From positions 2,839 through 66,838 of IMG/VR virus record IMGVR_UViG_3300035698_000810: a DNA stretch of 64,000 nt. One strand, given 5' to 3'. The translations under genes were made by a program, and so were the position numbers. The notes beneath the pieces were generated by a model that was not told the origin of the DNA, searched no databases, and saw only the letters and a program-made list of their open reading frames with translations. Of the stretch, positions 1-64,000 are shown in pieces; the first letter of the stretch is position 1, and each line of letters starts with the position of its first letter. Source of the DNA: a virus.

Positions 1-170
1 AAGACGTTGTCGTAGTCGCCGGATGTAGCCTCTTTCTCAAAGGCGTCTATCTCCTCACGCGGCACTTTAGCCCGCCGTAAGGCTTTTCTGACAGCACCAA
101 TGATAGCGAATGCGTTACCATCGGTACCGACAAGCTTGACAGTGATATCGGGGTATCTTAGAGCTTGCAT
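1..170 (-). CDS. conserved small phage protein (DGNAF...SGDYD family), runs off the left edge
   Basis: Manual translation from ATG at 170: MQALRYPDITVKLVGTDGNAFAIIGAVRKALRRAKVPREEIDAFEKEATSGDYDNV; RBS GGAGG (179-183, minus); not in the ORF track because it is truncated. Confidence 0.8.
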   Translation of the reverse strand, partial: MQALRYPDITVKLVGTDGNAFAIIGAVRKALRRAKVPREEIDAFEKEATSGDYDNV

Positions 171-412
171 GCTGCTGGCCTCCCACGCTGTCTCTTCTTG
201 GTCCGTATCTTGACCATCTGAGCGTGGAATTTGGTGCCCTTACCGTGGAACCGCTGCGAACCCTTGCTTGCTGTGCCAGGGTTCGTCATCATGCTGCGAA
301 GGCTAGGGATCGCGTCTCCAGCCGCATGGTGCAACAGTCCATTAACTGCTCCGCCCATGTTACTGAACAAGGATCCCATGAGCATTGCCATCATTGAGTG
401 GCGTGGTCTCAT
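158..412 (-). CDS. hypothetical early protein
   Basis: 84-aa ORF, GGAGG RBS upstream, packed between neighbouring genes. Confidence 0.55.
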   Translation of the reverse strand: MRPRHSMMAMLMGSLFSNMGGAVNGLLHHAAGDAIPSLRSMMTNPGTASKGSQRFHGKGTKFHAQMVKIRTKKRQRGRPAACKL

Positions 413-415
413 GCT

Positions 416-694
416 CTATGCCTCCACTAAGATGTAACGGTCATCGTCATCACGTATGGTCAGACGGTTGATACCGCGGTAACCATTCATGATGCACTTC
501 CAAGCACCTTTGATACGCTCCGAGCGCACACACTCGACGATTGTGCCTAGTACTTCGGACCGCTTGTTCACGGCAGTCATGCCGTATACAATTGTCCGCT
601 TTACTACTAGTCCAGCTCTTGGTGTACGTATCGTAGGAGTCGTACGGATAGTCTGTTCATGTATTGAAGATTTGAACATGTGATAGCTCTCCAT
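416..694 (-). CDS. hypothetical early protein (start may be the ATG at 679)
   Basis: ORF directly downstream of the promoter/hairpin/boxA leader. Confidence 0.6.
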   Translation of the reverse strand: MESYHMFKSSIHEQTIRTTPTIRTPRAGLVVKRTIVYGMTAVNKRSEVLGTIVECVRSERIKGAWKCIMNGYRGINRLTIRDDDDRYILVEA

Positions 695-727
695 GAAAGT
701 TAATCAAGGGAATTGGATCTATTCACG

Positions 728-739
728 ATGTCAAATAGC
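728..739 (-). promoter_or_regulatory. boxA-like antitermination site GCTATTTGACAT
   Basis: Resembles rrn boxA (E. coli TGCTCTTTAACA); preceded on the minus strand by a long hairpin (about 747-819) and the 827-865 promoter. Confidence 0.55.
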
Positions 740-826
740 GTTACACAATCAAACCGTATCGCACTCCTTGCATGCCAGGGTAGTCCCTGAGCACCAGTTC
801 ACTATGCGATGCGCCTGATCTCTATT

Positions 827-865
827 ATACTATGGTATCAGTGTCTCTATGTATACCACCGTAAT
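827..865 (-). promoter_or_regulatory. conserved early promoter ATTACG-N4-TATACA-N17-TAGTAT
   Basis: One of five copies with identical spacing; sigma70-like -35/-10. Confidence 0.75.
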
Positions 866-872
866 AAACAAT

Positions 873-906
873 AAAAAAATGGCCCCTCGCTCGAGAGCGA
901 GAGGCC
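873..906 (-). terminator. Rho-independent terminator
   Basis: Minus strand GGCCTCTCGCT-CTCG-AGCGAGGGGCC then A and T7, downstream of the 945-1277 gene. Confidence 0.8.
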
Positions 907-944
907 GAAGTAATACTAGTTGGTTAGGATATGCTTGCCGGCTG

Positions 945-1277
945 CTATCTTATCAATTGGTTCCGTGCCCATGATGAAGGTACCTTAAAGTTGAACCGTA
1001 TTGACATTTTACGGTCTTGGTTACAAACAACCACGATACTCGACGTGGCTACTCTAAATCGTTCTTGCAACGACTCCTCCAACTGTTCTACAGTCACTGG
1101 ACCCACGCGATGAACGAATACAGTAAGCATACCACGGTCCCAGAAAGGTTCTGGTGAGACGTAATCAGCATGCTGCCAATTAGTGATCACACACTGTACT
1201 ACACCCAGTAGTAGTCGCTCGATCGCTACATAAGCAGCAGCGTCTTCATCAAGATCAGATATAGATGTATCACTCAT
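945..1277 (-). CDS. hypothetical early protein
   Basis: 110-aa ORF coupled (TAATG) to the upstream gene and followed by a terminator. Confidence 0.7.
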   Translation of the reverse strand: MSDTSISDLDEDAAAYVAIERLLLGVVQCVITNWQHADYVSPEPFWDRGMLTVFVHRVGPVTVEQLEESLQERFRVATSSIVVVCNQDRKMSIRFNFKVPSSWARNQLIR

Positions 1278-1873
1278 TACAGTTCATCCTTTTCGAAGAC
1301 AACCACGATAACAGAACCGTTTGTCTTGTCATCGTTGTGGTGCTCAAGGTATACAGTGCTAAAGTAACGCACTGCCGACCAGGCTTCGCCACCGAGCATG
1401 GACTTCACAGCGTGTGTTATGTTTAACTGCAACTGCCATAGATCGGCTACAGACACCGTGATGTTGTTGTCCAGTGTAATGATCACGTTGCCTGAATTGA
1501 AGCACATGGAGTCTTCAATAGTTAGCCCAGGCATGTTCTTTACAAAGCCACTCACGAGGTTTATTCGATGTTGAATGTCACCACGCTCTGTGGACTCGAT
1601 ATCCACGGACACGACGTCCATGTACTTGTTGTCGTCCATCACAATATTAAGCGCGCTATGCACCGCTCGTAGTATTGCATCACGATGCACCGCTCGTTGT
1701 ACTATATCACGCTGATCATCATCTAGTTTATCAGCGTAGTCGTTGATGAACTGTTGGAGTAAAACGTTGATGCCATTGCACGCATCATTTAATGGCACGT
1801 CTGATAACGTGGCTATGTTAGACATCATGCCACCGACATGCTTACACCACTGTCTATATGTATCGCTACTCAT
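1277..1873 (-). CDS. hypothetical early protein
   Basis: 198-aa ORF, AGGAG RBS, promoter and boxA upstream. Confidence 0.75.
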   Translation of the reverse strand: MSSDTYRQWCKHVGGMMSNIATLSDVPLNDACNGINVLLQQFINDYADKLDDDQRDIVQRAVHRDAILRAVHSALNIVMDDNKYMDVVSVDIESTERGDIQHRINLVSGFVKNMPGLTIEDSMCFNSGNVIITLDNNITVSVADLWQLQLNITHAVKSMLGGEAWSAVRYFSTVYLEHHNDDKTNGSVIVVVFEKDEL

Positions 1874-1912
1874 GATACAGTCTCCTGTTCAGGTTAATGT
1901 GTTGGGATTCGA

Positions 1913-1924
1913 ATGTCAAAGAAC
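1913..1924 (-). promoter_or_regulatory. boxA-like site GTTCTTTGACAT
   Basis: Close match to rrn-type boxA, immediately after a GTGTGG/CCACAC hairpin. Confidence 0.6.
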
Positions 1925-1959
1925 TAGTGTGGTAGTGTCGTCGTTCCACACACACTATA

Positions 1960-1998
1960 ATACTATTTAATCAGTGAATCAATGTACATACACGTAAT
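1960..1998 (-). promoter_or_regulatory. conserved early promoter ATTACG-N4-TGTACA-N17-TAGTAT
   Basis: Copy of the repeated promoter motif. Confidence 0.75.
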
Positions 1999-2271
1999 GT
2001 ACTTCATTATTGAGCACACGCGCAAGCGTCGAGACCCCGTGATATACACGAGCGCCTAACTACTTGATAACCCATAGTAGTTGGCAGGGTTACCAGGATA
2101 TGATGGAGTTACTGGTGGTTGAGGGATCAAGGTCCCGGGGCCCAGACGGATCACCCAATGAGATACAATGAACCACCTAACACACCCACGATATATTATT
2201 CGATCGAGGTCCACGGCTCACCACCCCGTCACCGACAATAGGTATTCAGGGACACGAAATAGCGGATAAAG

Positions 2272-2302
2272 AAAAACCCTGCAGCCCGAAGGCTGCAGGG
2301 TT
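2272..2302 (-). terminator. Rho-independent terminator with UUCG tetraloop
   Basis: Minus strand AACCCTGCAGCC-TTCG-GGCTGCAGGG-TTTTT, directly after the 2309 stop. Confidence 0.9.
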
Positions 2303-2308
2303 CTGGTG

Positions 2309-2644
2309 TTACGACTCCGCGATAAGGCCGAGCTCGATGAGATCTTTCTTGTAGTACGCCACGATGCGCTCAGGATCTTGTGTGGTCGACAGACCTGCGT
2401 TCTTTGCGAGCACTGCCCACTCTTTGAGCGAGACCTTGGCACCGATATCCAGTGCTGTTATAATCACGCGCGCCTGCTTCGCGAGTCCGTCAGCGGGTAT
2501 CACCGCGTCAAGCCTTTTCCACACCTTCGCGCGTGACTTACGTTGCGACAACTCTTCAATAACTGCCAGCAACTCTTCAGTTTTCCACTCATCTTTTTCT
2601 GATAACGTGGCTGCGAATGCGTCTAGTGATATGCGTTTTCCCAT
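2309..2644 (-). CDS. small helical (winged-helix-like) protein, paralogue 1
   Basis: Start placed at ATG 2644 (GGAG RBS at 2652-2655); motif LAKQARVI...TTQDPERIVAYYKKDLIELG shared with the 56784 and 60044 ORFs. Confidence 0.75.
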   Translation of the reverse strand: MGKRISLDAFAATLSEKDEWKTEELLAVIEELSQRKSRAKVWKRLDAVIPADGLAKQARVIITALDIGAKVSLKEWAVLAKNAGLSTTQDPERIVAYYKKDLIELGLIAES

Positions 2645-2674
2645 AAGAAAACTCCATTGCTGTTGATGATTCAA

Positions 2675-2686
2675 TTGTCAAAGAAC
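2675..2686 (-). promoter_or_regulatory. boxA-like site GTTCTTTGACAA
   Basis: Follows a TGAGTGA/TTACTCA hairpin on the minus strand; TGTACA-N16-TAAAAT promoter with extended -10 TG upstream (about 2720-2747). Confidence 0.6.
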
Positions 2687-2833
2687 ACATGAGTAAGTTG
2701 TTATTCACTCAATACGTAGATTTTATCACATTGAATATGAATGTACATATAAATATGCATAATTATATTTCTTTGTTCAGCAACATTATTACTTGAACGT
2801 GCATATGAACGTAAGATATAGAGAGCGCACACG

Positions 2834-2929
2834 CTAACGTTCGTTAATGAAGACTCACTAACCTTCGTTAACATGTTGACGTTCGTTAATTATCGCATTA
2901 ACCTTCGTTAACATACTAACGTTCGTTAA
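2834..2929. repeat. five copies of a 14-bp quasi-palindrome YTRACSTTCGTTAA
   Basis: Copies start at 2834, 2858, 2876, 2898 and 2916. Confidence 0.9.
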
Positions 2930-3219
2930 CTCGAATAAGGGTTTCCTTTTTTGAGAACAATTGTACGCGTGTCTGGGGCCCTGGGCAGGGGATTTGCTTT
3001 GCACATCATTGTTATATATTGCAGGCATAGCTACATCGTAAATGGAAACCCAGAACGCATGTTCACCTTTTGTTCTTTTGGGTAGTACATATTGCTCGAC
3101 AGGTGGTTATAAATGTGTCCCCCTGATGTTGACGTAAAATAGGTCTGACATCAGTAGATATTGACCGAACTGTGGGGTGGCCAAAGGGCCCTGCCTCAAT
3201 TTTAATGTAAGTGTTAAAA

Positions 3220-3404
3220 GTGTTATATATATAGATATTTTTATTAATAACCTCTAATTATCTAAGTCTAAATTAGTTGTTGTTATATTATGTTTAATAG
3301 TAAATCAATTATATCAACATCAACACAAAAGACATCAGTAGTTAATCCCCATATTTTTATGTAGTCTTCTATTGTTATGTAATAATTTAATCTGTATATA
3401 TAAC
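3220..3404 (+). repeat. dispersed ~185-bp self-complementary element, copy 1 (candidate ncRNA or cis-acting site)
   Basis: 84/120 identity by manual ungapped alignment to 57312 onward; ends 3222-3236 and 3390-3404 are complementary. Confidence 0.75.
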
Positions 3405-3512
3405 CCGGAAATAACCCCCAACCCCTTTGGTATAACCGGAACCTAGACTCCGTTTACATAACTAACTACCTGCAGTACTATCTTAATACATAAATTGTAA
3501 GGGACCTGGTTC

Positions 3513-3662
3513 ATGGGTAAGAAGGTAATTAAGCTCGGAAAGGAAACCGAGAAAAGTACGACTAAGCAGATCTATGACCAGAAAAATAAGTCTGCTATCC
3601 ATATGCTGCACCTAACCACCACAAGCATTAGGCCCACGCCCCTCCCCACTAATACAAACTAA
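3513..3662 (+). CDS. possible 49-aa basic peptide
   Basis: MGKKVIKLGKETEKSTTKQIYDQ...; AAGGGA upstream; below the ORF-track length cutoff. Confidence 0.3.
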   Translation: MGKKVIKLGKETEKSTTKQIYDQKNKSAIHMLHLTTTSIRPTPLPTNTN

Positions 3663-3742
3663 TTACTATCGGGTATATACTCTTTAGTCCTGATTATATA
3701 TAGTCTATTTGTTTGTACGTTGTATTACTTCATATCGATCCA

Positions 3743-3882
3743 GCGGACAATTAGGCGTAACGTCCAGCATGAGGTCGCTGTTGCCACAGCACCAGGGAAT
3801 AGTGCATTAAATATAACGCCAGGCCCGTGCGATCCGGGTCACTTATTCAGGGAGAGGTGTTGTGGCAGTTCCTAAAGTCCGT
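3743..3882 (+). ncRNA. candidate structured ncRNA or leader RNA
   Basis: Five nested helices in an intergenic stretch, with G-U wobbles on the plus strand. Confidence 0.45.
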
Positions 3883-3946
3883 AACCCTAAACCCTCTTGG
3901 TTTCAATCCAAGCTACAGCTTGTGAAACAATGGCTAGGAATATAGA

Positions 3947-4546
3947 ATGAGTATCGTGAAAAATAGCCTAGAGCAGCTGCATCCTGAATCAGACTGTAAT
4001 TCTTGCGGCTTAGCGCGAGTCGAGTACGAAGCACGGGGCTGCAATCAACCTCTTGATGTGTGCTGTCCCCACGCTCTCCACGACAGAATGCAAAAGCAAA
4101 AAGTGCACGAGCGCATGCAGATAGACGAGGTAGCTATCTCCGAGTACGACACTGCGTCTCCGAAATCTGCTGATCTTACTGAGGCTGCGTTAGAGCAGGT
4201 GATAGATCAGATAATGAATTTCAAGATTGACCAGGACCCTGTGCAAGGTGTAGGGGTCCCGGAGATGCTGACTCGGCTTACTCCCCCTGCGTCTGATACA
4301 ATGCAGAATGCTTTCATCGAAGAGCGGCGGGGGTATATGGCCTGGAAGATGCAGCAGGTACATCCTTCTGTATTACTACTTCGTAAGATAACTGACGTGT
4401 TGGAACGGTGGGAGTTGAAACTGCAGGATCATGCTACTTCTCCTGCCCAATCCCCCTTAAGCCTTAATAATTTGCAAGGTGACATACATGCACTGATCAG
4501 TGAAATGACTGAGCATACTTTAATGTTTGATAAGGAACCGAAATGA
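3947..4546 (+). CDS. hypothetical protein with N-terminal Cys cluster
   Basis: 199 aa; CxxC...C...CC near the N-terminus; ATGA overlap with the next gene. Confidence 0.65.
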   Translation: MSIVKNSLEQLHPESDCNSCGLARVEYEARGCNQPLDVCCPHALHDRMQKQKVHERMQIDEVAISEYDTASPKSADLTEAALEQVIDQIMNFKIDQDPVQGVGVPEMLTRLTPPASDTMQNAFIEERRGYMAWKMQQVHPSVLLLRKITDVLERWELKLQDHATSPAQSPLSLNNLQGDIHALISEMTEHTLMFDKEPK

Positions 4547-4860
4547 ACGATCAGCATCGTCTGTCTCCTATGCCAGCTGGTAAGAAGTCTGGTTGGGGAC
4601 CGTCTATAATTCCCAGCGGTACTCTTAAGTTTAGACTAGCCTTGACTCCAATAGATGAGGAGGTTCAGGGTGAGTTGACGCTGACTCCGATAGAGGTTTC
4701 CAGAATGCTGATGGGCCCCACTCCCCTTGGTCAGGATCAGGCGGCGGTGTTGAATCATTTAAGGGCTCGCGAGGATAGGCGGGTACTAGTGGATAATATA
4801 CTAGTAGGACTACGCGATCGTATGTTAGCCACGTTGGACGAAGTGGTGAGTAAGTCATGA
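4543..4860 (+). CDS. hypothetical protein
   Basis: 105 aa, ATGA-coupled on both sides. Confidence 0.65.
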   Translation: MNDQHRLSPMPAGKKSGWGPSIIPSGTLKFRLALTPIDEEVQGELTLTPIEVSRMLMGPTPLGQDQAAVLNHLRAREDRRVLVDNILVGLRDRMLATLDEVVSKS

Positions 4861-4994
4861 CCACCCTCACAGACCGCCTCCGCGCCGCGACCGGGCCTGA
4901 TAGGGAGTTGGAAGGATTGATCTTTGACTCCCTAAACAAAAGGCCAGAATACCCAGATGAGTTTGGACATGGGGAAGCAGGGGGTAAGCCATGA
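4857..4994 (+). CDS. 45-aa protein with a GPDREL-type N-terminus, possibly a remnant
   Basis: Manual translation MTTLTDRLRAATGPDRELEGLIFDSLNKRPEYPDEFGHGEAGGKP; ATGA overlaps at both ends. Confidence 0.55.
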   Translation: MTTLTDRLRAATGPDRELEGLIFDSLNKRPEYPDEFGHGEAGGKP

Positions 4995-5224
4995 GTGATT
5001 TAGACGCGCTGCGGGAAGATTTTAATGTTGCACACTCAACGGGCGTGGAGATTGGCAAATCTGCGGTAGCCGTTATACGTGATCTACAGGCAGAGAACGA
5101 GCGGCTGCGTGAGGCTTTGGTGTTGGTTTTAGACTCCGTTGAGGGGTGCCATGATTGTTGGCGGCTTATGGCAACTGACGACGAAAAGGCACAGATACGC
5201 GCAGCACTGGAGGGTGAAACATGA
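4991..5224 (+). CDS. small coiled-coil accessory protein
   Basis: ENERLREAL...IRAALEG pattern typical of small phage accessory genes. Confidence 0.7.
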   Translation: MSDLDALREDFNVAHSTGVEIGKSAVAVIRDLQAENERLREALVLVLDSVEGCHDCWRLMATDDEKAQIRAALEGET

Positions 5225-5778
5225 TTGATTTAGACGCGCTGCGGAAAGCGGCAGAGGCGGCAACGCCGGGGCCGTGGCGCACCACGCTAGTTGATGACAC
5301 CCGCATCGAGACGGACTGCCATTCGCCCGTTGCGTGCACTGCTTCGGAAACCGACTACGAAGATAATTACCATGAATATTATAAGCGTGACGCCACCTAC
5401 ATAGCAGCAGCCGACCCCACCACCGTCCTCTCACTGATAGCAGAGAACAAAATTATGCGATCTGCCGTAATCTCTGAGGTTAAAGATGATCGCGGAGACA
5501 TCGCGAAAGTCTGCCTTGAGTGCGGCGGGTATGACGACGAAACAGGAGCAGAAACCCACTCGCCTGAATATATCCTTTACAACACCACATCTACCCAGGA
5601 CCCTAACGCAACACTAAATTCAATGATTTTGGGCCTTCACGCGATGTTGTTTGGCGAGTCGTCACAACAAGACCCAGAGCACGCCCTAGCGTCCATATCA
5701 GACGGCGGCGAGATACACGAGTTTGTTCATGAAATGGTCAGGCTGTTACCTCATAATTCCAAAAAGCTTAGAGGTTAG
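5221..5778 (+). CDS. Ead/Ea22-like protein
   Basis: LDALRKAAEAATPGPW...DATYIAAADPTTVLSLIAE signature. Confidence 0.75.
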   Translation: MIDLDALRKAAEAATPGPWRTTLVDDTRIETDCHSPVACTASETDYEDNYHEYYKRDATYIAAADPTTVLSLIAENKIMRSAVISEVKDDRGDIAKVCLECGGYDDETGAETHSPEYILYNTTSTQDPNATLNSMILGLHAMLFGESSQQDPEHALASISDGGEIHEFVHEMVRLLPHNSKKLRG

Positions 5779-5886
5779 GAATAAAAATGCCAAAGATTAC
5801 TATAGTGATACTGAGGCTAGTTTCTAGTCTGTATACACCATAATATATTTTGTATATAGTAAACAAAGATTAACCAGGAGAGTAGT

Positions 5887-6345
5887 ATGGCAGTCCCAGT
5901 ATTCGACCATAACGTAGTCCACGACATTCGCAGCGATGAGCCGACAACAAGCGACGGGACCCATGTCCTCGGTCTTATCTTAGATAACGTGTCTACGCAG
6001 ATGAAGTACGCATTAGTCTGGCAGCGTGCCGATGCGGTAGACAAAACCAAGTGGATGATCGTTGCGAGTTACTGGGCGGTGTGGGAGCATTCTCAGAATG
6101 TGTATACTACTTCAACGGGCCTTGTTGTTCGGGGTACGCTTGAAGAAATACTTGACGCTGTTGGAGAAGAGGAAATGATCTGGGGCTGGTTCGATGACAT
6201 CACACACGACATCATTAAGTTATTTGCAGACCCTGACGCACCTGACGTACCACCTACACCAACCACTCTGACTTCGATTGAACGGTTGCGGTCTAAGCTG
6301 TTACGCGTTTACTTCACTGATAACCAGGGTATCAACCACACATAG
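5887..6345 (+). CDS. hypothetical protein
   Basis: 152 aa, AGGAG RBS. Confidence 0.7.
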   Translation: MAVPVFDHNVVHDIRSDEPTTSDGTHVLGLILDNVSTQMKYALVWQRADAVDKTKWMIVASYWAVWEHSQNVYTTSTGLVVRGTLEEILDAVGEEEMIWGWFDDITHDIIKLFADPDAPDVPPTPTTLTSIERLRSKLLRVYFTDNQGINHT

Positions 6346-6353
6346 GGTTACAC

Positions 6354-6773
6354 ATGGCGGTTAAAAAAGATACCAGGGCCTTTGACTGGTTGGGTCTAGC
6401 CGAGGCTGCAGAGCAAGTGGGTATAGACTACCAAACGTTCGCGTACCAAATGCGCGAGGGAAACTTCCCTGTCAGACAGATTGGTAAGACGTACCTAGTG
6501 CATAAGGACATCATCGCTGATCGCAAGGCTATCGAAGTAGGCCGCGCCAACGCCCGCACAACGCAGGATAAGCGTAGGGCTGTGATACAAGAGTCTATGC
6601 CTCCAGGTCTCAAGGTAAAGGATGATCCAATCATTGCGAAGACCCTAGGCAAGGGAATACATCCGCTGTTCGTTAGGCGAATGGAACTAGTAGAGAGTGG
6701 AGAGCTAGGTATAACCCCTGAGCCGATAAGTGAGTCGGCACTGAAAGAAGCTGAAGATGAGGAAGCAGCGTAA
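6354..6773 (+). CDS. excisionase/MerR-type HTH (HTH_17-like) DNA-binding protein
   Basis: WLGLAEAAEQVGIDYQTFAYQMREGNFPVRQIGKTYLV. Confidence 0.7.
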   Translation: MAVKKDTRAFDWLGLAEAAEQVGIDYQTFAYQMREGNFPVRQIGKTYLVHKDIIADRKAIEVGRANARTTQDKRRAVIQESMPPGLKVKDDPIIAKTLGKGIHPLFVRRMELVESGELGITPEPISESALKEAEDEEAA

Positions 6774-6930
6774 TGAAGCTAACACTACTTATGCAGATGC
6801 GCCTATCAAGGGCGCGGAGGCTACGAAAACCCTACCCGCCTCAAAGACGGCTCGCAATGGCGAAGCGTCTCAAAACGTAAGGCGGGGCGGACAGAACGGC
6901 GGTAAAGGTAGCGTCCGCAAATACGGATAG
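6757..6930 (+). CDS. possible 57-aa basic protein
   Basis: Manual translation MRKQRNEANTTYADAPIKG...RRGGQNGGKGSVRKYG; fills the gap up to the next RBS. Confidence 0.4.
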   Translation: MRKQRNEANTTYADAPIKGAEATKTLPASKTARNGEASQNVRRGGQNGGKGSVRKYG

Positions 6931-6942
6931 AGGATTAGAATC

Positions 6943-7248
6943 ATGGGTGATGCAACAGAGCTCGCAGCCCCTCAGATGAAGTTAGGTAAGGTCAGAGTGA
7001 TTGCAACTAGTGAGAAGAGCCCAGAGTTACACGCGCTAGTTAAGTTGTCTAGATCGGCTGATAGGTTATCTGATACAGTTAGACAGTATGTAGTTGCATT
7101 AAAACTACTGTCAGCTGACATAGGGGTAATCGGAGATACCTCTACGGATGAGGGTTTCCAGAAACTCATAGACACACTTGATGAGTATGATCATACAATC
7201 GAGACTATCGCGAAGGAGCTGAAACTTGACAGACCAAATCGTCGCTGA
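6943..7248 (+). CDS. hypothetical protein
   Basis: 101 aa, GAGGA RBS. Confidence 0.65.
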   Translation: MGDATELAAPQMKLGKVRVIATSEKSPELHALVKLSRSADRLSDTVRQYVVALKLLSADIGVIGDTSTDEGFQKLIDTLDEYDHTIETIAKELKLDRPNRR

Positions 7249-7636
7249 AGACTTCATCCGCACTGGCCAGTGGGTTGCGTTCGCTGAAGCAGTAACCATG
7301 CTGAAGGAGTATAGTGAGAGCCGGCTGCTCTATCGCTGTAAGCTCCACGACGTTAAGAGCATGACCTTGGGTAAGACCAAGATGATTGAAACAGATAGCC
7401 TGATCGCCTTTGCTGAAGAGTCCAGCATTGAGATGACAGAGCCTGCATTCAGTAAGTGGGATATGATCCGTACTGGGAAGTGGAAGTCCGTTGAGGAAGC
7501 TGCTCAGTATCTGGAACTAACCCGGCACCAAGTCTACTATCACATTAGGTCTGATAACCTAATGGCTGCAGACGTAGATGGCATGGTCCTCGTATCCGCT
7601 GAGAGCCTGGAGAATTTTGACACTACGACTGGTTAA
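7226..7636 (+). CDS. tandem HTH_17-like DNA-binding protein
   Basis: Two internal repeats: IRTGQWVAFAEAVTML... and IRTGKWKSVEEAAQYLELTRHQVYYHIR. Confidence 0.7.
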   Translation: MTDQIVAEDFIRTGQWVAFAEAVTMLKEYSESRLLYRCKLHDVKSMTLGKTKMIETDSLIAFAEESSIEMTEPAFSKWDMIRTGKWKSVEEAAQYLELTRHQVYYHIRSDNLMAADVDGMVLVSAESLENFDTTTG

Positions 7637-7676
7637 TTCGTTTACGAAACAGTTAGTTACGGTATAGCTATAGACC

Positions 7677-8234
7677 ATGGCAAATGATTCATTTAAGTGG
7701 ACCGATTCTAATACGGCCCAGTTTCTTTCCGTATTAGAAGCTACGGGTAAGTATTCGCATGCAAGCCGAGCTATACAAGCTCCGTTGAATGCGTACGCAG
7801 CCCGCGGTGAGCGTGATCCTTATTTTAAGGAGCTGATGAAGACCGCTATAGAGTTCTATAAGGACAGCTTCGAGATTGAGGCGACACGCAGAGCGATCAC
7901 TGGTAATGAGGAAGAGATATATCATAACGGCCAGGTAGTCGGCAGTAAGAAGGTTTATTCAGATGGTCTTCTTCGCGTTCTTCTGAAGGCAAATGATCCG
8001 GCAAAGTTCAGCGATAAACAGGTTATCGACCACAACCACAATGGTACTATCCAACACGACCTGAACCTCGATGCACTCCCCTATGAGCAACAAATCATGC
8101 TCTTTGAGATGTTACAAAAGGCCTCAGCCCTCCCATCAAATCCAGATGGTAAGTCACTGCACAAATACCAGACCCCTTTGGTAGCACCACAAGTTCAAGA
8201 CGTTAAATTCGAAGAGGTAGACCCTGATGCGTGA
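7677..8234 (+). CDS. terS: terminase small subunit
   Basis: EATRRAITG...YSDGLLRVLLKANDPAKF pattern; directly upstream of TerL. Confidence 0.8.
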   Translation: MANDSFKWTDSNTAQFLSVLEATGKYSHASRAIQAPLNAYAARGERDPYFKELMKTAIEFYKDSFEIEATRRAITGNEEEIYHNGQVVGSKKVYSDGLLRVLLKANDPAKFSDKQVIDHNHNGTIQHDLNLDALPYEQQIMLFEMLQKASALPSNPDGKSLHKYQTPLVAPQVQDVKFEEVDPDA

Positions 8235-9873
8235 GGACACAGGTCCTCCACAAATGGATCCAGTCCAGCGACAGCAGCTTGAAGACATGTATGCGCGGTT
8301 CGCTCCGCACCTTACTCCTGGCAAAGCTGCGTCGGCCTTAGAGGGTTTGAAGAAGGCTATGAGCGAGAAGTCCTTGTACGGATTTGCTCGCGCATCCTGG
8401 GAAGTATTAGAGCCTGGGCGCAAGTTCCAAGACAACTGGCACATTGGTGCTATATGCGAACACCTCGAAGCGTTTCACAACCGAGATTTCAAACGTCTCA
8501 TTATCAACGTACCCTTCCGTACTATGAAGTCAATACTATGTTCGGTATGTTTTCCTACATGGGTCTGGGGACCGAAGAATGAACCTGAACATCAATTCCT
8601 TTTTACGTCTCACGCAGAAAAGCTATCAACTCGTGATGCACAAAAGTCAAGATACCTTATCCAGTCTGACTGGTACCAACGTAATTGGGGAGATCGCTTC
8701 GACTTTAGACCTGATCAGAACCAAAAGGGTAGATACCAGAACGACAGGAACGGACACAGACTAAGTTACGGTCTCCTTGCAGGGATGACTGGTGAGGGTG
8801 GTGACACTCTGTTTGTGGATGACCCTCATGACCGTGACCAAGCCTTCTCTGACGCTGAACGTGGAGCCGCACTAGAAGCATTCGACGAAAAGCTTATGAC
8901 GCGTCTTAATGATCCAGCCGAGGGCGGTGTCGGTATCATTATGCAAAGACTACATGAAGATGATCTGACAGGCCACATACTATCTGAGATTGGTGGCTAT
9001 GAGCACTTGATGATTCCTATGAAGTTTGAGCCAGCGCGTAAGTGCTATACTGGGATGGGTTGGGAGGATCCTCGCACTGAAGAGGGTGAGCTCATGTGGC
9101 CCATGCGTTTCCCAGCGGGTGTTGTTAAGGCCCTTGAGGTATCACTGGGCGACTACGGTTCAGCTGGCCAGTTCCAACAGAACCCTGCTCCGTCTGAAGG
9201 TGGTATGCTCAAGTACGAGTGGTTCGAAGAGTGGCCTGATGACAAGCCTCTCCCCGAGTTCTTGTACATACTACAGTCCTGGGATACAGCTATGGATGAG
9301 AAGTCTGTACTGAAGAATAAGAAGGGACAGCCTGATTTCTCGGCGTGCGTTACGTGGGGAGTGTTCTACGATCCCAAGTCGTCTGACTCTGGTTCTATAA
9401 CAGAGAACTACAGTCTTTTCCTAATAGATGTGTATGATACGCAGGAAGATTATACTGTCGTGCGTAAGGAAGCGAAGAAGCTTGATGCGAGACTTTCTCC
9501 AGACCTTATCGTGATTGAGAAGAAAGCTAATGGTATGGCACTGGCCGCGGATCTGAGAGACGTAGTCAGAGCTAACATTATGAAGTACGACCCACGCGCA
9601 GATAAGGTGGCAAGAACCCGCATAGTTGCACCCTATCTACAGGAGTGTACTGTGTACGTTCCTAAACGAAAGTGGGCTAGAAAGCTCATAGAACAACATT
9701 GTAAGTTCCCAAATGCTAAATGGGATGATATACATGATGCTTCAATCCAAGGCCTCATCTTCTTGAAAGACAGATTCTGGATGATACACCCAGACGATTT
9801 AGTATCCGACAATGACGAAGATGACATGGACGAGGCGCGCTATCATTTGAACCAGAGGAAATACTATGGCTGA
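8227..9873 (+). CDS. terL: terminase large subunit
   Basis: INVPFRTMKS (Walker A variant), FVDDPH (Walker B), IMQRLHEDDL, QSWDTA and DDIHDA nuclease motifs. Confidence 0.95.
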   Translation: MREDTGPPQMDPVQRQQLEDMYARFAPHLTPGKAASALEGLKKAMSEKSLYGFARASWEVLEPGRKFQDNWHIGAICEHLEAFHNRDFKRLIINVPFRTMKSILCSVCFPTWVWGPKNEPEHQFLFTSHAEKLSTRDAQKSRYLIQSDWYQRNWGDRFDFRPDQNQKGRYQNDRNGHRLSYGLLAGMTGEGGDTLFVDDPHDRDQAFSDAERGAALEAFDEKLMTRLNDPAEGGVGIIMQRLHEDDLTGHILSEIGGYEHLMIPMKFEPARKCYTGMGWEDPRTEEGELMWPMRFPAGVVKALEVSLGDYGSAGQFQQNPAPSEGGMLKYEWFEEWPDDKPLPEFLYILQSWDTAMDEKSVLKNKKGQPDFSACVTWGVFYDPKSSDSGSITENYSLFLIDVYDTQEDYTVVRKEAKKLDARLSPDLIVIEKKANGMALAADLRDVVRANIMKYDPRADKVARTRIVAPYLQECTVYVPKRKWARKLIEQHCKFPNAKWDDIHDASIQGLIFLKDRFWMIHPDDLVSDNDEDDMDEARYHLNQRKYYG

Positions 9874-12400
9874 ACAATTGGTAAGTGATTACGATCCTGC
9901 TGCAAGTATAGCGTCGCGACTTGGTCCTGCAACTGACCAACCAACTTTACCTGGTATGCCTGAAGAAGTTATTACAGAGGTAGACCTAGACGGTCCCATG
10001 CCCACGGATGCTGAAGAAGGTAGAGCGGAGTTCAACACAAACTTGGCTATCAACATGGCCACCGGTGAGCTTGATAAGCTAGGCGCCGACCTACTAGAGA
10101 CGTTTGAATCTAACGTAGAGTCTAGGCGCGACTGGGAGAAGAACCTAGAGCGCGGCCTTGAGATGCTTGGCTTCGACCGTAATGATGATACTAGATCGGA
10201 ACCCTTCGATGGCGCATCCGCAATTTTCTATCCACTCATTGCCGAAGCTACCATCGAGTTCCAAGCTAAAACAATGCCAGAGGTTCTGCCCGTAGACGGA
10301 CCAGTAAAAGTAAAGACTGTTCCTAAAAACGCATCTACTGAAATCCGTCAACAGGCGGAACGAGTTGAACGGCATATGAATTTCCAAGTCACGGAGGAAA
10401 TCCCTGACTACTATGATGAGATGGATGCCATGCTGATTGACTACTCTCTTATGGGTAGTGCGTTTAAGAAAACATTCTGGGATGACCTTGAGTTCAGACC
10501 TGAGAGTAGGTTTGTTAAGGCCGAGAACTTCGTTATTGGCTACTCTTACAGTACCTTGGCGGGTTGTCCACACTACTCAGAGATATTTCATGAGCACGAC
10601 AACACAGTCAACAAGAAGATGCGTGCAGGCGTGTGGGCAGACGTAGAGCTTCCCGAAGTTCCTGAAATTAACATCAACGACATTCAGAACAAAGTCAACC
10701 GCATTGAGGGTATTACTCAGGCAAAAGAGTTTACCAAGGGTTGGCGTACACTCATTGAACATCACGTAGACCTTGCGCTGGTCGTAGATGAGGAAGATGC
10801 TGATGACACTACCATGCGTCCATACGTCGTCATTCAAGATTACTTCAGTCACGAAATTCTATCGATTAGACGAAACTGGAAGACAGACGATCCTAACGAG
10901 AAAAAGCGCGTCTGGTACACTCACTATAAGTTCATCCCGTGGAGAGGCTTTTACGGTATTGGATTCCTACATCTTATCGGAGGGATCAACGAAGCAGCAA
11001 CCGGTGCACTACGAGCTCTATTAGACTCTGCTGCCTTCTCAAATATGCAGGGTGGGTTCAGGCTTAAGGGTGGACGATCTTCTGCTCAGAATGTTGTTGT
11101 TGAGCCAGGTACGTTCCCAGAGATAGATGTACCAGTAGACGACATCCAAAAAGCAATTATGCCACTACCGTTTGGGGAACCGTCCAGCACCCTATTCCAA
11201 CTCCTTGGTTTGATGATTGAGACTGGGAGACGCTTCGCAAAGACTGCAGACCTTCAGGTTGGTGACGGAGCGAACACAGGTCCAGTAGGAACTACACTAG
11301 CCCTGCTTGAACAAGGTAGTAAGGTATACTCCGCAATTCACAAGCGCTTACACCGTGCGCAGAAGCATGAGTTTAAACTACTTGCAGAGTTAAACGAAGA
11401 ACACCTGCCAAGTGTATACAGCTACAATGAGATGGCTGGTATTGACTTCATTCGTCAGGAGGATTACTATGGCAATATTCAGATCATACCTGTGTCTGAT
11501 CCTAACATTTTCAGTAATGCTCAGCGTATGGCTATTATCCAGACTGTTATACAGCTGGCCAAGGCGTATCCTAAACTGTATGACGACTACGAAATTAACA
11601 AACGTGCACTAAATCTCCTTAAGGTTGAAGACCCAGATAAACTGTTGCCTTCACCTAAGGAAGCGTTTAGTGGTGACCCTGTAACTGAGAACATGGCAAT
11701 GATGAAGGGATCACCCATCGCTGCCAGGGAGCCGGACGAGCACAAGTCACATATGCAGGTACACACTGGCTGGTTCCAAGGATTACAGCCTGACATGCAG
11801 AAGATGCTGATGCCTACCTTTATGGCTCACATGGCTGAGCATATGATGTGGGCATACAAGCTTGCCTTGCAGAAAGAAATGGGTATGGAGTATTTACCAA
11901 CCCCAGATTTCGACGACAAGGAAGAAATGCAGACCGACGTACCGCAGGAGCTTGCCAACAAGCTTGCTATGATGGCTGCTGCAGCTACTGAGAAGCTTCG
12001 CGAGAAACTCCAGAAGCAACAACCTACTGACGAAGACAAAAAGAAACAGTCTGAGGATGCAGGTAATAAGATCAAGATGGCTGAAATCGAGCGTAAGACG
12101 AGGGCTGATGATAACATGCACGCGATTGCAACACGCGACCAGGATCGACGTGATCAAGATAGCCGAGTCAAAAACCAGATCGCTGGTGTTAAGCTGCGCA
12201 TCCAAGAGACGACGGCCAGTTCCAGTAATAAGGCAACAGATGCTAAGGCAACCAAGGACCTTATAGAGATGCTTGACGAGCTGCAGGCTATGATGCTAAC
12301 ACCCGCTGCGTCTAGGGCCAAGGCTGTTCAGGAGATGCTGGATGATATCAACGACGAAACGAAGTTTATCGAAGACGCTGCATCGTTAAGTATAAACTAA
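9866..12400 (+). CDS. portal protein
   Basis: 844 aa after TerL; EPFDGAS, GSAFKK, GFYGIG, PVGTTLALLE, IPVSDPN motifs; coiled-coil C-terminus. Confidence 0.9.
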   Translation: MAEQLVSDYDPAASIASRLGPATDQPTLPGMPEEVITEVDLDGPMPTDAEEGRAEFNTNLAINMATGELDKLGADLLETFESNVESRRDWEKNLERGLEMLGFDRNDDTRSEPFDGASAIFYPLIAEATIEFQAKTMPEVLPVDGPVKVKTVPKNASTEIRQQAERVERHMNFQVTEEIPDYYDEMDAMLIDYSLMGSAFKKTFWDDLEFRPESRFVKAENFVIGYSYSTLAGCPHYSEIFHEHDNTVNKKMRAGVWADVELPEVPEININDIQNKVNRIEGITQAKEFTKGWRTLIEHHVDLALVVDEEDADDTTMRPYVVIQDYFSHEILSIRRNWKTDDPNEKKRVWYTHYKFIPWRGFYGIGFLHLIGGINEAATGALRALLDSAAFSNMQGGFRLKGGRSSAQNVVVEPGTFPEIDVPVDDIQKAIMPLPFGEPSSTLFQLLGLMIETGRRFAKTADLQVGDGANTGPVGTTLALLEQGSKVYSAIHKRLHRAQKHEFKLLAELNEEHLPSVYSYNEMAGIDFIRQEDYYGNIQIIPVSDPNIFSNAQRMAIIQTVIQLAKAYPKLYDDYEINKRALNLLKVEDPDKLLPSPKEAFSGDPVTENMAMMKGSPIAAREPDEHKSHMQVHTGWFQGLQPDMQKMLMPTFMAHMAEHMMWAYKLALQKEMGMEYLPTPDFDDKEEMQTDVPQELANKLAMMAAAATEKLREKLQKQQPTDEDKKKQSEDAGNKIKMAEIERKTRADDNMHAIATRDQDRRDQDSRVKNQIAGVKLRIQETTASSSNKATDAKATKDLIEMLDELQAMMLTPAASRAKAVQEMLDDINDETKFIEDAASLSIN

Positions 12401-12446
12401 TTTTAATTTAGCCGTTTACAAGAGCCACAGAGCAGGAGTAATATAA

Positions 12447-12689
12447 ATGAATAGTTCTGATTTAGAAGTTATCAACGTAATCATTGAGGACTTTGTTAAA
12501 GAGCGTAGTGCTCTAGCAGAAAAGATAGTTGCAGGTAAGTTGGATTCTTTTCCATCATACAGGTATCACGTCGGGAAAGTTGAGCAGTGCGATGCATTAA
12601 TTCTTAAAACTAAAACTATTATGAAGCGTCTGTCTGATCAAGACAGTGATGATGGTGAAGAAAGCGCGCCCACTAAATTAGAGGAATAG
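12447..12689 (+). CDS. conserved small head-operon protein
   Basis: 80 aa, YRYHVG motif, between portal and GroES. Confidence 0.7.
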   Translation: MNSSDLEVINVIIEDFVKERSALAEKIVAGKLDSFPSYRYHVGKVEQCDALILKTKTIMKRLSDQDSDDGEESAPTKLEE

Positions 12690-12692
12690 AGT

Positions 12693-13148
12693 ATGTCAGA
12701 GCAGACACAAGACCTTTCGCCAGAAACTTTTATTGCTGGTGCCGCGTTAGAACTGGACACGTCATTCGAGCCGTTTCCAGAGATTGATCCAGGTGTAAAA
12801 GCTGTGGGTCACAGAGTTTTGGTTCAATATCGTAGCTCTAAGAAAATGTCTGCCGGCGGGATCATAATCCCCGGGACATCCCAGGAGATTGATGCACTGC
12901 AAACTACCGTAGTTAAAGTGGTCTCAATGGGCAACGGCTGCTACAAGGCTAGAGCCTCGGGTGAAACCTGGGCGTCAGGTGCGTGGTGCGACACAGGTGA
13001 CATGGTGCTTATTCCAAAGTTCGCTGGTCAAAGATTTAGAGTTGGAGAAGCTTGGTTTACAATGCTTAACGACGATAACATACTCGGGCGCGTAACAGAC
13101 GTAGACGCTATTACAGCGTTCACGCCAAATCTTTCATTTGCTGATTAG
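12693..13148 (+). CDS. groES: GroES-like co-chaperonin
   Basis: GHRVLV...SAGGIIIP...VVSMG...WCDTGDMV...FAG...LNDDNILG. Confidence 0.85.
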   Translation: MSEQTQDLSPETFIAGAALELDTSFEPFPEIDPGVKAVGHRVLVQYRSSKKMSAGGIIIPGTSQEIDALQTTVVKVVSMGNGCYKARASGETWASGAWCDTGDMVLIPKFAGQRFRVGEAWFTMLNDDNILGRVTDVDAITAFTPNLSFAD

Positions 13149-13161
13149 AGGGTAGAGTACC

Positions 13162-14166
13162 ATGGCAATTAAACCTAAGCGTTTAGACGGACTGACAGAC
13201 GACGACCTTAGTAGCAACGAGGACGGCTTACCGGATATCGGTGGTATTGATCTGTCTGATCGCGGTATACCAAAGACTGTCCAGCTTTCGGATGATGCTG
13301 ATGACAGTGATGATGTTGACGAGCCCGATGACGATGATGATGACAGCGACGATGACGACGACCTGAGCGTTGTCGGAGACGACGATGACGGAGATGACGA
13401 CGGAGACGATGACCTAGGCGTAGGCATCAAGCCCAGGCGGTTTGATAAATCTGCTAAGGGGCGCATCAGCGATTTAACGTCAGACGTTAATCAAGCTGGC
13501 GAGGTAATTCAAACACTTTCCACGCAGATCGAATCTCTTACTGCAAGTGTATCAAGCATGCATAAAAAAGAGTTTGATAATGCGCTGGTTGGATTAGATG
13601 CTGACGTTGTTCAAACCAAGAAAGACCTGGTCAAAGCTAAGCGGGACGATGATGCCGAAGGTGAGGTTGAACTCCAAGAACGGCTGTCTGATCTTAAAGC
13701 ACTTCAAACACAGTTTCATGCCCAGCGCGCGAACGCAGAGAAAAATGCAGGTCAGCCTGCGGCTAGGCCTACTGGCATGCAGACTCCTGAGGGTAAATCC
13801 TGGATGGGCAAGAACGGACACTGGTTCCGTCAAGCTGGATTTAAACGTGAGACCGCTCTTGCTTATGCAATTGACGCGGAACTTACCGAAGAGGGTATGA
13901 CACCGCAGACACGCGGCTATTACAAAGAATTATCCAAACGGCTTAAGGAAGCCCTTGGTAAACCACCGAAGAACTCTAGTTCACGTAAGTCTGGACAATC
14001 TCCGGTGAATGGTACAAAACCTAAGAATGGTACCAAAAATAAGAACCCACGGAAACACACGTTCGACCAGGACGAAATTGATATTGCTAAGGGTCTTGGT
14101 TTTGCTGGTAACCCTGAGTTGATGAAAACTTACGCAAAGAATCTGCGGCGCCAACAGGCTACCTAA
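13162..14166 (+). CDS. putative scaffolding protein
   Basis: Asp-rich N-terminus, coiled coil, W...N.WF motif, short C-terminal helix; located before the capsid genes. Confidence 0.7.
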   Translation: MAIKPKRLDGLTDDDLSSNEDGLPDIGGIDLSDRGIPKTVQLSDDADDSDDVDEPDDDDDDSDDDDDLSVVGDDDDGDDDGDDDLGVGIKPRRFDKSAKGRISDLTSDVNQAGEVIQTLSTQIESLTASVSSMHKKEFDNALVGLDADVVQTKKDLVKAKRDDDAEGEVELQERLSDLKALQTQFHAQRANAEKNAGQPAARPTGMQTPEGKSWMGKNGHWFRQAGFKRETALAYAIDAELTEEGMTPQTRGYYKELSKRLKEALGKPPKNSSSRKSGQSPVNGTKPKNGTKNKNPRKHTFDQDEIDIAKGLGFAGNPELMKTYAKNLRRQQAT

Positions 14167-14204
14167 CGCCGTTAAACTGAGCCTAGACAGAGGAGACCAA
14201 GCGC

Positions 14205-14813
14205 ATGACTAAGAGTAGCGCATCTAAAGAAACCGGAGAATCTCGCAGTGAAGAAGCTGATGTACCAGAACCTACTGTGTACACATCAGCTAATGAAGCT
14301 TCGGACCAAGACGTTGAGGATACTCGAGCAAACGAGGATCGTACATCTGAGGTCCGTGCGGCAGACGATCGTTCTGAAGAAGAGCGGTTAGCTATGTCGC
14401 GCGCGGTTGCTTGGGACTATAGTACTCTTCCTGCACCCCCAGACTCACCTGCTAATGCGGACTTTGCATATCGCTATGTTCGTGTGGAATTGGCCAACGT
14501 CCCAGACCCTGGGAACTTTGGACGAGCCCTGCAACGCGGCTTCGTTCCAGTCCAGCCTGAGGAACTTCCTGGCTTCCACGCCCCCACAATTAAGAACGGG
14601 GACTTTAACGGGATGATAGGTATTCAGGGACTTGTTCTCTGTAAGATACCTAAATCGTTCTTGAAGGTCAAAAAAGATATGATTGCCAAGAAGAATGATT
14701 TGCTCGTACGGGCGGTACAGGATAATGCACTATCTATCCAAGATAAACGGATGCCTTTTGTTGATCACAAAAATGAGTCCTCAGTATCCAGGGGCGTCGC
14801 TCTTCGGGACTGA
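14205..14813 (+). CDS. conserved head-region protein
   Basis: YRYVR...GFVPV...IGIQGLVLCKIP pattern. Confidence 0.7.
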   Translation: MTKSSASKETGESRSEEADVPEPTVYTSANEASDQDVEDTRANEDRTSEVRAADDRSEEERLAMSRAVAWDYSTLPAPPDSPANADFAYRYVRVELANVPDPGNFGRALQRGFVPVQPEELPGFHAPTIKNGDFNGMIGIQGLVLCKIPKSFLKVKKDMIAKKNDLLVRAVQDNALSIQDKRMPFVDHKNESSVSRGVALRD

Positions 14814-14842
14814 TACATTCTAACTTTTGGAGTTAAGCACAA

Positions 14843-15409
14843 ATGACAAATCTTGATGCACCTCGTGGGCTAGTGCCTACAGGCCATCTGTCAGGCGGCA
14901 CTCCGAATCGACTGAATGAATACTCTATTGCGTCAGCGTATGGCACTAATATCTTCACAGGGCAACTTGTTGAGAGAACGGGCACAGGTAGTAACATCGC
15001 CGTTTCAGGTGTTACCAACGCTGACAATCTGGGTGTTTTTGCAGGCGTTCGGTATGTTGATGCAAATGGTCACCCAGTCTGGGCGCGTTATTGGACGGCT
15101 AGTACAGTCGGTACCGATATTGTGGCTTTGGTCTACGATGATCCAGACACTATCTTTACTATCCAGAACGACGGTACGTATACCGCCGCGATGGAAGGTA
15201 ATGTGGCCGACACTGCTGGTACAGGCGGGAACACGGCAACTGGTCTTACTACGCAGGAACTCGGCACAGCTAGTGTCGCAACGTCTGGTAGTGGTCAGTT
15301 GAAGATTCTCGGCTTGACGAAGCGTGTCGATAACGAAGTCGGCTTGAACGCTGATGTGAACGTTATTATTAACGAACACATCAACCGTGCAACGTCCGCA
15401 GCGGTTTAG
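14843..15409 (+). CDS. putative capsid decoration/cement protein
   Basis: NLDAPRGLVP...IFTGQLV...GVFAG...VYDDP; directly before the major capsid gene. Confidence 0.65.
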   Translation: MTNLDAPRGLVPTGHLSGGTPNRLNEYSIASAYGTNIFTGQLVERTGTGSNIAVSGVTNADNLGVFAGVRYVDANGHPVWARYWTASTVGTDIVALVYDDPDTIFTIQNDGTYTAAMEGNVADTAGTGGNTATGLTTQELGTASVATSGSGQLKILGLTKRVDNEVGLNADVNVIINEHINRATSAAV

Positions 15410-15421
15410 GGAGACTGAATC

Positions 15422-16330
15422 ATGGCGGTAACTCGCTCATCACTACCAGGTCTTCTTGAACCTGGACTAAATACCGTCTTCGACCAAATGTACGGAGAGT
15501 ACATCAACGAATACAGTCAAGTGTTCGATGTTAGTTCCTCAAAGAAGGCATTTGAAGAAGACACACTGGTCTACGGTCTGGGTGCAGCCCAGGAAAAAGG
15601 TGAAGGCGCCGGCGTCTCATACGACGAAGGTGGCGAAGCCTGGACCTCACGTTACGTCCATAAAACGTACGCACTGGCTTTCAGTGTTACTGAAGAGGCT
15701 ATCGAAGATAACCTCTATATGGAAGTATCCAGCAAGTATACGAAGTACCTTGCTCGGTCCGTGAACCACACAAAAGAAATTGAAGGCGCACTGATTCTTA
15801 ACCGCGCATTCAACAGTTTCTACCTCGGTGGAGACGGCGTCGAACTTTGTTCACGCCTGCACCCACTGGCTGGTGGCGGTACGCATGCTAATGAGCTTGC
15901 TACTCCGGCCGATTTGTCTGAAGCTTCTATCGAACAGATGCTAATCGACATTCGGAATGCTACAGACGACCGTGGCATCCCGGCGGCATTTAATGGGCAA
16001 AAGCTCGTTATCCCACCTGAGCTGATGTTCGTTGCTACGCGTATCATGGAAACCATGTATCGCCCTGGCACTCAGGACAACGACGTCAACGCGCTCAAGT
16101 CCATGGGTATGATTCCCCAGGGCTTCTGCGTCATCACGCGACTGACTGATTCAGACGCATGGTTCATCAAGACTGATGCCATGGACGGTCTGCGTTGGTT
16201 TGACCGGGTTGCCGTAAGCCGTAAAGGCGAGGGCGACTTTGAAACAGGCAACTGGCGTTATAAGACACGTTGTCGTTTCTCAGTTGGTTGGACTGACTGG
16301 CGCGCAATCTGGGGTTCACCAGGCGCTTAA
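15422..16330 (+). CDS. major capsid protein
   Basis: LEPGLN...ALAFSVTEEAIEDNLY...GGDGV...GDFETGN.RYK.R.RFS.GW.DWR; followed by a terminator. Confidence 0.9.
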   Translation: MAVTRSSLPGLLEPGLNTVFDQMYGEYINEYSQVFDVSSSKKAFEEDTLVYGLGAAQEKGEGAGVSYDEGGEAWTSRYVHKTYALAFSVTEEAIEDNLYMEVSSKYTKYLARSVNHTKEIEGALILNRAFNSFYLGGDGVELCSRLHPLAGGGTHANELATPADLSEASIEQMLIDIRNATDDRGIPAAFNGQKLVIPPELMFVATRIMETMYRPGTQDNDVNALKSMGMIPQGFCVITRLTDSDAWFIKTDAMDGLRWFDRVAVSRKGEGDFETGNWRYKTRCRFSVGWTDWRAIWGSPGA

Positions 16331-16359
16331 TCTCCCTGCTGGGTAGATTACTAAGAGAG

Positions 16360-16393
16360 ACGGCCCTGCTTAACGGTGGGGCCGTTTTTTTTT
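16360..16393 (+). terminator. Rho-independent terminator after the major capsid gene
   Basis: ACGGCCCTGCT-TAAC-GGTGGGGCCGT followed by a T-run. Confidence 0.85.
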
Positions 16394-16490
16394 AATGTTT
16401 ACATCGAGTTAAAAACTGTCGACAATAGTATCAACATTCTTGCTGACGTGCGCGTCAGTGTCTTGAAACAATAGATGAGGATTATACGAT

Positions 16491-17243
16491 ATGTCGAAGC
16501 AGCACATGGGCCATGCAGATGAAACGTACATCGGGGCGGCACAATACGGTCCTGCCCACGCGAGATACGGTCGCAAGGGGCAACTTGTTAGCATGGTGGC
16601 TCGTTACGTTCTTGGCGCTCCTCTCACTCTGGACGCTGACGGCTTAATCAAAGCGGCCACTTCGACTGAACTCCCAGACACTGAAACAGTCACATACGAC
16701 CTCGACAGCATCGGCACATCGCCAGCTGACGGCGCAAGTACAACCTGGATTCTAGACGTACCGCGTAACGTCACAGTCACTACCACACACGATTCATCTG
16801 TTGTAGCAATGACAGTTACTGTGACTGGTACGGACGAGTACGGCGAAACGCTGGTTGAGCTAGTTACCGTTGCAGCGACTGGCACATCTCAAGCTGATGC
16901 AACGGTCAAAGCCTTTAAGACTGTTACCAGCCTCGCAATTACCGCGGCTGCTGACGCTGAAGCCAATACGTGCAACATCGGCTGGGGTAACGCACTAGGT
17001 TTGCCCATCCGTATGGATGCTGGAACGTGTATCGCCTTCTTTGCAGATAACACTGAAGAGCTTACAGAAGCTACTTCGGTCGTCGCTGTTACTAGTACGG
17101 CCACTTCAACTACGGGCGACGTCCGCGGGACAATCACCCCCAACACAGCGTGCAATGGTACAGTCAACTTCGTTGCATGTATCATACCTGCTGCAAATAA
17201 CTCCAAAGAAAATCTGTTTGGTGTCACCCAATACGGCGGCTAA
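16491..17243 (+). CDS. putative virion structural protein
   Basis: Thr/Ala-rich; LDVPRNV, GTDEYG, KAFKTV and ATSTTGDVRGT motifs. Confidence 0.7.
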   Translation: MSKQHMGHADETYIGAAQYGPAHARYGRKGQLVSMVARYVLGAPLTLDADGLIKAATSTELPDTETVTYDLDSIGTSPADGASTTWILDVPRNVTVTTTHDSSVVAMTVTVTGTDEYGETLVELVTVAATGTSQADATVKAFKTVTSLAITAAADAEANTCNIGWGNALGLPIRMDAGTCIAFFADNTEELTEATSVVAVTSTATSTTGDVRGTITPNTACNGTVNFVACIIPAANNSKENLFGVTQYGG

Positions 17244-17266
17244 ACTCTAACTGAGGAGGTTAGCTT

Positions 17267-17917
17267 ATGAGACCCAAAACGAAAACAATCTCGATGGAAG
17301 CAGCGGATCCGAACGGGATCTTCTTGTCTGCAACACCGGGCGGTGCAGGTGAATTAGCAATAACAGGCGCACTAGCAACAGACGGTGTTGCTACTTTAGA
17401 CAGCCACGGCTGGCCTCGACAAGTCGGCATCACATCAGCTGGTGATGAAACAGGTGTAACATTCACCATCACCGGCCAGATACTTAAATCTGGCAACTAT
17501 GTAACTGAAGTAGTTGCGGGTCTTGATACAGGTGTAGCAGTCTCGGTTGGCCACTTTTACACAGTATCTAGCATAGTTATATCTGGCGCAGGTACTGGTG
17601 ATATTATAATCGGCACGAACGGTGTAGGTTCAACTGGTTGGATTCCAATGGATGACCGGACAGACACCTTCGATGTAGGTATTGCTGTGACAGTAGGTGC
17701 TGGTACAGTTAACTGGACAGTTCAGTGGACCCAGGGTAATGTGTGGGATAGAGATGCGCTGAACTCCAGTCTTGTTGCTTTCACTGATTCTGCTATCTCT
17801 GCCAAAGCTGTAGACGTAGATCAAGCACTACCCAACCGATGCCGCGCGGTGCGGCTTCAGATTAATTCAGGAACAGATCCAGCTACGATGTATCTAACAC
17901 CAGCTGGGGTGTCCTGA
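17267..17917 (+). CDS. putative virion structural protein
   Basis: Gly/Thr-rich, beta-type 216 aa; GGAGG RBS. Confidence 0.65.
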   Translation: MRPKTKTISMEAADPNGIFLSATPGGAGELAITGALATDGVATLDSHGWPRQVGITSAGDETGVTFTITGQILKSGNYVTEVVAGLDTGVAVSVGHFYTVSSIVISGAGTGDIIIGTNGVGSTGWIPMDDRTDTFDVGIAVTVGAGTVNWTVQWTQGNVWDRDALNSSLVAFTDSAISAKAVDVDQALPNRCRAVRLQINSGTDPATMYLTPAGVS

Positions 17918-17918
17918 C

Positions 17919-18242
17919 ATGTCTGATGCAGCATTAGAAGGTAGTGGTATAATGTCTGATTGGCATCTTAGTAAAGAAATAAATGTCGGTATAGTTCTTG
18001 TTATCGTGGGACAGCTAGTGCTCGGCACAGTGTGGCTTGGTAAGATTGATACGCGTGTTGATAACTTAGAATCAGATGTAGCGGCACTAACCCAAATCCC
18101 AGTTCAACTGGCCAAGATAGAAGCTGCAGTGCAGAGTGTTGATGACAAGTATTCTGATATGGCCGCTTGGATGCGTCGGTTCGACGAGCGGTGGTATACG
18201 CAGTATCAGGAGCGACCTTCAGACGGAGGCGATGGTAGGTAA
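17919..18242 (+). CDS. membrane-anchored coiled-coil protein
   Basis: WHLSKEIN, one TM segment, then a coiled coil. Confidence 0.6.
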   Translation: MSDAALEGSGIMSDWHLSKEINVGIVLVIVGQLVLGTVWLGKIDTRVDNLESDVAALTQIPVQLAKIEAAVQSVDDKYSDMAAWMRRFDERWYTQYQERPSDGGDGR

Positions 18243-18244
18243 GT

Positions 18245-18943
18245 GTGGCGGCTTCTGGAATATATAACAGTACGGTTAACGTACAAGAAGTTGTAACCGA
18301 GGCGTGTTCTCGCGTCGGTATTGGCTGGACCGACCAAAATCACCACATACTTAAAGAAGCCCGCACGTCTCTGAACCTGATGTTCGTTGACTGGGCTAAC
18401 GACGAAATTAACCAGTGGGCTGTTGCGCAGCTATCAGGTATAGCACTTACAGCAACCACAGCTACATACGATCTTGAAACCGCATTCATAGACGTACTAG
18501 ACATTTCATTACGCCGTGATAGTAAAGAGTATCCCATGCATCGCATGAGTTACGACTACTACCAAGCTCTCACAAACAAATCTTCCCCAGGTCGCCCAAC
18601 ACACTATCACATATTACTATCACGCCAACCGCAGTTAATCACTTGGCCAGTTACAGATGTCGCAGGTGATACTATCCAGGGCTTTGGCATTAAGCAGTTT
18701 CAGCGTGTTACAGCTGGTAACCAAGATGCTGATATGCCTTACCGCTTTCAGGAAGCTGTGGCTGCTGGACTAGCAGCTAGATTAGCTCTGAAGAAGAAAG
18801 CTTTGACTGGTGTCGCTATTGAAATCGATATACTGCGTAAGCTAACTGCAGACGCAATGCGCTCTAAAGATAAGGCGGCGGGCGCTGATAGAGACCGGGG
18901 AGTTCTGAGGGTACAACCGTACGCGTACGGTAGGAGAGGCTAG
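18245..18943 (+). CDS. head-tail adaptor-like protein
   Basis: ARTSLNLMFVDWAN...NKSSPGRP...WPV...DMPYRF...AGLA; GTG start. Confidence 0.7.
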   Translation: MAASGIYNSTVNVQEVVTEACSRVGIGWTDQNHHILKEARTSLNLMFVDWANDEINQWAVAQLSGIALTATTATYDLETAFIDVLDISLRRDSKEYPMHRMSYDYYQALTNKSSPGRPTHYHILLSRQPQLITWPVTDVAGDTIQGFGIKQFQRVTAGNQDADMPYRFQEAVAAGLAARLALKKKALTGVAIEIDILRKLTADAMRSKDKAAGADRDRGVLRVQPYAYGRRG

Positions 18944-19482
18944 TGCCCACATATTCATCAGGCAAACACTCATTCAGAGAATGCAAGTGTGGGTATAAGG
19001 TACCGTATGACACGGTTACATTGGAGCCGCAGACAGGCACATACGCGTGCGCTGGATGCTGGGACCCAGACTTCCGCAAGCGTCGCAAGGTACCAGTAGA
19101 CAGTACAGCTCTACGTAACCCACGCCCACAGAATGATGTAGAGAATAAGACAGTTACGCCTCGCCGCGTGAACCCTGAGACTGGTGAGCGATATTTGTTA
19201 GCCTTCAATATGTCCTCCTATCTTGGCTGTTGCATCGCTATCAACTCCGTGGCAATCGAAGAGAGCCAGGTCGCGACGATGTCATTAGGTCAACAGCTTG
19301 TTCTTCCTGGTTATGTTATTGCGAACCAGGCACCGGGTATAACTAGCGCACTAGGCACTATAGCAGCGGTAGACTCTGCTAATCCAGTAAGCACGCAGGT
19401 TATGACTATGAGCTTAGGTGAGGTTATTGTCGGTGGTTACAACAACTACGCGTTTAGCGAAGGTACGTGGGGTCACGCTTAG
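18943..19482 (+). CDS. virion-module protein with N-terminal Zn-finger-like Cys
   Basis: CKCG...CAGCWD...ALRNPRP. Confidence 0.6.
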   Translation: MPTYSSGKHSFRECKCGYKVPYDTVTLEPQTGTYACAGCWDPDFRKRRKVPVDSTALRNPRPQNDVENKTVTPRRVNPETGERYLLAFNMSSYLGCCIAINSVAIEESQVATMSLGQQLVLPGYVIANQAPGITSALGTIAAVDSANPVSTQVMTMSLGEVIVGGYNNYAFSEGTWGHA

Positions 19483-20091
19483 ATGGCGCAGTTTTCATAC
19501 ACATTCGATAGTCTTCAGACCGCAGTACAGAGCGAGTTAGAAGAAGACGATGCGGAGTTCGTAACGTATCTCGAAACTATTGCTATTCCTTCTGCTGAGA
19601 TGACAGTTGTTAAGGATCTTAATCTACGTATCTTTGATGCAGAGGTATCTGGCGCTGTTAACGGTCCACTCGAGGCTTACACAACACCCATGGTTGGTAT
19701 ACGCTGGTTCTATATAGTGGTCTCTGGTGTTAAGGTATTCTTAGATGAACGTTCAGAAGAGTGGCTGTTGGACTATGCGCCAGACGATAGTGTGCAGACT
19801 GAGCCTGTTTTCTTCGGAGTAGTTGACGAAACAAATATTAGGGTAGCACCCGCGCCTGCTCAATCGTACGACTACGTGTTTAAAACTATCGGTAGACCTG
19901 ATCCACTATCAGATGCCGCACCTAGTAACTGGATCTCACTTAATACACCCAATGCCCTGTTTTACCAAACGTGTCTGAAGGCGTTGGAGTTCTTTGATGA
20001 TGACCCGCGTCTTGTTGCGTACGCCGCTCAATATAAGAATCATTTATCCACAGACAAAAGGGACTCAGCCGGTTTTTCGGCCGATACATAG
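19483..20091 (+). CDS. adaptor/tail tubular A-like protein
   Basis: VAPAP...Y...NWIS..TPNALFY motifs. Confidence 0.65.
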   Translation: MAQFSYTFDSLQTAVQSELEEDDAEFVTYLETIAIPSAEMTVVKDLNLRIFDAEVSGAVNGPLEAYTTPMVGIRWFYIVVSGVKVFLDERSEEWLLDYAPDDSVQTEPVFFGVVDETNIRVAPAPAQSYDYVFKTIGRPDPLSDAAPSNWISLNTPNALFYQTCLKALEFFDDDPRLVAYAAQYKNHLSTDKRDSAGFSADT

Positions 20092-20102
20092 GAGAAGAAT
20101 AA

Positions 20103-20522
20103 ATGGCTATAACACAGGCGTTATGTAGTTCTTTTAAGACTGAACTCTTAGGCGGGATACATGACTTAGACACAGATACTATTAAGATGGCACTGTTCAC
20201 AAGTTCAGCTACGCTGGGTGCAGCTACTACTGCGTACGCAGTAACTAACGAAACAACAGGTACAGGGTATAGTGCTGGGGGTGAAACTGTAACTACCCCG
20301 GTTATCACACTGTCTGGTACTACGGCGTATTTCGACTTCGACGACGTGCCGTGGACATCTTCGACGTTTACATGTCGTGGTGCGCTGTTGTATAATTCAT
20401 CACAATCGAACGCAGCTATATGTGTTCTGGACTTTGGTTCAGACGTAGGTGTTAGTTCAGGTACATTTACAGTGCAATTACCAGCGCCCGGAGCTTCAAC
20501 AGCTCTCATACGGTTAGCTTAG
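20103..20522 (+). CDS. conserved tail-associated structural protein
   Basis: MAITQALCSSFKTELL...KMALFTS...GYSAGG...VLDFG. Confidence 0.7.
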   Translation: MAITQALCSSFKTELLGGIHDLDTDTIKMALFTSSATLGAATTAYAVTNETTGTGYSAGGETVTTPVITLSGTTAYFDFDDVPWTSSTFTCRGALLYNSSQSNAAICVLDFGSDVGVSSGTFTVQLPAPGASTALIRLA

Positions 20523-20533
20523 GAGTTCTTGCT

Positions 20534-21280
20534 ATGCCATCGACGTATACTACACGTTGGAATGTTGAGTTACAGGGTTCGGGAGAGAACGACGGCGCTT
20601 GGGGAACTAAGCTCAATGCAGTAATCTCACAGACTGAAGAAGCGGTAGACGGTTACTTAGCCAAGTCTGTTGCTGGTTCATCTAACGTAACACTCACAGC
20701 CACTGACGGTACAGCAGACGAGTCGCGCCAGCGTGTCTTAGACCTTACCGGTGCTTTAACCGACGACATCGACGTTCTTGTAGAAGATACAGAGCGCTGG
20801 TGGTTCGTTCATAACAACACCACTGGCAATTTCGACATTACGTTTAAACCAACAGGTGGTACTGGTGTGGTACTGCCCCGCGGTACAGTCATGCTAGTAC
20901 AGACACGTGGTGATACTACGGCGCGCCGCATAGGTGAACCAGCTTACATCACAAGGGATAATGCTCTTGGTACGATTGGCGGATCAAACAACGTTGACTT
21001 AGCTCTCGGTGATGCTATTACAGCAACTGCATCCAGCAACCTAACACTGATCTTTGGTACAAGCAATAGTTACTGGCAATCTGGTTTATTCCAAGCTTGG
21101 AAGATTTCGGTAGCTATATCAACGTATTCACTAACGCTTGAGCGATCTTCAGGCAACGCAGTTGATTGGGGCTCAGTCGGAACCCCTAGTTTCACAGCTA
21201 GTAAAACTGTTGAGGTCATATTCTGGACCAATGACGAGGGTGCTACAGTAAAAGCCTCGCACCAAGGGGACTATGATTAG
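20534..21280 (+). CDS. tail fibre/adaptor protein
   Basis: MPSTYT...GENDGAWG..N; LTGALT; VHNNTTG. Confidence 0.65.
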   Translation: MPSTYTTRWNVELQGSGENDGAWGTKLNAVISQTEEAVDGYLAKSVAGSSNVTLTATDGTADESRQRVLDLTGALTDDIDVLVEDTERWWFVHNNTTGNFDITFKPTGGTGVVLPRGTVMLVQTRGDTTARRIGEPAYITRDNALGTIGGSNNVDLALGDAITATASSNLTLIFGTSNSYWQSGLFQAWKISVAISTYSLTLERSSGNAVDWGSVGTPSFTASKTVEVIFWTNDEGATVKASHQGDYD

Positions 21281-23259
21281 TGAAGATATCAGGCCTCATA
21301 CCCGCTAGTGGTGGACCAGCAGAAGCTACAGATGCGCTCTTTAATAAAGTTATGTTGCTGCTGAAGGCTTCCGGCAACGACGGTGCGGATAATAGCACGT
21401 TTACGGATAGCAGTACTGGTGCTCATACGGTTACAGCGTCCGGCAATAGTCACCAAGGAAGTTTTAGCCCGTTCCAGCCTAACGGTTGGGGCATACACAC
21501 AGGCGATAACCACAACGGAAACTATGCTTCGTGCACGCTAGGTACGACAATCGGTACGGGCGACTTTACGCTTGAGTTTTGGTTCAAGAAGGAAATCGGA
21601 CATGCTTCGTACATTCTACCAATTGGAATGGATGCGGGTTACGTTGGCGTCATTGATGACGAGTTTGTATGGAACTTCGATGCTTTAGAGAAGCGCGTTA
21701 CTATAACCAATGGTAGGCCAGACGACGGAGTTTGGTATCACTATGTTATGCAGCGTGTATCGGGCACAATCTATGTGGGTATTGACGGCGTGCAGCAGGG
21801 TAACGTTGCACACGCAGCGTCAATAGGTACATCTTTCGGAATTAACCTGTACAACACAGGCGAATTTGCTGATGTAGGAATACTTAGTAATGTCCGGTTA
21901 ACCACTACAACCGTCTACGGTACTTCGAGCTATACTGTGCCGACAACAGCGTTAACTGCCATAACAAACACGCTGGTATTGTGCTGCCAGTCAAGCCGTT
22001 TGATGGATGAAAGCTCAAATGCCCTGGCGTTTACTATTGCAGGTGAGTTACCTGTTGTCGCGGGCGGACCTTTTCTGTCAACAGTTTCTTACAATCCTGC
22101 GGTACACGGCGGGTCTGTAACGCTCGATGGTACGGGCGACTACTTATCAATGTCAGACCACGCCAACTTCACGCAAGATGATGACTATACGTTTGACGCC
22201 TGGGTTTACCCTACGGCTGCGGGCGGTTCTGGTGGGACTTCTCATTCTGTTTATTCACACCACCTTGGTACAGGCAATCAAAGAAGTTTCAATGTTCGGC
22301 AGGAGTCCGGGATTTGGTATGTTGCGCTGTCAACCAATGGTACAGCGCAGACTGATTTGGATGGAACAAGCACTCCGGTTCTAGACGCTTGGACTCACCT
22401 TCGGGTCACGTTTGACGGAACAACTCATAGGCTGTGGGTCAACGGAGTTCACGAAGGTAGCGCGGTACTAGGCTCTTTGCATAACTCAACGGAAGATGCC
22501 TACATCGGTGGTGGTGGTGGTGTAGATGCTTTCCAAGGTGACATTGGTGAGGTACATTTAATTGTAGGCACTGCGCTGAGTACAGGTTCTGGAGATATTA
22601 CTGTACCTACAGCCCCCGCAACTATACACGCAAATACGAAGCTGCTTGTGCGTATGGCCGGTGCAGGAATTTGGGATGCAACTTGTAGGTCCAACATCAC
22701 TCTCGCGGGTAATGCACAAGTAGACACAGCTCAGATACTTTATGATGATGGTTCGTTACTTATAGATGGTGCAGCTGATTACGCACTGACAGGCGCGAGT
22801 AATGCCTTACCAATCCGTGCACAGGACTTTACTATTGAGTGTATTATTCGGCCAATTACTATCGACGGAGCTGCGGGGCAAGGTATCGTAGAGATGCGAG
22901 ACGCCTCAAATACATCGGCACCTTTGCTGTATTGTGCTGGTGCTCCTATAACTCTACATGCTGCGGCTGCGACACGGATTACCGGAGCAAGTTTAATTGC
23001 AGGTACTCGGTATCATATTGCTGTTTGTCGATCTGGTGGCACAACAAAGATGTTCCTTGATGGGACACAAACTGGATCAGATTACACAGACGCTAACGTA
23101 TATACTATCAGAGCTGACGCGATACAGATCGGCGATCTATACGCAGGGAGCAGCGAGATGGAGGCTAACATCGAAGCCATACGTGTGACGTACGCAGCTA
23201 GGTACACGACTACCTTCACTCCTCCCGACACATTCCTACCAACTAGAGGAGCAGAATAA
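21280..23259 (+). CDS. tail fibre/receptor-binding protein with three LamG/ConA-like domains
   Basis: Three repeats of DFT(L/I)E.W...W.H....R.G......DG (DFTLEFW, DYTFDAW, DFTIECI); ends ARYTTTFTPP. Confidence 0.8.
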   Translation: MKISGLIPASGGPAEATDALFNKVMLLLKASGNDGADNSTFTDSSTGAHTVTASGNSHQGSFSPFQPNGWGIHTGDNHNGNYASCTLGTTIGTGDFTLEFWFKKEIGHASYILPIGMDAGYVGVIDDEFVWNFDALEKRVTITNGRPDDGVWYHYVMQRVSGTIYVGIDGVQQGNVAHAASIGTSFGINLYNTGEFADVGILSNVRLTTTTVYGTSSYTVPTTALTAITNTLVLCCQSSRLMDESSNALAFTIAGELPVVAGGPFLSTVSYNPAVHGGSVTLDGTGDYLSMSDHANFTQDDDYTFDAWVYPTAAGGSGGTSHSVYSHHLGTGNQRSFNVRQESGIWYVALSTNGTAQTDLDGTSTPVLDAWTHLRVTFDGTTHRLWVNGVHEGSAVLGSLHNSTEDAYIGGGGGVDAFQGDIGEVHLIVGTALSTGSGDITVPTAPATIHANTKLLVRMAGAGIWDATCRSNITLAGNAQVDTAQILYDDGSLLIDGAADYALTGASNALPIRAQDFTIECIIRPITIDGAAGQGIVEMRDASNTSAPLLYCAGAPITLHAAAATRITGASLIAGTRYHIAVCRSGGTTKMFLDGTQTGSDYTDANVYTIRADAIQIGDLYAGSSEMEANIEAIRVTYAARYTTTFTPPDTFLPTRGAE

Positions 23260-23915
23260 TGACAAACATATTGAAGTCTACTAGATTAGCGACTGTATCG
23301 GACGGTGAAATAGCCTCTATCGGACCGTTTAGTACTTTGTATCCTACTCAACCCCTTCCTGTTAACGAAGCGTGGCTATCCGAACACAGCGCTTATGTAG
23401 TTAAGAATCCTCCGTATGACCGGGTTACGCAGAGTACTGATGGTATAGCTTTGTATGATAGTGTGCTAGACACTGTGTTAAGTGGTACTGTTAGTAACAA
23501 GTCTGACGCTGTTCAGGTTAGTGCTGTTCGCCTGCATAAAATGAACACTATACGCACTAAAAAGACTTTTCTGCAGAATTATAAGCTACGGTTTGAAGGT
23601 ATCATATACGAAATAGACCCAGACTCCAAAGCCCTAGTTAATAACGCAATTACTCTGAATGGTCAGGTTGGTTCACCAGGTGGCACGCACGGAGGCGGTT
23701 GGCAGCCAGCTGATAGTGCAGCTAATCCTACTCCTATGACTGATGCACAACTAATTGCGTTTGGCTTGGCAATAGGTGCTTATGTTGTGGCATGTTTCAA
23801 ACATAAGCTCTTACTGAAAGCTCAGTTAAACGCAGCAACAACTTTAACAGAGATCAATGCTATAGATGTTCAGGCTGGATGGCCTGATAACGGAGTCCCA
23901 GATACAGGTATCTAG
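23259..23915 (+). CDS. tail-fibre-associated protein (DUF4376-like C-terminus)
   Basis: W..AD....PMT..QLIAFG..IGAYVVACF.....LKAQLNAA...I...W. Confidence 0.65.
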   Translation: MTNILKSTRLATVSDGEIASIGPFSTLYPTQPLPVNEAWLSEHSAYVVKNPPYDRVTQSTDGIALYDSVLDTVLSGTVSNKSDAVQVSAVRLHKMNTIRTKKTFLQNYKLRFEGIIYEIDPDSKALVNNAITLNGQVGSPGGTHGGGWQPADSAANPTPMTDAQLIAFGLAIGAYVVACFKHKLLLKAQLNAATTLTEINAIDVQAGWPDNGVPDTGI

Positions 23916-25772
23916 ATGTCTGATCAAACCGAGCGCAAGCCAAGAGTTCAAGAGGATGTAGACCTGGTATTACTACCGGGTTTCTATACCGAAGGCGCAG
24001 ATAACCAAATCTCGTCTAGGTACAAGGACGGAGATAGAGTTCGGTTTAAGAACAGGCTACCTGAGAAGATGGGTGGCTGGCTCCAGAGTGCTCTTGACGC
24101 GGTTATGGTGGGCGCTGCACGTGCGTTACTACCTTGGGCAAGCAACTCGTTCGAGAAGTTTTTAGCTGTTGGTACGAACACCAAGTACTACCGTATAGCA
24201 GGTCTGAGTACCGTAACAGACATTACACCGTACATGAAGGCTACCTCTGATTACGCGGGTGGCTTAACAGCGTTAACTAATCCGTTCGCCATGACTAGTG
24301 GCTCAGCTATAGTTACTGTGACGCATACAGCTCATGGAACAACTGTGGGATCAAGGGTTTGGTATGGCAATGTAGATGCAGGTGGTGGTATAACTATAGA
24401 CGGTGGATACGACGTTACTACGTTGGTGAATGCTAACACGTTTAAGATCACACATAGCTCTGCAGCTAGTAGCACGGACGCATCTGTAGGTGGAGCTGCA
24501 GTAGAGTTTGGCTACGAGGTGCCTATTGGTGGTTCTCAAGCTACCGCGGGTTTAGGCTACAACGCAGGTACCTGGAACGATTCAACCTGGAACACCCCGC
24601 GCACAACGTCAGCTATACTGTTTGATCTACGCACACACTCTTTATCTACGTGGGGAGAAGACGTAGTCATCAACCCAAGAAACGAAGGGCTGTATTACTA
24701 CGACGTATCAGCCCACCCGGCCAGACCCCAGGTTATCACTAATTCACCGGCGGTTGTAGGCTTTTCATACGTATCGCCCTTCATCCAGATATTAGTCGCG
24801 TGTGCCTGTACAACTAGCGGCGCACAAGATAAGCTATACATGCAGTGGTGTGATGAAGCTGACTATACTGATTGGACTGCGACTGACGATAACTACTCAG
24901 CTGACTTCAGATTTCCTATAGGGTCTGAGTTACTTGCAGCCATCCACACTGAGCGTGAGACTCTTGTGTTTACTGATAGTTCAGTCTATCGTCAGACCTT
25001 CATTGGACTTCCTTACGTATTCTCTAATTTCTTATTAGATGCTGAGATTGGTATCATTGGACCCAACGCAGGTATATCTATTTCAGGTGTTATATACTTC
25101 ATGGGCCGGGATCAGTTCTATGTCTATGATGGTACGTTGCAAACCATGAACTGCGATATCTGGTCTAAGGTATTTGAAGATATTAACTATGAACAGAAGT
25201 CAGGTATAGCTTGCGGGTTGAATAAAGCTAACAATGAGGTGTGGTGGCACTACTGTTCAGAAGCCGCGCAACTTAACGATCGGTATGCTATCTATAACTA
25301 CCAGGAAAAGGTGTGGTACTATGGCTCGCTTAATAGAACGGCCTGGGCAGACACCAGCATATATGCTTCCCCGTACGCGGTGTGTACTAACGGTTTCTTA
25401 TGGACGCACGAAGTTGGCTTCAACGACGGTGTTACAGCCATGGGTGAATACCTAGAGACATATGATTTCCGCCTAAGTAAGGGACAGCACAACATGCTGT
25501 TCAGGAAGCTAATACCTAACTTTGCTATAGATAAGCAGACTAAAGAACCACACATCGTGGGTGACTTATCCGTGTACGTACGCGGTAAGAAGTATCCAAA
25601 CTCCGCGCAAGTTTCCAAAGGTCCGTTTACTATTAACTCGACAGTCGTTAAAATTAATCCAAGACTTAGAGCACGACAAGCTTCATTACGTTTCGAAGGT
25701 GATACAGCACTAGATGGTGATTGGCGCATGGATAGCCCTGGTATCGAAGTAAGACAGTCGGGTAAGAGATGA
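23916..25772 (+). CDS. tail nozzle/tubular protein B (beta-propeller head-closure type)
   Basis: VRFKNRLPEKMGGW, WGEDV, F.YDG, NEVWW.Y, RLRARQ; small VTVTHTAHG...TFKIT insert. Confidence 0.8.
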   Translation: MSDQTERKPRVQEDVDLVLLPGFYTEGADNQISSRYKDGDRVRFKNRLPEKMGGWLQSALDAVMVGAARALLPWASNSFEKFLAVGTNTKYYRIAGLSTVTDITPYMKATSDYAGGLTALTNPFAMTSGSAIVTVTHTAHGTTVGSRVWYGNVDAGGGITIDGGYDVTTLVNANTFKITHSSAASSTDASVGGAAVEFGYEVPIGGSQATAGLGYNAGTWNDSTWNTPRTTSAILFDLRTHSLSTWGEDVVINPRNEGLYYYDVSAHPARPQVITNSPAVVGFSYVSPFIQILVACACTTSGAQDKLYMQWCDEADYTDWTATDDNYSADFRFPIGSELLAAIHTERETLVFTDSSVYRQTFIGLPYVFSNFLLDAEIGIIGPNAGISISGVIYFMGRDQFYVYDGTLQTMNCDIWSKVFEDINYEQKSGIACGLNKANNEVWWHYCSEAAQLNDRYAIYNYQEKVWYYGSLNRTAWADTSIYASPYAVCTNGFLWTHEVGFNDGVTAMGEYLETYDFRLSKGQHNMLFRKLIPNFAIDKQTKEPHIVGDLSVYVRGKKYPNSAQVSKGPFTINSTVVKINPRLRARQASLRFEGDTALDGDWRMDSPGIEVRQSGKR

Positions 25773-26044
25773 CCCATCCGATAGGTGTCCCGGTATTTAA
25801 GCTACCTACGTTTTTAGCTGATGATGATCCAGATATGACGGCTAGGAAACTCAACCAAGCCATGGCTGCACTCACAGATATGATGAACCACCAGCGTCAG
25901 CCCGCTAGTGTGGGATGGAGTATTACAAACGTTACACAGGATAGAACATTGCCTAACCCTGCTTCAATAACTAATACGCAGCTTGGTGATATCCTTGGTA
26001 CACTTATTACAGACCTACTAGCTACTGGAAAGCTTCACGCATGA
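25769..26044 (+). CDS. hypothetical tail protein
   Basis: 91 aa, ATGA-coupled; LGTLITDL. Confidence 0.65.
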   Translation: MTHPIGVPVFKLPTFLADDDPDMTARKLNQAMAALTDMMNHQRQPASVGWSITNVTQDRTLPNPASITNTQLGDILGTLITDLLATGKLHA

Positions 26045-26424
26045 GTGGTTTACCTACAGCCCAGAGCATAGATAACAACGCGCGCGTGTCTCCAAAGATG
26101 GAGAGTCACTTCGATTATTCGAAACCCCAGAATGAGTATGAGGGTGACTATAAGACTTATGGCGAACGCGGTGGCCACACCTTCTTTCAGAAGCGTGAGA
26201 ACCGTTCTACGCCCAACGGTATTAAGAATCCGGTAGAGGTTAATCCAGGTGATTTACCAAACGATTACGGCCCTAACAATCCGCCGCAGTATGATCCGAA
26301 TAATCCACAGGAGTGGTTGGACTGGTACGCTACGTATGGTAGTCAAGGTGGTGGTACAGGTGGATTAGGCCTTGGTGCAGACTTCTACGACCAGTTTGGA
26401 TTGGGGCTTAACGGATACTACTAA
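26041..26424 (+). CDS. hypothetical protein
   Basis: 127 aa, ATGA-coupled, low complexity. Confidence 0.6.
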   Translation: MSGLPTAQSIDNNARVSPKMESHFDYSKPQNEYEGDYKTYGERGGHTFFQKRENRSTPNGIKNPVEVNPGDLPNDYGPNNPPQYDPNNPQEWLDWYATYGSQGGGTGGLGLGADFYDQFGLGLNGYY

Positions 26425-26438
26425 CAGAGGAACAGAGC

Positions 26439-26924
26439 ATGCCAGAGCAAGACACAGAGCAAGACAACACGCTAGAAATACGATACGCAGGTGTAGCGGA
26501 TATACCAAAGATTTACAGGCTGATTGAGCATCTACATAGTGAAACAGGAGACATTAATCTACCCGAGATTGAGGCGCACGTACTAGCCCCATTCATAACC
26601 AACATAGTAGTTAAATGCTTTTGTCTGGTTGCAGTATTCGATGGAATTGTTATAGGTTCGATCGGTATAATGAACAATGGGTGTTACTGGTCTGGTAAGC
26701 CTTTTATGCAGGATGCGTGGTTCTACGTTCATAAGGACTACAGAAAAACTCTTGCTGCTGGTAGAATGTACGTTGAAGCTATTAAGTATGTGGATGAAAA
26801 CAACGCGCCGTTTAGGTTCTCAGTAGGTACTGGGCTTAATACGGAAGAGATGAATACAATGTTAACTAAGCGCGGCTTCGTCAATCTAGGCGGAACGTAT
26901 TGGAGACCGGCAGCTAATGTGTAA
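26439..26924 (+). CDS. GNAT-family acetyltransferase-like protein
   Basis: IRYAGVADI...LVAVFDGIVIG...WFYVHKDYRKT..AGRM...RGF. Confidence 0.75.
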   Translation: MPEQDTEQDNTLEIRYAGVADIPKIYRLIEHLHSETGDINLPEIEAHVLAPFITNIVVKCFCLVAVFDGIVIGSIGIMNNGCYWSGKPFMQDAWFYVHKDYRKTLAAGRMYVEAIKYVDENNAPFRFSVGTGLNTEEMNTMLTKRGFVNLGGTYWRPAANV

Positions 26925-28137
26925 TTTCTTTGGATTGTTCGGCGGTGGTGATGACGTGGAACAAGTGACAAGTAACACTGTGACAGAGATACCTGATTGG
27001 GTTCAGGGTCCTGCTCAAAACGCATTTGACATTGCTACAAACATTGCTGAACAGGAATACACACCATACAGCGGACCGCGTGTTGCTGGTCTAACTGACA
27101 ATCAGAACACTGCAAATGATATGGCTGCTTCTGGCGCTGGTCAGCACACCGGAGCTATGACTGATGCTATCGCGCAGACGCAAGCTATGGGCGAACGCTC
27201 CTTCGGTGCTTACAAAGCTGGTGACGCGTTCGGCGGATTTGATGGTGAGTTTAACTTCAGTGAAGCTGGCTACGGTAGCGAGTACTCTGCAGATCGCGTA
27301 GGTGATGCCACCAAGTGGAACACGCAGAACGCCAACGAGTACTTCAACCCCTTTGTTAACACACAGCTGAAATACCAGAACGACGAACTGATGAGACGCT
27401 CTAATCAGATGCGTAGTAAGATCGCGGGTAACGCGGCCTTGTCTGGGGGTTATGGTGGATCGCGGCACGGTATTGTAGAGTCTGAACATGACCGCAATAC
27501 TTTCGATACAGTTGCACGTAACACTTCAGACACCCTAGCTAAGGCGTATGATACAGCTTACGGTCAGTACGCTGGTGATGAAGACAGGCGCATCGGCGTT
27601 GAGACTACTAACCAAGGTGCAATGGCGCAGCAGTTCAAACTCAACACAGATCAGTACAACTCTGAGAATGCGCGCCGGCTTGCAGCTGAAGAGAGCAGAT
27701 CGAAGTTCTCACTTGACGCGTTCAACGCTAGTGCTGATCAGCATAACGCAGACAATGCGTACTCGCTTGATGCGTACAATACTAACGTTGATCAGTTCAA
27801 CGAAGAGACTCAGTTCGGTCTTGACTCAGCTGCACAGGTTGGTACCCTGGGTGTGACGCAGGGTAACCTAGATCAGCAGGACCTTAACAACCTGCTTACC
27901 ACTGGTCAGAACCAACAGGGTGTAGATCAAGCTAACTTAGACGTAGCATACTCAGACTTCGTTGATGAGCGTGACTGGGATACGCGCGGCTTAGACGCAT
28001 ACCTACGTGCACTAAGCGGAACGCCATATCCAACTTCAACCACGCAGACTGGCGAAGTACTTACACAGAATCCATCCGTCGGTGGTCAAGTTGCTGGTGC
28101 AGCTTTGAGTGCGTACGGTTCCGGACTTATAGGTTAG
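26917..28137 (+). CDS. internal virion (ejection) protein 1
   Basis: IPDWV, YTPYSGPRVAGLT, YFNPF, GGYGGSR; Gly/Ala-rich C-terminus. Confidence 0.75.
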   Translation: MCNFFGLFGGGDDVEQVTSNTVTEIPDWVQGPAQNAFDIATNIAEQEYTPYSGPRVAGLTDNQNTANDMAASGAGQHTGAMTDAIAQTQAMGERSFGAYKAGDAFGGFDGEFNFSEAGYGSEYSADRVGDATKWNTQNANEYFNPFVNTQLKYQNDELMRRSNQMRSKIAGNAALSGGYGGSRHGIVESEHDRNTFDTVARNTSDTLAKAYDTAYGQYAGDEDRRIGVETTNQGAMAQQFKLNTDQYNSENARRLAAEESRSKFSLDAFNASADQHNADNAYSLDAYNTNVDQFNEETQFGLDSAAQVGTLGVTQGNLDQQDLNNLLTTGQNQQGVDQANLDVAYSDFVDERDWDTRGLDAYLRALSGTPYPTSTTQTGEVLTQNPSVGGQVAGAALSAYGSGLIG

Positions 28138-28146
28138 GGATAGATT

Positions 28147-29457
28147 ATGCCGTATCGACCACTAGGACCTAGAGTCTCGCAGGCTTTATCTCGGTTCGGT
28201 GACAACTTTCAACCGACTGGCCAGGGCGGATACGATCCGCTTGCGCGTAGGATGTTTGGACCAGGTGAAGCTCCCATACATTCATATACTCCTGATGGCT
28301 CGCAGCCATGGGGTGTAACATCAGCTATTCCTAGCCGTGGACCTGTTCAGATTCCTATTGGCTATGAGGAAGAGCTCGGTGTACAACCACCTATTGGCTA
28401 TGGGGAAGAGCTTGGTGTACAACCACCTATTGGAAGCCAAACAACACTGCCACCTTCTGTGCAGCCACCTTCCACACTACCATACCCTCCTCCCCGTCGT
28501 CCCCAGGTTTCTCAGCAAGCTGGTGGACTACCGCCGCAGGTTAATATGTCAGGACCTATACCTGCAGGACCGCAGGTTGATATGTCAGGACCTATACACA
28601 CACCCGCAGGCACAACGCCTGCGGGCAATGCGTACGCAGCTCAGCTAGAGAAACTCATGGGCGAGTTCTTAAATGCTCCTGAACAAGAGGAGCTTACTGA
28701 GAAAGATAAACGGGCTCAGTGGCTGCGTGCAGGCTTAGCTACTATGCAGGCTGCAGGCCAGCGCGGCTCCACTGCGCTGGGGTCTATCGGTGCTGGTGGT
28801 GTAGCTGCTATGAATTACGGCGACAAGCTCAGGGCACAGCGTGCTAGCACGCGTACTGCTAACCTGGGCCGTGCGTTAGACACAACTGAATTACTTGCTA
28901 GGTATCAGGACCTTCGGGACCAGCGCACGCATGCCTCGGGTGAGAGCAGAGCTGACCGCGCTAGTACTGAAGGCATTGCAAGGTCTGATCGGGCTGTTGA
29001 CGCGTACGAAGCTACAACAGGTCGTATCAGTGCACATAATGATACAGCTGCTAACAATGAGACTCGTGCAAACAATAGAGCTGAGCTTATTATATCTGGT
29101 CAGGAGATACAGCAGAACGAACGAGTCATTCGTAACGAAGCTGGTGCGCGGGTTGGTGAGTTTAGTACTACCCTAAAGAAACAGATTAGTGAAGACCCAA
29201 CTGCACCTGATCGTACACCGCAAGAACTAGACGACTACGTTGATAGCCGTGCTATCCAGCAGTTTGGTGCTGATAGCGAACAGGGTAGACACATTGGTCG
29301 TGCGCGTATCGTTAAGCGGTTTAAGTCTATTCAAGAGCAGCTTAAGACAAACATGATAACGCAAGATCAGTTTGATGCTCAGAAAGCTATCATCACACAA
29401 CAGATGAACATGATCAATGACGGATTAGGAGAGTACTTTGTCAGACATGAGCGGTGA
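28147..29457 (+). CDS. internal virion (ejection) protein 2
   Basis: Pro-rich N-terminus, hydrophobic LRAGLATM...ALGSIGAGG segment, coiled coil; lies between other ejection genes. Confidence 0.65.
   Translation: MPYRPLGPRVSQALSRFGDNFQPTGQGGYDPLARRMFGPGEAPIHSYTPDGSQPWGVTSAIPSRGPVQIPIGYEEELGVQPPIGYGEELGVQPPIGSQTTLPPSVQPPSTLPYPPPRRPQVSQQAGGLPPQVNMSGPIPAGPQVDMSGPIHTPAGTTPAGNAYAAQLEKLMGEFLNAPEQEELTEKDKRAQWLRAGLATMQAAGQRGSTALGSIGAGGVAAMNYGDKLRAQRASTRTANLGRALDTTELLARYQDLRDQRTHASGESRADRASTEGIARSDRAVDAYEATTGRISAHNDTAANNETRANNRAELIISGQEIQQNERVIRNEAGARVGEFSTTLKKQISEDPTAPDRTPQELDDYVDSRAIQQFGADSEQGRHIGRARIVKRFKSIQEQLKTNMITQDQFDAQKAIITQQMNMINDGLGEYFVRHER
28354..28433 (+). repeat. in-frame 36-bp tandem repeat (PIGYxEELGVQP, about 2.2 copies)
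   Basis: Units start at 28354, 28390 and 28426 (partial). Confidence 0.9.
28534..28597 (+). repeat. in-frame repeat with 36-bp period (PQVxMSGPI, two copies)
   Basis: CCGCAGGTTRATATGTCAGGACCTATAC at 28534 and 28570. Confidence 0.9.
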
Positions 29458-32400
29458 CGGCCGCGCAGAGCAGTGGTTGATGGACTTATCGGGTCCGCCT
29501 GAAGAAGATGAAGAGAATACGGAAGCTGTGAACCCTGAGGTTATTAGTGGTCTCTATGACATCTTCTATGATTACAAAGCTCCTGGACTTACAGAGTCTG
29601 ATGGTGAGTCGGAACCCGAAGGCGATTTAACTAATCGGTTCATTCGCGGCGCAGCCAGTATCCCAGCCGACATACTCAAAGCCTCCGGCACCCTTGGTAC
29701 GTATATAGACAAGCAACTTGGTTTAGTCCCCGAAGACTATACAGCCGACCAAGGATCTAAATTTGGTCCGTACGCTGCAGGCCAAGCTATCGAAGATAAA
29801 ATCTTCGAGATGTTTCCAATCAATGAAACAGCTGACCCATCATTTCCTCAGATGTTATCATCGGGCTTAGGTAACTGGGTATCTTTCGCTGGTGGTGGTA
29901 TAGTATCAAAAGCTATCGGTACAGCTGGTGCACGCGGTACAGCTAGGATTGCCGGTAGAGACGCCGCGCGTGCAGCAGCGCTAGAGTCTAAGGCCGCAGG
30001 CATGGTAGTAAACCCAGCCGCGCTACGTGCTGTAGGTCAGGTTGCATCAAACCGCGTTATGAAGAAAGCTGCGACAGCTGCAGGCTATATCGGCGTGGGA
30101 GCTATGGGTGCTGGTGTAACTGCACAGCAACTGTATGATGATGCGAAAGCTAATGGTGCTAGCGAAGACGACTCCATGAAAGCATTCTTCCTAGGTGCTG
30201 GATTAGGTACGACTGAAGCTGTTCCTATTATCAACGCACTAAACCGTATTGACAAGTTCTTACCTGACGGTGCCAAGACTAAGTTCCTCGCCAACGTAGC
30301 TAAGGGCGCGGGCGAAGAAGGCCTACAGGAGTTCTTGGCTGAACTAGGTCAGAACGTTATTGCTAAGGATTTGGTAGGCTACGATGAGGAAAGAGGATAC
30401 TTCGTTAATACGAAAGAGGCCGCGGGTGTAGGCGCCACGTTGGGTGGTGCACTTAATGCAATCCTTGGAGCCTTTGGTTTAAGACGAGCATCCAAGAGGA
30501 TTGACAATGGTGACGATAAGGGCAACGAGGATGGACCGGGTGACCCACCGGGACCTAGTGATACACCTCAACCAACCGGCCCAGGGGAACAGCTGATACA
30601 CTTTGCTTTACCCGCACCTTCTATGCAGAACCGTCCGCCTACTCCTCTACTAGAGCCACCTATCGGTAAGGTACCGGGTGAGGGCTTCACTATGTTTGAG
30701 GACGATGCACCAGGTATCTATGGTGAAGATGGCTTCGTTGATCTGACGAGACTCAAAGCTGCGACAGCTGTTGCACTAGGTGAGAGACAGGCTGAGACAG
30801 GTGCTATCTTAGACGCGGCGCGCAAGGCTACATCCTTGGAGATGGCTGACGTAAACGATCTGCCTGGTTCAGTACGCCAGCGTCTTCAGCAGGAAGCTAT
30901 TAATACTGGTCGTGAACTGCCTGAGTTCTTTTCCAGAAAAGATTTACTCGACAACGGCGTAACACCTGAACAGATTAAACAGACCTTCCGTGAAAAGGAA
31001 GAGGGTTACAAACAGTTCTCTACTACTCCTGGAGTAGACTTAGAAACACTTGCTTCTTTAGATGAGGACGCTGCGTACAACTACGTCGGTGATAACTTCC
31101 CTAGACTTAAGAAGTGGTTGAACGGTACGGTTGAACAGGCTGAGACAGCTGAAGCGCGTATCTTCGCTAACTTATCTAACTCTCCTTTCTTTAACAGGTT
31201 CATCGGCGGAACTGAAGTAGCTTATAATAACGGCGTACCTCGGTTAGTGTACCACGCAACTACGTCCCGAAACCCCTTTGATACCTTTTTACCAGGAACT
31301 CATTACGGTACCAGGGGTTCAGCCGAGGAAAGACTGGGTTCTGATATAACCCCAGACAACCGGCGTGTAATCCCAGGCTACCTGAATATACAGAATCCTC
31401 TACAGGTTGAGGACCATGGCGGCAATCTTGCAGTTGACTACGCTGCAGAGCTTGTTGAGACGGGTATATTAGAAACAGCTGATATAGACAGAATAGTAGA
31501 TGCAGGCGGACCACGCTTCAAGGATGCTGTTAACAGACTGATCGACAAGAACGGTACGAAGACTGGTAAGATACAGTCAATGTGGCAGCGTGTCTGGAAC
31601 GATAAGCGTTTCTTACAACAAGCATATGACATGTACTACGGAGATGAAGCTGGAATGTCCCGTAGTAAGAGTCAGCGTAACTCCGCTCTTGCAGGCATCA
31701 ACCAAGACCTGCAAGAAGAACTGTTCAACGTACTCGAAGAGAAGGGCTACGACGGCTTCACCTACGAGAACATGAACGAAGATAAGGGTGCGCCGTCTTA
31801 TGTTGCGTTCAGACCTGAGCAGTTCAAATCAGTCTTCAACGATAGGTTCGATCCTGACGACGCTAAGTTCAGCACTCAGCCACCGCCTACTACTCCTAAG
31901 TTCAAGGCCACAGCTAAGGTCATAAGACAAGAAGTCGAAGCCATACTTAACAGGATCCTACCTAAGGACAAACCAAGTATTGTCTTACGTCAGGCCATTA
32001 AGGTTGATGTTGCTGATAACCAAGAAGCTCTTAATGCATCTGGCGGTAACTTAGAGCAAGGTGAGTCTGAAATAGAGGTTGCTGGTTACTACGACCCTAC
32101 GCTTAACTTGGTTGCCATTGCTCTTAATAAGGATCCGCGTAAAGCAGCTGCTCACGAAGTAGTCCACTTCCTTATGGAGCGCGGGTTCTTTACTGTAGAT
32201 GAACTCTCAGCTATCGCTGACAACAGAGACGTGCTGGTTCGCATGGCTACTATAGAGCAGGTTGGCCAAGCGAAGTGGGACAAGCTTAATGCCAAGTCTA
32301 GGACTCGGCTGCTTAACATGTATCAGGAACGGTTGTCTAACGAAGAAGCTTTCGCTATTGCCGCCGCGCGATACGATACACTTGTGCATCAAGGCAAAGA

Positions 32401-35400
32401 CCCTGCCAACGTTAAGGGTGTGCTCAAGACTGCATGGGCAAAATTCAATAAGATTATGCGTCAGATTAAATCGTCTCTGGCTGGACAGGGCTTCGAGACT
32501 ATTGAGTCTGTGTTCGAAAGCTATTCCACTGGCCGTGTTGGTAGCAGACCAGAGGGTCAATCAGATCGTGTAGATCAGCAAGTCACGGAAGCTCTCGCCG
32601 GCGTTGATATGGCGCAGGCTGGGTTAGCTCCGTTAGCTGCGCGTGAAGAGAAGCGTCGTAAGAAAGCCGTCAAACAACCCGAGACACTGCGCGGGACTAA
32701 CACGCGTAAGAAGCCTGCACTACGCGTTGATCCTAAGACCGGACGGAAGTTCTCTGTAACCGTGGAGAGTGTTAACGAGGACTGGGACTCAGGCATTGAA
32801 CGCGCCTTCGATGATCCAAACCTGAAACTTCCTAGTAAGGCAGATGGTAACCAATGGTTCGGGTCCCTGTTTGAATATACTAAGAAACCTAAACAGAAAC
32901 AAGACGAGGCTGATGCAGACTACCGTCTCCGTATTAAAGACCAACTGAATAAAGCCGGTGAGTTCGAACCTCGTTTAATGTCTAAGATCAAGGGCCTCAA
33001 TGTGAATGAAGCGCGCTGGGTAGGTTTACCTGCGTGGCTCAAGAGTAAGGCTGATGATAAGATCACTAAGGAAGAGATTCTAAGCTTCACAGCCTCTAAC
33101 ACTGTTGAGGTATGGCAGACCACGTATAGTGGTAATGATGCCAAGTTTGGCAGCTACATTAATGGTGATCTGTACGGCTTTAACTATCGAGAACATGTGT
33201 TTGCTTACCCTGGATCAGATGCTCCTATGGGTACAAACGATGCAGTGGTTTACCGTGAGATAGGTCGTACTCAAGCGGCTGTCACGCTCCACGTTATTCA
33301 GTCTAACAAAGAGAAAAAGGGGCTTTTACTACCACCCGGCAAAGCTCTTGATAGGCAAGTGCAGGATATGCAGCATGCCAGACGCTTCGAGGCTATAACC
33401 AAGGGTATATTCGGTAACCCCGGACCTGAGACCGTAGCTAAAGTTCTTGAATACATAGCTAAGAAAGCAGGTTTCGCTTCACTGGGAGAGATGGCATCTA
33501 AGAATCGTAACCACGCGGATGATACGAATCTAGACCTCAGACTCAAGACAATGGCTGATCGTTATATCACCTGGAATATGGATCTTCTACACGACCTGGA
33601 CATTGGCACTGAAAGTATTTCACTACAAGACGCTATGTGGAAGTACTACGCTTCACAAAAAGATACTGTGCCAACGTTTTACTATACGCGTCCTGCGGCT
33701 GTTGCGCATCTCGAAGACCTTAACGAAGCCACAGAGGCCCAGCAAAACTGGTTCGAAGACTTCGGTGACCTAGTCTCCGGCCACTTAATGGGCTTCGCTG
33801 ATTCAGGATCTAGCACTACAATCGAAACTAAGAAACACAAGTCTACTAAGGTTACCACTGAAGCTGGTGTAGAATCCGAGGGCCATTTATCTGGCGGACA
33901 CTGGGGCAGACACTCTGGCGGCATGGGACCATTCGCCTGGAGTCTTCTTGAGGATGTACAGGTTGGTGATGCTGCCGCTATTAGGATTGTAGAGCTGCAG
34001 TCTGATGAACTGTCTATTGGTAGGGCCCAAGAGAACTTTGAGCATGCGTTCGATAAAAACCAGTGGCCGTTACTTGTCATCAAGAATGCTGTACAAGAAG
34101 CTGTTAAGACCGAGGCCGGCTATGTGTTGTGGCCTACTGGAAAAGAGATTAACGATCGCTGGAACCATGTCCACATCGAGGACGTGACTGAAATAGACAT
34201 TACTATGTTTGGTGATGAAGCTGGCATCTTTGCTGTAGACCCTAAGGACGGACAGATACACCAGTTTATGGGTTCAGAAGATAATAACTTCGAGTATACT
34301 AACCCGTACGAATTGCTGCATAACAAAGATGCACTAAGGGGTTACATAACAGATAAAGAGGCTATGGACCGCATCTTTACGCAGGTAGCTGAGATCAATA
34401 AACGGTATATTGCCGACATAGAAGCTGCTAAAAAGAAATTCCCTGACGTAGCTGCGCAGCTTGAGCGCGACTATGATACCACTGAATATGATCCAGCGGT
34501 TGCGTCTGCGCTGGGTGTTAACCAGAGTAACTACAATATTGAGATCAGTCTACCCAACCCAATCACTGTTGCTGATCCAGGCTTCGTCAATCTATACGAC
34601 AAGCAGGTTGCTAACGATGTACGCAAGTGGTTAAAAGGTATAGGTGTTACGGATGCGCAGGTTGAGAGAGGCATACAACCTAGTGGATCTGAAAGTATCT
34701 CTGTGCCTGGTGTTCGATACCCCTTCGTACAGTCTCTGACTACAGTGCATACTGATACCTACGAAATGATGCATGACTTTATAGCTGGCGACATCGCACG
34801 TAATATCCTAGAGTTAGATACGCACTGGGAGGGTGTGGGTCAAGCTCGGCGCTGGACTGACGTCGTTTCCTTACCTGGTGATAACTTACCTGATAATCCT
34901 TTTGTGCAGGACCTTCCAACGCGTAACGTAGCTAATCCAGGCGATCAGCTACGTGGTCACATTGACGAATCAGGTGAACTTACAGAAGACACTCTAGCGG
35001 AAATCATCTGGGAAATCTACGGTAGTATGCAGGCAGCTGCAGGCAAACCCCCGGCTCGCAGTAACGACTACGCATCATGGGACCGGACTGTGGACCTTAG
35101 CCACGTACAGCTAACAGAATTAGGTAGACAGTTTAAAGACGCGCTGGTTGCTAACAAGTTTGACCGTGCTGACGTAGAGGAAGGCATGCATGATATAGCC
35201 TTCGCCATTAACAAGAACGGTCTGCGTTCTCGTCTTGCTGCTGACGGCAACGCTGAGCTGCTTCATTGGTTTGCTGACAGCCAGGCTGACCCGCTAGGTC
35301 TGTTTGATTCTATCAACGGTTTTACACAGACAATGAACATCCGGCCTGATGCCCTACTCGGCCGGTTTATAGGTAAGGCTTCATTAGTTGTAAACGACCC

Positions 35401-38400
35401 AAGTAATTCACCAGCGTATAAGAGTAACTTCGCCACGCAGCTGGAGCAGCTTACTGGTATCACAGGGGGGATTCTTGATTATGCGTCCAATGCTAGGATA
35501 GATGCTGATGCGTCCGCGGTGTCTGGTCAGCTACCTAAGTATCCTCGTATAGCCCAGAGTATACTTGATGAGGTTTCACAACGCTTCAATGATAATGTTA
35601 AGGAGAACTTCGGTCAACCTCTGAAAACCAAGAAGCAGGGTCCCAAGGTTAATGGACTGAAAATGTCTCCTCAAATCGTAGATGCAGTTAAGCAACGGCT
35701 GACGATGTTCTCAGTAACTCCGACCATGACCCAATCCCTTGATAACACAGTCGATGATTTACTGGGTATGGCTATGGCTGTAGAGCCTGGAGCTGCTAAT
35801 CTGCCGGTACAATACGGCGCACAACCTGAGATGCTTGCCGAATATAAACAGGGGCTTGCCCACTTAGAGACTATAGAAAACGACGTCGAAAAGGATATGT
35901 ACTTCAACAGAGTACTGTCTCCGCTAGAGGAGAAACTTAAGACTCAGCTGAAGGACGGTGTGCAGGCTATGCTGCAGGTACCGACGTCTCGCCGTGCATT
36001 CTTACGCGGGATGTCTGCAGCAGCTACATGGGCTACGCGGTTTACCGATCTACAGAACACGATTACTGCGCTTAAGCCTCTGGACATAGCACCGCTACCG
36101 CAGGTCATTACTCCAGAGATAGCAGGAGCTAGAGCTTACAGCGCAATGTTTGCTAGGTATCTGCAAAGAATTGCTCGAGGTGAGAAGCTGCTGTCTAAGT
36201 ATATACCAGACGTTTATAACGAGGATGGTGTATTTGATCGCTATGACGTTAACCATAGTCGCGTTTTGGACGGCTGGGGTGAAGCGCGTAAGGAACTACG
36301 CGGTGAAGAATTAAACGATGCTTGGAACGCGGCGTACTACCACGATATAGAAACAGCGCAGCCTTTACATTCTAAAGCTTTATTCGAAAGATATTCAGTT
36401 GACCCTGTAATTACTGTACGCGACGAATATGAGAGGAAACATCCTTTCAGTAAATTCAATAAAAACCTTCCTCGCAGAATTAACGCTGATGAGATACCTC
36501 TTGGAATAGAGCAAGAGATTTATGAACTGATGAGTGAGCACAATGACACTGTTCAACAACCTGGCGTAGTAGAGTTTGATAGTGAAGCTAATCCTTACTA
36601 CGGTTACGACTGGAAATCCCGCACAGCTGGATATAAAGAGTTTGATAGTATCGCTAACACACTAACTATCATAGGCGACATACTTACAGATGGTGGTACT
36701 ATACATCCTTATGGCAATGCAAGTGAGCTTGGTGATGAAGCGAATGCTATCAACAACTCAGTTTTGTACGCTTCAAACGAGTTAGAACTAGATACAGCAT
36801 TACGTACGGCTGAGTATCACTTCGCCTGGTCGTTGGAAGACGGTCGCAAAGACCCGGCCACTTATAACTCTATCATGTCTCAGTTCGCAAAAGCGTTCGA
36901 CTATACAGGAGAGATATTTCAGAGCTGGGAAGAAACCAATAAGTGGCTGCGCGAAGTAATATGGAGGTCGGCTAAACGGCTAGCAACAGAGGACATCTAC
37001 GAAGAGGACTTCTATAAATCTAAGAATGCGTCACAAGAGGATGCAGACTTATCAAACGAAGAGTTTATTCTGAAGCGTTATTTAATGGCGCAGGACGCTT
37101 ACTTCCGTTCTCACAAGCCACCAGCAAACGCTAAGTTCTCTACTACAGGTCAGTCAATTGATAGTGAAGACCAGAGTACAGTAGACTCTTACAACAAAGT
37201 ATTCCACCGCGACGTGCGTTCATGGGGCCAGAGAATCCGTGACTGGATTGACTACTTCAAGGATTACGGCTGGCTCGCAGCTAAGCAAGGTTTCTTCGAT
37301 CAGTTCTCTTCACTGAGACAGCACGAGCTGGAAATCTACGGTGAGTACCTTGATGCATCTATCTCCCCGTGGCGCACAGCTTTACTATCTCAGAACCTAG
37401 ACTCGGTCATGAACTATTACTTCATGAGCGGTACTACTATCTACAATCCTGAAAAAGGTATCTTCGAAGCTCAGGAGGACTCGACAGGACTGCTCGAGGT
37501 ATTCCAACCGTTAGTTGATGCTGATCTTATGGATCAGTGGGCAGCGTGGATGGTTGCTAAACGCGCTAGTCGTTTAACTAAAGAGGGTAGGCAGGAACTG
37601 CTGTCCAAAGAGGATATGGATCGGTTCCTAGCCTTAGCTGAAAAGCACTCAGATGCCGTAAGCTTTGAAGACATCGATGCTGAATGGCAGAAGTTTAACA
37701 AGTCTGTTCTGAATATGGCTGAGTCAGCTGGCATCATTGATGCTGAGTCCCGTCCGTCTTGGGAAGCCACTGACTACGTACCGTTCTATAGAGTCATGGA
37801 AGACGAGTTCAGACAGAACATACTGAAAAAAGGTCCTAACGCAGGTAAGGGTCTAGCCAACCAGAAGTCAGGCATGTGGGCTCTATACGGTGGCACTGAC
37901 AAACAGGTTGATCCCTTTGAAGGTATCGTCATGAACCTGTCTAAGTTAGTAGATGCTAGCTATAAGAACGTCGCGATGATTAAGGTTGCAGAGATGCTTG
38001 AAGGCACCGAGACTATTACTGAACAGAACTCTCGTGCGTTTACCAGAGCCCAGGTCCCAGTTGGGGAAATGAAAAAGGCATTGCGTAAACTCGGGTTTGA
38101 TGTGTCTAGGACCGGGGTCCCCGGAGCTAACAGTTTGATTGAGAACGTTGCTGCACTTACTAAACCCAAGGGTGACAACGTTATCTCGGTCATGGTTGGT
38201 GGTAAGCCTAAGTACTACAAGGTGAATGATGCGCTTACGCTTCAGGCACTAACTGGTATGGACTACACCTTACCCGGCTTTATCTCGACTGCAGCCAACA
38301 TGAAGACCTTATTCACTAACATGGTCACACACGATCCAGGCTTTATGCTTGCTAATATCTTTAGGGATACGGTCTCGACCTTTGTCGTAACTGGCAAGAC

Positions 38401-39877
38401 TAGTCTACGTGATGTCATAGCCGGGGTACACGAGGGCTACACAGGCGGAGAGAATCTTGACGCCATAGTTGCAGCGGGTGGTGGCGGTTTTGGCTTCTAC
38501 AAGACTGCACCGGCCTCCGCGCGTGGTAATATTAAGCGTCTACACACTGAGGGCCGTAAGGCCACCGTGGTGGAGAGCATACTGTCCTCACCTAAACGCG
38601 CTTGGCGCTTCTTAGAACGACTCGGTCGTGCTACTGAAATGGCTAACCGTATTGCCATCCGTAAACACGTGCTTAAGAACGGCGGAACAGAGGCTGAAGC
38701 TGCTGCTCAGGCGCAGGACGTGTTGAACTTCTCAATGCGTGGCTCTCATGAGGCTGTACGCTGGCTGACTGCTACTATACCTTTCGTCAACGCGCGTATG
38801 CAGGGTCTCTATCGTCTAGGTCGTGGCGCGCATGAAGACCCAGGCGGGTTCTTCTTACGTGGTGCGGCTATCACTGCAGCCACTGCTGCTCTGTACGCTG
38901 TCAACCAGGATGATGAGCGGTACAAAGCTCTAGAAGATTGGGACAAGGATACGTACTACCACATCTATCTGGATACTATCTTCCCTGGAGACGTTGTTGA
39001 TGATGTGTTCGGAGATTCACCCAAGCATTTCCGCATACCTAAACCATTCGAAGTCGGAGCCATCTTCTCTACTATACTTGAGCGTGCAATGCTTAACTTC
39101 AGTGGAACCGACGAGAACAAACATACTCAGGACGCTGCACTAAGGATGATCACAGACACCTTTGCTATCAATCCCCTTGGTATCCAGGTGATTTGGCCTA
39201 TGCTTGAACAGTGGGCTAACAAGAACACGTTTACAGATAGACCCATCATCGGCATCGGCGATCAAGGTCTATCTCCACCAGCGCAATACGATCCAATGAC
39301 GTCTAAGCCCATGCGAGCCGTGGCTAGCTTCATGCATGAACTGTTCGGTGATAAAGCACCTGAGACGCTGACTAGTCCTAAGCGACTGGAGCACCTTGTG
39401 CAGGGTTACTTAGGTACAATCGGTGGCTATGCCTTAGCTGCGTCCGACGGTATCTACCGTCTCATGGAAGACGGTGAACGTCCTGCACTCCGCATTGACC
39501 AGATGCCTGTGTTCAAGCGGTTCATCCAAGAAGAACCCGCTAGTACTACGCGGTACTTAACAGACTTCTATGACCTTAGGTCCAAAGCTAACGAGACACA
39601 TCGTACGCTAACTAAGTGGCGGGATGAAGGTCAGAAGGACAAGGCCAAAGACATACTAGATGACGAAAGAAAGAGTCGTTTACTTAAGGTGCGGTCAAGG
39701 CTTAATATAATACATAATCAACTGACACTGGTACGCGACGCGCGCAGACAGTTGTATGATAACCCTCGTCTTACAGCGCAAGTTAAGCGTGATATGGATG
39801 ACATACTTATCGAACGGCGTAACAAGGTTGCGTCTAACGTGCAGCGGCTTTTACGTAAAGTCTACAACGGTTCATAG
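29438..39877 (+). CDS. giant polyvalent internal virion protein (ART-PolyVal-like, HExxH metallopeptidase-like, C-terminal LPD38-like)
   Basis: 3479 aa; VYHAT..YLNIQNP..GYDG..VAFRPEQFKS; GYYDP..AAHEVVH; LNFSMRG..IPFVNARMQG..RIPKPFEVG; AGGAG RBS before TTG. Confidence 0.85.
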   Translation: MSDMSGDGRAEQWLMDLSGPPEEDEENTEAVNPEVISGLYDIFYDYKAPGLTESDGESEPEGDLTNRFIRGAASIPADILKASGTLGTYIDKQLGLVPEDYTADQGSKFGPYAAGQAIEDKIFEMFPINETADPSFPQMLSSGLGNWVSFAGGGIVSKAIGTAGARGTARIAGRDAARAAALESKAAGMVVNPAALRAVGQVASNRVMKKAATAAGYIGVGAMGAGVTAQQLYDDAKANGASEDDSMKAFFLGAGLGTTEAVPIINALNRIDKFLPDGAKTKFLANVAKGAGEEGLQEFLAELGQNVIAKDLVGYDEERGYFVNTKEAAGVGATLGGALNAILGAFGLRRASKRIDNGDDKGNEDGPGDPPGPSDTPQPTGPGEQLIHFALPAPSMQNRPPTPLLEPPIGKVPGEGFTMFEDDAPGIYGEDGFVDLTRLKAATAVALGERQAETGAILDAARKATSLEMADVNDLPGSVRQRLQQEAINTGRELPEFFSRKDLLDNGVTPEQIKQTFREKEEGYKQFSTTPGVDLETLASLDEDAAYNYVGDNFPRLKKWLNGTVEQAETAEARIFANLSNSPFFNRFIGGTEVAYNNGVPRLVYHATTSRNPFDTFLPGTHYGTRGSAEERLGSDITPDNRRVIPGYLNIQNPLQVEDHGGNLAVDYAAELVETGILETADIDRIVDAGGPRFKDAVNRLIDKNGTKTGKIQSMWQRVWNDKRFLQQAYDMYYGDEAGMSRSKSQRNSALAGINQDLQEELFNVLEEKGYDGFTYENMNEDKGAPSYVAFRPEQFKSVFNDRFDPDDAKFSTQPPPTTPKFKATAKVIRQEVEAILNRILPKDKPSIVLRQAIKVDVADNQEALNASGGNLEQGESEIEVAGYYDPTLNLVAIALNKDPRKAAAHEVVHFLMERGFFTVDELSAIADNRDVLVRMATIEQVGQAKWDKLNAKSRTRLLNMYQERLSNEEAFAIAAARYDTLVHQGKDPANVKGVLKTAWAKFNKIMRQIKSSLAGQGFETIESVFESYSTGRVGSRPEGQSDRVDQQVTEALAGVDMAQAGLAPLAAREEKRRKKAVKQPETLRGTNTRKKPALRVDPKTGRKFSVTVESVNEDWDSGIERAFDDPNLKLPSKADGNQWFGSLFEYTKKPKQKQDEADADYRLRIKDQLNKAGEFEPRLMSKIKGLNVNEARWVGLPAWLKSKADDKITKEEILSFTASNTVEVWQTTYSGNDAKFGSYINGDLYGFNYREHVFAYPGSDAPMGTNDAVVYREIGRTQAAVTLHVIQSNKEKKGLLLPPGKALDRQVQDMQHARRFEAITKGIFGNPGPETVAKVLEYIAKKAGFASLGEMASKNRNHADDTNLDLRLKTMADRYITWNMDLLHDLDIGTESISLQDAMWKYYASQKDTVPTFYYTRPAAVAHLEDLNEATEAQQNWFEDFGDLVSGHLMGFADSGSSTTIETKKHKSTKVTTEAGVESEGHLSGGHWGRHSGGMGPFAWSLLEDVQVGDAAAIRIVELQSDELSIGRAQENFEHAFDKNQWPLLVIKNAVQEAVKTEAGYVLWPTGKEINDRWNHVHIEDVTEIDITMFGDEAGIFAVDPKDGQIHQFMGSEDNNFEYTNPYELLHNKDALRGYITDKEAMDRIFTQVAEINKRYIADIEAAKKKFPDVAAQLERDYDTTEYDPAVASALGVNQSNYNIEISLPNPITVADPGFVNLYDKQVANDVRKWLKGIGVTDAQVERGIQPSGSESISVPGVRYPFVQSLTTVHTDTYEMMHDFIAGDIARNILELDTHWEGVGQARRWTDVVSLPGDNLPDNPFVQDLPTRNVANPGDQLRGHIDESGELTEDTLAEIIWEIYGSMQAAAGKPPARSNDYASWDRTVDLSHVQLTELGRQFKDALVANKFDRADVEEGMHDIAFAINKNGLRSRLAADGNAELLHWFADSQADPLGLFDSINGFTQTMNIRPDALLGRFIGKASLVVNDPSNSPAYKSNFATQLEQLTGITGGILDYASNARIDADASAVSGQLPKYPRIAQSILDEVSQRFNDNVKENFGQPLKTKKQGPKVNGLKMSPQIVDAVKQRLTMFSVTPTMTQSLDNTVDDLLGMAMAVEPGAANLPVQYGAQPEMLAEYKQGLAHLETIENDVEKDMYFNRVLSPLEEKLKTQLKDGVQAMLQVPTSRRAFLRGMSAAATWATRFTDLQNTITALKPLDIAPLPQVITPEIAGARAYSAMFARYLQRIARGEKLLSKYIPDVYNEDGVFDRYDVNHSRVLDGWGEARKELRGEELNDAWNAAYYHDIETAQPLHSKALFERYSVDPVITVRDEYERKHPFSKFNKNLPRRINADEIPLGIEQEIYELMSEHNDTVQQPGVVEFDSEANPYYGYDWKSRTAGYKEFDSIANTLTIIGDILTDGGTIHPYGNASELGDEANAINNSVLYASNELELDTALRTAEYHFAWSLEDGRKDPATYNSIMSQFAKAFDYTGEIFQSWEETNKWLREVIWRSAKRLATEDIYEEDFYKSKNASQEDADLSNEEFILKRYLMAQDAYFRSHKPPANAKFSTTGQSIDSEDQSTVDSYNKVFHRDVRSWGQRIRDWIDYFKDYGWLAAKQGFFDQFSSLRQHELEIYGEYLDASISPWRTALLSQNLDSVMNYYFMSGTTIYNPEKGIFEAQEDSTGLLEVFQPLVDADLMDQWAAWMVAKRASRLTKEGRQELLSKEDMDRFLALAEKHSDAVSFEDIDAEWQKFNKSVLNMAESAGIIDAESRPSWEATDYVPFYRVMEDEFRQNILKKGPNAGKGLANQKSGMWALYGGTDKQVDPFEGIVMNLSKLVDASYKNVAMIKVAEMLEGTETITEQNSRAFTRAQVPVGEMKKALRKLGFDVSRTGVPGANSLIENVAALTKPKGDNVISVMVGGKPKYYKVNDALTLQALTGMDYTLPGFISTAANMKTLFTNMVTHDPGFMLANIFRDTVSTFVVTGKTSLRDVIAGVHEGYTGGENLDAIVAAGGGGFGFYKTAPASARGNIKRLHTEGRKATVVESILSSPKRAWRFLERLGRATEMANRIAIRKHVLKNGGTEAEAAAQAQDVLNFSMRGSHEAVRWLTATIPFVNARMQGLYRLGRGAHEDPGGFFLRGAAITAATAALYAVNQDDERYKALEDWDKDTYYHIYLDTIFPGDVVDDVFGDSPKHFRIPKPFEVGAIFSTILERAMLNFSGTDENKHTQDAALRMITDTFAINPLGIQVIWPMLEQWANKNTFTDRPIIGIGDQGLSPPAQYDPMTSKPMRAVASFMHELFGDKAPETLTSPKRLEHLVQGYLGTIGGYALAASDGIYRLMEDGERPALRIDQMPVFKRFIQEEPASTTRYLTDFYDLRSKANETHRTLTKWRDEGQKDKAKDILDDERKSRLLKVRSRLNIIHNQLTLVRDARRQLYDNPRLTAQVKRDMDDILIERRNKVASNVQRLLRKVYNGS

Positions 39878-39891
39878 AGCAGGAGAATAGC

Positions 39892-40119
39892 ATGGACTTC
39901 ATTATCTTATCTAACCTCACAAACCTTATCTGGGCAGTCATTGCCATTGCCACCTTGTTTGGTGTCGCGCGTATGTCTGACCGCCTTATCGGTTTCAATT
40001 TCAAGGAATGGATTAATGCGCTTGCAAAAAGCGGTTCAGACTCTAGTGGTATTCTTTGCATCTATTTCGGTCTGCGTTTTATTGGCCTCTGCATCCTCGC
40101 AGGCGCGATATTTTCCTGA
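39892..40119 (+). CDS. putative holin (two TM segments)
   Basis: 75 aa, two hydrophobic segments, first gene of the lysis cluster, AGGAG RBS. Confidence 0.6.
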   Translation: MDFIILSNLTNLIWAVIAIATLFGVARMSDRLIGFNFKEWINALAKSGSDSSGILCIYFGLRFIGLCILAGAIFS

Positions 40120-40609
40120 CAAGTATGACCGGGAAATCAGATCAGCTACCAAGGGGTACTGGGGATACTTCCCTTACTGGAAAGCCTGGAAAGCCCAGCT
40201 GTATCAGGAATCCCTCCTTGATCCACTCGCTGTATCACCCGTCGGAGCAGCAGGTCTCGCACAGTTTATGCCTGCAACTTGGGCAGAAGTATCCAAGAAG
40301 CTAGGCATCGAAGGAGTAAACCCACGTGATGCAAAACATGCGATACATGCCGGAGCTTACTATATGTCCACGCTCAACCGTGGTTGGTCGTCTCCTCGAC
40401 CGGCTCTTGATCGCCATTGGCTTGCGGCATCCTCTTATAACGCGGGCTTTGGAAACCTACTCAAAGCTCAACGGGCCTGCGGCAACGCGAGCTTATATAC
40501 AGACATTATTGAATGCCTCCCTGAGATCACAGGTAGACACTCTGCGGAAACGATCACTTACGTAAAGCGCATACGCCAGTGGTGGGAACAGATGGAGTAC
40601 GACAGATGA
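40016..40609 (+). CDS. endolysin, SLT-type lytic transglycosylase with N-terminal signal-like segment
   Basis: YQES..AVSPVGAAGLAQFMPATW..SYNAG..ETITYV; start placed at ATG 40016 (AAGGA RBS). Confidence 0.85.
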   Translation: MRLQKAVQTLVVFFASISVCVLLASASSQARYFPDKYDREIRSATKGYWGYFPYWKAWKAQLYQESLLDPLAVSPVGAAGLAQFMPATWAEVSKKLGIEGVNPRDAKHAIHAGAYYMSTLNRGWSSPRPALDRHWLAASSYNAGFGNLLKAQRACGNASLYTDIIECLPEITGRHSAETITYVKRIRQWWEQMEYDR

Positions 40610-40896
40610 ATCCTTTGTTGAAGAAATTCACTATCATTGGTACAGCTATTATTACGCTGTCTGGACTAGGTCTTGTAGTAAAGACGTGGGGATTCTGGCC
40701 TGCATCCGCAGCCTCCGTTGCTGACAATGCTGCGCGTATCGATACGATTGAACTGAAGTCTTACTACCAGCAACTGTGGGACGTGCAAGATCGTATAGAC
40801 ACCTTACAACGCAGTGGTAAGCGCGTGCCTCAAGACCTGTGGACGCGTAAATCGGATCTTGAAGCCTGGATCCGTCAACTTGGAGGTTCAGGATGA
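40606..40896 (+). CDS. membrane protein in the lysis cluster
   Basis: ATGA overlap with the endolysin stop; one TM segment then a helical domain. Confidence 0.6.
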   Translation: MNPLLKKFTIIGTAIITLSGLGLVVKTWGFWPASAASVADNAARIDTIELKSYYQQLWDVQDRIDTLQRSGKRVPQDLWTRKSDLEAWIRQLGGSG

Positions 40897-41321
40897 TACC
40901 AGGACTAGGTCAGGTAAAGTTAATTGGTGCAGCCTTAGCTGCGGCTGGTGGTATCTCATTGTTTTTCTATGTAGGTATGCTTAAGTCAGATGTTAAGGCC
41001 GCGGAACAAGGTGAAATTAATGCACTCACAGCACTTAGTCGAGCTGCCGGCAAGGTTGAAGAGCTGGGTGCAGCTAACAACGAACTCATTACTCAACTGG
41101 ACACCGCACAGGAACTCGTTAATATATCTGATACGGCGGCGGCTGAGGCGAGGGAAACAATTACTCGGATAAGGTCCGACATTTCAGAGAGTAGAAGGGA
41201 ACTATCAAATGCTCCAGAAACCGACAACGCTCCTGCAGCTCCTGTGCTTGAGTACACTGCTAACAGGCTGCGGCTCCTCAGCCAAAGTAATTGGGGCGTG
41301 CGAGCCAGTAGTCAAGACTGA
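40893..41321 (+). CDS. Rz: i-spanin (Rz-like)
   Basis: N-terminal TM segment and long coiled coil; overlaps the lipoprotein gene. Confidence 0.75.
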   Translation: MIPGLGQVKLIGAALAAAGGISLFFYVGMLKSDVKAAEQGEINALTALSRAAGKVEELGAANNELITQLDTAQELVNISDTAAAEARETITRIRSDISESRRELSNAPETDNAPAAPVLEYTANRLRLLSQSNWGVRASSQD

Positions 41322-41532
41322 GACTAAGTGGCTGTATACGCGTATTGATCCAGCACTACTAGATTTCCAGCCAACAACCCAGGTCCCAGGTCCCGGGTTC
41401 GATCAACGTTCATTCGGGGATATGGCTCTTCAAATGGCTGAAGACCTTGGTAACTGCGCAGTAAAGCTTGATAAGATCAAGGACCTCGACGCAGCTACCA
41501 AAGCTAAGCAGGCCGAACTCAATCAGCAATAG
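41209..41532 (+). CDS. Rz1: o-spanin (Rz1-like lipoprotein)
   Basis: Lipobox LLTGC; IDPALL..P; starts inside the Rz 3' end in another frame. Confidence 0.8.
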   Translation: MLQKPTTLLQLLCLSTLLTGCGSSAKVIGACEPVVKTETKWLYTRIDPALLDFQPTTQVPGPGFDQRSFGDMALQMAEDLGNCAVKLDKIKDLDAATKAKQAELNQQ

Positions 41533-43072
41533 GCTTGAACAGAGACAACCAAGTATCTTTAATGTTGGTGTCTGATAGTCTGGCTTCACCCTCAAGGACG
41601 CTGTCGCCTAGCGCCCGTTTTCTAATATGATCATTCAGTATAGCTTCATCGACTGTACCTGGAACTAGGAAATCTGTATAGCCTACAGATTCTTCCTGAC
41701 CTATGCGGTGCGTCCTATCTTCAGCTTGAATCCTAGTCTCAGCTGAATACTCATTAGAATAGAATGCGTTCTCTGTAGCCGCAGTCCAGGTGTTACCCCA
41801 CCCACCAGCACGCTGCTGTGCTATGATATACAGTAGCTTAGAGTCTGGGTCCTGAAACTCGGCAGTTATATCTACCTTAGTCTGATCCTTCATTCCACCA
41901 GTCCAACACGCTACCGAGTCTGCACCGTACTCAGCTATTACGAGAGCTTCAATACGCCGGATGGACTCTCTGAAGTGGGACCAGATGATTACCTTCTTAC
42001 CCTTGGCACGGCGTAGATCAGACATCAGCCCCTCTTCTCTGGGTATAATGTCTGGGTCTACTGGTATGATGTCACCGTCAGGACTCTTGGTAAAGCCACA
42101 TAGTATCTGCTGGAGTCTGATAATTTGTGTCAGTACAATCTCCGCAGTGATGGTGTGCTCTTCCTCCTGATGCCTGATGGTAGTTACACAGTCAGCCACC
42201 ATCTCGTTGTAAGCCCTACGCTGCTTGGGTGATAGTGTAACTACATGCTGTCTATAGATCTTGGGAGGTAGATCTAGACAATCGCGTTTCTTAATACGGG
42301 TGGAGAACTTACTGAGCCGCGAGCTAAGTTCCCCAAGCCTTTGGTACCCGGCTATCTTATCAAAGCTCCGGTTCCCCATGAACTGTTTCTCTACGATAGC
42401 GTACCTAGCTCTGAAGGCGTAGTACGCCGCACTCAGACTTCTTGGTAGACTAAAGGTACTCGGTGATAGGAAAAAACACTGGCCAACAAAGTCAAGCGGG
42501 CTCTCTGGGTTAGGATAACCACTCATTATCCTCCGCATCTCACACAGTTCCCCTATGTCTACTATACACTTGGTACGCCCTGCCTTAACACTCTTGATCA
42601 CTGTAGACTCATCCACAGATATAAAGGCTTTACCAGCTTTAACGAAAGATCGGATGTAGGCTAGTGAGTCCGCGTCCCGCTTACGTACTACTCTAAAGCA
42701 CTCAGGGTTTACCACTAGTATACGTAGCCGTGGCTTATCCTCATTGAGGAACTTAGCCATTTTATGCTGCCAAGCTTTGCCAGCCATCTTAGCAGAGTCC
42801 CAGTTCTCTACTACGTAGTCCATGTCTTCGGGCATGTACTTCGGTATCTCATTGTGTACCCAGTTCATGTACACACCCTTGGGTGCGACGATCACTACTC
42901 TATCTATCCAGCCCTTCTTGTAGGCCAGTACAAAGTTGTGAATACAGATATAGGATTTACCACACCCCATCTCAAGGAACCAGGCCCAGTACTCTTTGCC
43001 CGCGCTCTCTTCTAGTGTAGTTAGTTGGTGGTCGTAAGGTTTGAACTTACCGAAGTCATACTCTTCATACAT
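41519..43072 (-). CDS. SNF2-family (SF2) helicase
   Basis: PYDHQ, EMGCGKS, VDEST, SGYP, QAEDRTHRIGQ. Confidence 0.92.
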   Translation of the reverse strand: MYEEYDFGKFKPYDHQLTTLEESAGKEYWAWFLEMGCGKSYICIHNFVLAYKKGWIDRVVIVAPKGVYMNWVHNEIPKYMPEDMDYVVENWDSAKMAGKAWQHKMAKFLNEDKPRLRILVVNPECFRVVRKRDADSLAYIRSFVKAGKAFISVDESTVIKSVKAGRTKCIVDIGELCEMRRIMSGYPNPESPLDFVGQCFFLSPSTFSLPRSLSAAYYAFRARYAIVEKQFMGNRSFDKIAGYQRLGELSSRLSKFSTRIKKRDCLDLPPKIYRQHVVTLSPKQRRAYNEMVADCVTTIRHQEEEHTITAEIVLTQIIRLQQILCGFTKSPDGDIIPVDPDIIPREEGLMSDLRRAKGKKVIIWSHFRESIRRIEALVIAEYGADSVACWTGGMKDQTKVDITAEFQDPDSKLLYIIAQQRAGGWGNTWTAATENAFYSNEYSAETRIQAEDRTHRIGQEESVGYTDFLVPGTVDEAILNDHIRKRALGDSVLEGEARLSDTNIKDTWLSLFKPIAD

Positions 43073-43159
43073 GCAACTCTCCTCTCTATAGTATATAAGG
43101 TGTAATTATATATCATCGGGGGCTAATATAGGAAATACTTTGTTTCCGTTAAAAAGTAT

Positions 43160-43188
43160 TTTACATATCAATCTATTCAGTGTACTAT
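43160..43188 (+). promoter_or_regulatory. sigma70-like promoter TTTACA-N17-TACTAT
   Basis: In the AT-rich divergent gap upstream of the replication operon. Confidence 0.65.
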
Positions 43189-43210
43189 ACCATAATTAGA
43201 GAGGAGAGTT

Positions 43211-43531
43211 ATGTCTAAAGTATTCGTCGTCCAGGAAGTTCCCAATAGGAACTTAGTACCGGCTACAAAATATGGTATACTGGAAGTCTTACTTCCTCAT
43301 CATGATGTGTTCTTAGATTCAGTCACTCCAGTTAAAACGCTTCGGCGTAAACTCGAGAACTTCTCTGATGATGACTACATATTGCTGATCGGCGATCCAG
43401 TTGCAATAGCTCTTTCTTCTATGGTGGCGTCCGAAGTAAATGACGGGCGCATTCAGTTCCTAAAGTGGGACAAGGCTACCGGCACATACTATATTGTGAA
43501 GGTGGAAATCAACCGGAAGGTAGACGATTAA
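43211..43531 (+). CDS. conserved small alpha/beta phage protein
   Basis: VFVVQE...A.KYG...F.DDDYILLIGDP..LKWD; GAGGAG RBS. Confidence 0.75.
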   Translation: MSKVFVVQEVPNRNLVPATKYGILEVLLPHHDVFLDSVTPVKTLRRKLENFSDDDYILLIGDPVAIALSSMVASEVNDGRIQFLKWDKATGTYYIVKVEINRKVDD

Positions 43532-44097
43532 TGACTGAGAGCATGGATGACGTCCTACGTGCGGGCGCAGAACAGGTTGCCACGCAAGATGAGAATAGCT
43601 TGGCAATATTATCTAATCTCGCTAAACAACAAATGGAACTCGAAGATGCGCTTGCTGGTAAACAGCTTGAAGCCGGCATCATCATCGAGCAACTAGCCGC
43701 CATCAAAGACAAGGCATTACCAGAGGTATTCCAATCCCTTGGTTTAGAGAAACTTGTAATGGATGACGGTTCTACTGTGACGTGCAAGACTGCGTATGCA
43801 GTGAGTATACCGCTTGAAAGAGCGGATGAAGCGTTCGAGTGGTTCAAACAAGAGGGTTTGGACGACATGATTAAGAACGAAACTAAAGCCACGTTCGGCC
43901 GTGGTGAAGAAGAACAAGCCGACAAACTTGCGGTGATCCTTGACGAACATAACATGAACTACGTTCGCAAGCGTTTTGTTCATCCGCAGACTCTCAAGTC
44001 GTTCGTAACTAAACGACTTGCTGAGGGTTCGAGTATACCGGACTCTATCACAGCACATCCGGTCACTCAGACCAAGATCAAACGACCCAAAATCTAA
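43531..44097 (+). CDS. conserved replication-module protein
   Basis: TAATG-coupled start; AFEWF...G..DMIKN...VHPQTLKSFV. Confidence 0.75.
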   Translation: MTESMDDVLRAGAEQVATQDENSLAILSNLAKQQMELEDALAGKQLEAGIIIEQLAAIKDKALPEVFQSLGLEKLVMDDGSTVTCKTAYAVSIPLERADEAFEWFKQEGLDDMIKNETKATFGRGEEEQADKLAVILDEHNMNYVRKRFVHPQTLKSFVTKRLAEGSSIPDSITAHPVTQTKIKRPKI

Positions 44098-44133
44098 CCC
44101 AGCAAACTATAACCTAGTTAGGAGATCAGCATT

Positions 44134-45033
44134 ATGGCTGAACAACAGCAGTCTACTGAATTAGCGGATGTCTACGGAGCACATGCATCCGACGGTCTAC
44201 AGAATGTTACTGGAGCCGATCTAACCACGCCCTTCCTTATGATCCTGCAGAGTAATTCACCGCAGGTTAAGAAGGGAACTCCATCCCATATACCGGGTCT
44301 TGAAGAAGGCATGATCATTAACTCCGTCACCGGAGAGTTTTACGAAGCTGAAGACGGTTTCTGGTTCGTGCAAACTGGCTTCGTAAAGAAGCTAGTAGAA
44401 TGGGCGCCCAAGCGTGGCGGTCTGAAGGGTTCATACTCTGTTGACCACCCTGTTCGTAACACTGCCGTACCTAAAGAGAACTCTGACGGCAAGATCGAAC
44501 TGGTACTACCCAACGGCAACATCATTGTGGAAACTGCATACCACTACGGGTTTGAAGTACCTTCTCGCGTCGAAACATCTGGCACTAAGAAGGACCCAAT
44601 TGAAACACGCGTCTTCGACTTTGACAATGCTCAGCAAGCCGTCGTCTCAATGTCTTCATCCGCGCTCAAGCCTTCGCGTCTTCTCATCTCACAGCTATCC
44701 GGTATTAAGATGGGACCTCCGGGTGCTATGTTTACGCCACCAACGTACTCGCGTATCATTAACTTCACGTCAGGCGTGATCGTTAAGGGTGACAACAGCT
44801 GGTTCAACTGGGGTGTGGATATTAGTACTAAGGTTGAAGACGTTAACTTCGTCATGAACTCTGCCATCCCAATGTCTGAAGACGTTGTTAAAGGTAAGAT
44901 CGAAGTTGGTTCACCTACTGGTGAGTACGCACAGCTTGATGGTCCTCAGACCGCAGCTATCGCAGACGGTACCGTTAACATTGACAACGACGACGGTGCT
45001 CCTAAGGAAATGGGAGCAGACGATAAACTCTAG
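44134..45033 (+). CDS. putative ssDNA-binding/annealing protein
   Basis: DLTTPFLMILQSNSPQV...VEWAP; acidic C-terminal tail; located before the primase. Confidence 0.6.
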   Translation: MAEQQQSTELADVYGAHASDGLQNVTGADLTTPFLMILQSNSPQVKKGTPSHIPGLEEGMIINSVTGEFYEAEDGFWFVQTGFVKKLVEWAPKRGGLKGSYSVDHPVRNTAVPKENSDGKIELVLPNGNIIVETAYHYGFEVPSRVETSGTKKDPIETRVFDFDNAQQAVVSMSSSALKPSRLLISQLSGIKMGPPGAMFTPPTYSRIINFTSGVIVKGDNSWFNWGVDISTKVEDVNFVMNSAIPMSEDVVKGKIEVGSPTGEYAQLDGPQTAAIADGTVNIDNDDGAPKEMGADDKL

Positions 45034-45064
45034 TACAGCGCACCTTTAACGTTAGGAGGCGCGC

Positions 45065-46612
45065 ATGGCGTCCTTTGATAAGGACCTCATGAAACTGTTC
45101 GCGGGGGACGATAGGGCTCACGGAACTTACGACTTTAGTAAAGCACAGACGAACGCTGCTAAGAAGAACAAAGTTGAAGGTACCGGATACACCCGTCGCA
45201 CCCCGCCTACAGTTGAACTGTGGGGTAGACATTTAGCTGGGACATATAGCCTTGGCATCATACCAATACGTGATGACAACAGCTGTGTGTGGGGAGCTAT
45301 CGACGTTGATCAGTATGATCTTAATCATGCACGGTTAGCAGAGGAAATTGATAGGTACGGATTACCACTCGTACCTTGTCGAACTAAATCAGGTGGAGCG
45401 CACCTATATCTATTTGTTGATAGTCCTGTTCCTGCTGCGGATATAAAAGAACAGCTTGAGTTACTATCAAACGAGCTAGGCTTCGGCGGCTCGGAAGTAT
45501 TTCCTAAACAAACTGAAGTCCTAGTCGAGCGTGGCGACGTCGGCAACTGGCTTAACATGCCGTACTATAGGCATGATAAGACTGACAGGTACGCCTTCGA
45601 TAGTAAGGGTAATGCCTTATCATTGAAACAGTTCTTAGAGTTAGCGAAAAAGAGAACGGTCGAGGCTAGTACAGTCGGCGACATATCAATACCGGAAGCC
45701 GCTAACTCGCTGGCTGAAGGTCCCCCGTGTCTACAACATCTCATACGACAAGGTTTTCCGCAAGGCACCAGGAACTCTGGCTTGTTTAACCTCGGCGTGT
45801 ATCTCAGGAAGGCGCGGCCTGATACGTGGAAAGAGGAACTAGAGAAGTTCAATCAAGAGTATATGCAACCACCGCTTAACGCAATGGAAGTCTTATCTGT
45901 ACAAAAGACTCTGGACAAGAGGCAGTATGAATACACCTGTAAGCAACAGCCCATATCTGCTTTCTGCAGCATGGGCCTTTGCCGAACTAAACAATTTGGT
46001 GTCGGCCACGACGGCACAGTTAGTGGTGCGTCAGCATTTCCAACTATTTCTGGACTCTCAAAGCTTGACTCACGTCCCCCAATTTGGTTCCTCGATATCA
46101 ACGGCTGCCGCATCCAGTTAGACACTGAAGAGCTGCAGTCTCAGAATCTCTTTCAACGCGTGTGCATGGACGAGATTAACGTTGTTACTCCTTCTATGAA
46201 CAAACAACAGTGGCAGAACATGGTTGCTGGCTTGATGAAGGGCGTAGTTATAATCGAGGCACCGGATGACATGTCCCCGCAAGGACAGTTCTGGGAGATG
46301 GTCGAGAAGTTCTGTACTCAGAAGGCACAGGCCAAGGCTAAAGAGGAAATCGTTCTCGGTAAACCTTGGATGGACAATGGTTTCGTTTACATACGCATGA
46401 TAGACCTACGCGCGTACATGGACAGGAACAGGTTCAGAGACTACAAGGTACATGAGATGGGTAGCCTGTTAAAGAAGTACGGTGGTGAGTCTATACGCAT
46501 GAACATCAAGGGCCGTAATATTAACTTGTGGAAGTTACCAGGGTTTGCTGAAGAGTCTGACGACAGTCTCCACGTGCCAGATAACTTACGTGATGAAGAT
46601 CAGGTGTATTGA
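45065..46612 (+). CDS. AEP-superfamily primase-polymerase with PriCT-like domain
   Basis: WGAIDVD, TKSGGAHLYLF, GNWLNMPY, PPCL, GTRNSGLF. Confidence 0.85.
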   Translation: MASFDKDLMKLFAGDDRAHGTYDFSKAQTNAAKKNKVEGTGYTRRTPPTVELWGRHLAGTYSLGIIPIRDDNSCVWGAIDVDQYDLNHARLAEEIDRYGLPLVPCRTKSGGAHLYLFVDSPVPAADIKEQLELLSNELGFGGSEVFPKQTEVLVERGDVGNWLNMPYYRHDKTDRYAFDSKGNALSLKQFLELAKKRTVEASTVGDISIPEAANSLAEGPPCLQHLIRQGFPQGTRNSGLFNLGVYLRKARPDTWKEELEKFNQEYMQPPLNAMEVLSVQKTLDKRQYEYTCKQQPISAFCSMGLCRTKQFGVGHDGTVSGASAFPTISGLSKLDSRPPIWFLDINGCRIQLDTEELQSQNLFQRVCMDEINVVTPSMNKQQWQNMVAGLMKGVVIIEAPDDMSPQGQFWEMVEKFCTQKAQAKAKEEIVLGKPWMDNGFVYIRMIDLRAYMDRNRFRDYKVHEMGSLLKKYGGESIRMNIKGRNINLWKLPGFAEESDDSLHVPDNLRDEDQVY

Positions 46613-46872
46613 TGAAGAGATGGAACCCTAAGTTAGGGCAAATCATAACCATTGAAGAGTACGCTAGGCGCAGACCTGAGATTTCTGTTGGCTACGGTAT
46701 CGACTGGGATAAGGAAATAGCTGAGTGGGAAGCACGCTGCATTAGGACCCTAAACGAAGGCTTCACACAGGTACGTACTGAGGCTGAACTGCAACAAACC
46801 AAAGATTGGGAAGCGCAATTTGCCAAGGGTCTGAAAGAGACGTCACGTATTTGGGTTGAGCATGACGCGTAA
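46609..46872 (+). CDS. hypothetical protein
   Basis: 87 aa, overlaps both neighbours. Confidence 0.55.
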   Translation: MMKRWNPKLGQIITIEEYARRRPEISVGYGIDWDKEIAEWEARCIRTLNEGFTQVRTEAELQQTKDWEAQFAKGLKETSRIWVEHDA

Positions 46873-48349
46873 CATTGTCCTAGGTCCCCCTGGTACGGGT
46901 AAGACGACCCATCTCCTTAGCTTAGTAGACGAGGCACTCACAAATGGAATCCCACCAGACCAAATCTGTTTCCTCACCTTCAGTCGCAAAGGAGCGGAGG
47001 AGGCCATCAGCAGGGCCGTTCAAAAATTTAACCTCAGCGCAGATCAGTTTCCTTATTTCAGAACTGTTCACTCCCTCTGCTACAAACAACTCGGCCTATC
47101 TCGTTCGAGGGTCCTTCAGAGGGACCATGTCTCCGACCTTGGAGATAAGCTTGGACTCGAACTCTCAGGGGCGGTCAACATTGGCGAAGACTTATTCTCC
47201 ACTGGTCGCGGTGACGATAAGCTCCTATTCCTAGAGAACCTATCACGTACGCGGTGTGTAAGTATACGAGAACAGTTCGACGACTACGAGTCTGACTCGG
47301 TTAGTTGGGCGGGGCTTGATCAGTTATCAAGGGCATTGGCAGCGTACAAACAACAGTACAACCTTATAGACTACACGGATATGTTGTCTGAGTTCTGCAG
47401 TGTAGGGTTCGCGCCACAGTTTGAATTACTACTAGTTGATGAGGCACAGGACCTCAGCGCGCTTCAATGGAAGGTCGTAAACAAGTTAGAAGAGGGGAGC
47501 AAAAGTGTCAACATTGCAGGAGACGACGATCAAGGTATCTTTCGCTGGGCAGGTGCTGACGTTGAGACATTCATTGAGCTCGAAGGAACTGTACATATCC
47601 TTGACCAGTCTTATCGCGTCCCTAAGGAAATCCAGAGCCTCGCACTCTCTATCATTTCAACAGTTGAAGCACGACGTGACAAGAGCTGGACTGCTCGACC
47701 AGGTACTGACGGTAAGGTTAACCATGTTACCTCTCCCGAAGACATTGATCTATCTGCGGGCACTTGGCTTCTCTTGGCTCGGAACTCCTACATGCTCAAA
47801 GAACTCGAGAGGGTTGTAAGACTGCAGGGCTACGCGTACGACATGCAAGGTAAGTCTCCACTCAGTAACCCGGCTGTTACAGCCATACGCGTATGGGAGA
47901 CCATGCGCAGAGGTAAGGCACTGGCTAAGGCTCATGTTCGGTCTGCACTGGCCTATGTTAGGAAGGCTGACGTAGATGCCTTCGCTGATACTGACTCGCA
48001 GGAGTGGACACTCAAAGAACTATTCGACAAGGGCTGGATTCCTAGTACCGGCATCTGGCACGTAGCGTTAGACGGTATAGATCCAGATGATAGAGAATAT
48101 CTGATTAGTGTACTGCGTAATGGAGAGTCGCTGACCAAGACTCCTCGCATCAAGCTGGCGACGATGCACGGCAGTAAGGGTGGTGAGGCTGACAACGTTG
48201 TATTACTATCGGACGTAGCACCCAGGACCTTTGATGAGATGATGGACCGTCCTGACGATGAGGCCCGCGTATTCTACGTTGGCATAACCAGGGCTCGCGA
48301 GACCTTATATATCGTGACCCCAAACACGGGTTATTACTATGACCTCTAG
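46856..48349 (+). CDS. UvrD/Rep-like SF1 helicase
   Basis: GPPGTGKT, DEAQD, GDDDQ, QSYR, TMHGSKGGE, YVGITRA. Confidence 0.92.
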   Translation: MSMTRNIVLGPPGTGKTTHLLSLVDEALTNGIPPDQICFLTFSRKGAEEAISRAVQKFNLSADQFPYFRTVHSLCYKQLGLSRSRVLQRDHVSDLGDKLGLELSGAVNIGEDLFSTGRGDDKLLFLENLSRTRCVSIREQFDDYESDSVSWAGLDQLSRALAAYKQQYNLIDYTDMLSEFCSVGFAPQFELLLVDEAQDLSALQWKVVNKLEEGSKSVNIAGDDDQGIFRWAGADVETFIELEGTVHILDQSYRVPKEIQSLALSIISTVEARRDKSWTARPGTDGKVNHVTSPEDIDLSAGTWLLLARNSYMLKELERVVRLQGYAYDMQGKSPLSNPAVTAIRVWETMRRGKALAKAHVRSALAYVRKADVDAFADTDSQEWTLKELFDKGWIPSTGIWHVALDGIDPDDREYLISVLRNGESLTKTPRIKLATMHGSKGGEADNVVLLSDVAPRTFDEMMDRPDDEARVFYVGITRARETLYIVTPNTGYYYDL

Positions 48350-48629
48350 ACAAGGTAATCCTGCAGCACGTAACTTGTTAATTATGCCGAATGGCTCGAG
48401 CCAGGCGGGGGACTTCGCACAAAGCACTATGGTTGCGTTTGATCTGGACGCCGAAGCGTGGTACGTAATAGGCTGGGGCGCTGCACCCATGGGTCGTCAG
48501 TTTGATAAAATCGTGGCAATACGGGGTGACTACCATGGCTCACAGACATGTAAAGAGAACGCAGCGGCATGGTTTGAGGAGTCAGTTCGCCGTCGTTTAG
48601 CACCTGATGGAAAGCTATATATAATATAG
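48339..48629 (+). CDS. hypothetical protein
   Basis: 96 aa overlapping the helicase stop; last gene of the plus-strand block. Confidence 0.5.
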   Translation: MTSRQGNPAARNLLIMPNGSSQAGDFAQSTMVAFDLDAEAWYVIGWGAAPMGRQFDKIVAIRGDYHGSQTCKENAAAWFEESVRRRLAPDGKLYII

Positions 48630-48725
48630 CCACCTTGTCTATCTGTTTATTTAGTACAATTCATTTATAGCCAAGGCCACCAGGAAGAGTGGGTATATAG
48701 ACAACAACCTCTAAGACCACCCGTT

Positions 48726-50075
48726 TCACTTAATAACCTTCTTTCCCTTTTCCCACCACTTATTATGTGGCTTTATAGTCCTCGCCATGGAGATACGCTG
48801 ATCAGTCATCTGACCTACTAGCTTGTCGTCGTTCCAGGCTTTTTTACGGTGGATCACATTGGCTGAGTCTGTCCACTCGATAAAGGCTTCTTGATCCATA
48901 AGACACTGGAGCAACCACTGCCAGTCGTATGGCCGCTTACTTTTCCACACGCACCATGTCTTGTTGATGCCGTACTTGCATAGCCAGGCTACGTCAGCTG
49001 CATGGAACAGGTATATCCAGTCATCTCTACGGACCAGTACAAATCGACACAGCTTAGTTGACCCGTACCTAGCGAACCACGCACGCTGCGACGGCCGCAC
49101 GTACACCTTGTTGGTGTCAGTAACCTTAAGCTCTATCCAGAATGAGTGAGAGTCTATAGCTCCGAATACGTCAGCCACTCCAGACGTTGCTGTGTTCTCT
49201 ATCCTAGTCCACTCAACCATGTCCAGTGCATTTTTAACTGCACCCCAGAATCTAGCTTCGGTCATCTTTCGCTTTTCCTTTTTAACCTTGACTGGTGCCT
49301 TGATGTCAAGCAGCTTATTTATAACGGCTAATGAAATCTTATACGCTGCACCGGCTTGCTCAGGCGTCATGAGGTTGGATGCTACCAACGATTTAATATC
49401 GGACTCTTGCGCAGCCGACAGGGCTGACTGACGATAGAACCTTGCAGCCTCAGGATGGGTCTGTGCCAGTATCATTAAGTCCTTACGACTCAGTATGTCT
49501 TTATACTTCTTGCGGAACTGCTTGGGTATGATGCCCTGGTTCTCGCCCATGAGCACATAGTCCAGGTTCTCTATGTCTTGCCAGTTCTCTGGATTGAAGT
49601 CCCTGAACCTGACGCAGTGAGTTGAGGGTCTGGGTCCCAGCTTGATTGCCGTGTGTATGTCTGCCAGCCTGACAACCTGGTACTCTCCCTTACCGTCTCT
49701 CAGCCACGTGACTCTCTCGCCAGTGGCATCTATTTGGTATACAGGATTCAGGTGTATCTTGTACCGATGGTTTTGGATCCAACCCTTTGTTAATGCGATG
49801 TCGTATGTTTCGAACCCAGGTATCTTATGCCACTTAACCGAGCTAAGCTCTGAGTCTGGAAGGACATGTGGCCAGTTGGGTAGCGGCCTACACTTAACAG
49901 ACCCTACATACTTGGTAGGTCTGCGTATCATTACTGCCAGGTTGCGTGGCTGCCATAGATTACCACTGCGCTCTTTAGGTACAGCGAACTTGCCACCGAC
50001 TCTATTAGGTTCGGTGCCTATCCAGGCGGGTACGACAGCACGCGGGTCTCTGTTAAGCTTACGCCGCCAGGTCAT
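48726..50075 (-). CDS. fusion of a degenerate NUMOD4/HNH-like region and a PD-(D/E)xK (VRR-NUC/resolvase-like) nuclease
   Basis: WHKIPGFETY...GPRP..CVRFRDFNPEN..IENL, then EARFW...RIEN...GVADV...WIELK...RPSQRAW; start uncertain (50075 or 50105). Confidence 0.7.
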   Translation of the reverse strand: MTWRRKLNRDPRAVVPAWIGTEPNRVGGKFAVPKERSGNLWQPRNLAVMIRRPTKYVGSVKCRPLPNWPHVLPDSELSSVKWHKIPGFETYDIALTKGWIQNHRYKIHLNPVYQIDATGERVTWLRDGKGEYQVVRLADIHTAIKLGPRPSTHCVRFRDFNPENWQDIENLDYVLMGENQGIIPKQFRKKYKDILSRKDLMILAQTHPEAARFYRQSALSAAQESDIKSLVASNLMTPEQAGAAYKISLAVINKLLDIKAPVKVKKEKRKMTEARFWGAVKNALDMVEWTRIENTATSGVADVFGAIDSHSFWIELKVTDTNKVYVRPSQRAWFARYGSTKLCRFVLVRRDDWIYLFHAADVAWLCKYGINKTWCVWKSKRPYDWQWLLQCLMDQEAFIEWTDSANVIHRKKAWNDDKLVGQMTDQRISMARTIKPHNKWWEKGKKVIK

Positions 50076-52035
50076 ATTTTTTAACATCACCCCAGTTAGC
50101 ACCAATCTCTGTGTCTACTTTCATAGGTACAGAGATTTGCGGAACGTCCCTCATTACTTCTTGGATGAGCTTGATGTCTTTGTCTGATCCGATTGTTGCG
50201 TCCAGTTCATCGTGTACTGTAACAAGGATACGATCAGCAACGCCGGCTTCTTGGGCGCAGATCAGGTTACGTTTAATAATCTCTGCAGCTGAACCCTGAA
50301 CAAGTCTATTGAGAGCCTTGTGTGTGTACGCGCGCCGCAACGGTTTGTTGTACCAGATCTTATTAGTTGGATCTTTCTGTAACTTGAGAGCTGACGCGTA
50401 GTCTGTCGCCGCAGTCCTTACTCCCCAGTCTGCAGGCTCCCATAGTGGGAAGCGACTATGGTGGCCGAACGCAAGTTTCAACCAGCCACGGTTAGTTGCT
50501 GTGTTGCTTACGTGCTCTATGAGTTTGGATATGAATGGTGCATTCTCATTGTATTGTGCGATGATACCTCTTGCTGCCTCTTTCGTAACGCCCAGCTTGA
50601 TCGCGAGACTGGCTTCCATCATACCGTATGTGATGCCGAGGTTGATCGTCTTGGCAGGCTTACGAGCGAGACCAGTCATGTCAGCCACCATCTGGTGGAA
50701 GTCTGTGCTCGGGTCGTTGATGAACATGTTGCGTGCTTCTTCGGCGCCTTCAAAACCTAATATAGCTGCATAGTGAACAGTGATGCGGGGTTCCTGTTGA
50801 CTGTGATCGAATACTCCCCACCTATCCCCTTGTTCAGGCATGAAGCAACTTCGGAATTGTCTGCCTAACAGGGGTTTGTTGTCACCCGGAGCTTGTTGCA
50901 GGTTAGGGTTGCGGTACGCGTACCTGTAGGATACTGTGCCGCCTCCGTCAGACTTAGTAGGATGGATGCCAGCATGTATACGATACTCATCATTGTGGAA
51001 GGCTACATTTCCTGCAATCATTCCATCCAGGTAGGTTGAACAAATAGTACTCAGCTCCCGAGCCTGGAATACCATCTTAGGAAGCCAGTGAGGGTTCTCT
51101 GACCAAGTGTCCTTAGCAAAAGAAGGATTACCTTTTTCTGTACGCTCCACTATAAGTGATTCCTGCTTCCAAGCAGCCTCAAGAGAACCGGGACTCCAGA
51201 TGTCTAGCTTCCAGCCCAGCTGCTTACGCAGCTCGTCATGTATCAGAACCTCTTTAGCCTGCCACTCAGTGCGTAACTGGTCTACCCGATCCATGTCTAC
51301 GCGTATACCGCGCCAGCGCATCTTCATGTGCAGCTTAAGCAGAGCCATCTCCATCTTAATCGCTGGACCTAGACCCTGTTTCTCTATCTCTTTGAGCTGT
51401 TCGACGTAGACCTTACCGGTTAGATCACCATCACCTTCAGCGTAGGGACCAACAAACCTTGCGGGTAATTCCCAGATGCGCCCCATATACGCTCGAGGAG
51501 TCTGCCCCCAGCCCATACCAAGCGCTGCCTCACGGACCAGGTTCTTAACCTTTCTTTCACCAACATACTTATCGCCCACCGAATCAAGACTGTAGTGTCT
51601 TCGGTTCTCATCAATGACGGCTTCAGCGACCATAGTATCGAAGACAGGTCCGGCCACTTCAACGCCTTCGGACATAAGTACTTCAAGGTCGTAGCTTGAA
51701 TTATGCATGACGATCGTCTGTCTTGGACGGCCCAACTGTTCCTCAACATAGGCGTTAACTCGATTGAGAGGTAGATTTCCACCACCTTCGTGCCGTACTG
51801 GTAGATAGAGAGTTTGACCAGGGACATGGAAGACATGCCCAATTGCGTAGCAATCGGGATCGCGGCGAGCGAACCCAGGTCCCTTAGACATAAGGTTACC
51901 GTCTCTGGTTTCAGAGTCATACGCGATCCATTCATAGTTAGAAAGATCGGGCCACTCCGTCGGAGCAACCCAATCAGACTCAGGCATGCTGAGTCCCATA
52001 GATATCTGGTTAGGAGACTGCTGTGTTTTCACCAT
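50059..52035 (-). CDS. polA: family A DNA polymerase with 3'-5' exonuclease
   Basis: YDSET, HNSSYD, YAEGD; PNLQQ; DHSQQEPR; KTINLGITYGM; VQGSAA; VHDE. Confidence 0.95.
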   Translation of the reverse strand: MVKTQQSPNQISMGLSMPESDWVAPTEWPDLSNYEWIAYDSETRDGNLMSKGPGFARRDPDCYAIGHVFHVPGQTLYLPVRHEGGGNLPLNRVNAYVEEQLGRPRQTIVMHNSSYDLEVLMSEGVEVAGPVFDTMVAEAVIDENRRHYSLDSVGDKYVGERKVKNLVREAALGMGWGQTPRAYMGRIWELPARFVGPYAEGDGDLTGKVYVEQLKEIEKQGLGPAIKMEMALLKLHMKMRWRGIRVDMDRVDQLRTEWQAKEVLIHDELRKQLGWKLDIWSPGSLEAAWKQESLIVERTEKGNPSFAKDTWSENPHWLPKMVFQARELSTICSTYLDGMIAGNVAFHNDEYRIHAGIHPTKSDGGGTVSYRYAYRNPNLQQAPGDNKPLLGRQFRSCFMPEQGDRWGVFDHSQQEPRITVHYAAILGFEGAEEARNMFINDPSTDFHQMVADMTGLARKPAKTINLGITYGMMEASLAIKLGVTKEAARGIIAQYNENAPFISKLIEHVSNTATNRGWLKLAFGHHSRFPLWEPADWGVRTAATDYASALKLQKDPTNKIWYNKPLRRAYTHKALNRLVQGSAAEIIKRNLICAQEAGVADRILVTVHDELDATIGSDKDIKLIQEVMRDVPQISVPMKVDTEIGANWGDVKKYDLAA

Positions 52036-52834
52036 TATTAATGGTACCCTTACGTTTTAGTGGAAATTGCGTGCCGCAGTAGTAGCCCTCCATGCACTGC
52101 CACCACCAGTTACCAGAACTATCATGATCTAGGTGTAATGGACTATCACAGAGTGGACACGGCTCTGTTGCTACTGCACCTGGTAGTGATGCAAGTCCAG
52201 GCTCCAGTAGGTCCTTCGCTAATGATCTAACAGAAGCTTTGTATACCCACGCTCGTTGCTTAACCTCTCCATCTTTTCGGTAGTACGCGTACCAGCCATC
52301 TTGTGCATGGGATGGTATAGACTGTGTTGGCTCGTGCCCTAGCCACTCATTCATGGCCATAGTGTAGTGTGGCTCAGCGTACTTTTCAGCAAATACTATT
52401 CGCTGACACCCTGTGTTTTTGAGGAGCTTGATGCAGGTGATACAGGGTGATGTTGTGATGTAGGCCGTATGAATATCCCGTACTTCCCGACACTGAAGAA
52501 GAGCGTTTTGTTCCGCGTGTATAGCGACACACTTATCCAGGTCGCGACCACTGTCAGCAGTAGCACCGGCACAAGGAGATTTAATACAGTGAGGTGCTCC
52601 TGACGAAGCGCCGTTATAACCAGTGGCAAGAATACGCTTATGCTCATCAACGAGTACGCACCCAACAGCCCGACGAATACAAGTCCCACGCTCCGAAACG
52701 TCTTGCGCAAGATTGGTATGGTAAGTAAGCTCATCCGGCCTTACTCTTCTTTTGGCTCTTCCTTGTACCATATATGCCACTCCTCTAGGGCTTTTGGACT
52801 GGGGCGGTCCTCGCCTGGTGCCCATGCAAAACAA
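52010..52834 (-). CDS. dCMP deaminase with C-terminal Zn-ribbon (true start probably about 52771)
   Basis: TCIRRAVGCVLV..TGYNG..HAEQNA..SPCITC; C-terminal CPLC...C.....C. Confidence 0.88.
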   Translation of the reverse strand: MFCMGTRRGPPQSKSPRGVAYMVQGRAKRRVRPDELTYHTNLAQDVSERGTCIRRAVGCVLVDEHKRILATGYNGASSGAPHCIKSPCAGATADSGRDLDKCVAIHAEQNALLQCREVRDIHTAYITTSPCITCIKLLKNTGCQRIVFAEKYAEPHYTMAMNEWLGHEPTQSIPSHAQDGWYAYYRKDGEVKQRAWVYKASVRSLAKDLLEPGLASLPGAVATEPCPLCDSPLHLDHDSSGNWWWQCMEGYYCGTQFPLKRKGTINNGENTAVS

Positions 52835-53172
52835 TGAGCGCCTACAATAACATGTACATCTGGTATGTGCTTAGGAAACATGATGGACTCTTCAGCGAAG
52901 TCACCAGTAAAGATAGCTGCATCATCACGCTCAGGTGTAGTGATACGGTCTAACTCGATACAGTCACGGGTGAGACCAGCCGCGTACAGCTTACCACCAG
53001 CCGCTTCGCGACGCATAGGCTTCCCTGCTCCGTTCACCAACACGTATACTCTGAAGTGCTCTGATGCATCCACCAGCCACTCACACGCGCCGTCCAATAC
53101 CTTGTCTTCTGTTGGGTCGTATAAGAAACCCTCGAACCATACGCCTAATTTAGGTTTCGCCATTCTTCTCAT
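52741..53172 (-). CDS. degenerate HAD-like protein
   Basis: LGVWFEGFLY aligns to the HAD DxDG motif; VLDGACEWL...FRVYVL. Confidence 0.45.
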   Translation of the reverse strand: MRRMAKPKLGVWFEGFLYDPTEDKVLDGACEWLVDASEHFRVYVLVNGAGKPMRREAAGGKLYAAGLTRDCIELDRITTPERDDAAIFTGDFAEESIMFPKHIPDVHVIVGAHCFAWAPGEDRPSPKALEEWHIWYKEEPKEE

Positions 53173-54004
53173 CCTTCTGTCTGTAGTATGTTATGATCTC
53201 GGATAGCCAGGTATCTACACCAGCCTCAAGGTCTTTGAGACCGCGCAAGTGATCAACAGTACCTACCCAACTAACCAACTGATCTGCGCGACCATACGGT
53301 AGGTAGCTGAATAGGGTATCTATATCATCTACAGCTATTCTTGCTGCGCGGTAGTTGGTATCGTATATGTGCTGTGAACCAGCATTCAACACTAGCTTAC
53401 CTAGTTCTAAGTCAGGATACTTAAACCTAAGTTCAGACAGTATGCCAATGGATATGTTACTGAAGTTAACAACGTCGTATGGTACACCTAGCCACGCATC
53501 TGATGAACGCATGTTGGCCATGCAGTGTAGCTTTTCTTCTCTTATGAACCACTGTAGGGTTAGCGTGCACGGTATATCTTTAGAGAAACCTGGGTTCTGT
53601 TGCCATATAGACATCGTCGCCTGCCTAGAGTCTTTGTCCATGAATAACGTATCAACAATGTATCTTAGCTGTCTTATAACCCACGGTCCATACGCACCGA
53701 AGAATACTTCGCCGTCGTCGGAGAACCTGGATACAGCCTTGGAGTAAGGACCTATACTCTCGAGGTCATTACGCCCGTCCATAATCCACCAGCTCTCAGC
53801 TGCAGCGAACTTGTAACCTAGCGCTCGGCTCGGAGTCGTAATGAGCGGCCGGTTCATGTCCCACACAGAGGTGTGACCGAGTATTTCCGTTATGCCTAAC
53901 CCCCTTGGTTCACAGTATGATCCAAGGGTTAGTATTTTATCCAGTATCGAACGCCACACCTGATTAGGATTTTGGAAGTCGTTTACGTTTGTTCTATTCA
54001 GCAA
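53150..54004 (-). CDS. thymidylate-synthase-superfamily enzyme, predicted dCMP-acting (methyl/hydroxymethyl-transferase type)
   Basis: FSDDG..GAYG, DSRQA, DIPC, MRSSDAWLGVPYD, GSQHIY. Confidence 0.88.
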   Translation of the reverse strand: MLNRTNVNDFQNPNQVWRSILDKILTLGSYCEPRGLGITEILGHTSVWDMNRPLITTPSRALGYKFAAAESWWIMDGRNDLESIGPYSKAVSRFSDDGEVFFGAYGPWVIRQLRYIVDTLFMDKDSRQATMSIWQQNPGFSKDIPCTLTLQWFIREEKLHCMANMRSSDAWLGVPYDVVNFSNISIGILSELRFKYPDLELGKLVLNAGSQHIYDTNYRAARIAVDDIDTLFSYLPYGRADQLVSWVGTVDHLRGLKDLEAGVDTWLSEIITYYRQKDEKNGET

Positions 54005-55148
54005 AGTCTAATGCCTCCTTAAGTTGATCTTCGTATCGTTGTTTTTCCCTGAGCGTTGTATAGCCCGTTAAGAAATTCGGATGCCAGATTTCCTTTGAGT
54101 CCTTATTCAGTCGCCTACACTTAGTATACGTTTGTGGACCTATTGCGACTGGTATCAAGTCAGTCTCACTAATTAACTCCATCAGTTCTACCGGAGCGAA
54201 CTGATCCTCGTCTAAGTGGTACCAAAGGAGTTCGGTCTCGTCGATCTGTAGGTCTTGCAACATCTTCGTGAACGCGAGGTTACTGCCACCGTATCCGTTG
54301 AAGCGGAAGCCAGGGTTTCTGAACTCAACGTCTGACAGGTCTCCGACTATCAAGTACCTAGCTCCCCACCTGCATCCTGTTACAGAGAACGGTCCGTATG
54401 GTACATACTTGGAGTCTGAGGCCACTTGGTTACGTATCAAGGTCTCAATCGCTAACTCACCGAACCGCTCGACCTGATCTATCCATTGATCGATATCGTA
54501 TACTAGAGTATCAGGTCTATTTATTAAACCACCGATATTATCTATTGTGTATGTATACTTGTTGGTTACGGTTCCGTAGTCTTCAAACTTGGGATCACGA
54601 GGCTGGCACCCAAAGGCGAGGTCGATATACTCTTGAACCACGAGTCCAATTCTTTCATCGGGCTCATACATCTCATCGCGTGACTCGGATAGTTCCATAT
54701 GACGACGGACGGGGGCACCGACACTTCCGTCGGAGGGTATTGTAATGATACTAATCCCTCCAGACCCAAGTAATATACGGTCGAGGAGTCTGGCACTGTA
54801 CTCCCACTCGGTACCGCCCCTGTATATATCTGCATAGCAGATTTCAGACATCCATAGCCTGTCAATGACAACCAGCCTTGTTCCAGCAGCCTGTACAGCT
54901 CGTCTAAGTAGAGCTGTGTGATAAGCGTGCATGTTTCCAAACCATCGACCTTCCCCGTGAATGTACAGTGCGCCGTACTTCTCAACAAAGTAGTTCGCGA
55001 GGGTGGTTTTTCCTGTACAATCTGGTCCATCAATGTAGATTATCCCGGTTACGGTTCCTCTTTGATACCCGTACAACTCCTTATACTGAAGTTCCTTGTT
55101 CATCTGATTCAGCCGGTGCGTCTGTTTCTCCATCCCCAGGCTCTTCAT
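53994..55148 (-). CDS. dNMP (thymidylate-like) kinase fused to a UDG-superfamily-like domain
   Basis: IDGPDCTGKTT, IDRLWMSE; C-terminal YLIVGD...F.G.GG...VAIG...IWHP. Confidence 0.75.
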   Translation of the reverse strand: MKSLGMEKQTHRLNQMNKELQYKELYGYQRGTVTGIIYIDGPDCTGKTTLANYFVEKYGALYIHGEGRWFGNMHAYHTALLRRAVQAAGTRLVVIDRLWMSEICYADIYRGGTEWEYSARLLDRILLGSGGISIITIPSDGSVGAPVRRHMELSESRDEMYEPDERIGLVVQEYIDLAFGCQPRDPKFEDYGTVTNKYTYTIDNIGGLINRPDTLVYDIDQWIDQVERFGELAIETLIRNQVASDSKYVPYGPFSVTGCRWGARYLIVGDLSDVEFRNPGFRFNGYGGSNLAFTKMLQDLQIDETELLWYHLDEDQFAPVELMELISETDLIPVAIGPQTYTKCRRLNKDSKEIWHPNFLTGYTTLREKQRYEDQLKEALDFAE

Positions 55149-55776
55149 CGGTCTCCCCCTCCGTAGACGTTGCTAAAGAAACTACCGCGAGTATATCGTC
55201 GAAGTTCGGCGGCACGAAACCAGGTGGCTTGATCACGTCGAATGTAGACTCACGTTTACTATCACCTGGATTCTCACAACGGACCTTAGTCATGTTAGCT
55301 TTCTGTACCTTAAGGAAGCACGCGCGTACGCGGTTCACATCCATGGAAAGGAGTAAGGTTCCAATAGCAACATATACAAGATCAACAAGTCCATCAACAA
55401 AATCAGGCAAACTACCTTCGTCGGCCGCGAGTTTAATTTCATCCAGCTCTTCCTCTAAGAAGTTGATCCTAAACTGTTGTAAGTCCGCTGGTAGCTGTCG
55501 TGGCGGACCACTGTATATGAGCCCATACTTGTGATGAAAGGCTTGCACCAGTTCAAACGGGTCTACCTGTGACAGTGCATAGTGCAGAGCATTCTCACGC
55601 TCTCCGTATGCGTGCCGGATCATGGCTTTCTTGCCAATAGCTATTGACGGGTCCATCTGAGTTGCTTGGCGTTGGTTCTTAATGTTGTCCAACATAAGCA
55701 TCAACATGGCGCGCAAGTCTGGAACCGGGGTTCCCTTGGGTGTGGGTTGACCGATCAGGTCTACAGTCTCAACCAT
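55081..55776 (-). CDS. MazG/PRA-PH-superfamily all-alpha NTP pyrophosphatase
   Basis: FLEEELDE...DGLVDLVYV..G...ANMTK...KPPGF.PP; start placed at ATG 55776 (GGAGG RBS). Confidence 0.82.
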   Translation of the reverse strand: MVETVDLIGQPTPKGTPVPDLRAMLMLMLDNIKNQRQATQMDPSIAIGKKAMIRHAYGERENALHYALSQVDPFELVQAFHHKYGLIYSGPPRQLPADLQQFRINFLEEELDEIKLAADEGSLPDFVDGLVDLVYVAIGTLLLSMDVNRVRACFLKVQKANMTKVRCENPGDSKRESTFDVIKPPGFVPPNFDDILAVVSLATSTEGETDEEPGDGETDAPAESDEQGTSV

Positions 55777-56674
55777 CGTTCCATTCCTCCCATTTTTCTG
55801 ACGATCCCCAAGGACCCTGAATACTGTGTAACGACCTAAACTTAGGTGGTTCAGACACATTGTCAGAGGTTGTAGCCTTGAGCTTCCACAAACAGTTGCG
55901 AGACTCGGAGGGGAATAGCGGAGCGAACACAGTCGCAAGGTAGTTGACATCGTAATACGCCCGCAGCTTCTCGAACAACTCGGGCAAGCCCTCTTGCTCA
56001 GCTAACCTGTGTTTGTAGTCCCGTATGCTAGCGAACGTGCCCCAGACTCCTTCGATATAGAATCCTAGGTCTTCGAGCTTGGCACCAAGCGCTTCGTGAG
56101 TGATTTCGTTGACGTGATTCGCGGCTGCTCCGACATGCGCATCATAACAGGGTGTGGAGATGTAAGCTGTGCCCTTGCCCAGCTTAAGAATTGCAAGCAT
56201 TCGATTAAGGATTCCGATGGCATGTTTAGGTTCGACATGTTCGATCACCTCGAAGCAGGTTAAGATGTTAGGCATCTTGAAACATTGGCCGTTAACAATC
56301 AGCTCGTTATCTTTTAGGTCGAGCTGTACGTCTTCATCGTCAGCGAAGTCTGTGCTACCGAACACGTCAATAGGGAACCTACCTGTGTGAAATGGCTGCA
56401 TGTTAAGCGATGACGGTTTGTTAACGTCCACGCCGAGGAAGTGCTCGACTATGAACCGACTCGAGTAGAGAGTCTTAGCGAACGCGACGTCTTTTCCGCA
56501 TCCGACATCTAAAATTCTGGAGTTCTTATAAGCTTGACCAATACCGAGGTCCTTCATAACATGGGACCAGCGCAAACAGTGCGCGAGGTAATCTCGGTGA
56601 ATGAAGCCGCGTTGTTCGGCTTGATCAATTGAAAGGTGGGTATTGTCTACGGCCTTGCCGCGTGCATTCGACAT
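55769..56674 (-). CDS. class I SAM-dependent methyltransferase, small-molecule (UbiG/Methyltransf_11-like) type
   Basis: ILDVGCG, GVD, CFEVIEHV, YISTP, NHVNE; no DNA-MTase NPPY/DPPY motif seen. Confidence 0.85.
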   Translation of the reverse strand: MSNARGKAVDNTHLSIDQAEQRGFIHRDYLAHCLRWSHVMKDLGIGQAYKNSRILDVGCGKDVAFAKTLYSSRFIVEHFLGVDVNKPSSLNMQPFHTGRFPIDVFGSTDFADDEDVQLDLKDNELIVNGQCFKMPNILTCFEVIEHVEPKHAIGILNRMLAILKLGKGTAYISTPCYDAHVGAAANHVNEITHEALGAKLEDLGFYIEGVWGTFASIRDYKHRLAEQEGLPELFEKLRAYYDVNYLATVFAPLFPSESRNCLWKLKATTSDNVSEPPKFRSLHSIQGPWGSSEKWEEWNDG

Positions 56675-56699
56675 GTGCGCTCTCCATATCTTTAAAACA

Positions 56700-56742
56700 A
56701 TTCCGGCCCTTGCAATGTCTTGGGGGGTACAAGGACCGGAAT
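56700..56742. promoter_or_regulatory. intergenic hairpin upstream of the nucleotide-modification operon
   Basis: ATTCCGG.CCTTG ... CAAGG.CCGGAAT inverted repeat; no clean U-tract. Confidence 0.4.
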
Positions 56743-56783
56743 CTCACCTGCTCAAACCTGATGGGTAAACGATCAGGGGTGGT

Positions 56784-57161
56784 TTAAGCGGCTTTCTTTT
56801 CGGCCGGCGCTTCGACCTTTTCTTCCTTGGCAGTCTTCATGTAGCCGCCACCGACGAGGTCTGCTTGATAGAACGCGAGGATGCGTTCAACAGGCTGACG
56901 AGTCTTAAGGTCCTGACCTTCGACGCCCTTACCGTTAGCCGCGCTCAGTGCGGACAGGTATTCAGCGCGAGGAGTCGTGCCGAGGGTTTCAAGGTGGTTA
57001 AGCAACACGCGTGCTTGGGGAGGAAGCTTTTCGTCTTTGCCGACTTGCTTAGTAAAGGAATACGTGATGTTACGTACGGTCTTGGCTTTCGCAGGTTTGG
57101 CTGTCTCTGGTGTGTCTGTCTTGCCGGCAGTGCCAACAGCTTTGGCTGATTTATCAGTCAT
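56784..57161 (-). CDS. small helical (winged-helix-like) protein, paralogue 2, with Lys/Ala-rich tails
   Basis: LPPQARVLL...KTRQPVERILAFYQADLVGGG. Confidence 0.8.
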   Translation of the reverse strand: MTDKSAKAVGTAGKTDTPETAKPAKAKTVRNITYSFTKQVGKDEKLPPQARVLLNHLETLGTTPRAEYLSALSAANGKGVEGQDLKTRQPVERILAFYQADLVGGGYMKTAKEEKVEAPAEKKAA

Positions 57162-57243
57162 AGTGCTCTCCAGTTCTATTTATAAAACACGTAGATATTC
57201 TACTGACGTGCCAGAAGTCATGTGACTCCTTAACAATGAAATA

Positions 57244-57282
57244 ATACTATACCCACATATAGAGTATGTACACACCCGAAAT
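57244..57282 (-). promoter_or_regulatory. conserved early promoter ATTTCG-N4-TGTACA-N17-TAGTAT
   Basis: Copy of the repeated promoter motif. Confidence 0.75.
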
Positions 57283-57311
57283 GAATTTCTTTTTATTTAT
57301 GTGTGAATTGG

Positions 57312-57496
57312 GTGTTATATATAGAGATATTTTTATTGACGACAAATCTACATCATAGAACAAAGGGTTTGTTGTACTATTCTCTTCAGTAGTAAATGAC
57401 AATGATCAACACCAACACAAATAACATCAGCACTAAACCCTAAGGCTTACTTAAGTCTTCTAATGTTATGTAATAAAAAGATACGTTAATATAAAA
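57312..57496 (+). repeat. dispersed ~185-bp self-complementary element, copy 2
   Basis: Colinear with 3220-3404; shared blocks GTGTTATATATA.AGATATTTTTATT, TAGTAAAT, ATCAACA.CAACACAAA, ACATCAG, AGTCTTCTA.TGTTATGTAATAA. Confidence 0.75.
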
Positions 57497-57524
57497 GAAG
57501 GGGTCCCTCCGAAGAAGGACCCCT
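57493..57524 (-). terminator. Rho-independent terminator after the DUF932 gene
   Basis: Minus strand AGGGGTCCTTC-TTCG-GAGGGACCCCT-TCTTTT. Confidence 0.85.
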
Positions 57525-57567
57525 AAGGTTAACTCAGTATCTACCGCACGTATATACTGAGTAGTTC

Positions 57568-58632
57568 TTACACTGCCATTTCAGTGGCGAGCGCAACTGC
57601 TTGAAGCTTCTTAGCTGCACGGTCTCCGAACCATGCACGGTCCAAGCGGTTATTAGTAGACCGACCTAACTTATGGTCGATGGCGTAGGTTACACCGTTC
57701 AGAGCACCCCACCATGTCCCTTTGGCAGACTTCATATCGCTACCTGGGGATTGGTCGACGTACTGATAGATGTCGTTGACTGTACGCGAAGCATCATCAA
57801 GAGACATCTCAATCTTCGCTGACATAGCCTGCGCTTCCATAACAGTCATGTCCTTCTTAGCACCAAGGAACATGTCACGCTCGATTTCAGCGTGCTTAGG
57901 TGCGTCGAACAGACGACCAAGGAACAAGCGACGTTGTTGCTCGGTACATTTTTTCTTAGATAGAACCGTTGCAACTTCTTTGAAGATCGCGAGCTGTGTT
58001 GATGCTAAGCCCATCGCTTTTTCAGCAGCCTTAATAACGTCTTCACTCATAGCCTGTGTGTGAGGCATACGGAAGTTATCACGGTTGCCAGTGGACTGTG
58101 TATCCATTGCCATGGTCAAGGTGTTGTTGCACACGACTCTGATAGGCGTGAACTTCATCACCATCGCCTTGCCCCACTTGTGTGGATGACTAAGCAGAAG
58201 GAAGCCTCCGACTTCATCGTGTCCAGTCAGTTCGAAGCTCTCGCCGAGGTTAGCCAGCGCCCAGACCTGCTCACCTTCGTTAAGTGAACCAGCCGTTTCC
58301 ATCTTCATTCCGCCAGCCTCTGTGAAGCGCTGGAAGAAGTCGAATGCCTCGACATTTTGTAGTGGTGTATACTTCGGACCGCACGGACCTAGGATCCTAT
58401 TATCCGTGTCACGCACCAAGGCAAACTGATCTATGACAGGTAGCTGGAACTCCTGTTCTTCGCCATGGATAACGGGTTGCATCGTCGTGCGCAGTGGACG
58501 CTTGCTGACAGTCCAGTCTAGTCCGGCTTCAACAAGCATTTCCTTTGGTGTCAGCTCGTGGCTAACCTCTTTTCCGAGGCCGTGCCAGGGCTTTTCCCCA
58601 GCGTAGGCCATGGTCTCTACTTCATGGGACAT
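57568..58632 (-). CDS. DUF932 (TIGR03299-like) phage/plasmid protein
   Basis: MSHEVETMAY..PWHGLG..AGLDW.V..ETAGSL..TPIRVVCNNTL..GTWWGALN. Confidence 0.9.
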   Translation of the reverse strand: MSHEVETMAYAGEKPWHGLGKEVSHELTPKEMLVEAGLDWTVSKRPLRTTMQPVIHGEEQEFQLPVIDQFALVRDTDNRILGPCGPKYTPLQNVEAFDFFQRFTEAGGMKMETAGSLNEGEQVWALANLGESFELTGHDEVGGFLLLSHPHKWGKAMVMKFTPIRVVCNNTLTMAMDTQSTGNRDNFRMPHTQAMSEDVIKAAEKAMGLASTQLAIFKEVATVLSKKKCTEQQRRLFLGRLFDAPKHAEIERDMFLGAKKDMTVMEAQAMSAKIEMSLDDASRTVNDIYQYVDQSPGSDMKSAKGTWWGALNGVTYAIDHKLGRSTNNRLDRAWFGDRAAKKLQAVALATEMAV

Positions 58633-58662
58633 GCGTCCCTCCTTTGTTAATTGAACAAGACT

Positions 58663-58701
58663 ATACTAGTCCAACCAGGTTTTAATTTAAACCCACGAAA
58701 T
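58663..58701 (-). promoter_or_regulatory. conserved early promoter ATTTCG-N4-TTTAAA-N17-TAGTAT
   Basis: Copy of the repeated promoter motif. Confidence 0.75.
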
Positions 58702-58709
58702 TATACTAG

Positions 58710-59243
58710 TTAACGGTGTCTATGCGGGTTATTTGATACGTCGTAGATAGACTCATCATCACCGGCAACAAGCTTGGCATGGAGCTCGGTAAAAGTGTTT
58801 ACCGCGTTTCTACCAAGGCCACCAGCTTTAATTTCCTCAGCTTGATAAATCATGAACCTTGCAAATTGGCTAGGACGACAACGTATGCGTACAGGCTTTT
58901 CTCCTATACCACGGAAATCTCTAGAGATTTCTGTGGTATAACCGAAGGCTTTTACCAAGATGATACGCCAACCATCCAGACTACATGGCTTAACCACCGA
59001 TGTAGGAATTACGAACTCAACTCGATCTTTACTCATCTGACTCATCTCATCTCTCCTTGCTCTATAGTTTAAAATTGCGTTTACTTCATAACCTTTCGCG
59101 TGCGTAAGTCCAAACGTGGCCTTGCGTCTTGGACCATTACCTAAGAGACTATCTAGTATATGTCTCGGTATATCAGATATAGCTATGACGTAGCTTTTGT
59201 ACGGTGAGGCTCGCCAGCCTGGCTTTGTACTAAATACGCCCAT
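58710..59243 (-). CDS. hypothetical early protein
   Basis: 177 aa, TAATG-coupled; CRPSQFARF. Confidence 0.7.
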   Translation of the reverse strand: MGVFSTKPGWRASPYKSYVIAISDIPRHILDSLLGNGPRRKATFGLTHAKGYEVNAILNYRARRDEMSQMSKDRVEFVIPTSVVKPCSLDGWRIILVKAFGYTTEISRDFRGIGEKPVRIRCRPSQFARFMIYQAEEIKAGGLGRNAVNTFTELHAKLVAGDDESIYDVSNNPHRHR

Positions 59244-59698
59244 TACGCTAGCACAATTCTGCGTATGGTCCAGACGTCACCTATGTGATCGCCCGGGTAC
59301 GTCAGCTCCCACTCTTTGGGTTCATCGTCAAGTACACTAGTGCTAGTGATTCCCCAGACCGGCTCCCAAAAGTGATACCGACTGAGTCTAGTTCGGAGTT
59401 CAATGTCTTGCTCATCCTGATACCCCGTACCAATCTCGAATGAGATGGCATCTTTAAACTGCTCCACGTCCCAGTTAAGTGTGTTAATTGTTTCGAAGTT
59501 ATGATTCAAGTCGTTGAGCATCAACGTGTAGATGTCAAGGACACACATATCCTTTGCAGTGTCTAGCTCTGCTAGCGCCATGTGGTTCTGACCTGACTCC
59601 CATATTTCGTAACACTCCTCGTCCTGGAGACAGTCACTCCACCAGTCACATACGTAGATACTCTGCAACATGAAGTTGTTGTTAACGTTTGTAGTCAC
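59243..59698 (-). CDS. hypothetical acidic protein
   Basis: 151 aa, GTG start. Confidence 0.65.
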   Translation of the reverse strand: MTTNVNNNFMLQSIYVCDWWSDCLQDEECYEIWESGQNHMALAELDTAKDMCVLDIYTLMLNDLNHNFETINTLNWDVEQFKDAISFEIGTGYQDEQDIELRTRLSRYHFWEPVWGITSTSVLDDEPKEWELTYPGDHIGDVWTIRRIVLA

Positions 59699-59850
59699 GG
59701 TATTACCCTTTTTGTTAACCGCTCTAGTTCTCTTATAAGCGTATGCATCTCAGGAGGCTTCGGGCCAAACATCATACCAACTGCAACCTGGTGCTTGTAC
59801 GTCTTACTTAGACGCTTGTGCAAACGCTATAGTTCCTTGCGCGGGCTCAC
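59695..59850 (-). pseudogene. 51-codon ORF interrupted by an in-frame TAG at codon 8
   Basis: MSPRKEL*RLHKRLSKTYKHQVAVGMMFGPKPPEMHTLIRELERLTKRVIP; GTGA overlaps at both ends; GAGGA RBS. Confidence 0.55.
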
Positions 59851-60068
59851 TCTAATTCCTCTAGTACATTTATACCTATAACACCAGCGCGTGAGTCCAA
59901 ATACCTATAAGGGTATCCCTCCATAGCCTTAGCTTGCCGTATAGCGGACTTAGCTGTACGTGCAACTACGTAGTGCGGCTTAGCACGTGTTGTAGAACTG
60001 TTAAAAACAGGTTTTACAAGTATTTTCCAACTTCGTAATTTACTCATCTCTGTACATGCTCCATCCAC
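59847..60068 (-). CDS. hypothetical basic protein
   Basis: 73 aa; true start may be the internal MSKLR. Confidence 0.55.
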   Translation of the reverse strand: MDGACTEMSKLRSWKILVKPVFNSSTTRAKPHYVVARTAKSAIRQAKAMEGYPYRYLDSRAGVIGINVLEELE

Positions 60069-60787
60069 TCGCCGTCGACGAGTTGTTTCTTATAATACTT
60101 GAAGATACGCTCCAGCGGTTGTTTGCTCTTGACCACGCCCTGCATAGCCTTGATGATGTCAACTATGTACATGGCCTTTCCGTTAGTCTTCATGAGTTCT
60201 AGTATTTGTACAGCCTGCTTAGGTAATCCCTCAGGCTTTTTATCTAGGACTCGGAACATATCGGTGTCAGTAGTTTTCTTACGACCTGAATTACCTCGTG
60301 TCTGACCAACGTCCTTGTCATAAGGATCATAGTCGACTGCAACTTCACACATGATAGCCCACAGGTCTCGCGCCGCAGCGTCGACAGACGCATACTGTGT
60401 GGCTCGGGGTTCCTCTTTTATACGCGCAATCAGTTTCGCTATCTCTTTGAGATTGAACTGGTTGCCGATGCATTTTAATTTGGGGATGATACCGCGCAGT
60501 TTGCCGGTATTTGAAGGGCCAGCGACGAAGTAAGCTGTCGTCACGCCTCTTAGTCTGAACACGCGTATGGGCAGATTATTTTTAAGGTGTCCCACAAGGT
60601 AGTAACAAGGTTCGCTTGTTATGCTGTTGTGTCCCATGCGATTGATTGCGAACGACGCTTGACCATACTTAGCCAGCACTGTCTCTCTATTAGTGAAACC
60701 TGTATGATCAGGGTCCACTAAGTCCCTCATCGGGAACGGTCGAACTGGTTTTACAAACTCGACACAGTCGTCTTGTTGTGGTTGCAT
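60044..60787 (-). CDS. early protein with C-terminal winged-helix-like domain, paralogue 3
   Basis: LPKQAVQIL...KSKQPLERIFKYYKKQLVDG; GAGG RBS. Confidence 0.8.
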   Translation of the reverse strand: MQPQQDDCVEFVKPVRPFPMRDLVDPDHTGFTNRETVLAKYGQASFAINRMGHNSITSEPCYYLVGHLKNNLPIRVFRLRGVTTAYFVAGPSNTGKLRGIIPKLKCIGNQFNLKEIAKLIARIKEEPRATQYASVDAAARDLWAIMCEVAVDYDPYDKDVGQTRGNSGRKKTTDTDMFRVLDKKPEGLPKQAVQILELMKTNGKAMYIVDIIKAMQGVVKSKQPLERIFKYYKKQLVDGEWMEHVQR

Positions 60788-60814
60788 GCTTACCTCATTT
60801 TAATTTATGAAATT

Positions 60815-60853
60815 ATACTATACCAACCGCATTATTTTTTAAATATACGAAAT
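60815..60853 (-). promoter_or_regulatory. conserved early promoter ATTTCG-N4-TTTAAA-N17-TAGTAT
   Basis: Copy of the repeated promoter motif. Confidence 0.75.
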
Positions 60854-60960
60854 TAACCTAATCCAATTAGCCCAAGCATGACTGGAATTAACACGCCAAA
60901 GAAGAACAGGAACCCACCAACAATCTGCAGTAGCATCCACCAACCTTTGAAAAAATCCAT
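60853..60960 (-). CDS. 35-aa single-pass membrane peptide
   Basis: MDFFKGWWMLLQIVGGFLFFFGVLIPVMLGLIGLG; starts 4 nt after the upstream stop, with GAGGG RBS. Confidence 0.55.
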   Translation of the reverse strand: MDFFKGWWMLLQIVGGFLFFFGVLIPVMLGLIGLG

Positions 60961-60964
60961 ACTC

Positions 60965-61306
60965 TTATCCCTCTATCACTGCAACAGTAGGGAATATGTC
61001 TGTGTCAAAGTCCGCGGTAAATAAGACCTTGTGCCACAAGCTAATGCGGCCCTGTATACAAGCCTCCATCATACCCTGATCTATTGCTGTGAGTTGTTCT
61101 ATTGGAAAGTCGCCGATGTAGACTTCGATATCGTCAGATAATTCTCTATTGAATCGTGAGAACTCTTGTCGCAGTAAGTCTCCATCTTGTGTGATGCTGA
61201 CTACAAATACATTTTCTCTTAAGTTGCCAGCGATCTTCGTATCTATCAGTCTTTGCAACCCTCGTAAGAAAGGGGTCATGTCGCTGATTGTGATCATCTT
61301 AACCAT
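60965..61306 (-). CDS. hypothetical protein
   Basis: 113 aa, GGAG RBS. Confidence 0.65.
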   Translation of the reverse strand: MVKMITISDMTPFLRGLQRLIDTKIAGNLRENVFVVSITQDGDLLRQEFSRFNRELSDDIEVYIGDFPIEQLTAIDQGMMEACIQGRISLWHKVLFTADFDTDIFPTVAVIEG

Positions 61307-61373
61307 GCAAAACTCCGAAACAATCTGATGTGCTGCAACTATATCAAACTTTTTGCAGAAAGTAAATTAGCTA

Positions 61374-61694
61374 TTAGGTGGCATTGTGGACTAGATCAGA
61401 GTACTCCCTCTCGCATGCGGCGATTGCGTTTTTTACCTTAATTGGGCGCTGTCTAACAACATACGCTTTGAACGACCGGCTTATAGTTTTCAGATCGTCT
61501 AGATCTTCATTACCACGCTCAGCCTTTCGTCTAATAGCGTCTACTGTACTACTAATACGTGCATGCGCACGCCTAAGCTTTTGTCGTATCTCTGGAGTAT
61601 CAACCACTACGCCTCCTTTACTTTCATGCAGTTGCCACAGTATTTCCACTGTACGCCTGGCATCCAATATGCAGGCTGTCCACGCCATATCCAT
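61374..61694 (-). CDS. hypothetical protein
   Basis: 106-aa helical ORF in the minus-strand block. Confidence 0.55.
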   Translation of the reverse strand: MDMAWTACILDARRTVEILWQLHESKGGVVVDTPEIRQKLRRAHARISSTVDAIRRKAERGNEDLDDLKTISRSFKAYVVRQRPIKVKNAIAACEREYSDLVHNAT

Positions 61695-61764
61695 TCAGAG
61701 CAGCTAGTACATTTACTCGCGTACTTAGTTGTAACCCAGCTGCCGGCTGGGAGTGGAGGTTTCT

Positions 61765-62376
61765 TTAAGGATTTTTCACACACTGAGATATAACCTCCGG
61801 GGTTTTAGTTATGTAGAAACCTTCGATGATTGCTATTTGTGCAGGTTCCGGGAATACGTCAGGCGCGTCGTATACTAGCACAACAACAGGCGATGCTGGG
61901 TTTGCGTGGTCGATGGCTATGTCCACTGGGTGGTGCTTAACCATAGGCGCAACTGACTTAAGCCTGAACATAATTTGCTCTTCATCAGATTTATCTTCAG
62001 ATGCTAGGTTGTGTGGCTCAGCGACTGGTGTAGCATCATGACTCGTACCCCCTACGATGGCCTTATACATCGGCCCACGCTTGGGGTATACCGGCTTCGC
62101 CACGTCAGTATCAATACAGGGGTGGGTCTCTTTGTTAGCGTGCTTACCAACAATGTTCCACAGTAGGTCGTCGTCGAGCAGCCTCTCTACGAGTGTGGAA
62201 TCAAGCACGTCTGTCTCTACGTCGAAGCCGTGCTTGATTAGGTCACGATATAGGCCATCCACTACAGCGACCAATGACTCGCGGACCTTTTCTTCATTCA
62301 CAAAAAATACAGGCATGTTAGTCGTCCTCGTCAGTGGGCAGGAGTTCATACGTCGCGAAGAAAACAGACTGGCCAC
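61765..62376 (-). CDS. hypothetical protein (true start probably the internal MPVFFV at about 62316)
   Basis: GAGGA RBS before the internal ATG, next to the upstream stop. Confidence 0.6.
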   Translation of the reverse strand: MASLFSSRRMNSCPLTRTTNMPVFFVNEEKVRESLVAVVDGLYRDLIKHGFDVETDVLDSTLVERLLDDDLLWNIVGKHANKETHPCIDTDVAKPVYPKRGPMYKAIVGGTSHDATPVAEPHNLASEDKSDEEQIMFRLKSVAPMVKHHPVDIAIDHANPASPVVVLVYDAPDVFPEPAQIAIIEGFYITKTPEVISQCVKNP

Positions 62377-62632
62377 ATACCTCTACCCGCTCCGCACCTT
62401 CATGCTTAATAAGCCAGTCACCTATCATAGGTATACTATTTTTCGGAGCAGTCCGACCTGTCATACCGTCATGGTTATGTACAATCCAGAGTCCGTGTAC
62501 GTTTTGACATACATACTGTTGGGGGTCATGTCTATCCAACCAGCTGAAGACGGCATCAACTGGTTCTTTACTGCCATCCAATAGAAATTGGACTGCGGTA
62601 ATATCAATACGTTTGTTTCTGTATTTAGGCAT
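62318..62632 (-). CDS. conserved phage protein (KYR..I.AVQF / GDW.IK / F..TYE; PGDYG-like)
   Basis: Recognisable motif set. Confidence 0.7.
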   Translation of the reverse strand: MPKYRNKRIDITAVQFLLDGSKEPVDAVFSWLDRHDPQQYVCQNVHGLWIVHNHDGMTGRTAPKNSIPMIGDWLIKHEGAERVEVCGQSVFFATYELLPTDEDD

Positions 62633-62711
62633 TATTTTCCACCATGTTATGAGTCTCTTTAATCTTAGGGGTATTTATAATTCATCATTATACACAGTGA
62701 AACCCCCGTAA

Positions 62712-62750
62712 ATTTCTATGGTTTAAAAAATACTGCCGATAATATACTAT
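62712..62750 (+). promoter_or_regulatory. rightward promoter ATTTCT-N4-TTTAAA-N17-TACTAT
   Basis: Variant of the repeated motif with the same spacing, pointing at the HTH gene. Confidence 0.6.
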
Positions 62751-62777
62751 GTAATTATTGAGAGTGTGTTGTTCTCA

Positions 62778-62884
62778 ATGTCAAAGACTACGGGACCTCG
62801 GTGATCCCCGGGTGACGACCTAAGTTGCCGGGGTCCTTCTTCTTTGTAGGAGTAGAGTATGGCCCAGAGTCGTGGTCCTGTTAA
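62778..62884 (-). promoter_or_regulatory. leftward promoter TTAACA-N17-CATACT, GC hairpin and boxA-like AGTCTTTGACAT
   Basis: -35 at 62879-62884, -10 at 62856-62861, CCCCGG/CCGGGG stem, boxA-like site at 62778-62789. Confidence 0.45.
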
Positions 62885-63287
62885 TTCAGTAGCTATCGAG
62901 CCGGTTCGAGGATTCACTCGCTGGCGATGTCTCATGAAGCTAAGTTATAACCAGTTGGTCCTCAAGACCAGTGTATACCGTACGTCTGTAGTAGATACAG
63001 AGGCTGGACGATCCGATCCCTTGTTACGCACACTATGGGCGATGGCCAAAGGGATTGGGCTAGACGTCTGCGTAGCACATCGTATACGCGCACCCATTAA
63101 AGGACAATTACGTGTATTTCTAAAATATATGGGATTGACTACAATAGAAGTTGTAAAGATCACGGGTCTCTCTAAGAGACAAATAGACTATGCCTGCAGA
63201 TACGACAACATAACACTGTCGACGCTGCAGCAGATAATAGAACCGATGGGGTTCCAGTTAGCGATAGTTCCGAAGGAGGAAGAATGA
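62859..63287 (+). CDS. XRE/Cro-like HTH protein
   Basis: GLTTIEVVKITGLSKRQI...NITLSTLQQIIEPMGFQLAIVP. Confidence 0.7.
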   Translation: MAQSRGPVNSVAIEPVRGFTRWRCLMKLSYNQLVLKTSVYRTSVVDTEAGRSDPLLRTLWAMAKGIGLDVCVAHRIRAPIKGQLRVFLKYMGLTTIEVVKITGLSKRQIDYACRYDNITLSTLQQIIEPMGFQLAIVPKEEE

Positions 63288-63544
63288 CAACCGAAGACAC
63301 TCCCGATAACGTATTCCAATTCAAGGCTCCGGCAAACGATGTCAAAGGAGAGCCAGATGGTACTACATATACTGCGCGTGAGCTGCTTGAAGCCGCGCTC
63401 GTTGACGCAGACGCCCTAGAGCACCTCGTTATGGTAGCTGTAACTAAAGACGGGTACTGCGCTGTCGGCCACACAGACACTAGCGAAGCTCTCCTGACGT
63501 GGATGAACTTCAAGTTTCAAAAGAAATTGATGGGGCACGTATAA
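63284..63544 (+). CDS. hypothetical protein
   Basis: 86 aa, ATGA-coupled; DNVFQF. Confidence 0.65.
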   Translation: MTTEDTPDNVFQFKAPANDVKGEPDGTTYTARELLEAALVDADALEHLVMVAVTKDGYCAVGHTDTSEALLTWMNFKFQKKLMGHV

Positions 63545-63903
63545 TGGAAACTGCAGCAAATAAAGACAGCATATTCGTACAAGAGCGGTTCATCAGATTA
63601 ACATTCAAAGAAGCAGACACTAGCGAGCTTGTTCATAGGAAACTATACGCAGCTAAGGTCTTCCTAAAGATGAAGAAAATATGGTTGTTCTGTTCAGTAT
63701 TCAACATGCACGTAACACCCGACGGTGCATTTACGCACATAACATATTTCTCAGTTGAAAACGGCGCTAAGAGAGTAGCCCTGGTTCCGTTGATGGAAAT
63801 CGAGATCATAACTACCAGTGAATACTCTAACGAAGCCGAGGCTAACGAGCGCTGGGAACTGTCTGATGAGGAGCTACGAGACTATACGCGCGAGATTAAG
63901 TGA
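63544..63903 (+). CDS. hypothetical protein
   Basis: TAATG-coupled start METAANK inside the 63499-63903 ORF. Confidence 0.6.
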   Translation: METAANKDSIFVQERFIRLTFKEADTSELVHRKLYAAKVFLKMKKIWLFCSVFNMHVTPDGAFTHITYFSVENGAKRVALVPLMEIEIITTSEYSNEAEANERWELSDEELRDYTREIK

Positions 63904-64000
63904 ACCGTCGAGATGTAATATATGGGCTTCTAAGTAGTGGCATACTGCTATTACCAAGGCCTAATATTCCTGTTAGTGCGTCAAGTGTAGGAGATTCAAC

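Follow-up and report, generated by a model that had tools for sequence, protein, structure and literature searches.

The question raised by this locus is whether an uncultured phage may borrow the antitermination machinery of its host while supplying no helper protein itself, as the layout of its leaders suggests. Control by boxA and the Nus factors is textbook knowledge for the rRNA operons and for lambda with N; more recently, suhB and CRISPR arrays were shown to be under it as well. The window, that is, the whole stretch of 64,000 nucleotides analyzed, corresponds to positions 2839-66838 of a 66,838-bp virus record (G000:C1). The original prediction placed in it four minus-strand 12-mers, read as boxA and each set behind a promoter and a hairpin and ahead of a ribosome-binding site, and all four are present (S1 to S4, Table 1); a fifth and best copy, S5, lies just outside the window. 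This observation is partly confirmed, and its interpretation, the recruitment of the host rRNA antitermination complex to early transcripts, is partly supported at the level of sequence.

Table 1. Motif copies and neighboring features, numbered by window position unless stated otherwise.
Feature	Position	Strand	Remarks
S1 12-mer GCTATTTGACAT	728-739	(-)	degenerate; core C replaced by A
S2 12-mer GTTCTTTGACAT	1913-1924	(-)	exact GYTCTTTGACAW
S3 12-mer GTTCTTTGACAA	2675-2686	(-)	exact GYTCTTTGACAW
S4 12-mer AGTCTTTGACAT	62778-62789	(-)	degenerate; differs at two core bases
S5 12-mer CGCTCTTTGACAT	genome 2695-2706	(-)	exact GYTCTTTGACAW
Unit A promoter-like site	2720-2747	(-)	TGTACA, 16 nt, TAAAAT; TG before -10
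Unit A hairpin	2690-2711	(-)	TGAGTGA / TTACTCA, 7 bp, 8-nt loop; ends 3 nt before boxA G
S3 19-nt boxA GTTCTTTGACAATTGAATC	2668-2686	(-)	exact match to rrn-type 19-mer
Unit A coding sequence	2309-2644	(-)	111 aa; no family match
Unit A end	2273-2304	(-)	intrinsic-terminator-like hairpin, 14 pairs, T-run
Unit B promoter-like site	1954-1982	(-)	TTGATT, 17 nt, TATAGT
Unit B hairpin	1927-1951	(-)	GTGTGG / CCACAC, 13-nt loop
S2 19-nt boxA GTTCTTTGACATTCGAATC	1906-1924	(-)	exact 19-mer match; 40 nt to ATG
Unit B coding sequences	945-1873	(-)	198 aa (1277-1873), 110 aa (945-1277); no family match
Unit B end	881-906	(-)	intrinsic-terminator-like hairpin, 11 pairs, T-run
Unit C start	741-829	(-)	perfect TATAAT (829-824), then long structured leader; by eye
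Unit C coding sequences	3-694	(-)	416-694, 158-412, 3-170 (continues past window)
GC-rich stems before S4	62792-62833	(-)	CCCCGG 62833-62828 / CCGGGG 62811-62806; GGGATC / GGTCCC 62808-62792
Weak promoter-like site upstream of S4	62856-62884	(-)	TTAACA, 17 nt, CATACT; overlaps start of ORF 62859-63287 (+)

The exact word GYTCTTTGACAW occurs twice in the window against 0.03 expected, a count reached by none of 100 shuffles; with up to one mismatch, there are five matches against 1.30 expected (again, 0 of 100 shuffles reach five), two of which lie in coding DNA at 8099-8110 (+) and 12493-12504 (-); and with up to two mismatches, 22 are found against 17.4 expected, a number reached by 11 of 100 shuffles. 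These counts place S2 and S3 far above chance; S1 is borderline, and S4, judged by the 12-mer alone, is indistinguishable from background, being no better than 17 other matches with two mismatches. Equally good matches in coding DNA had been named as evidence against the prediction; they do occur at the quality of S1 and S4, and the exact copies S2 and S3 are beyond chance. Over the whole genome, T[CA]TTTGACA has five copies, all on the minus strand and none on the plus strand (mean of 1.30 and maximum of 6 in 100 Markov-1 genome simulations), and the looser TCTTT[AG]ANA is common whichever strand is read, with 15 occurrences where 4.45 would be expected. One gene also contains, antisense to it, a perfect 12-mer of the E. 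coli type.

By the ORF maps, all five copies are intergenic; all are on the coding strand, and each is preceded by a promoter-like site or a TATAAT hexamer. S2, S3, and S5 each lie in a 5′ leader, with promoter-like sites upstream, Shine-Dalgarno sequences downstream, and the start codon 31-40 nt beyond the motif (31 nt from GTTCTTTGACA to the ATG in S3); this distance is 31-49 nt in four of the five copies, and about 145 nt in S4. When the five leaders are aligned, T.TTTGACA is the single invariant island and the remainder is unalignable, which indicates that the motif has been kept while its flanks have diverged. This invariant part is the 3′ half of the motif; the 5′ half, contacted by NusB, varies.

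According to the accessible part of PMC3177189, NusB-NusE reads eight nucleotides, N-G-C/U-U-C-U-U-U, and the boxA consensus given in the available portion of PMC5725501 is GYTCTTTAANA, where the second base may be T. The core G-Y-T-C-T-T-T is exact in S2, S3, and S5 and is failed by S1 (C to A) and S4 (A-G for G-Y), so that boxA identity, with a complete core, is supported at the level of sequence for the predicted S2 and S3 and for the outside copy S5, and is not supported for the other two. The C-to-A change strongly lowers NusB-NusE affinity in the lambda boxA (PMC3177189) and serves as the null boxA control at suhB (PMC5725501), as the excerpts of both sources describe; S1 carries this substitution, with which boxA no longer functions in E. 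coli systems. The sequence is TGCTCTTTAACAATTTATCAGACAATC in the rrnH leader of E. coli and CGCTCTTTGACATTTGAATCAGAACAAC in S5.

The 19-mer GYTCTTTGACAWTYGAATC, built from the phage alone, is matched at a minimum of 121 bacterial loci, which were inspected with 300 nt of flank each; among the 121 matches listed, 20 sit on the same strand ahead of rRNA genes, the distance to the 5′ end of the gene being 43-85 nt for 23S (13 of these 20 listed loci) and 156-262 nt for 16S (the other 7). The presence of the 19-mer at rrn positions identifies the motif as a natural rrn boxA variant, with a G where E. coli has an A. These two intervals are the places of the spacer and leader boxA, respectively. The flank adjoining the core in S2, S3, and S5 is GACAWUYGAAUC, as at the rrn leader or spacer boxA of many bacteria. 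The gamma-proteobacterial A-A after UUU is absent, and G-A is found in all five copies. Passages of PMC3177189 give the purine that follows UUU as G for Aquifex and as A for E. coli, with no clear base-specific contact to it, so that a G at this position is no obstacle; in the available text of PMC13753749, the B. subtilis rrn boxA-like consensus has a G after UUU as well, and the G-A, given Aquifex and Bacillus, thus concerns the group to which the host belongs rather than boxA membership. A GU-rich boxC after boxA is absent, the downstream sequence being A/C-rich (GAATC..AACA); the rrnH leader of E. coli continues after boxA with TGTGTGGG. The predicted equilibrium accessibility of the boxA core is 0.15-0.44 versus 0.34-0.58 for the rest of each leader, and the core is therefore not more open. 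Of the 65 distinct matches to the 17-mer in viral contigs, the G-Y prefix is present in 13, which is not clearly above the 12.5% expected. A longer pattern including the phage-specific AACA tail was discarded as chance-like, with only five bacterial loci, none adjoining an rRNA gene.

This genome contains an array of four consecutive units; other phage contigs, searched for the same layout, have at most two copies per contig. The promoter-like sites near unit A are no commoner than in shuffles (9 versus 8.4 expected), and the site listed is thus consistent with a promoter, no more. The 5′ arm of the unit B stem overlaps the predicted +1 (about 1947), and this stem may therefore not form fully in the RNA. 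For the TATAAT of unit C, no -35 was found, and the promoter scan did not flag it; the leader that follows has an inner stem (ATCGCA 810-805 / TGCGAT 763-758), and the first coding sequence of the unit more likely starts at the ATG at 679, preceded by GGAGAG. As for transcript starts, promoter-like sites in the scanned regions are no commoner than in shuffles; promoters and early timing are what we infer from the layout.

S4 sits in a divergent intergenic region ahead of the replication-gene operon, and it has TCTTTGACATT and GAACAACA in common with S5. Promoter-like sites in this area are not above shuffles (5 found versus 3.9 expected), an additional TATAAT can be seen by eye at 62692-62687, between S4 and the start codon, and the protein encoded next to S4 is weakly HTH-like (a Pfam HTH_3 match at E 0.0042, which does not reach the cut-off, and phrog_1373 at E 3.5e-4). 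The order promoter, hairpin, 12-mer, and ribosome-binding site is followed by S3 and, roughly, by S2; S1 has its TATAAT without a -35, and the order is not cleanly kept at S4, where the only upstream site is the weak promoter-like one and the additional TATAAT, within the long interval, separates the 12-mer from its gene.

The four named stems, said to differ in sequence, are all present and do differ, with no common boxB among them, and the leader layout bears out that the hairpin precedes boxA, in the rrn-type order and not in that of lambda. Folded against 200 shuffles each, the S1 region (741-819) gives -27.2 kcal/mol and z -2.15, with 5 shuffles as good; S2 (1925-1953), z -1.33, with 19 as good; S3 (2688-2713), -6.4 kcal/mol and z -4.03, with none as good; and S4 (62790-62836), z -0.01, with 87 as good. 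The hairpin part of the claim is thus weak, only two of the four stems being better than shuffles. At three of the five sites, a hairpin with a stem of 6 bp or more ends within 0-5 nt upstream of boxA, versus 9% of 20,000 random genome positions; S5 has no hairpin, and the bacterial spacer examples have the same hairpin-then-boxA layout.

The absence of a recognizable N-like gene, also part of the original prediction, is borne out among 14 early ORFs searched against Pfam and 12 against PHROGs; the lambda-type combination of a boxA followed by a conserved boxB, with an arginine-rich N-like protein, is not found here. The search of the window for tRNAs and Rfam families gave none of either. Among named phages there is no megablast match, and the best protein identities are 40% or lower; relatives of the 198-aa early protein were looked for and none found. 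Relatives in metagenomes are 41-56% identical in one protein and differ in base composition (seven checked, 32-44% G+C), and no leader boxA was found in them: GYTCTTTGACA is matched 10 times across 80 metagenome loci (916,209 bases), each time within the anchor gene's coding sequence. In five distant, roughly 60-kb relatives, GYTCTTTRANA has 5 matches versus 7 for the control. Conservation in related phages, proposed as a check, was thus not obtained: the distant relatives are without the motif, and no close relative was found. A 3479-aa ORF prompted an N4-like reading (hairpin promoters, virion RNA polymerase), which was dropped because there is no PHROGs RNA polymerase match and the genome organization differs.

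The best reading of these data is the N-independent recruitment of host NusB and S10 to early transcripts, which we hold with about as much confidence as doubt. The early-left region would consist of consecutive units, each running from a terminator through promoter, hairpin (where present), boxA, Shine-Dalgarno sequence, and one or several genes to the next terminator, with an rrn-type boxA in three leaders (S2, S3, and S5) and putatively decayed copies in two more (S1 and S4). The single-stranded boxA in the leader RNA leaving the host RNA polymerase would bind host NusB-S10; S10 would capture polymerase-bound NusG and, together with NusA and SuhB, give rise to a ribosomal-type elongation complex, for which no phage N-type protein would be needed. 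A dispensable, boxB-like part would then fall to the hairpin that immediately precedes boxA in S3 and perhaps in S2 and S4. Such a complex would be Rho-resistant and pause less, so that the first phage messages could be finished before phage functions take over; both consequences, for Rho and for the speed of elongation, are purely supposed. A bolder version, which seems to us distinctly doubtful, would have this virulent-looking, non-lambdoid phage use promoter-hairpin-boxA cassettes to form ribosomal-type complexes without a phage protein, reading through the intrinsic terminators between units and so setting the order and dose of early genes; the abundant boxA RNAs would soak up NusB-S10 and starve the host rRNA operons, and S1 and S4 would be tuned weak sites instead of relics.

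An unlikely alternative, although the one that survives best, is that the motif is a real boxA that binds Nus factors but represses, as at suhB: translation initiation would be blocked, transcription uncoupled, and Rho would terminate, the host Nus levels thus throttling the early genes. A boxA near a ribosome-binding site can repress, as the accessible part of PMC5725501 reports, and the four copies closest to a start codon are within the 50-nt window used there for such targets; DNA inserted between boxA and the Shine-Dalgarno sequence did not relieve repression in the same partial source (PMC5725501), and a 2025 review describes boxA as stimulating or inhibiting Rho termination according to context (PMC12360218). 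The phage, on the other hand, would gain little by self-repressing four early units, each with a strong -10 of its own.

It is less probable that the motif acts at the DNA level, either with TTGACA as the sigma-70 -35 of second, downstream promoters or with T.TTTGACAWT as an operator through which a DNA-binding protein, of phage or host origin, would block or activate the early units. TTGACA is the only block identical in the five copies, including the two with a spoiled core, S5 has TATAAG and S2 TAACCT at 17-nt spacing, and the weakly HTH-like protein is encoded beside S4; but no TTGACA among the five was called by the promoter scans, S1, S3, and S4 have poor sequences where a -10 would be (TCCCTT, AATGGA, and TCAATA), and starts from such promoters would land in or after the Shine-Dalgarno sequences. 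G-Y-T-C before TTTGACA, found in three of five copies versus 1 in 128 each by chance, is unexplained by a -35, and the motif has no dyad symmetry, all copies pointing along transcription, with a variable distance (18 to about 85 nt) to the upstream -10.

We consider it improbable that the motif is an RNA element with another role, the hairpin and UCUUU acting as a pause or weak attenuator, or the element as a translation enhancer, an RNase site, or a small-RNA target. The S4 stem with GTAGTCTTTG was flagged as terminator-like by the scan, a U-rich word follows the stems in S3 and S2 too, and the start-codon distance is fairly constant, but the stems are weak and dissimilar, with none in S5, there is no Rfam family match, and the 19-mer identity with rrn boxA positions would be left unexplained. 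Highly improbable, finally, are functionless copies, arisen by chance or left over from the duplication of leaders, which would fit the coding-DNA-like match quality of S4 and, less so, of S1, the antisense 12-mer within a gene, and a motif not common to relatives, but not three exact copies versus about 0.03 expected per window, all in sense-strand leaders within 2.8 kb and with 19 nt kept while the flanks fully diverged.

If N-independent recruitment of the host complex is true, a phage outside the lambda group would hijack the ribosomal antitermination complex with an RNA of about 12-19 nt alone, a simple and portable anti-Rho device; the boxA variant should match that of the host and would thus be a marker of host range. 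No description of a bare rrn-type boxA before early genes of non-lambdoid phages was found in the literature searched. The lambda-type nut sites with N, including those of the non-lambdoid mEpimmI phages with Gp17 (PMC11893012), also have boxA in phage early leaders, and a dependence on host Nus factors is common to them and, as we infer, to this phage; here, in contrast, the hairpin precedes boxA, no sequence is common to the hairpins, the complete rrn-type UUU is present in the boxA, and no N-like or Gp17-like protein was recognized among the early ORFs searched. The boxA of the suhB 5′ UTR in E. coli and Salmonella, the sites predicted no more than 50 nt from the start of a gene (PMC5725501), and the boxA ahead of CRISPR operons (PMC13753749), as described in the available parts of these sources, resemble the phage in having an rrn-type boxA alone near a start codon, without N; suhB differs in its repression and Rho termination and in its 6-nt gap to the Shine-Dalgarno sequence, whereas the gap is about 20-35 nt in the phage and the genes are viral. 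The bacterial rrn antiterminator (boxB, boxA, and boxC, with NusB, S10, NusA, NusG, SuhB, and S4) precedes stable RNA and not translated mRNAs, and it is distinguished by a GU-rich boxC and leader-trailer pairing, both absent from the phage, where the element is repeated before several short units ended by intrinsic terminators and two of its cores are spoiled; nevertheless, it has the same core G-Y-U-C-U-U-U and flank, a hairpin directly 5′ of boxA, as in three of the five phage copies, and no requirement for a phage protein.

All four 12-mers of the original prediction (S1 to S4) are present on the minus strand where it had placed them, and a fifth minus-strand copy of this boxA-like word, S5, lies outside the window. 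The word GYTCTTTGACAW was found twice exactly (0.03 expected), five times with at most one mismatch (1.30 expected) and 22 times with at most two (17.4 expected), counts reached by 0/100, 0/100 and 11/100 window shuffles, respectively; on these counts S2, S3 and S5 are far beyond chance, S1 is borderline, and S4 is unremarkable as a 12-mer. Coding DNA holds two of the five matches with at most one mismatch. The small-terminase gene contains, in sense orientation, a word that differs from the phage boxA at one base, 117 nt ahead of where the large-terminase gene begins, and a perfect E. coli-type boxA 12-mer (about 0.008 expected per genome by a uniform-composition estimate) lies antisense in an 80-aa ORF, probably by chance, as a counter-example to specificity. 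The shorter pattern T[CA]TTTGACA occurs five times in the genome, always on the minus strand and, by our own reading of the ORF maps, always between genes, and S4 and S5 have both TCTTTGACATT and GAACAACA in common; strand, intergenic position and this sharing speak for S1 and S4. When the five leaders are aligned with MAFFT, one invariant island, T.TTTGACA, emerges from otherwise unalignable sequence.

The E. coli rrnH leader of the ribosomal RNA operon (rrn) reads TGCTCTTTAACAATTTATCAGACAATC, and S5 reads CGCTCTTTGACATTTGAATCAGAACAAC. The phage copies differ from the gamma-proteobacterial boxA consensus GYTCTTTAANA (PMC5725501, in part) by a G after TTT, a base shown to be natural by two partial sources: NusB-NusE read 8 nt, and the next purine, which is A in E. 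coli but G in Aquifex, has no clear base-specific contact (PMC3177189); in Bacillus, the boxA-like consensus of rrn operons reads AUGAUCUUUGAAA (PMC13753749). The strongest test of boxA identity, independent of the literature, is a scan of one genome per bacterial species with the 19-mer GYTCTTTGACAWTYGAATC, taken from the phage copies alone. It returned at least 121 bacterial loci, with about 35 expected by chance for the whole collection (a rough uniform-composition estimate), and BLAST with the 5′ ends of E. coli 16S and 23S placed an rRNA gene on the same strand in at least 20 of the 121 loci listed. In 13 of the listed loci the 19-mer precedes the 5′ end of 23S by 43-85 nt, several with a tRNA upstream, and in 7 it precedes that of 16S by 156-262 nt; the 20 are a lower bound, since each locus covered 300 nt downstream and many come from metagenome bins. 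Titled rrn-linked loci belong to Rhizobiales, Devosia, Roseitalea, a Pseudomonadales bin, Desulfarculaceae, Pyrinomonadaceae, Terriglobia and Saccharibacteria. The 19-mer at rrn positions indicates that many non-enteric bacteria have the phage word, together with its flank, as a natural variant of rrn boxA. One Verrucomicrobiia bin has at least seven loci (L092, L119, L122, L123, L126, L133, L159) where the 19-mer is followed by GGATGC-rich repeats, with no rRNA gene detected within 300 nt; here a bacterium uses a boxA-like word in multiple copies apart from rRNA genes.

The cores of S1 and S4 are altered. S1 reads GCTATTT; in lambda boxA, replacing this C by A is one of the mutations that greatly lower NusB-NusE affinity (PMC3177189, in part), and the same replacement is the null control for the suhB boxA (PMC5725501, in part). 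S4 reads AGTCTTT, with two core changes, and G-to-U at one of its changed positions is deleterious in lambda boxA (PMC3177189, in part). Given these changes, two of the four sites first proposed, S1 and S4, are probably poor sites for NusB-S10, at least by E. coli rules.

The boxA-like leaders of S1, S2, S3 and S5 sit within a series of small ORFs on the minus strand that match no known family. The series starts from an AT-rich divergent region, stops at a terminator-like hairpin (genome 2033-2004) and would be early, judging by layout only. S3, S2, S1 and S5 head its consecutive putative transcription units A to D, respectively. The hairpin and T-run ending unit C were seen in the sequence and not flagged by the terminator scan. 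Upstream of S4 there is a weak promoter-like site, with a second TATAAT between S4 and the start codon; promoter-like sites were not above shuffle frequency in any of three scans. Within the AT-rich region, directly upstream of the promoter-like site of unit A, lie five direct 19-nt iterons (ACAnnCTAACSTTCGTTAA, 18-24 nt spacing), which may serve a replication origin or form an operator array of the early promoters. An early 84-aa ORF without family match has an Arg/Lys-rich C-terminal tail, VKIRTKKRQRGRPAACKL, the only arginine-rich stretch noticed, with this ORF the one early ORF translated.

Positions of the boxA-like copies, units and neighbouring features (window coordinates unless marked genome)
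Feature	Position	Strand	Content
S1	728-739	-	heads unit C
S2	1913-1924	-	heads unit B
S3	2675-2686	-	heads unit A
S4	62778-62789	-	divergent region ahead of replication operon
S5	genome 2695-2706	-	CGCTCTTTGACAT; 33 nt before ATG of 205-aa ORF
Unit A		-	promoter-like 2747-2720; hairpin; S3; 111-aa ORF; terminator 2304-2273
Unit B		-	promoter-like 1982-1954; hairpin; S2; 198-aa and 110-aa ORFs; terminator 906-881
Unit C		-	TATAAT 829-824 (by eye); structured leader; S1; three small ORFs
Unit D		-	TATAAT 18 nt upstream; no hairpin; S5; 205-aa ORF; terminator genome 2033-2004
AT-rich divergent region	2760-3946		1.2 kb
Iterons	2829-2929		
84-aa ORF	158-412	-	
One-mismatch word	8099-8110	+	GCTCTTTGAGAT
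E. coli-type 12-mer	12493-12504	-	GCTCTTTAACAA; in plus-strand ORF 12447-12689
3479-aa ORF	29438-39877	+	virion protein
Divergent control region	62640-62860 and 62859-63903		

Taken together, three host-type boxA elements in phage early leaders form a genuine, probably functional set, accompanied by two decayed copies. The best reading of their role, in which we place about even confidence, is N-independent recruitment of host Nus factors, as in rrn operons: nascent boxA would load host NusB-S10, which with NusG, NusA and SuhB would give a Rho-resistant, fast elongation complex with no need for the lambda protein N, a plausible antitermination mechanism. The position of four phage copies, 31-49 nt ahead of a start codon, would suit repression by boxA binding instead, as at suhB, where a boxA close to the ribosome-binding site stops translation and brings about termination by Rho (PMC5725501 and PMC12360218, both in part), although we consider this unlikely. 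Slightly less likely is an element that acts at the DNA level, either as an operator or as a -35 hexamer. What all five copies have retained is the 3′ half, TTTGACA, which coincides with the sigma-70 -35 consensus, and this invariance, uncomfortable for the boxA reading, would be accounted for; nevertheless, the G-Y-T-C prefix (3/5 copies) and the rrn identity are left unexplained, the -10 positions are poor, the would-be starts overlap Shine-Dalgarno sequences, and promoter scans called none of the five TTGACA copies. An attenuator or other RNA role is more doubtful still, and a lack of any function is the least probable reading.

The window covers bases 2839-66838 of a virus record 66,838 bp long. 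The phage is an orphan, without a nucleotide match to named phages and with best protein identities of at most 40%, whether to named phages or to viral contigs. It is not N4-like: PHROGs shows no RNA polymerase match, and the genome is organised differently. According to PHROGs, the plus strand at about 7.7-40.6 kb encodes terminase, portal, major head, ejection proteins and the 3479-aa virion protein, and the minus strand at 48.7-56 kb DNA polymerase, dCMP deaminase and thymidylate synthase. In the 3479-aa ORF, PHROGs of unknown function match only C-terminal residues ~2900-3470 and a short middle part, and residues 1-1187 are almost without relatives in named phages. A 142-aa ORF in the divergent control region, whose HTH signal is weak (phrog_1373, E 3.5e-4; Pfam HTH_3, E 0.0042, below cut-off), opens a plus-strand gene run that, from the ORF lists, appears to pass the record end into genome 1 to ~2000, in which case the record would be circularly permuted.

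No homologous leaders were found in the collections searched, five distant ~60-kb relatives showed no motif enrichment, and in 80 metagenome loci centred on a neighbour gene of 41-56% identity, each of the ten exact matches fell inside that gene's coding sequence. Seven of these loci, checked for composition, have a G+C of 32-44%, below the 42-51% of the window (2-kb steps). In a few unrelated uncultured phage contigs (L022, L036/L050, L035), a promoter-like site, hairpin, GYTCTTTGACAAT.GAATC and Shine-Dalgarno follow one another as here, and in another contig of this layout (L042) the boxA-like word follows the 3′ end of a tRNA by 11 nt, an arrangement like that of an rrn spacer.

The hairpins proposed before the 12-mers held in part. 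Stems of at least 6 bp abut S2, S3 and S4, ending 0-5 nt before the boxA G (3/5 copies versus 9% of 20,000 random genome positions), and S5 has no hairpin; support against shuffles is weaker, with folding z-scores of -4.03 for S3, -2.15 for the long S1 structure, -1.33 for S2, whose 5′ arm overlaps the predicted +1, and -0.01 for S4. The stems have no common sequence and thus provide no shared boxB that an N-type protein could recognise. In equilibrium folding of the leaders the boxA core is not specially unpaired, a neutral to slightly negative result since loading is co-transcriptional. Full-text searches of largely open-access literature listed no paper on rrn-type boxA in non-lambdoid phage leaders, the nearest published case being the mEpimmI phages, with N-like Gp17 and nut sites (PMC11893012, in part). 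The hairpin-then-boxA layout of S2, S3 and S4 is that of the E. coli rrn leader and of the bacterial spacer examples.
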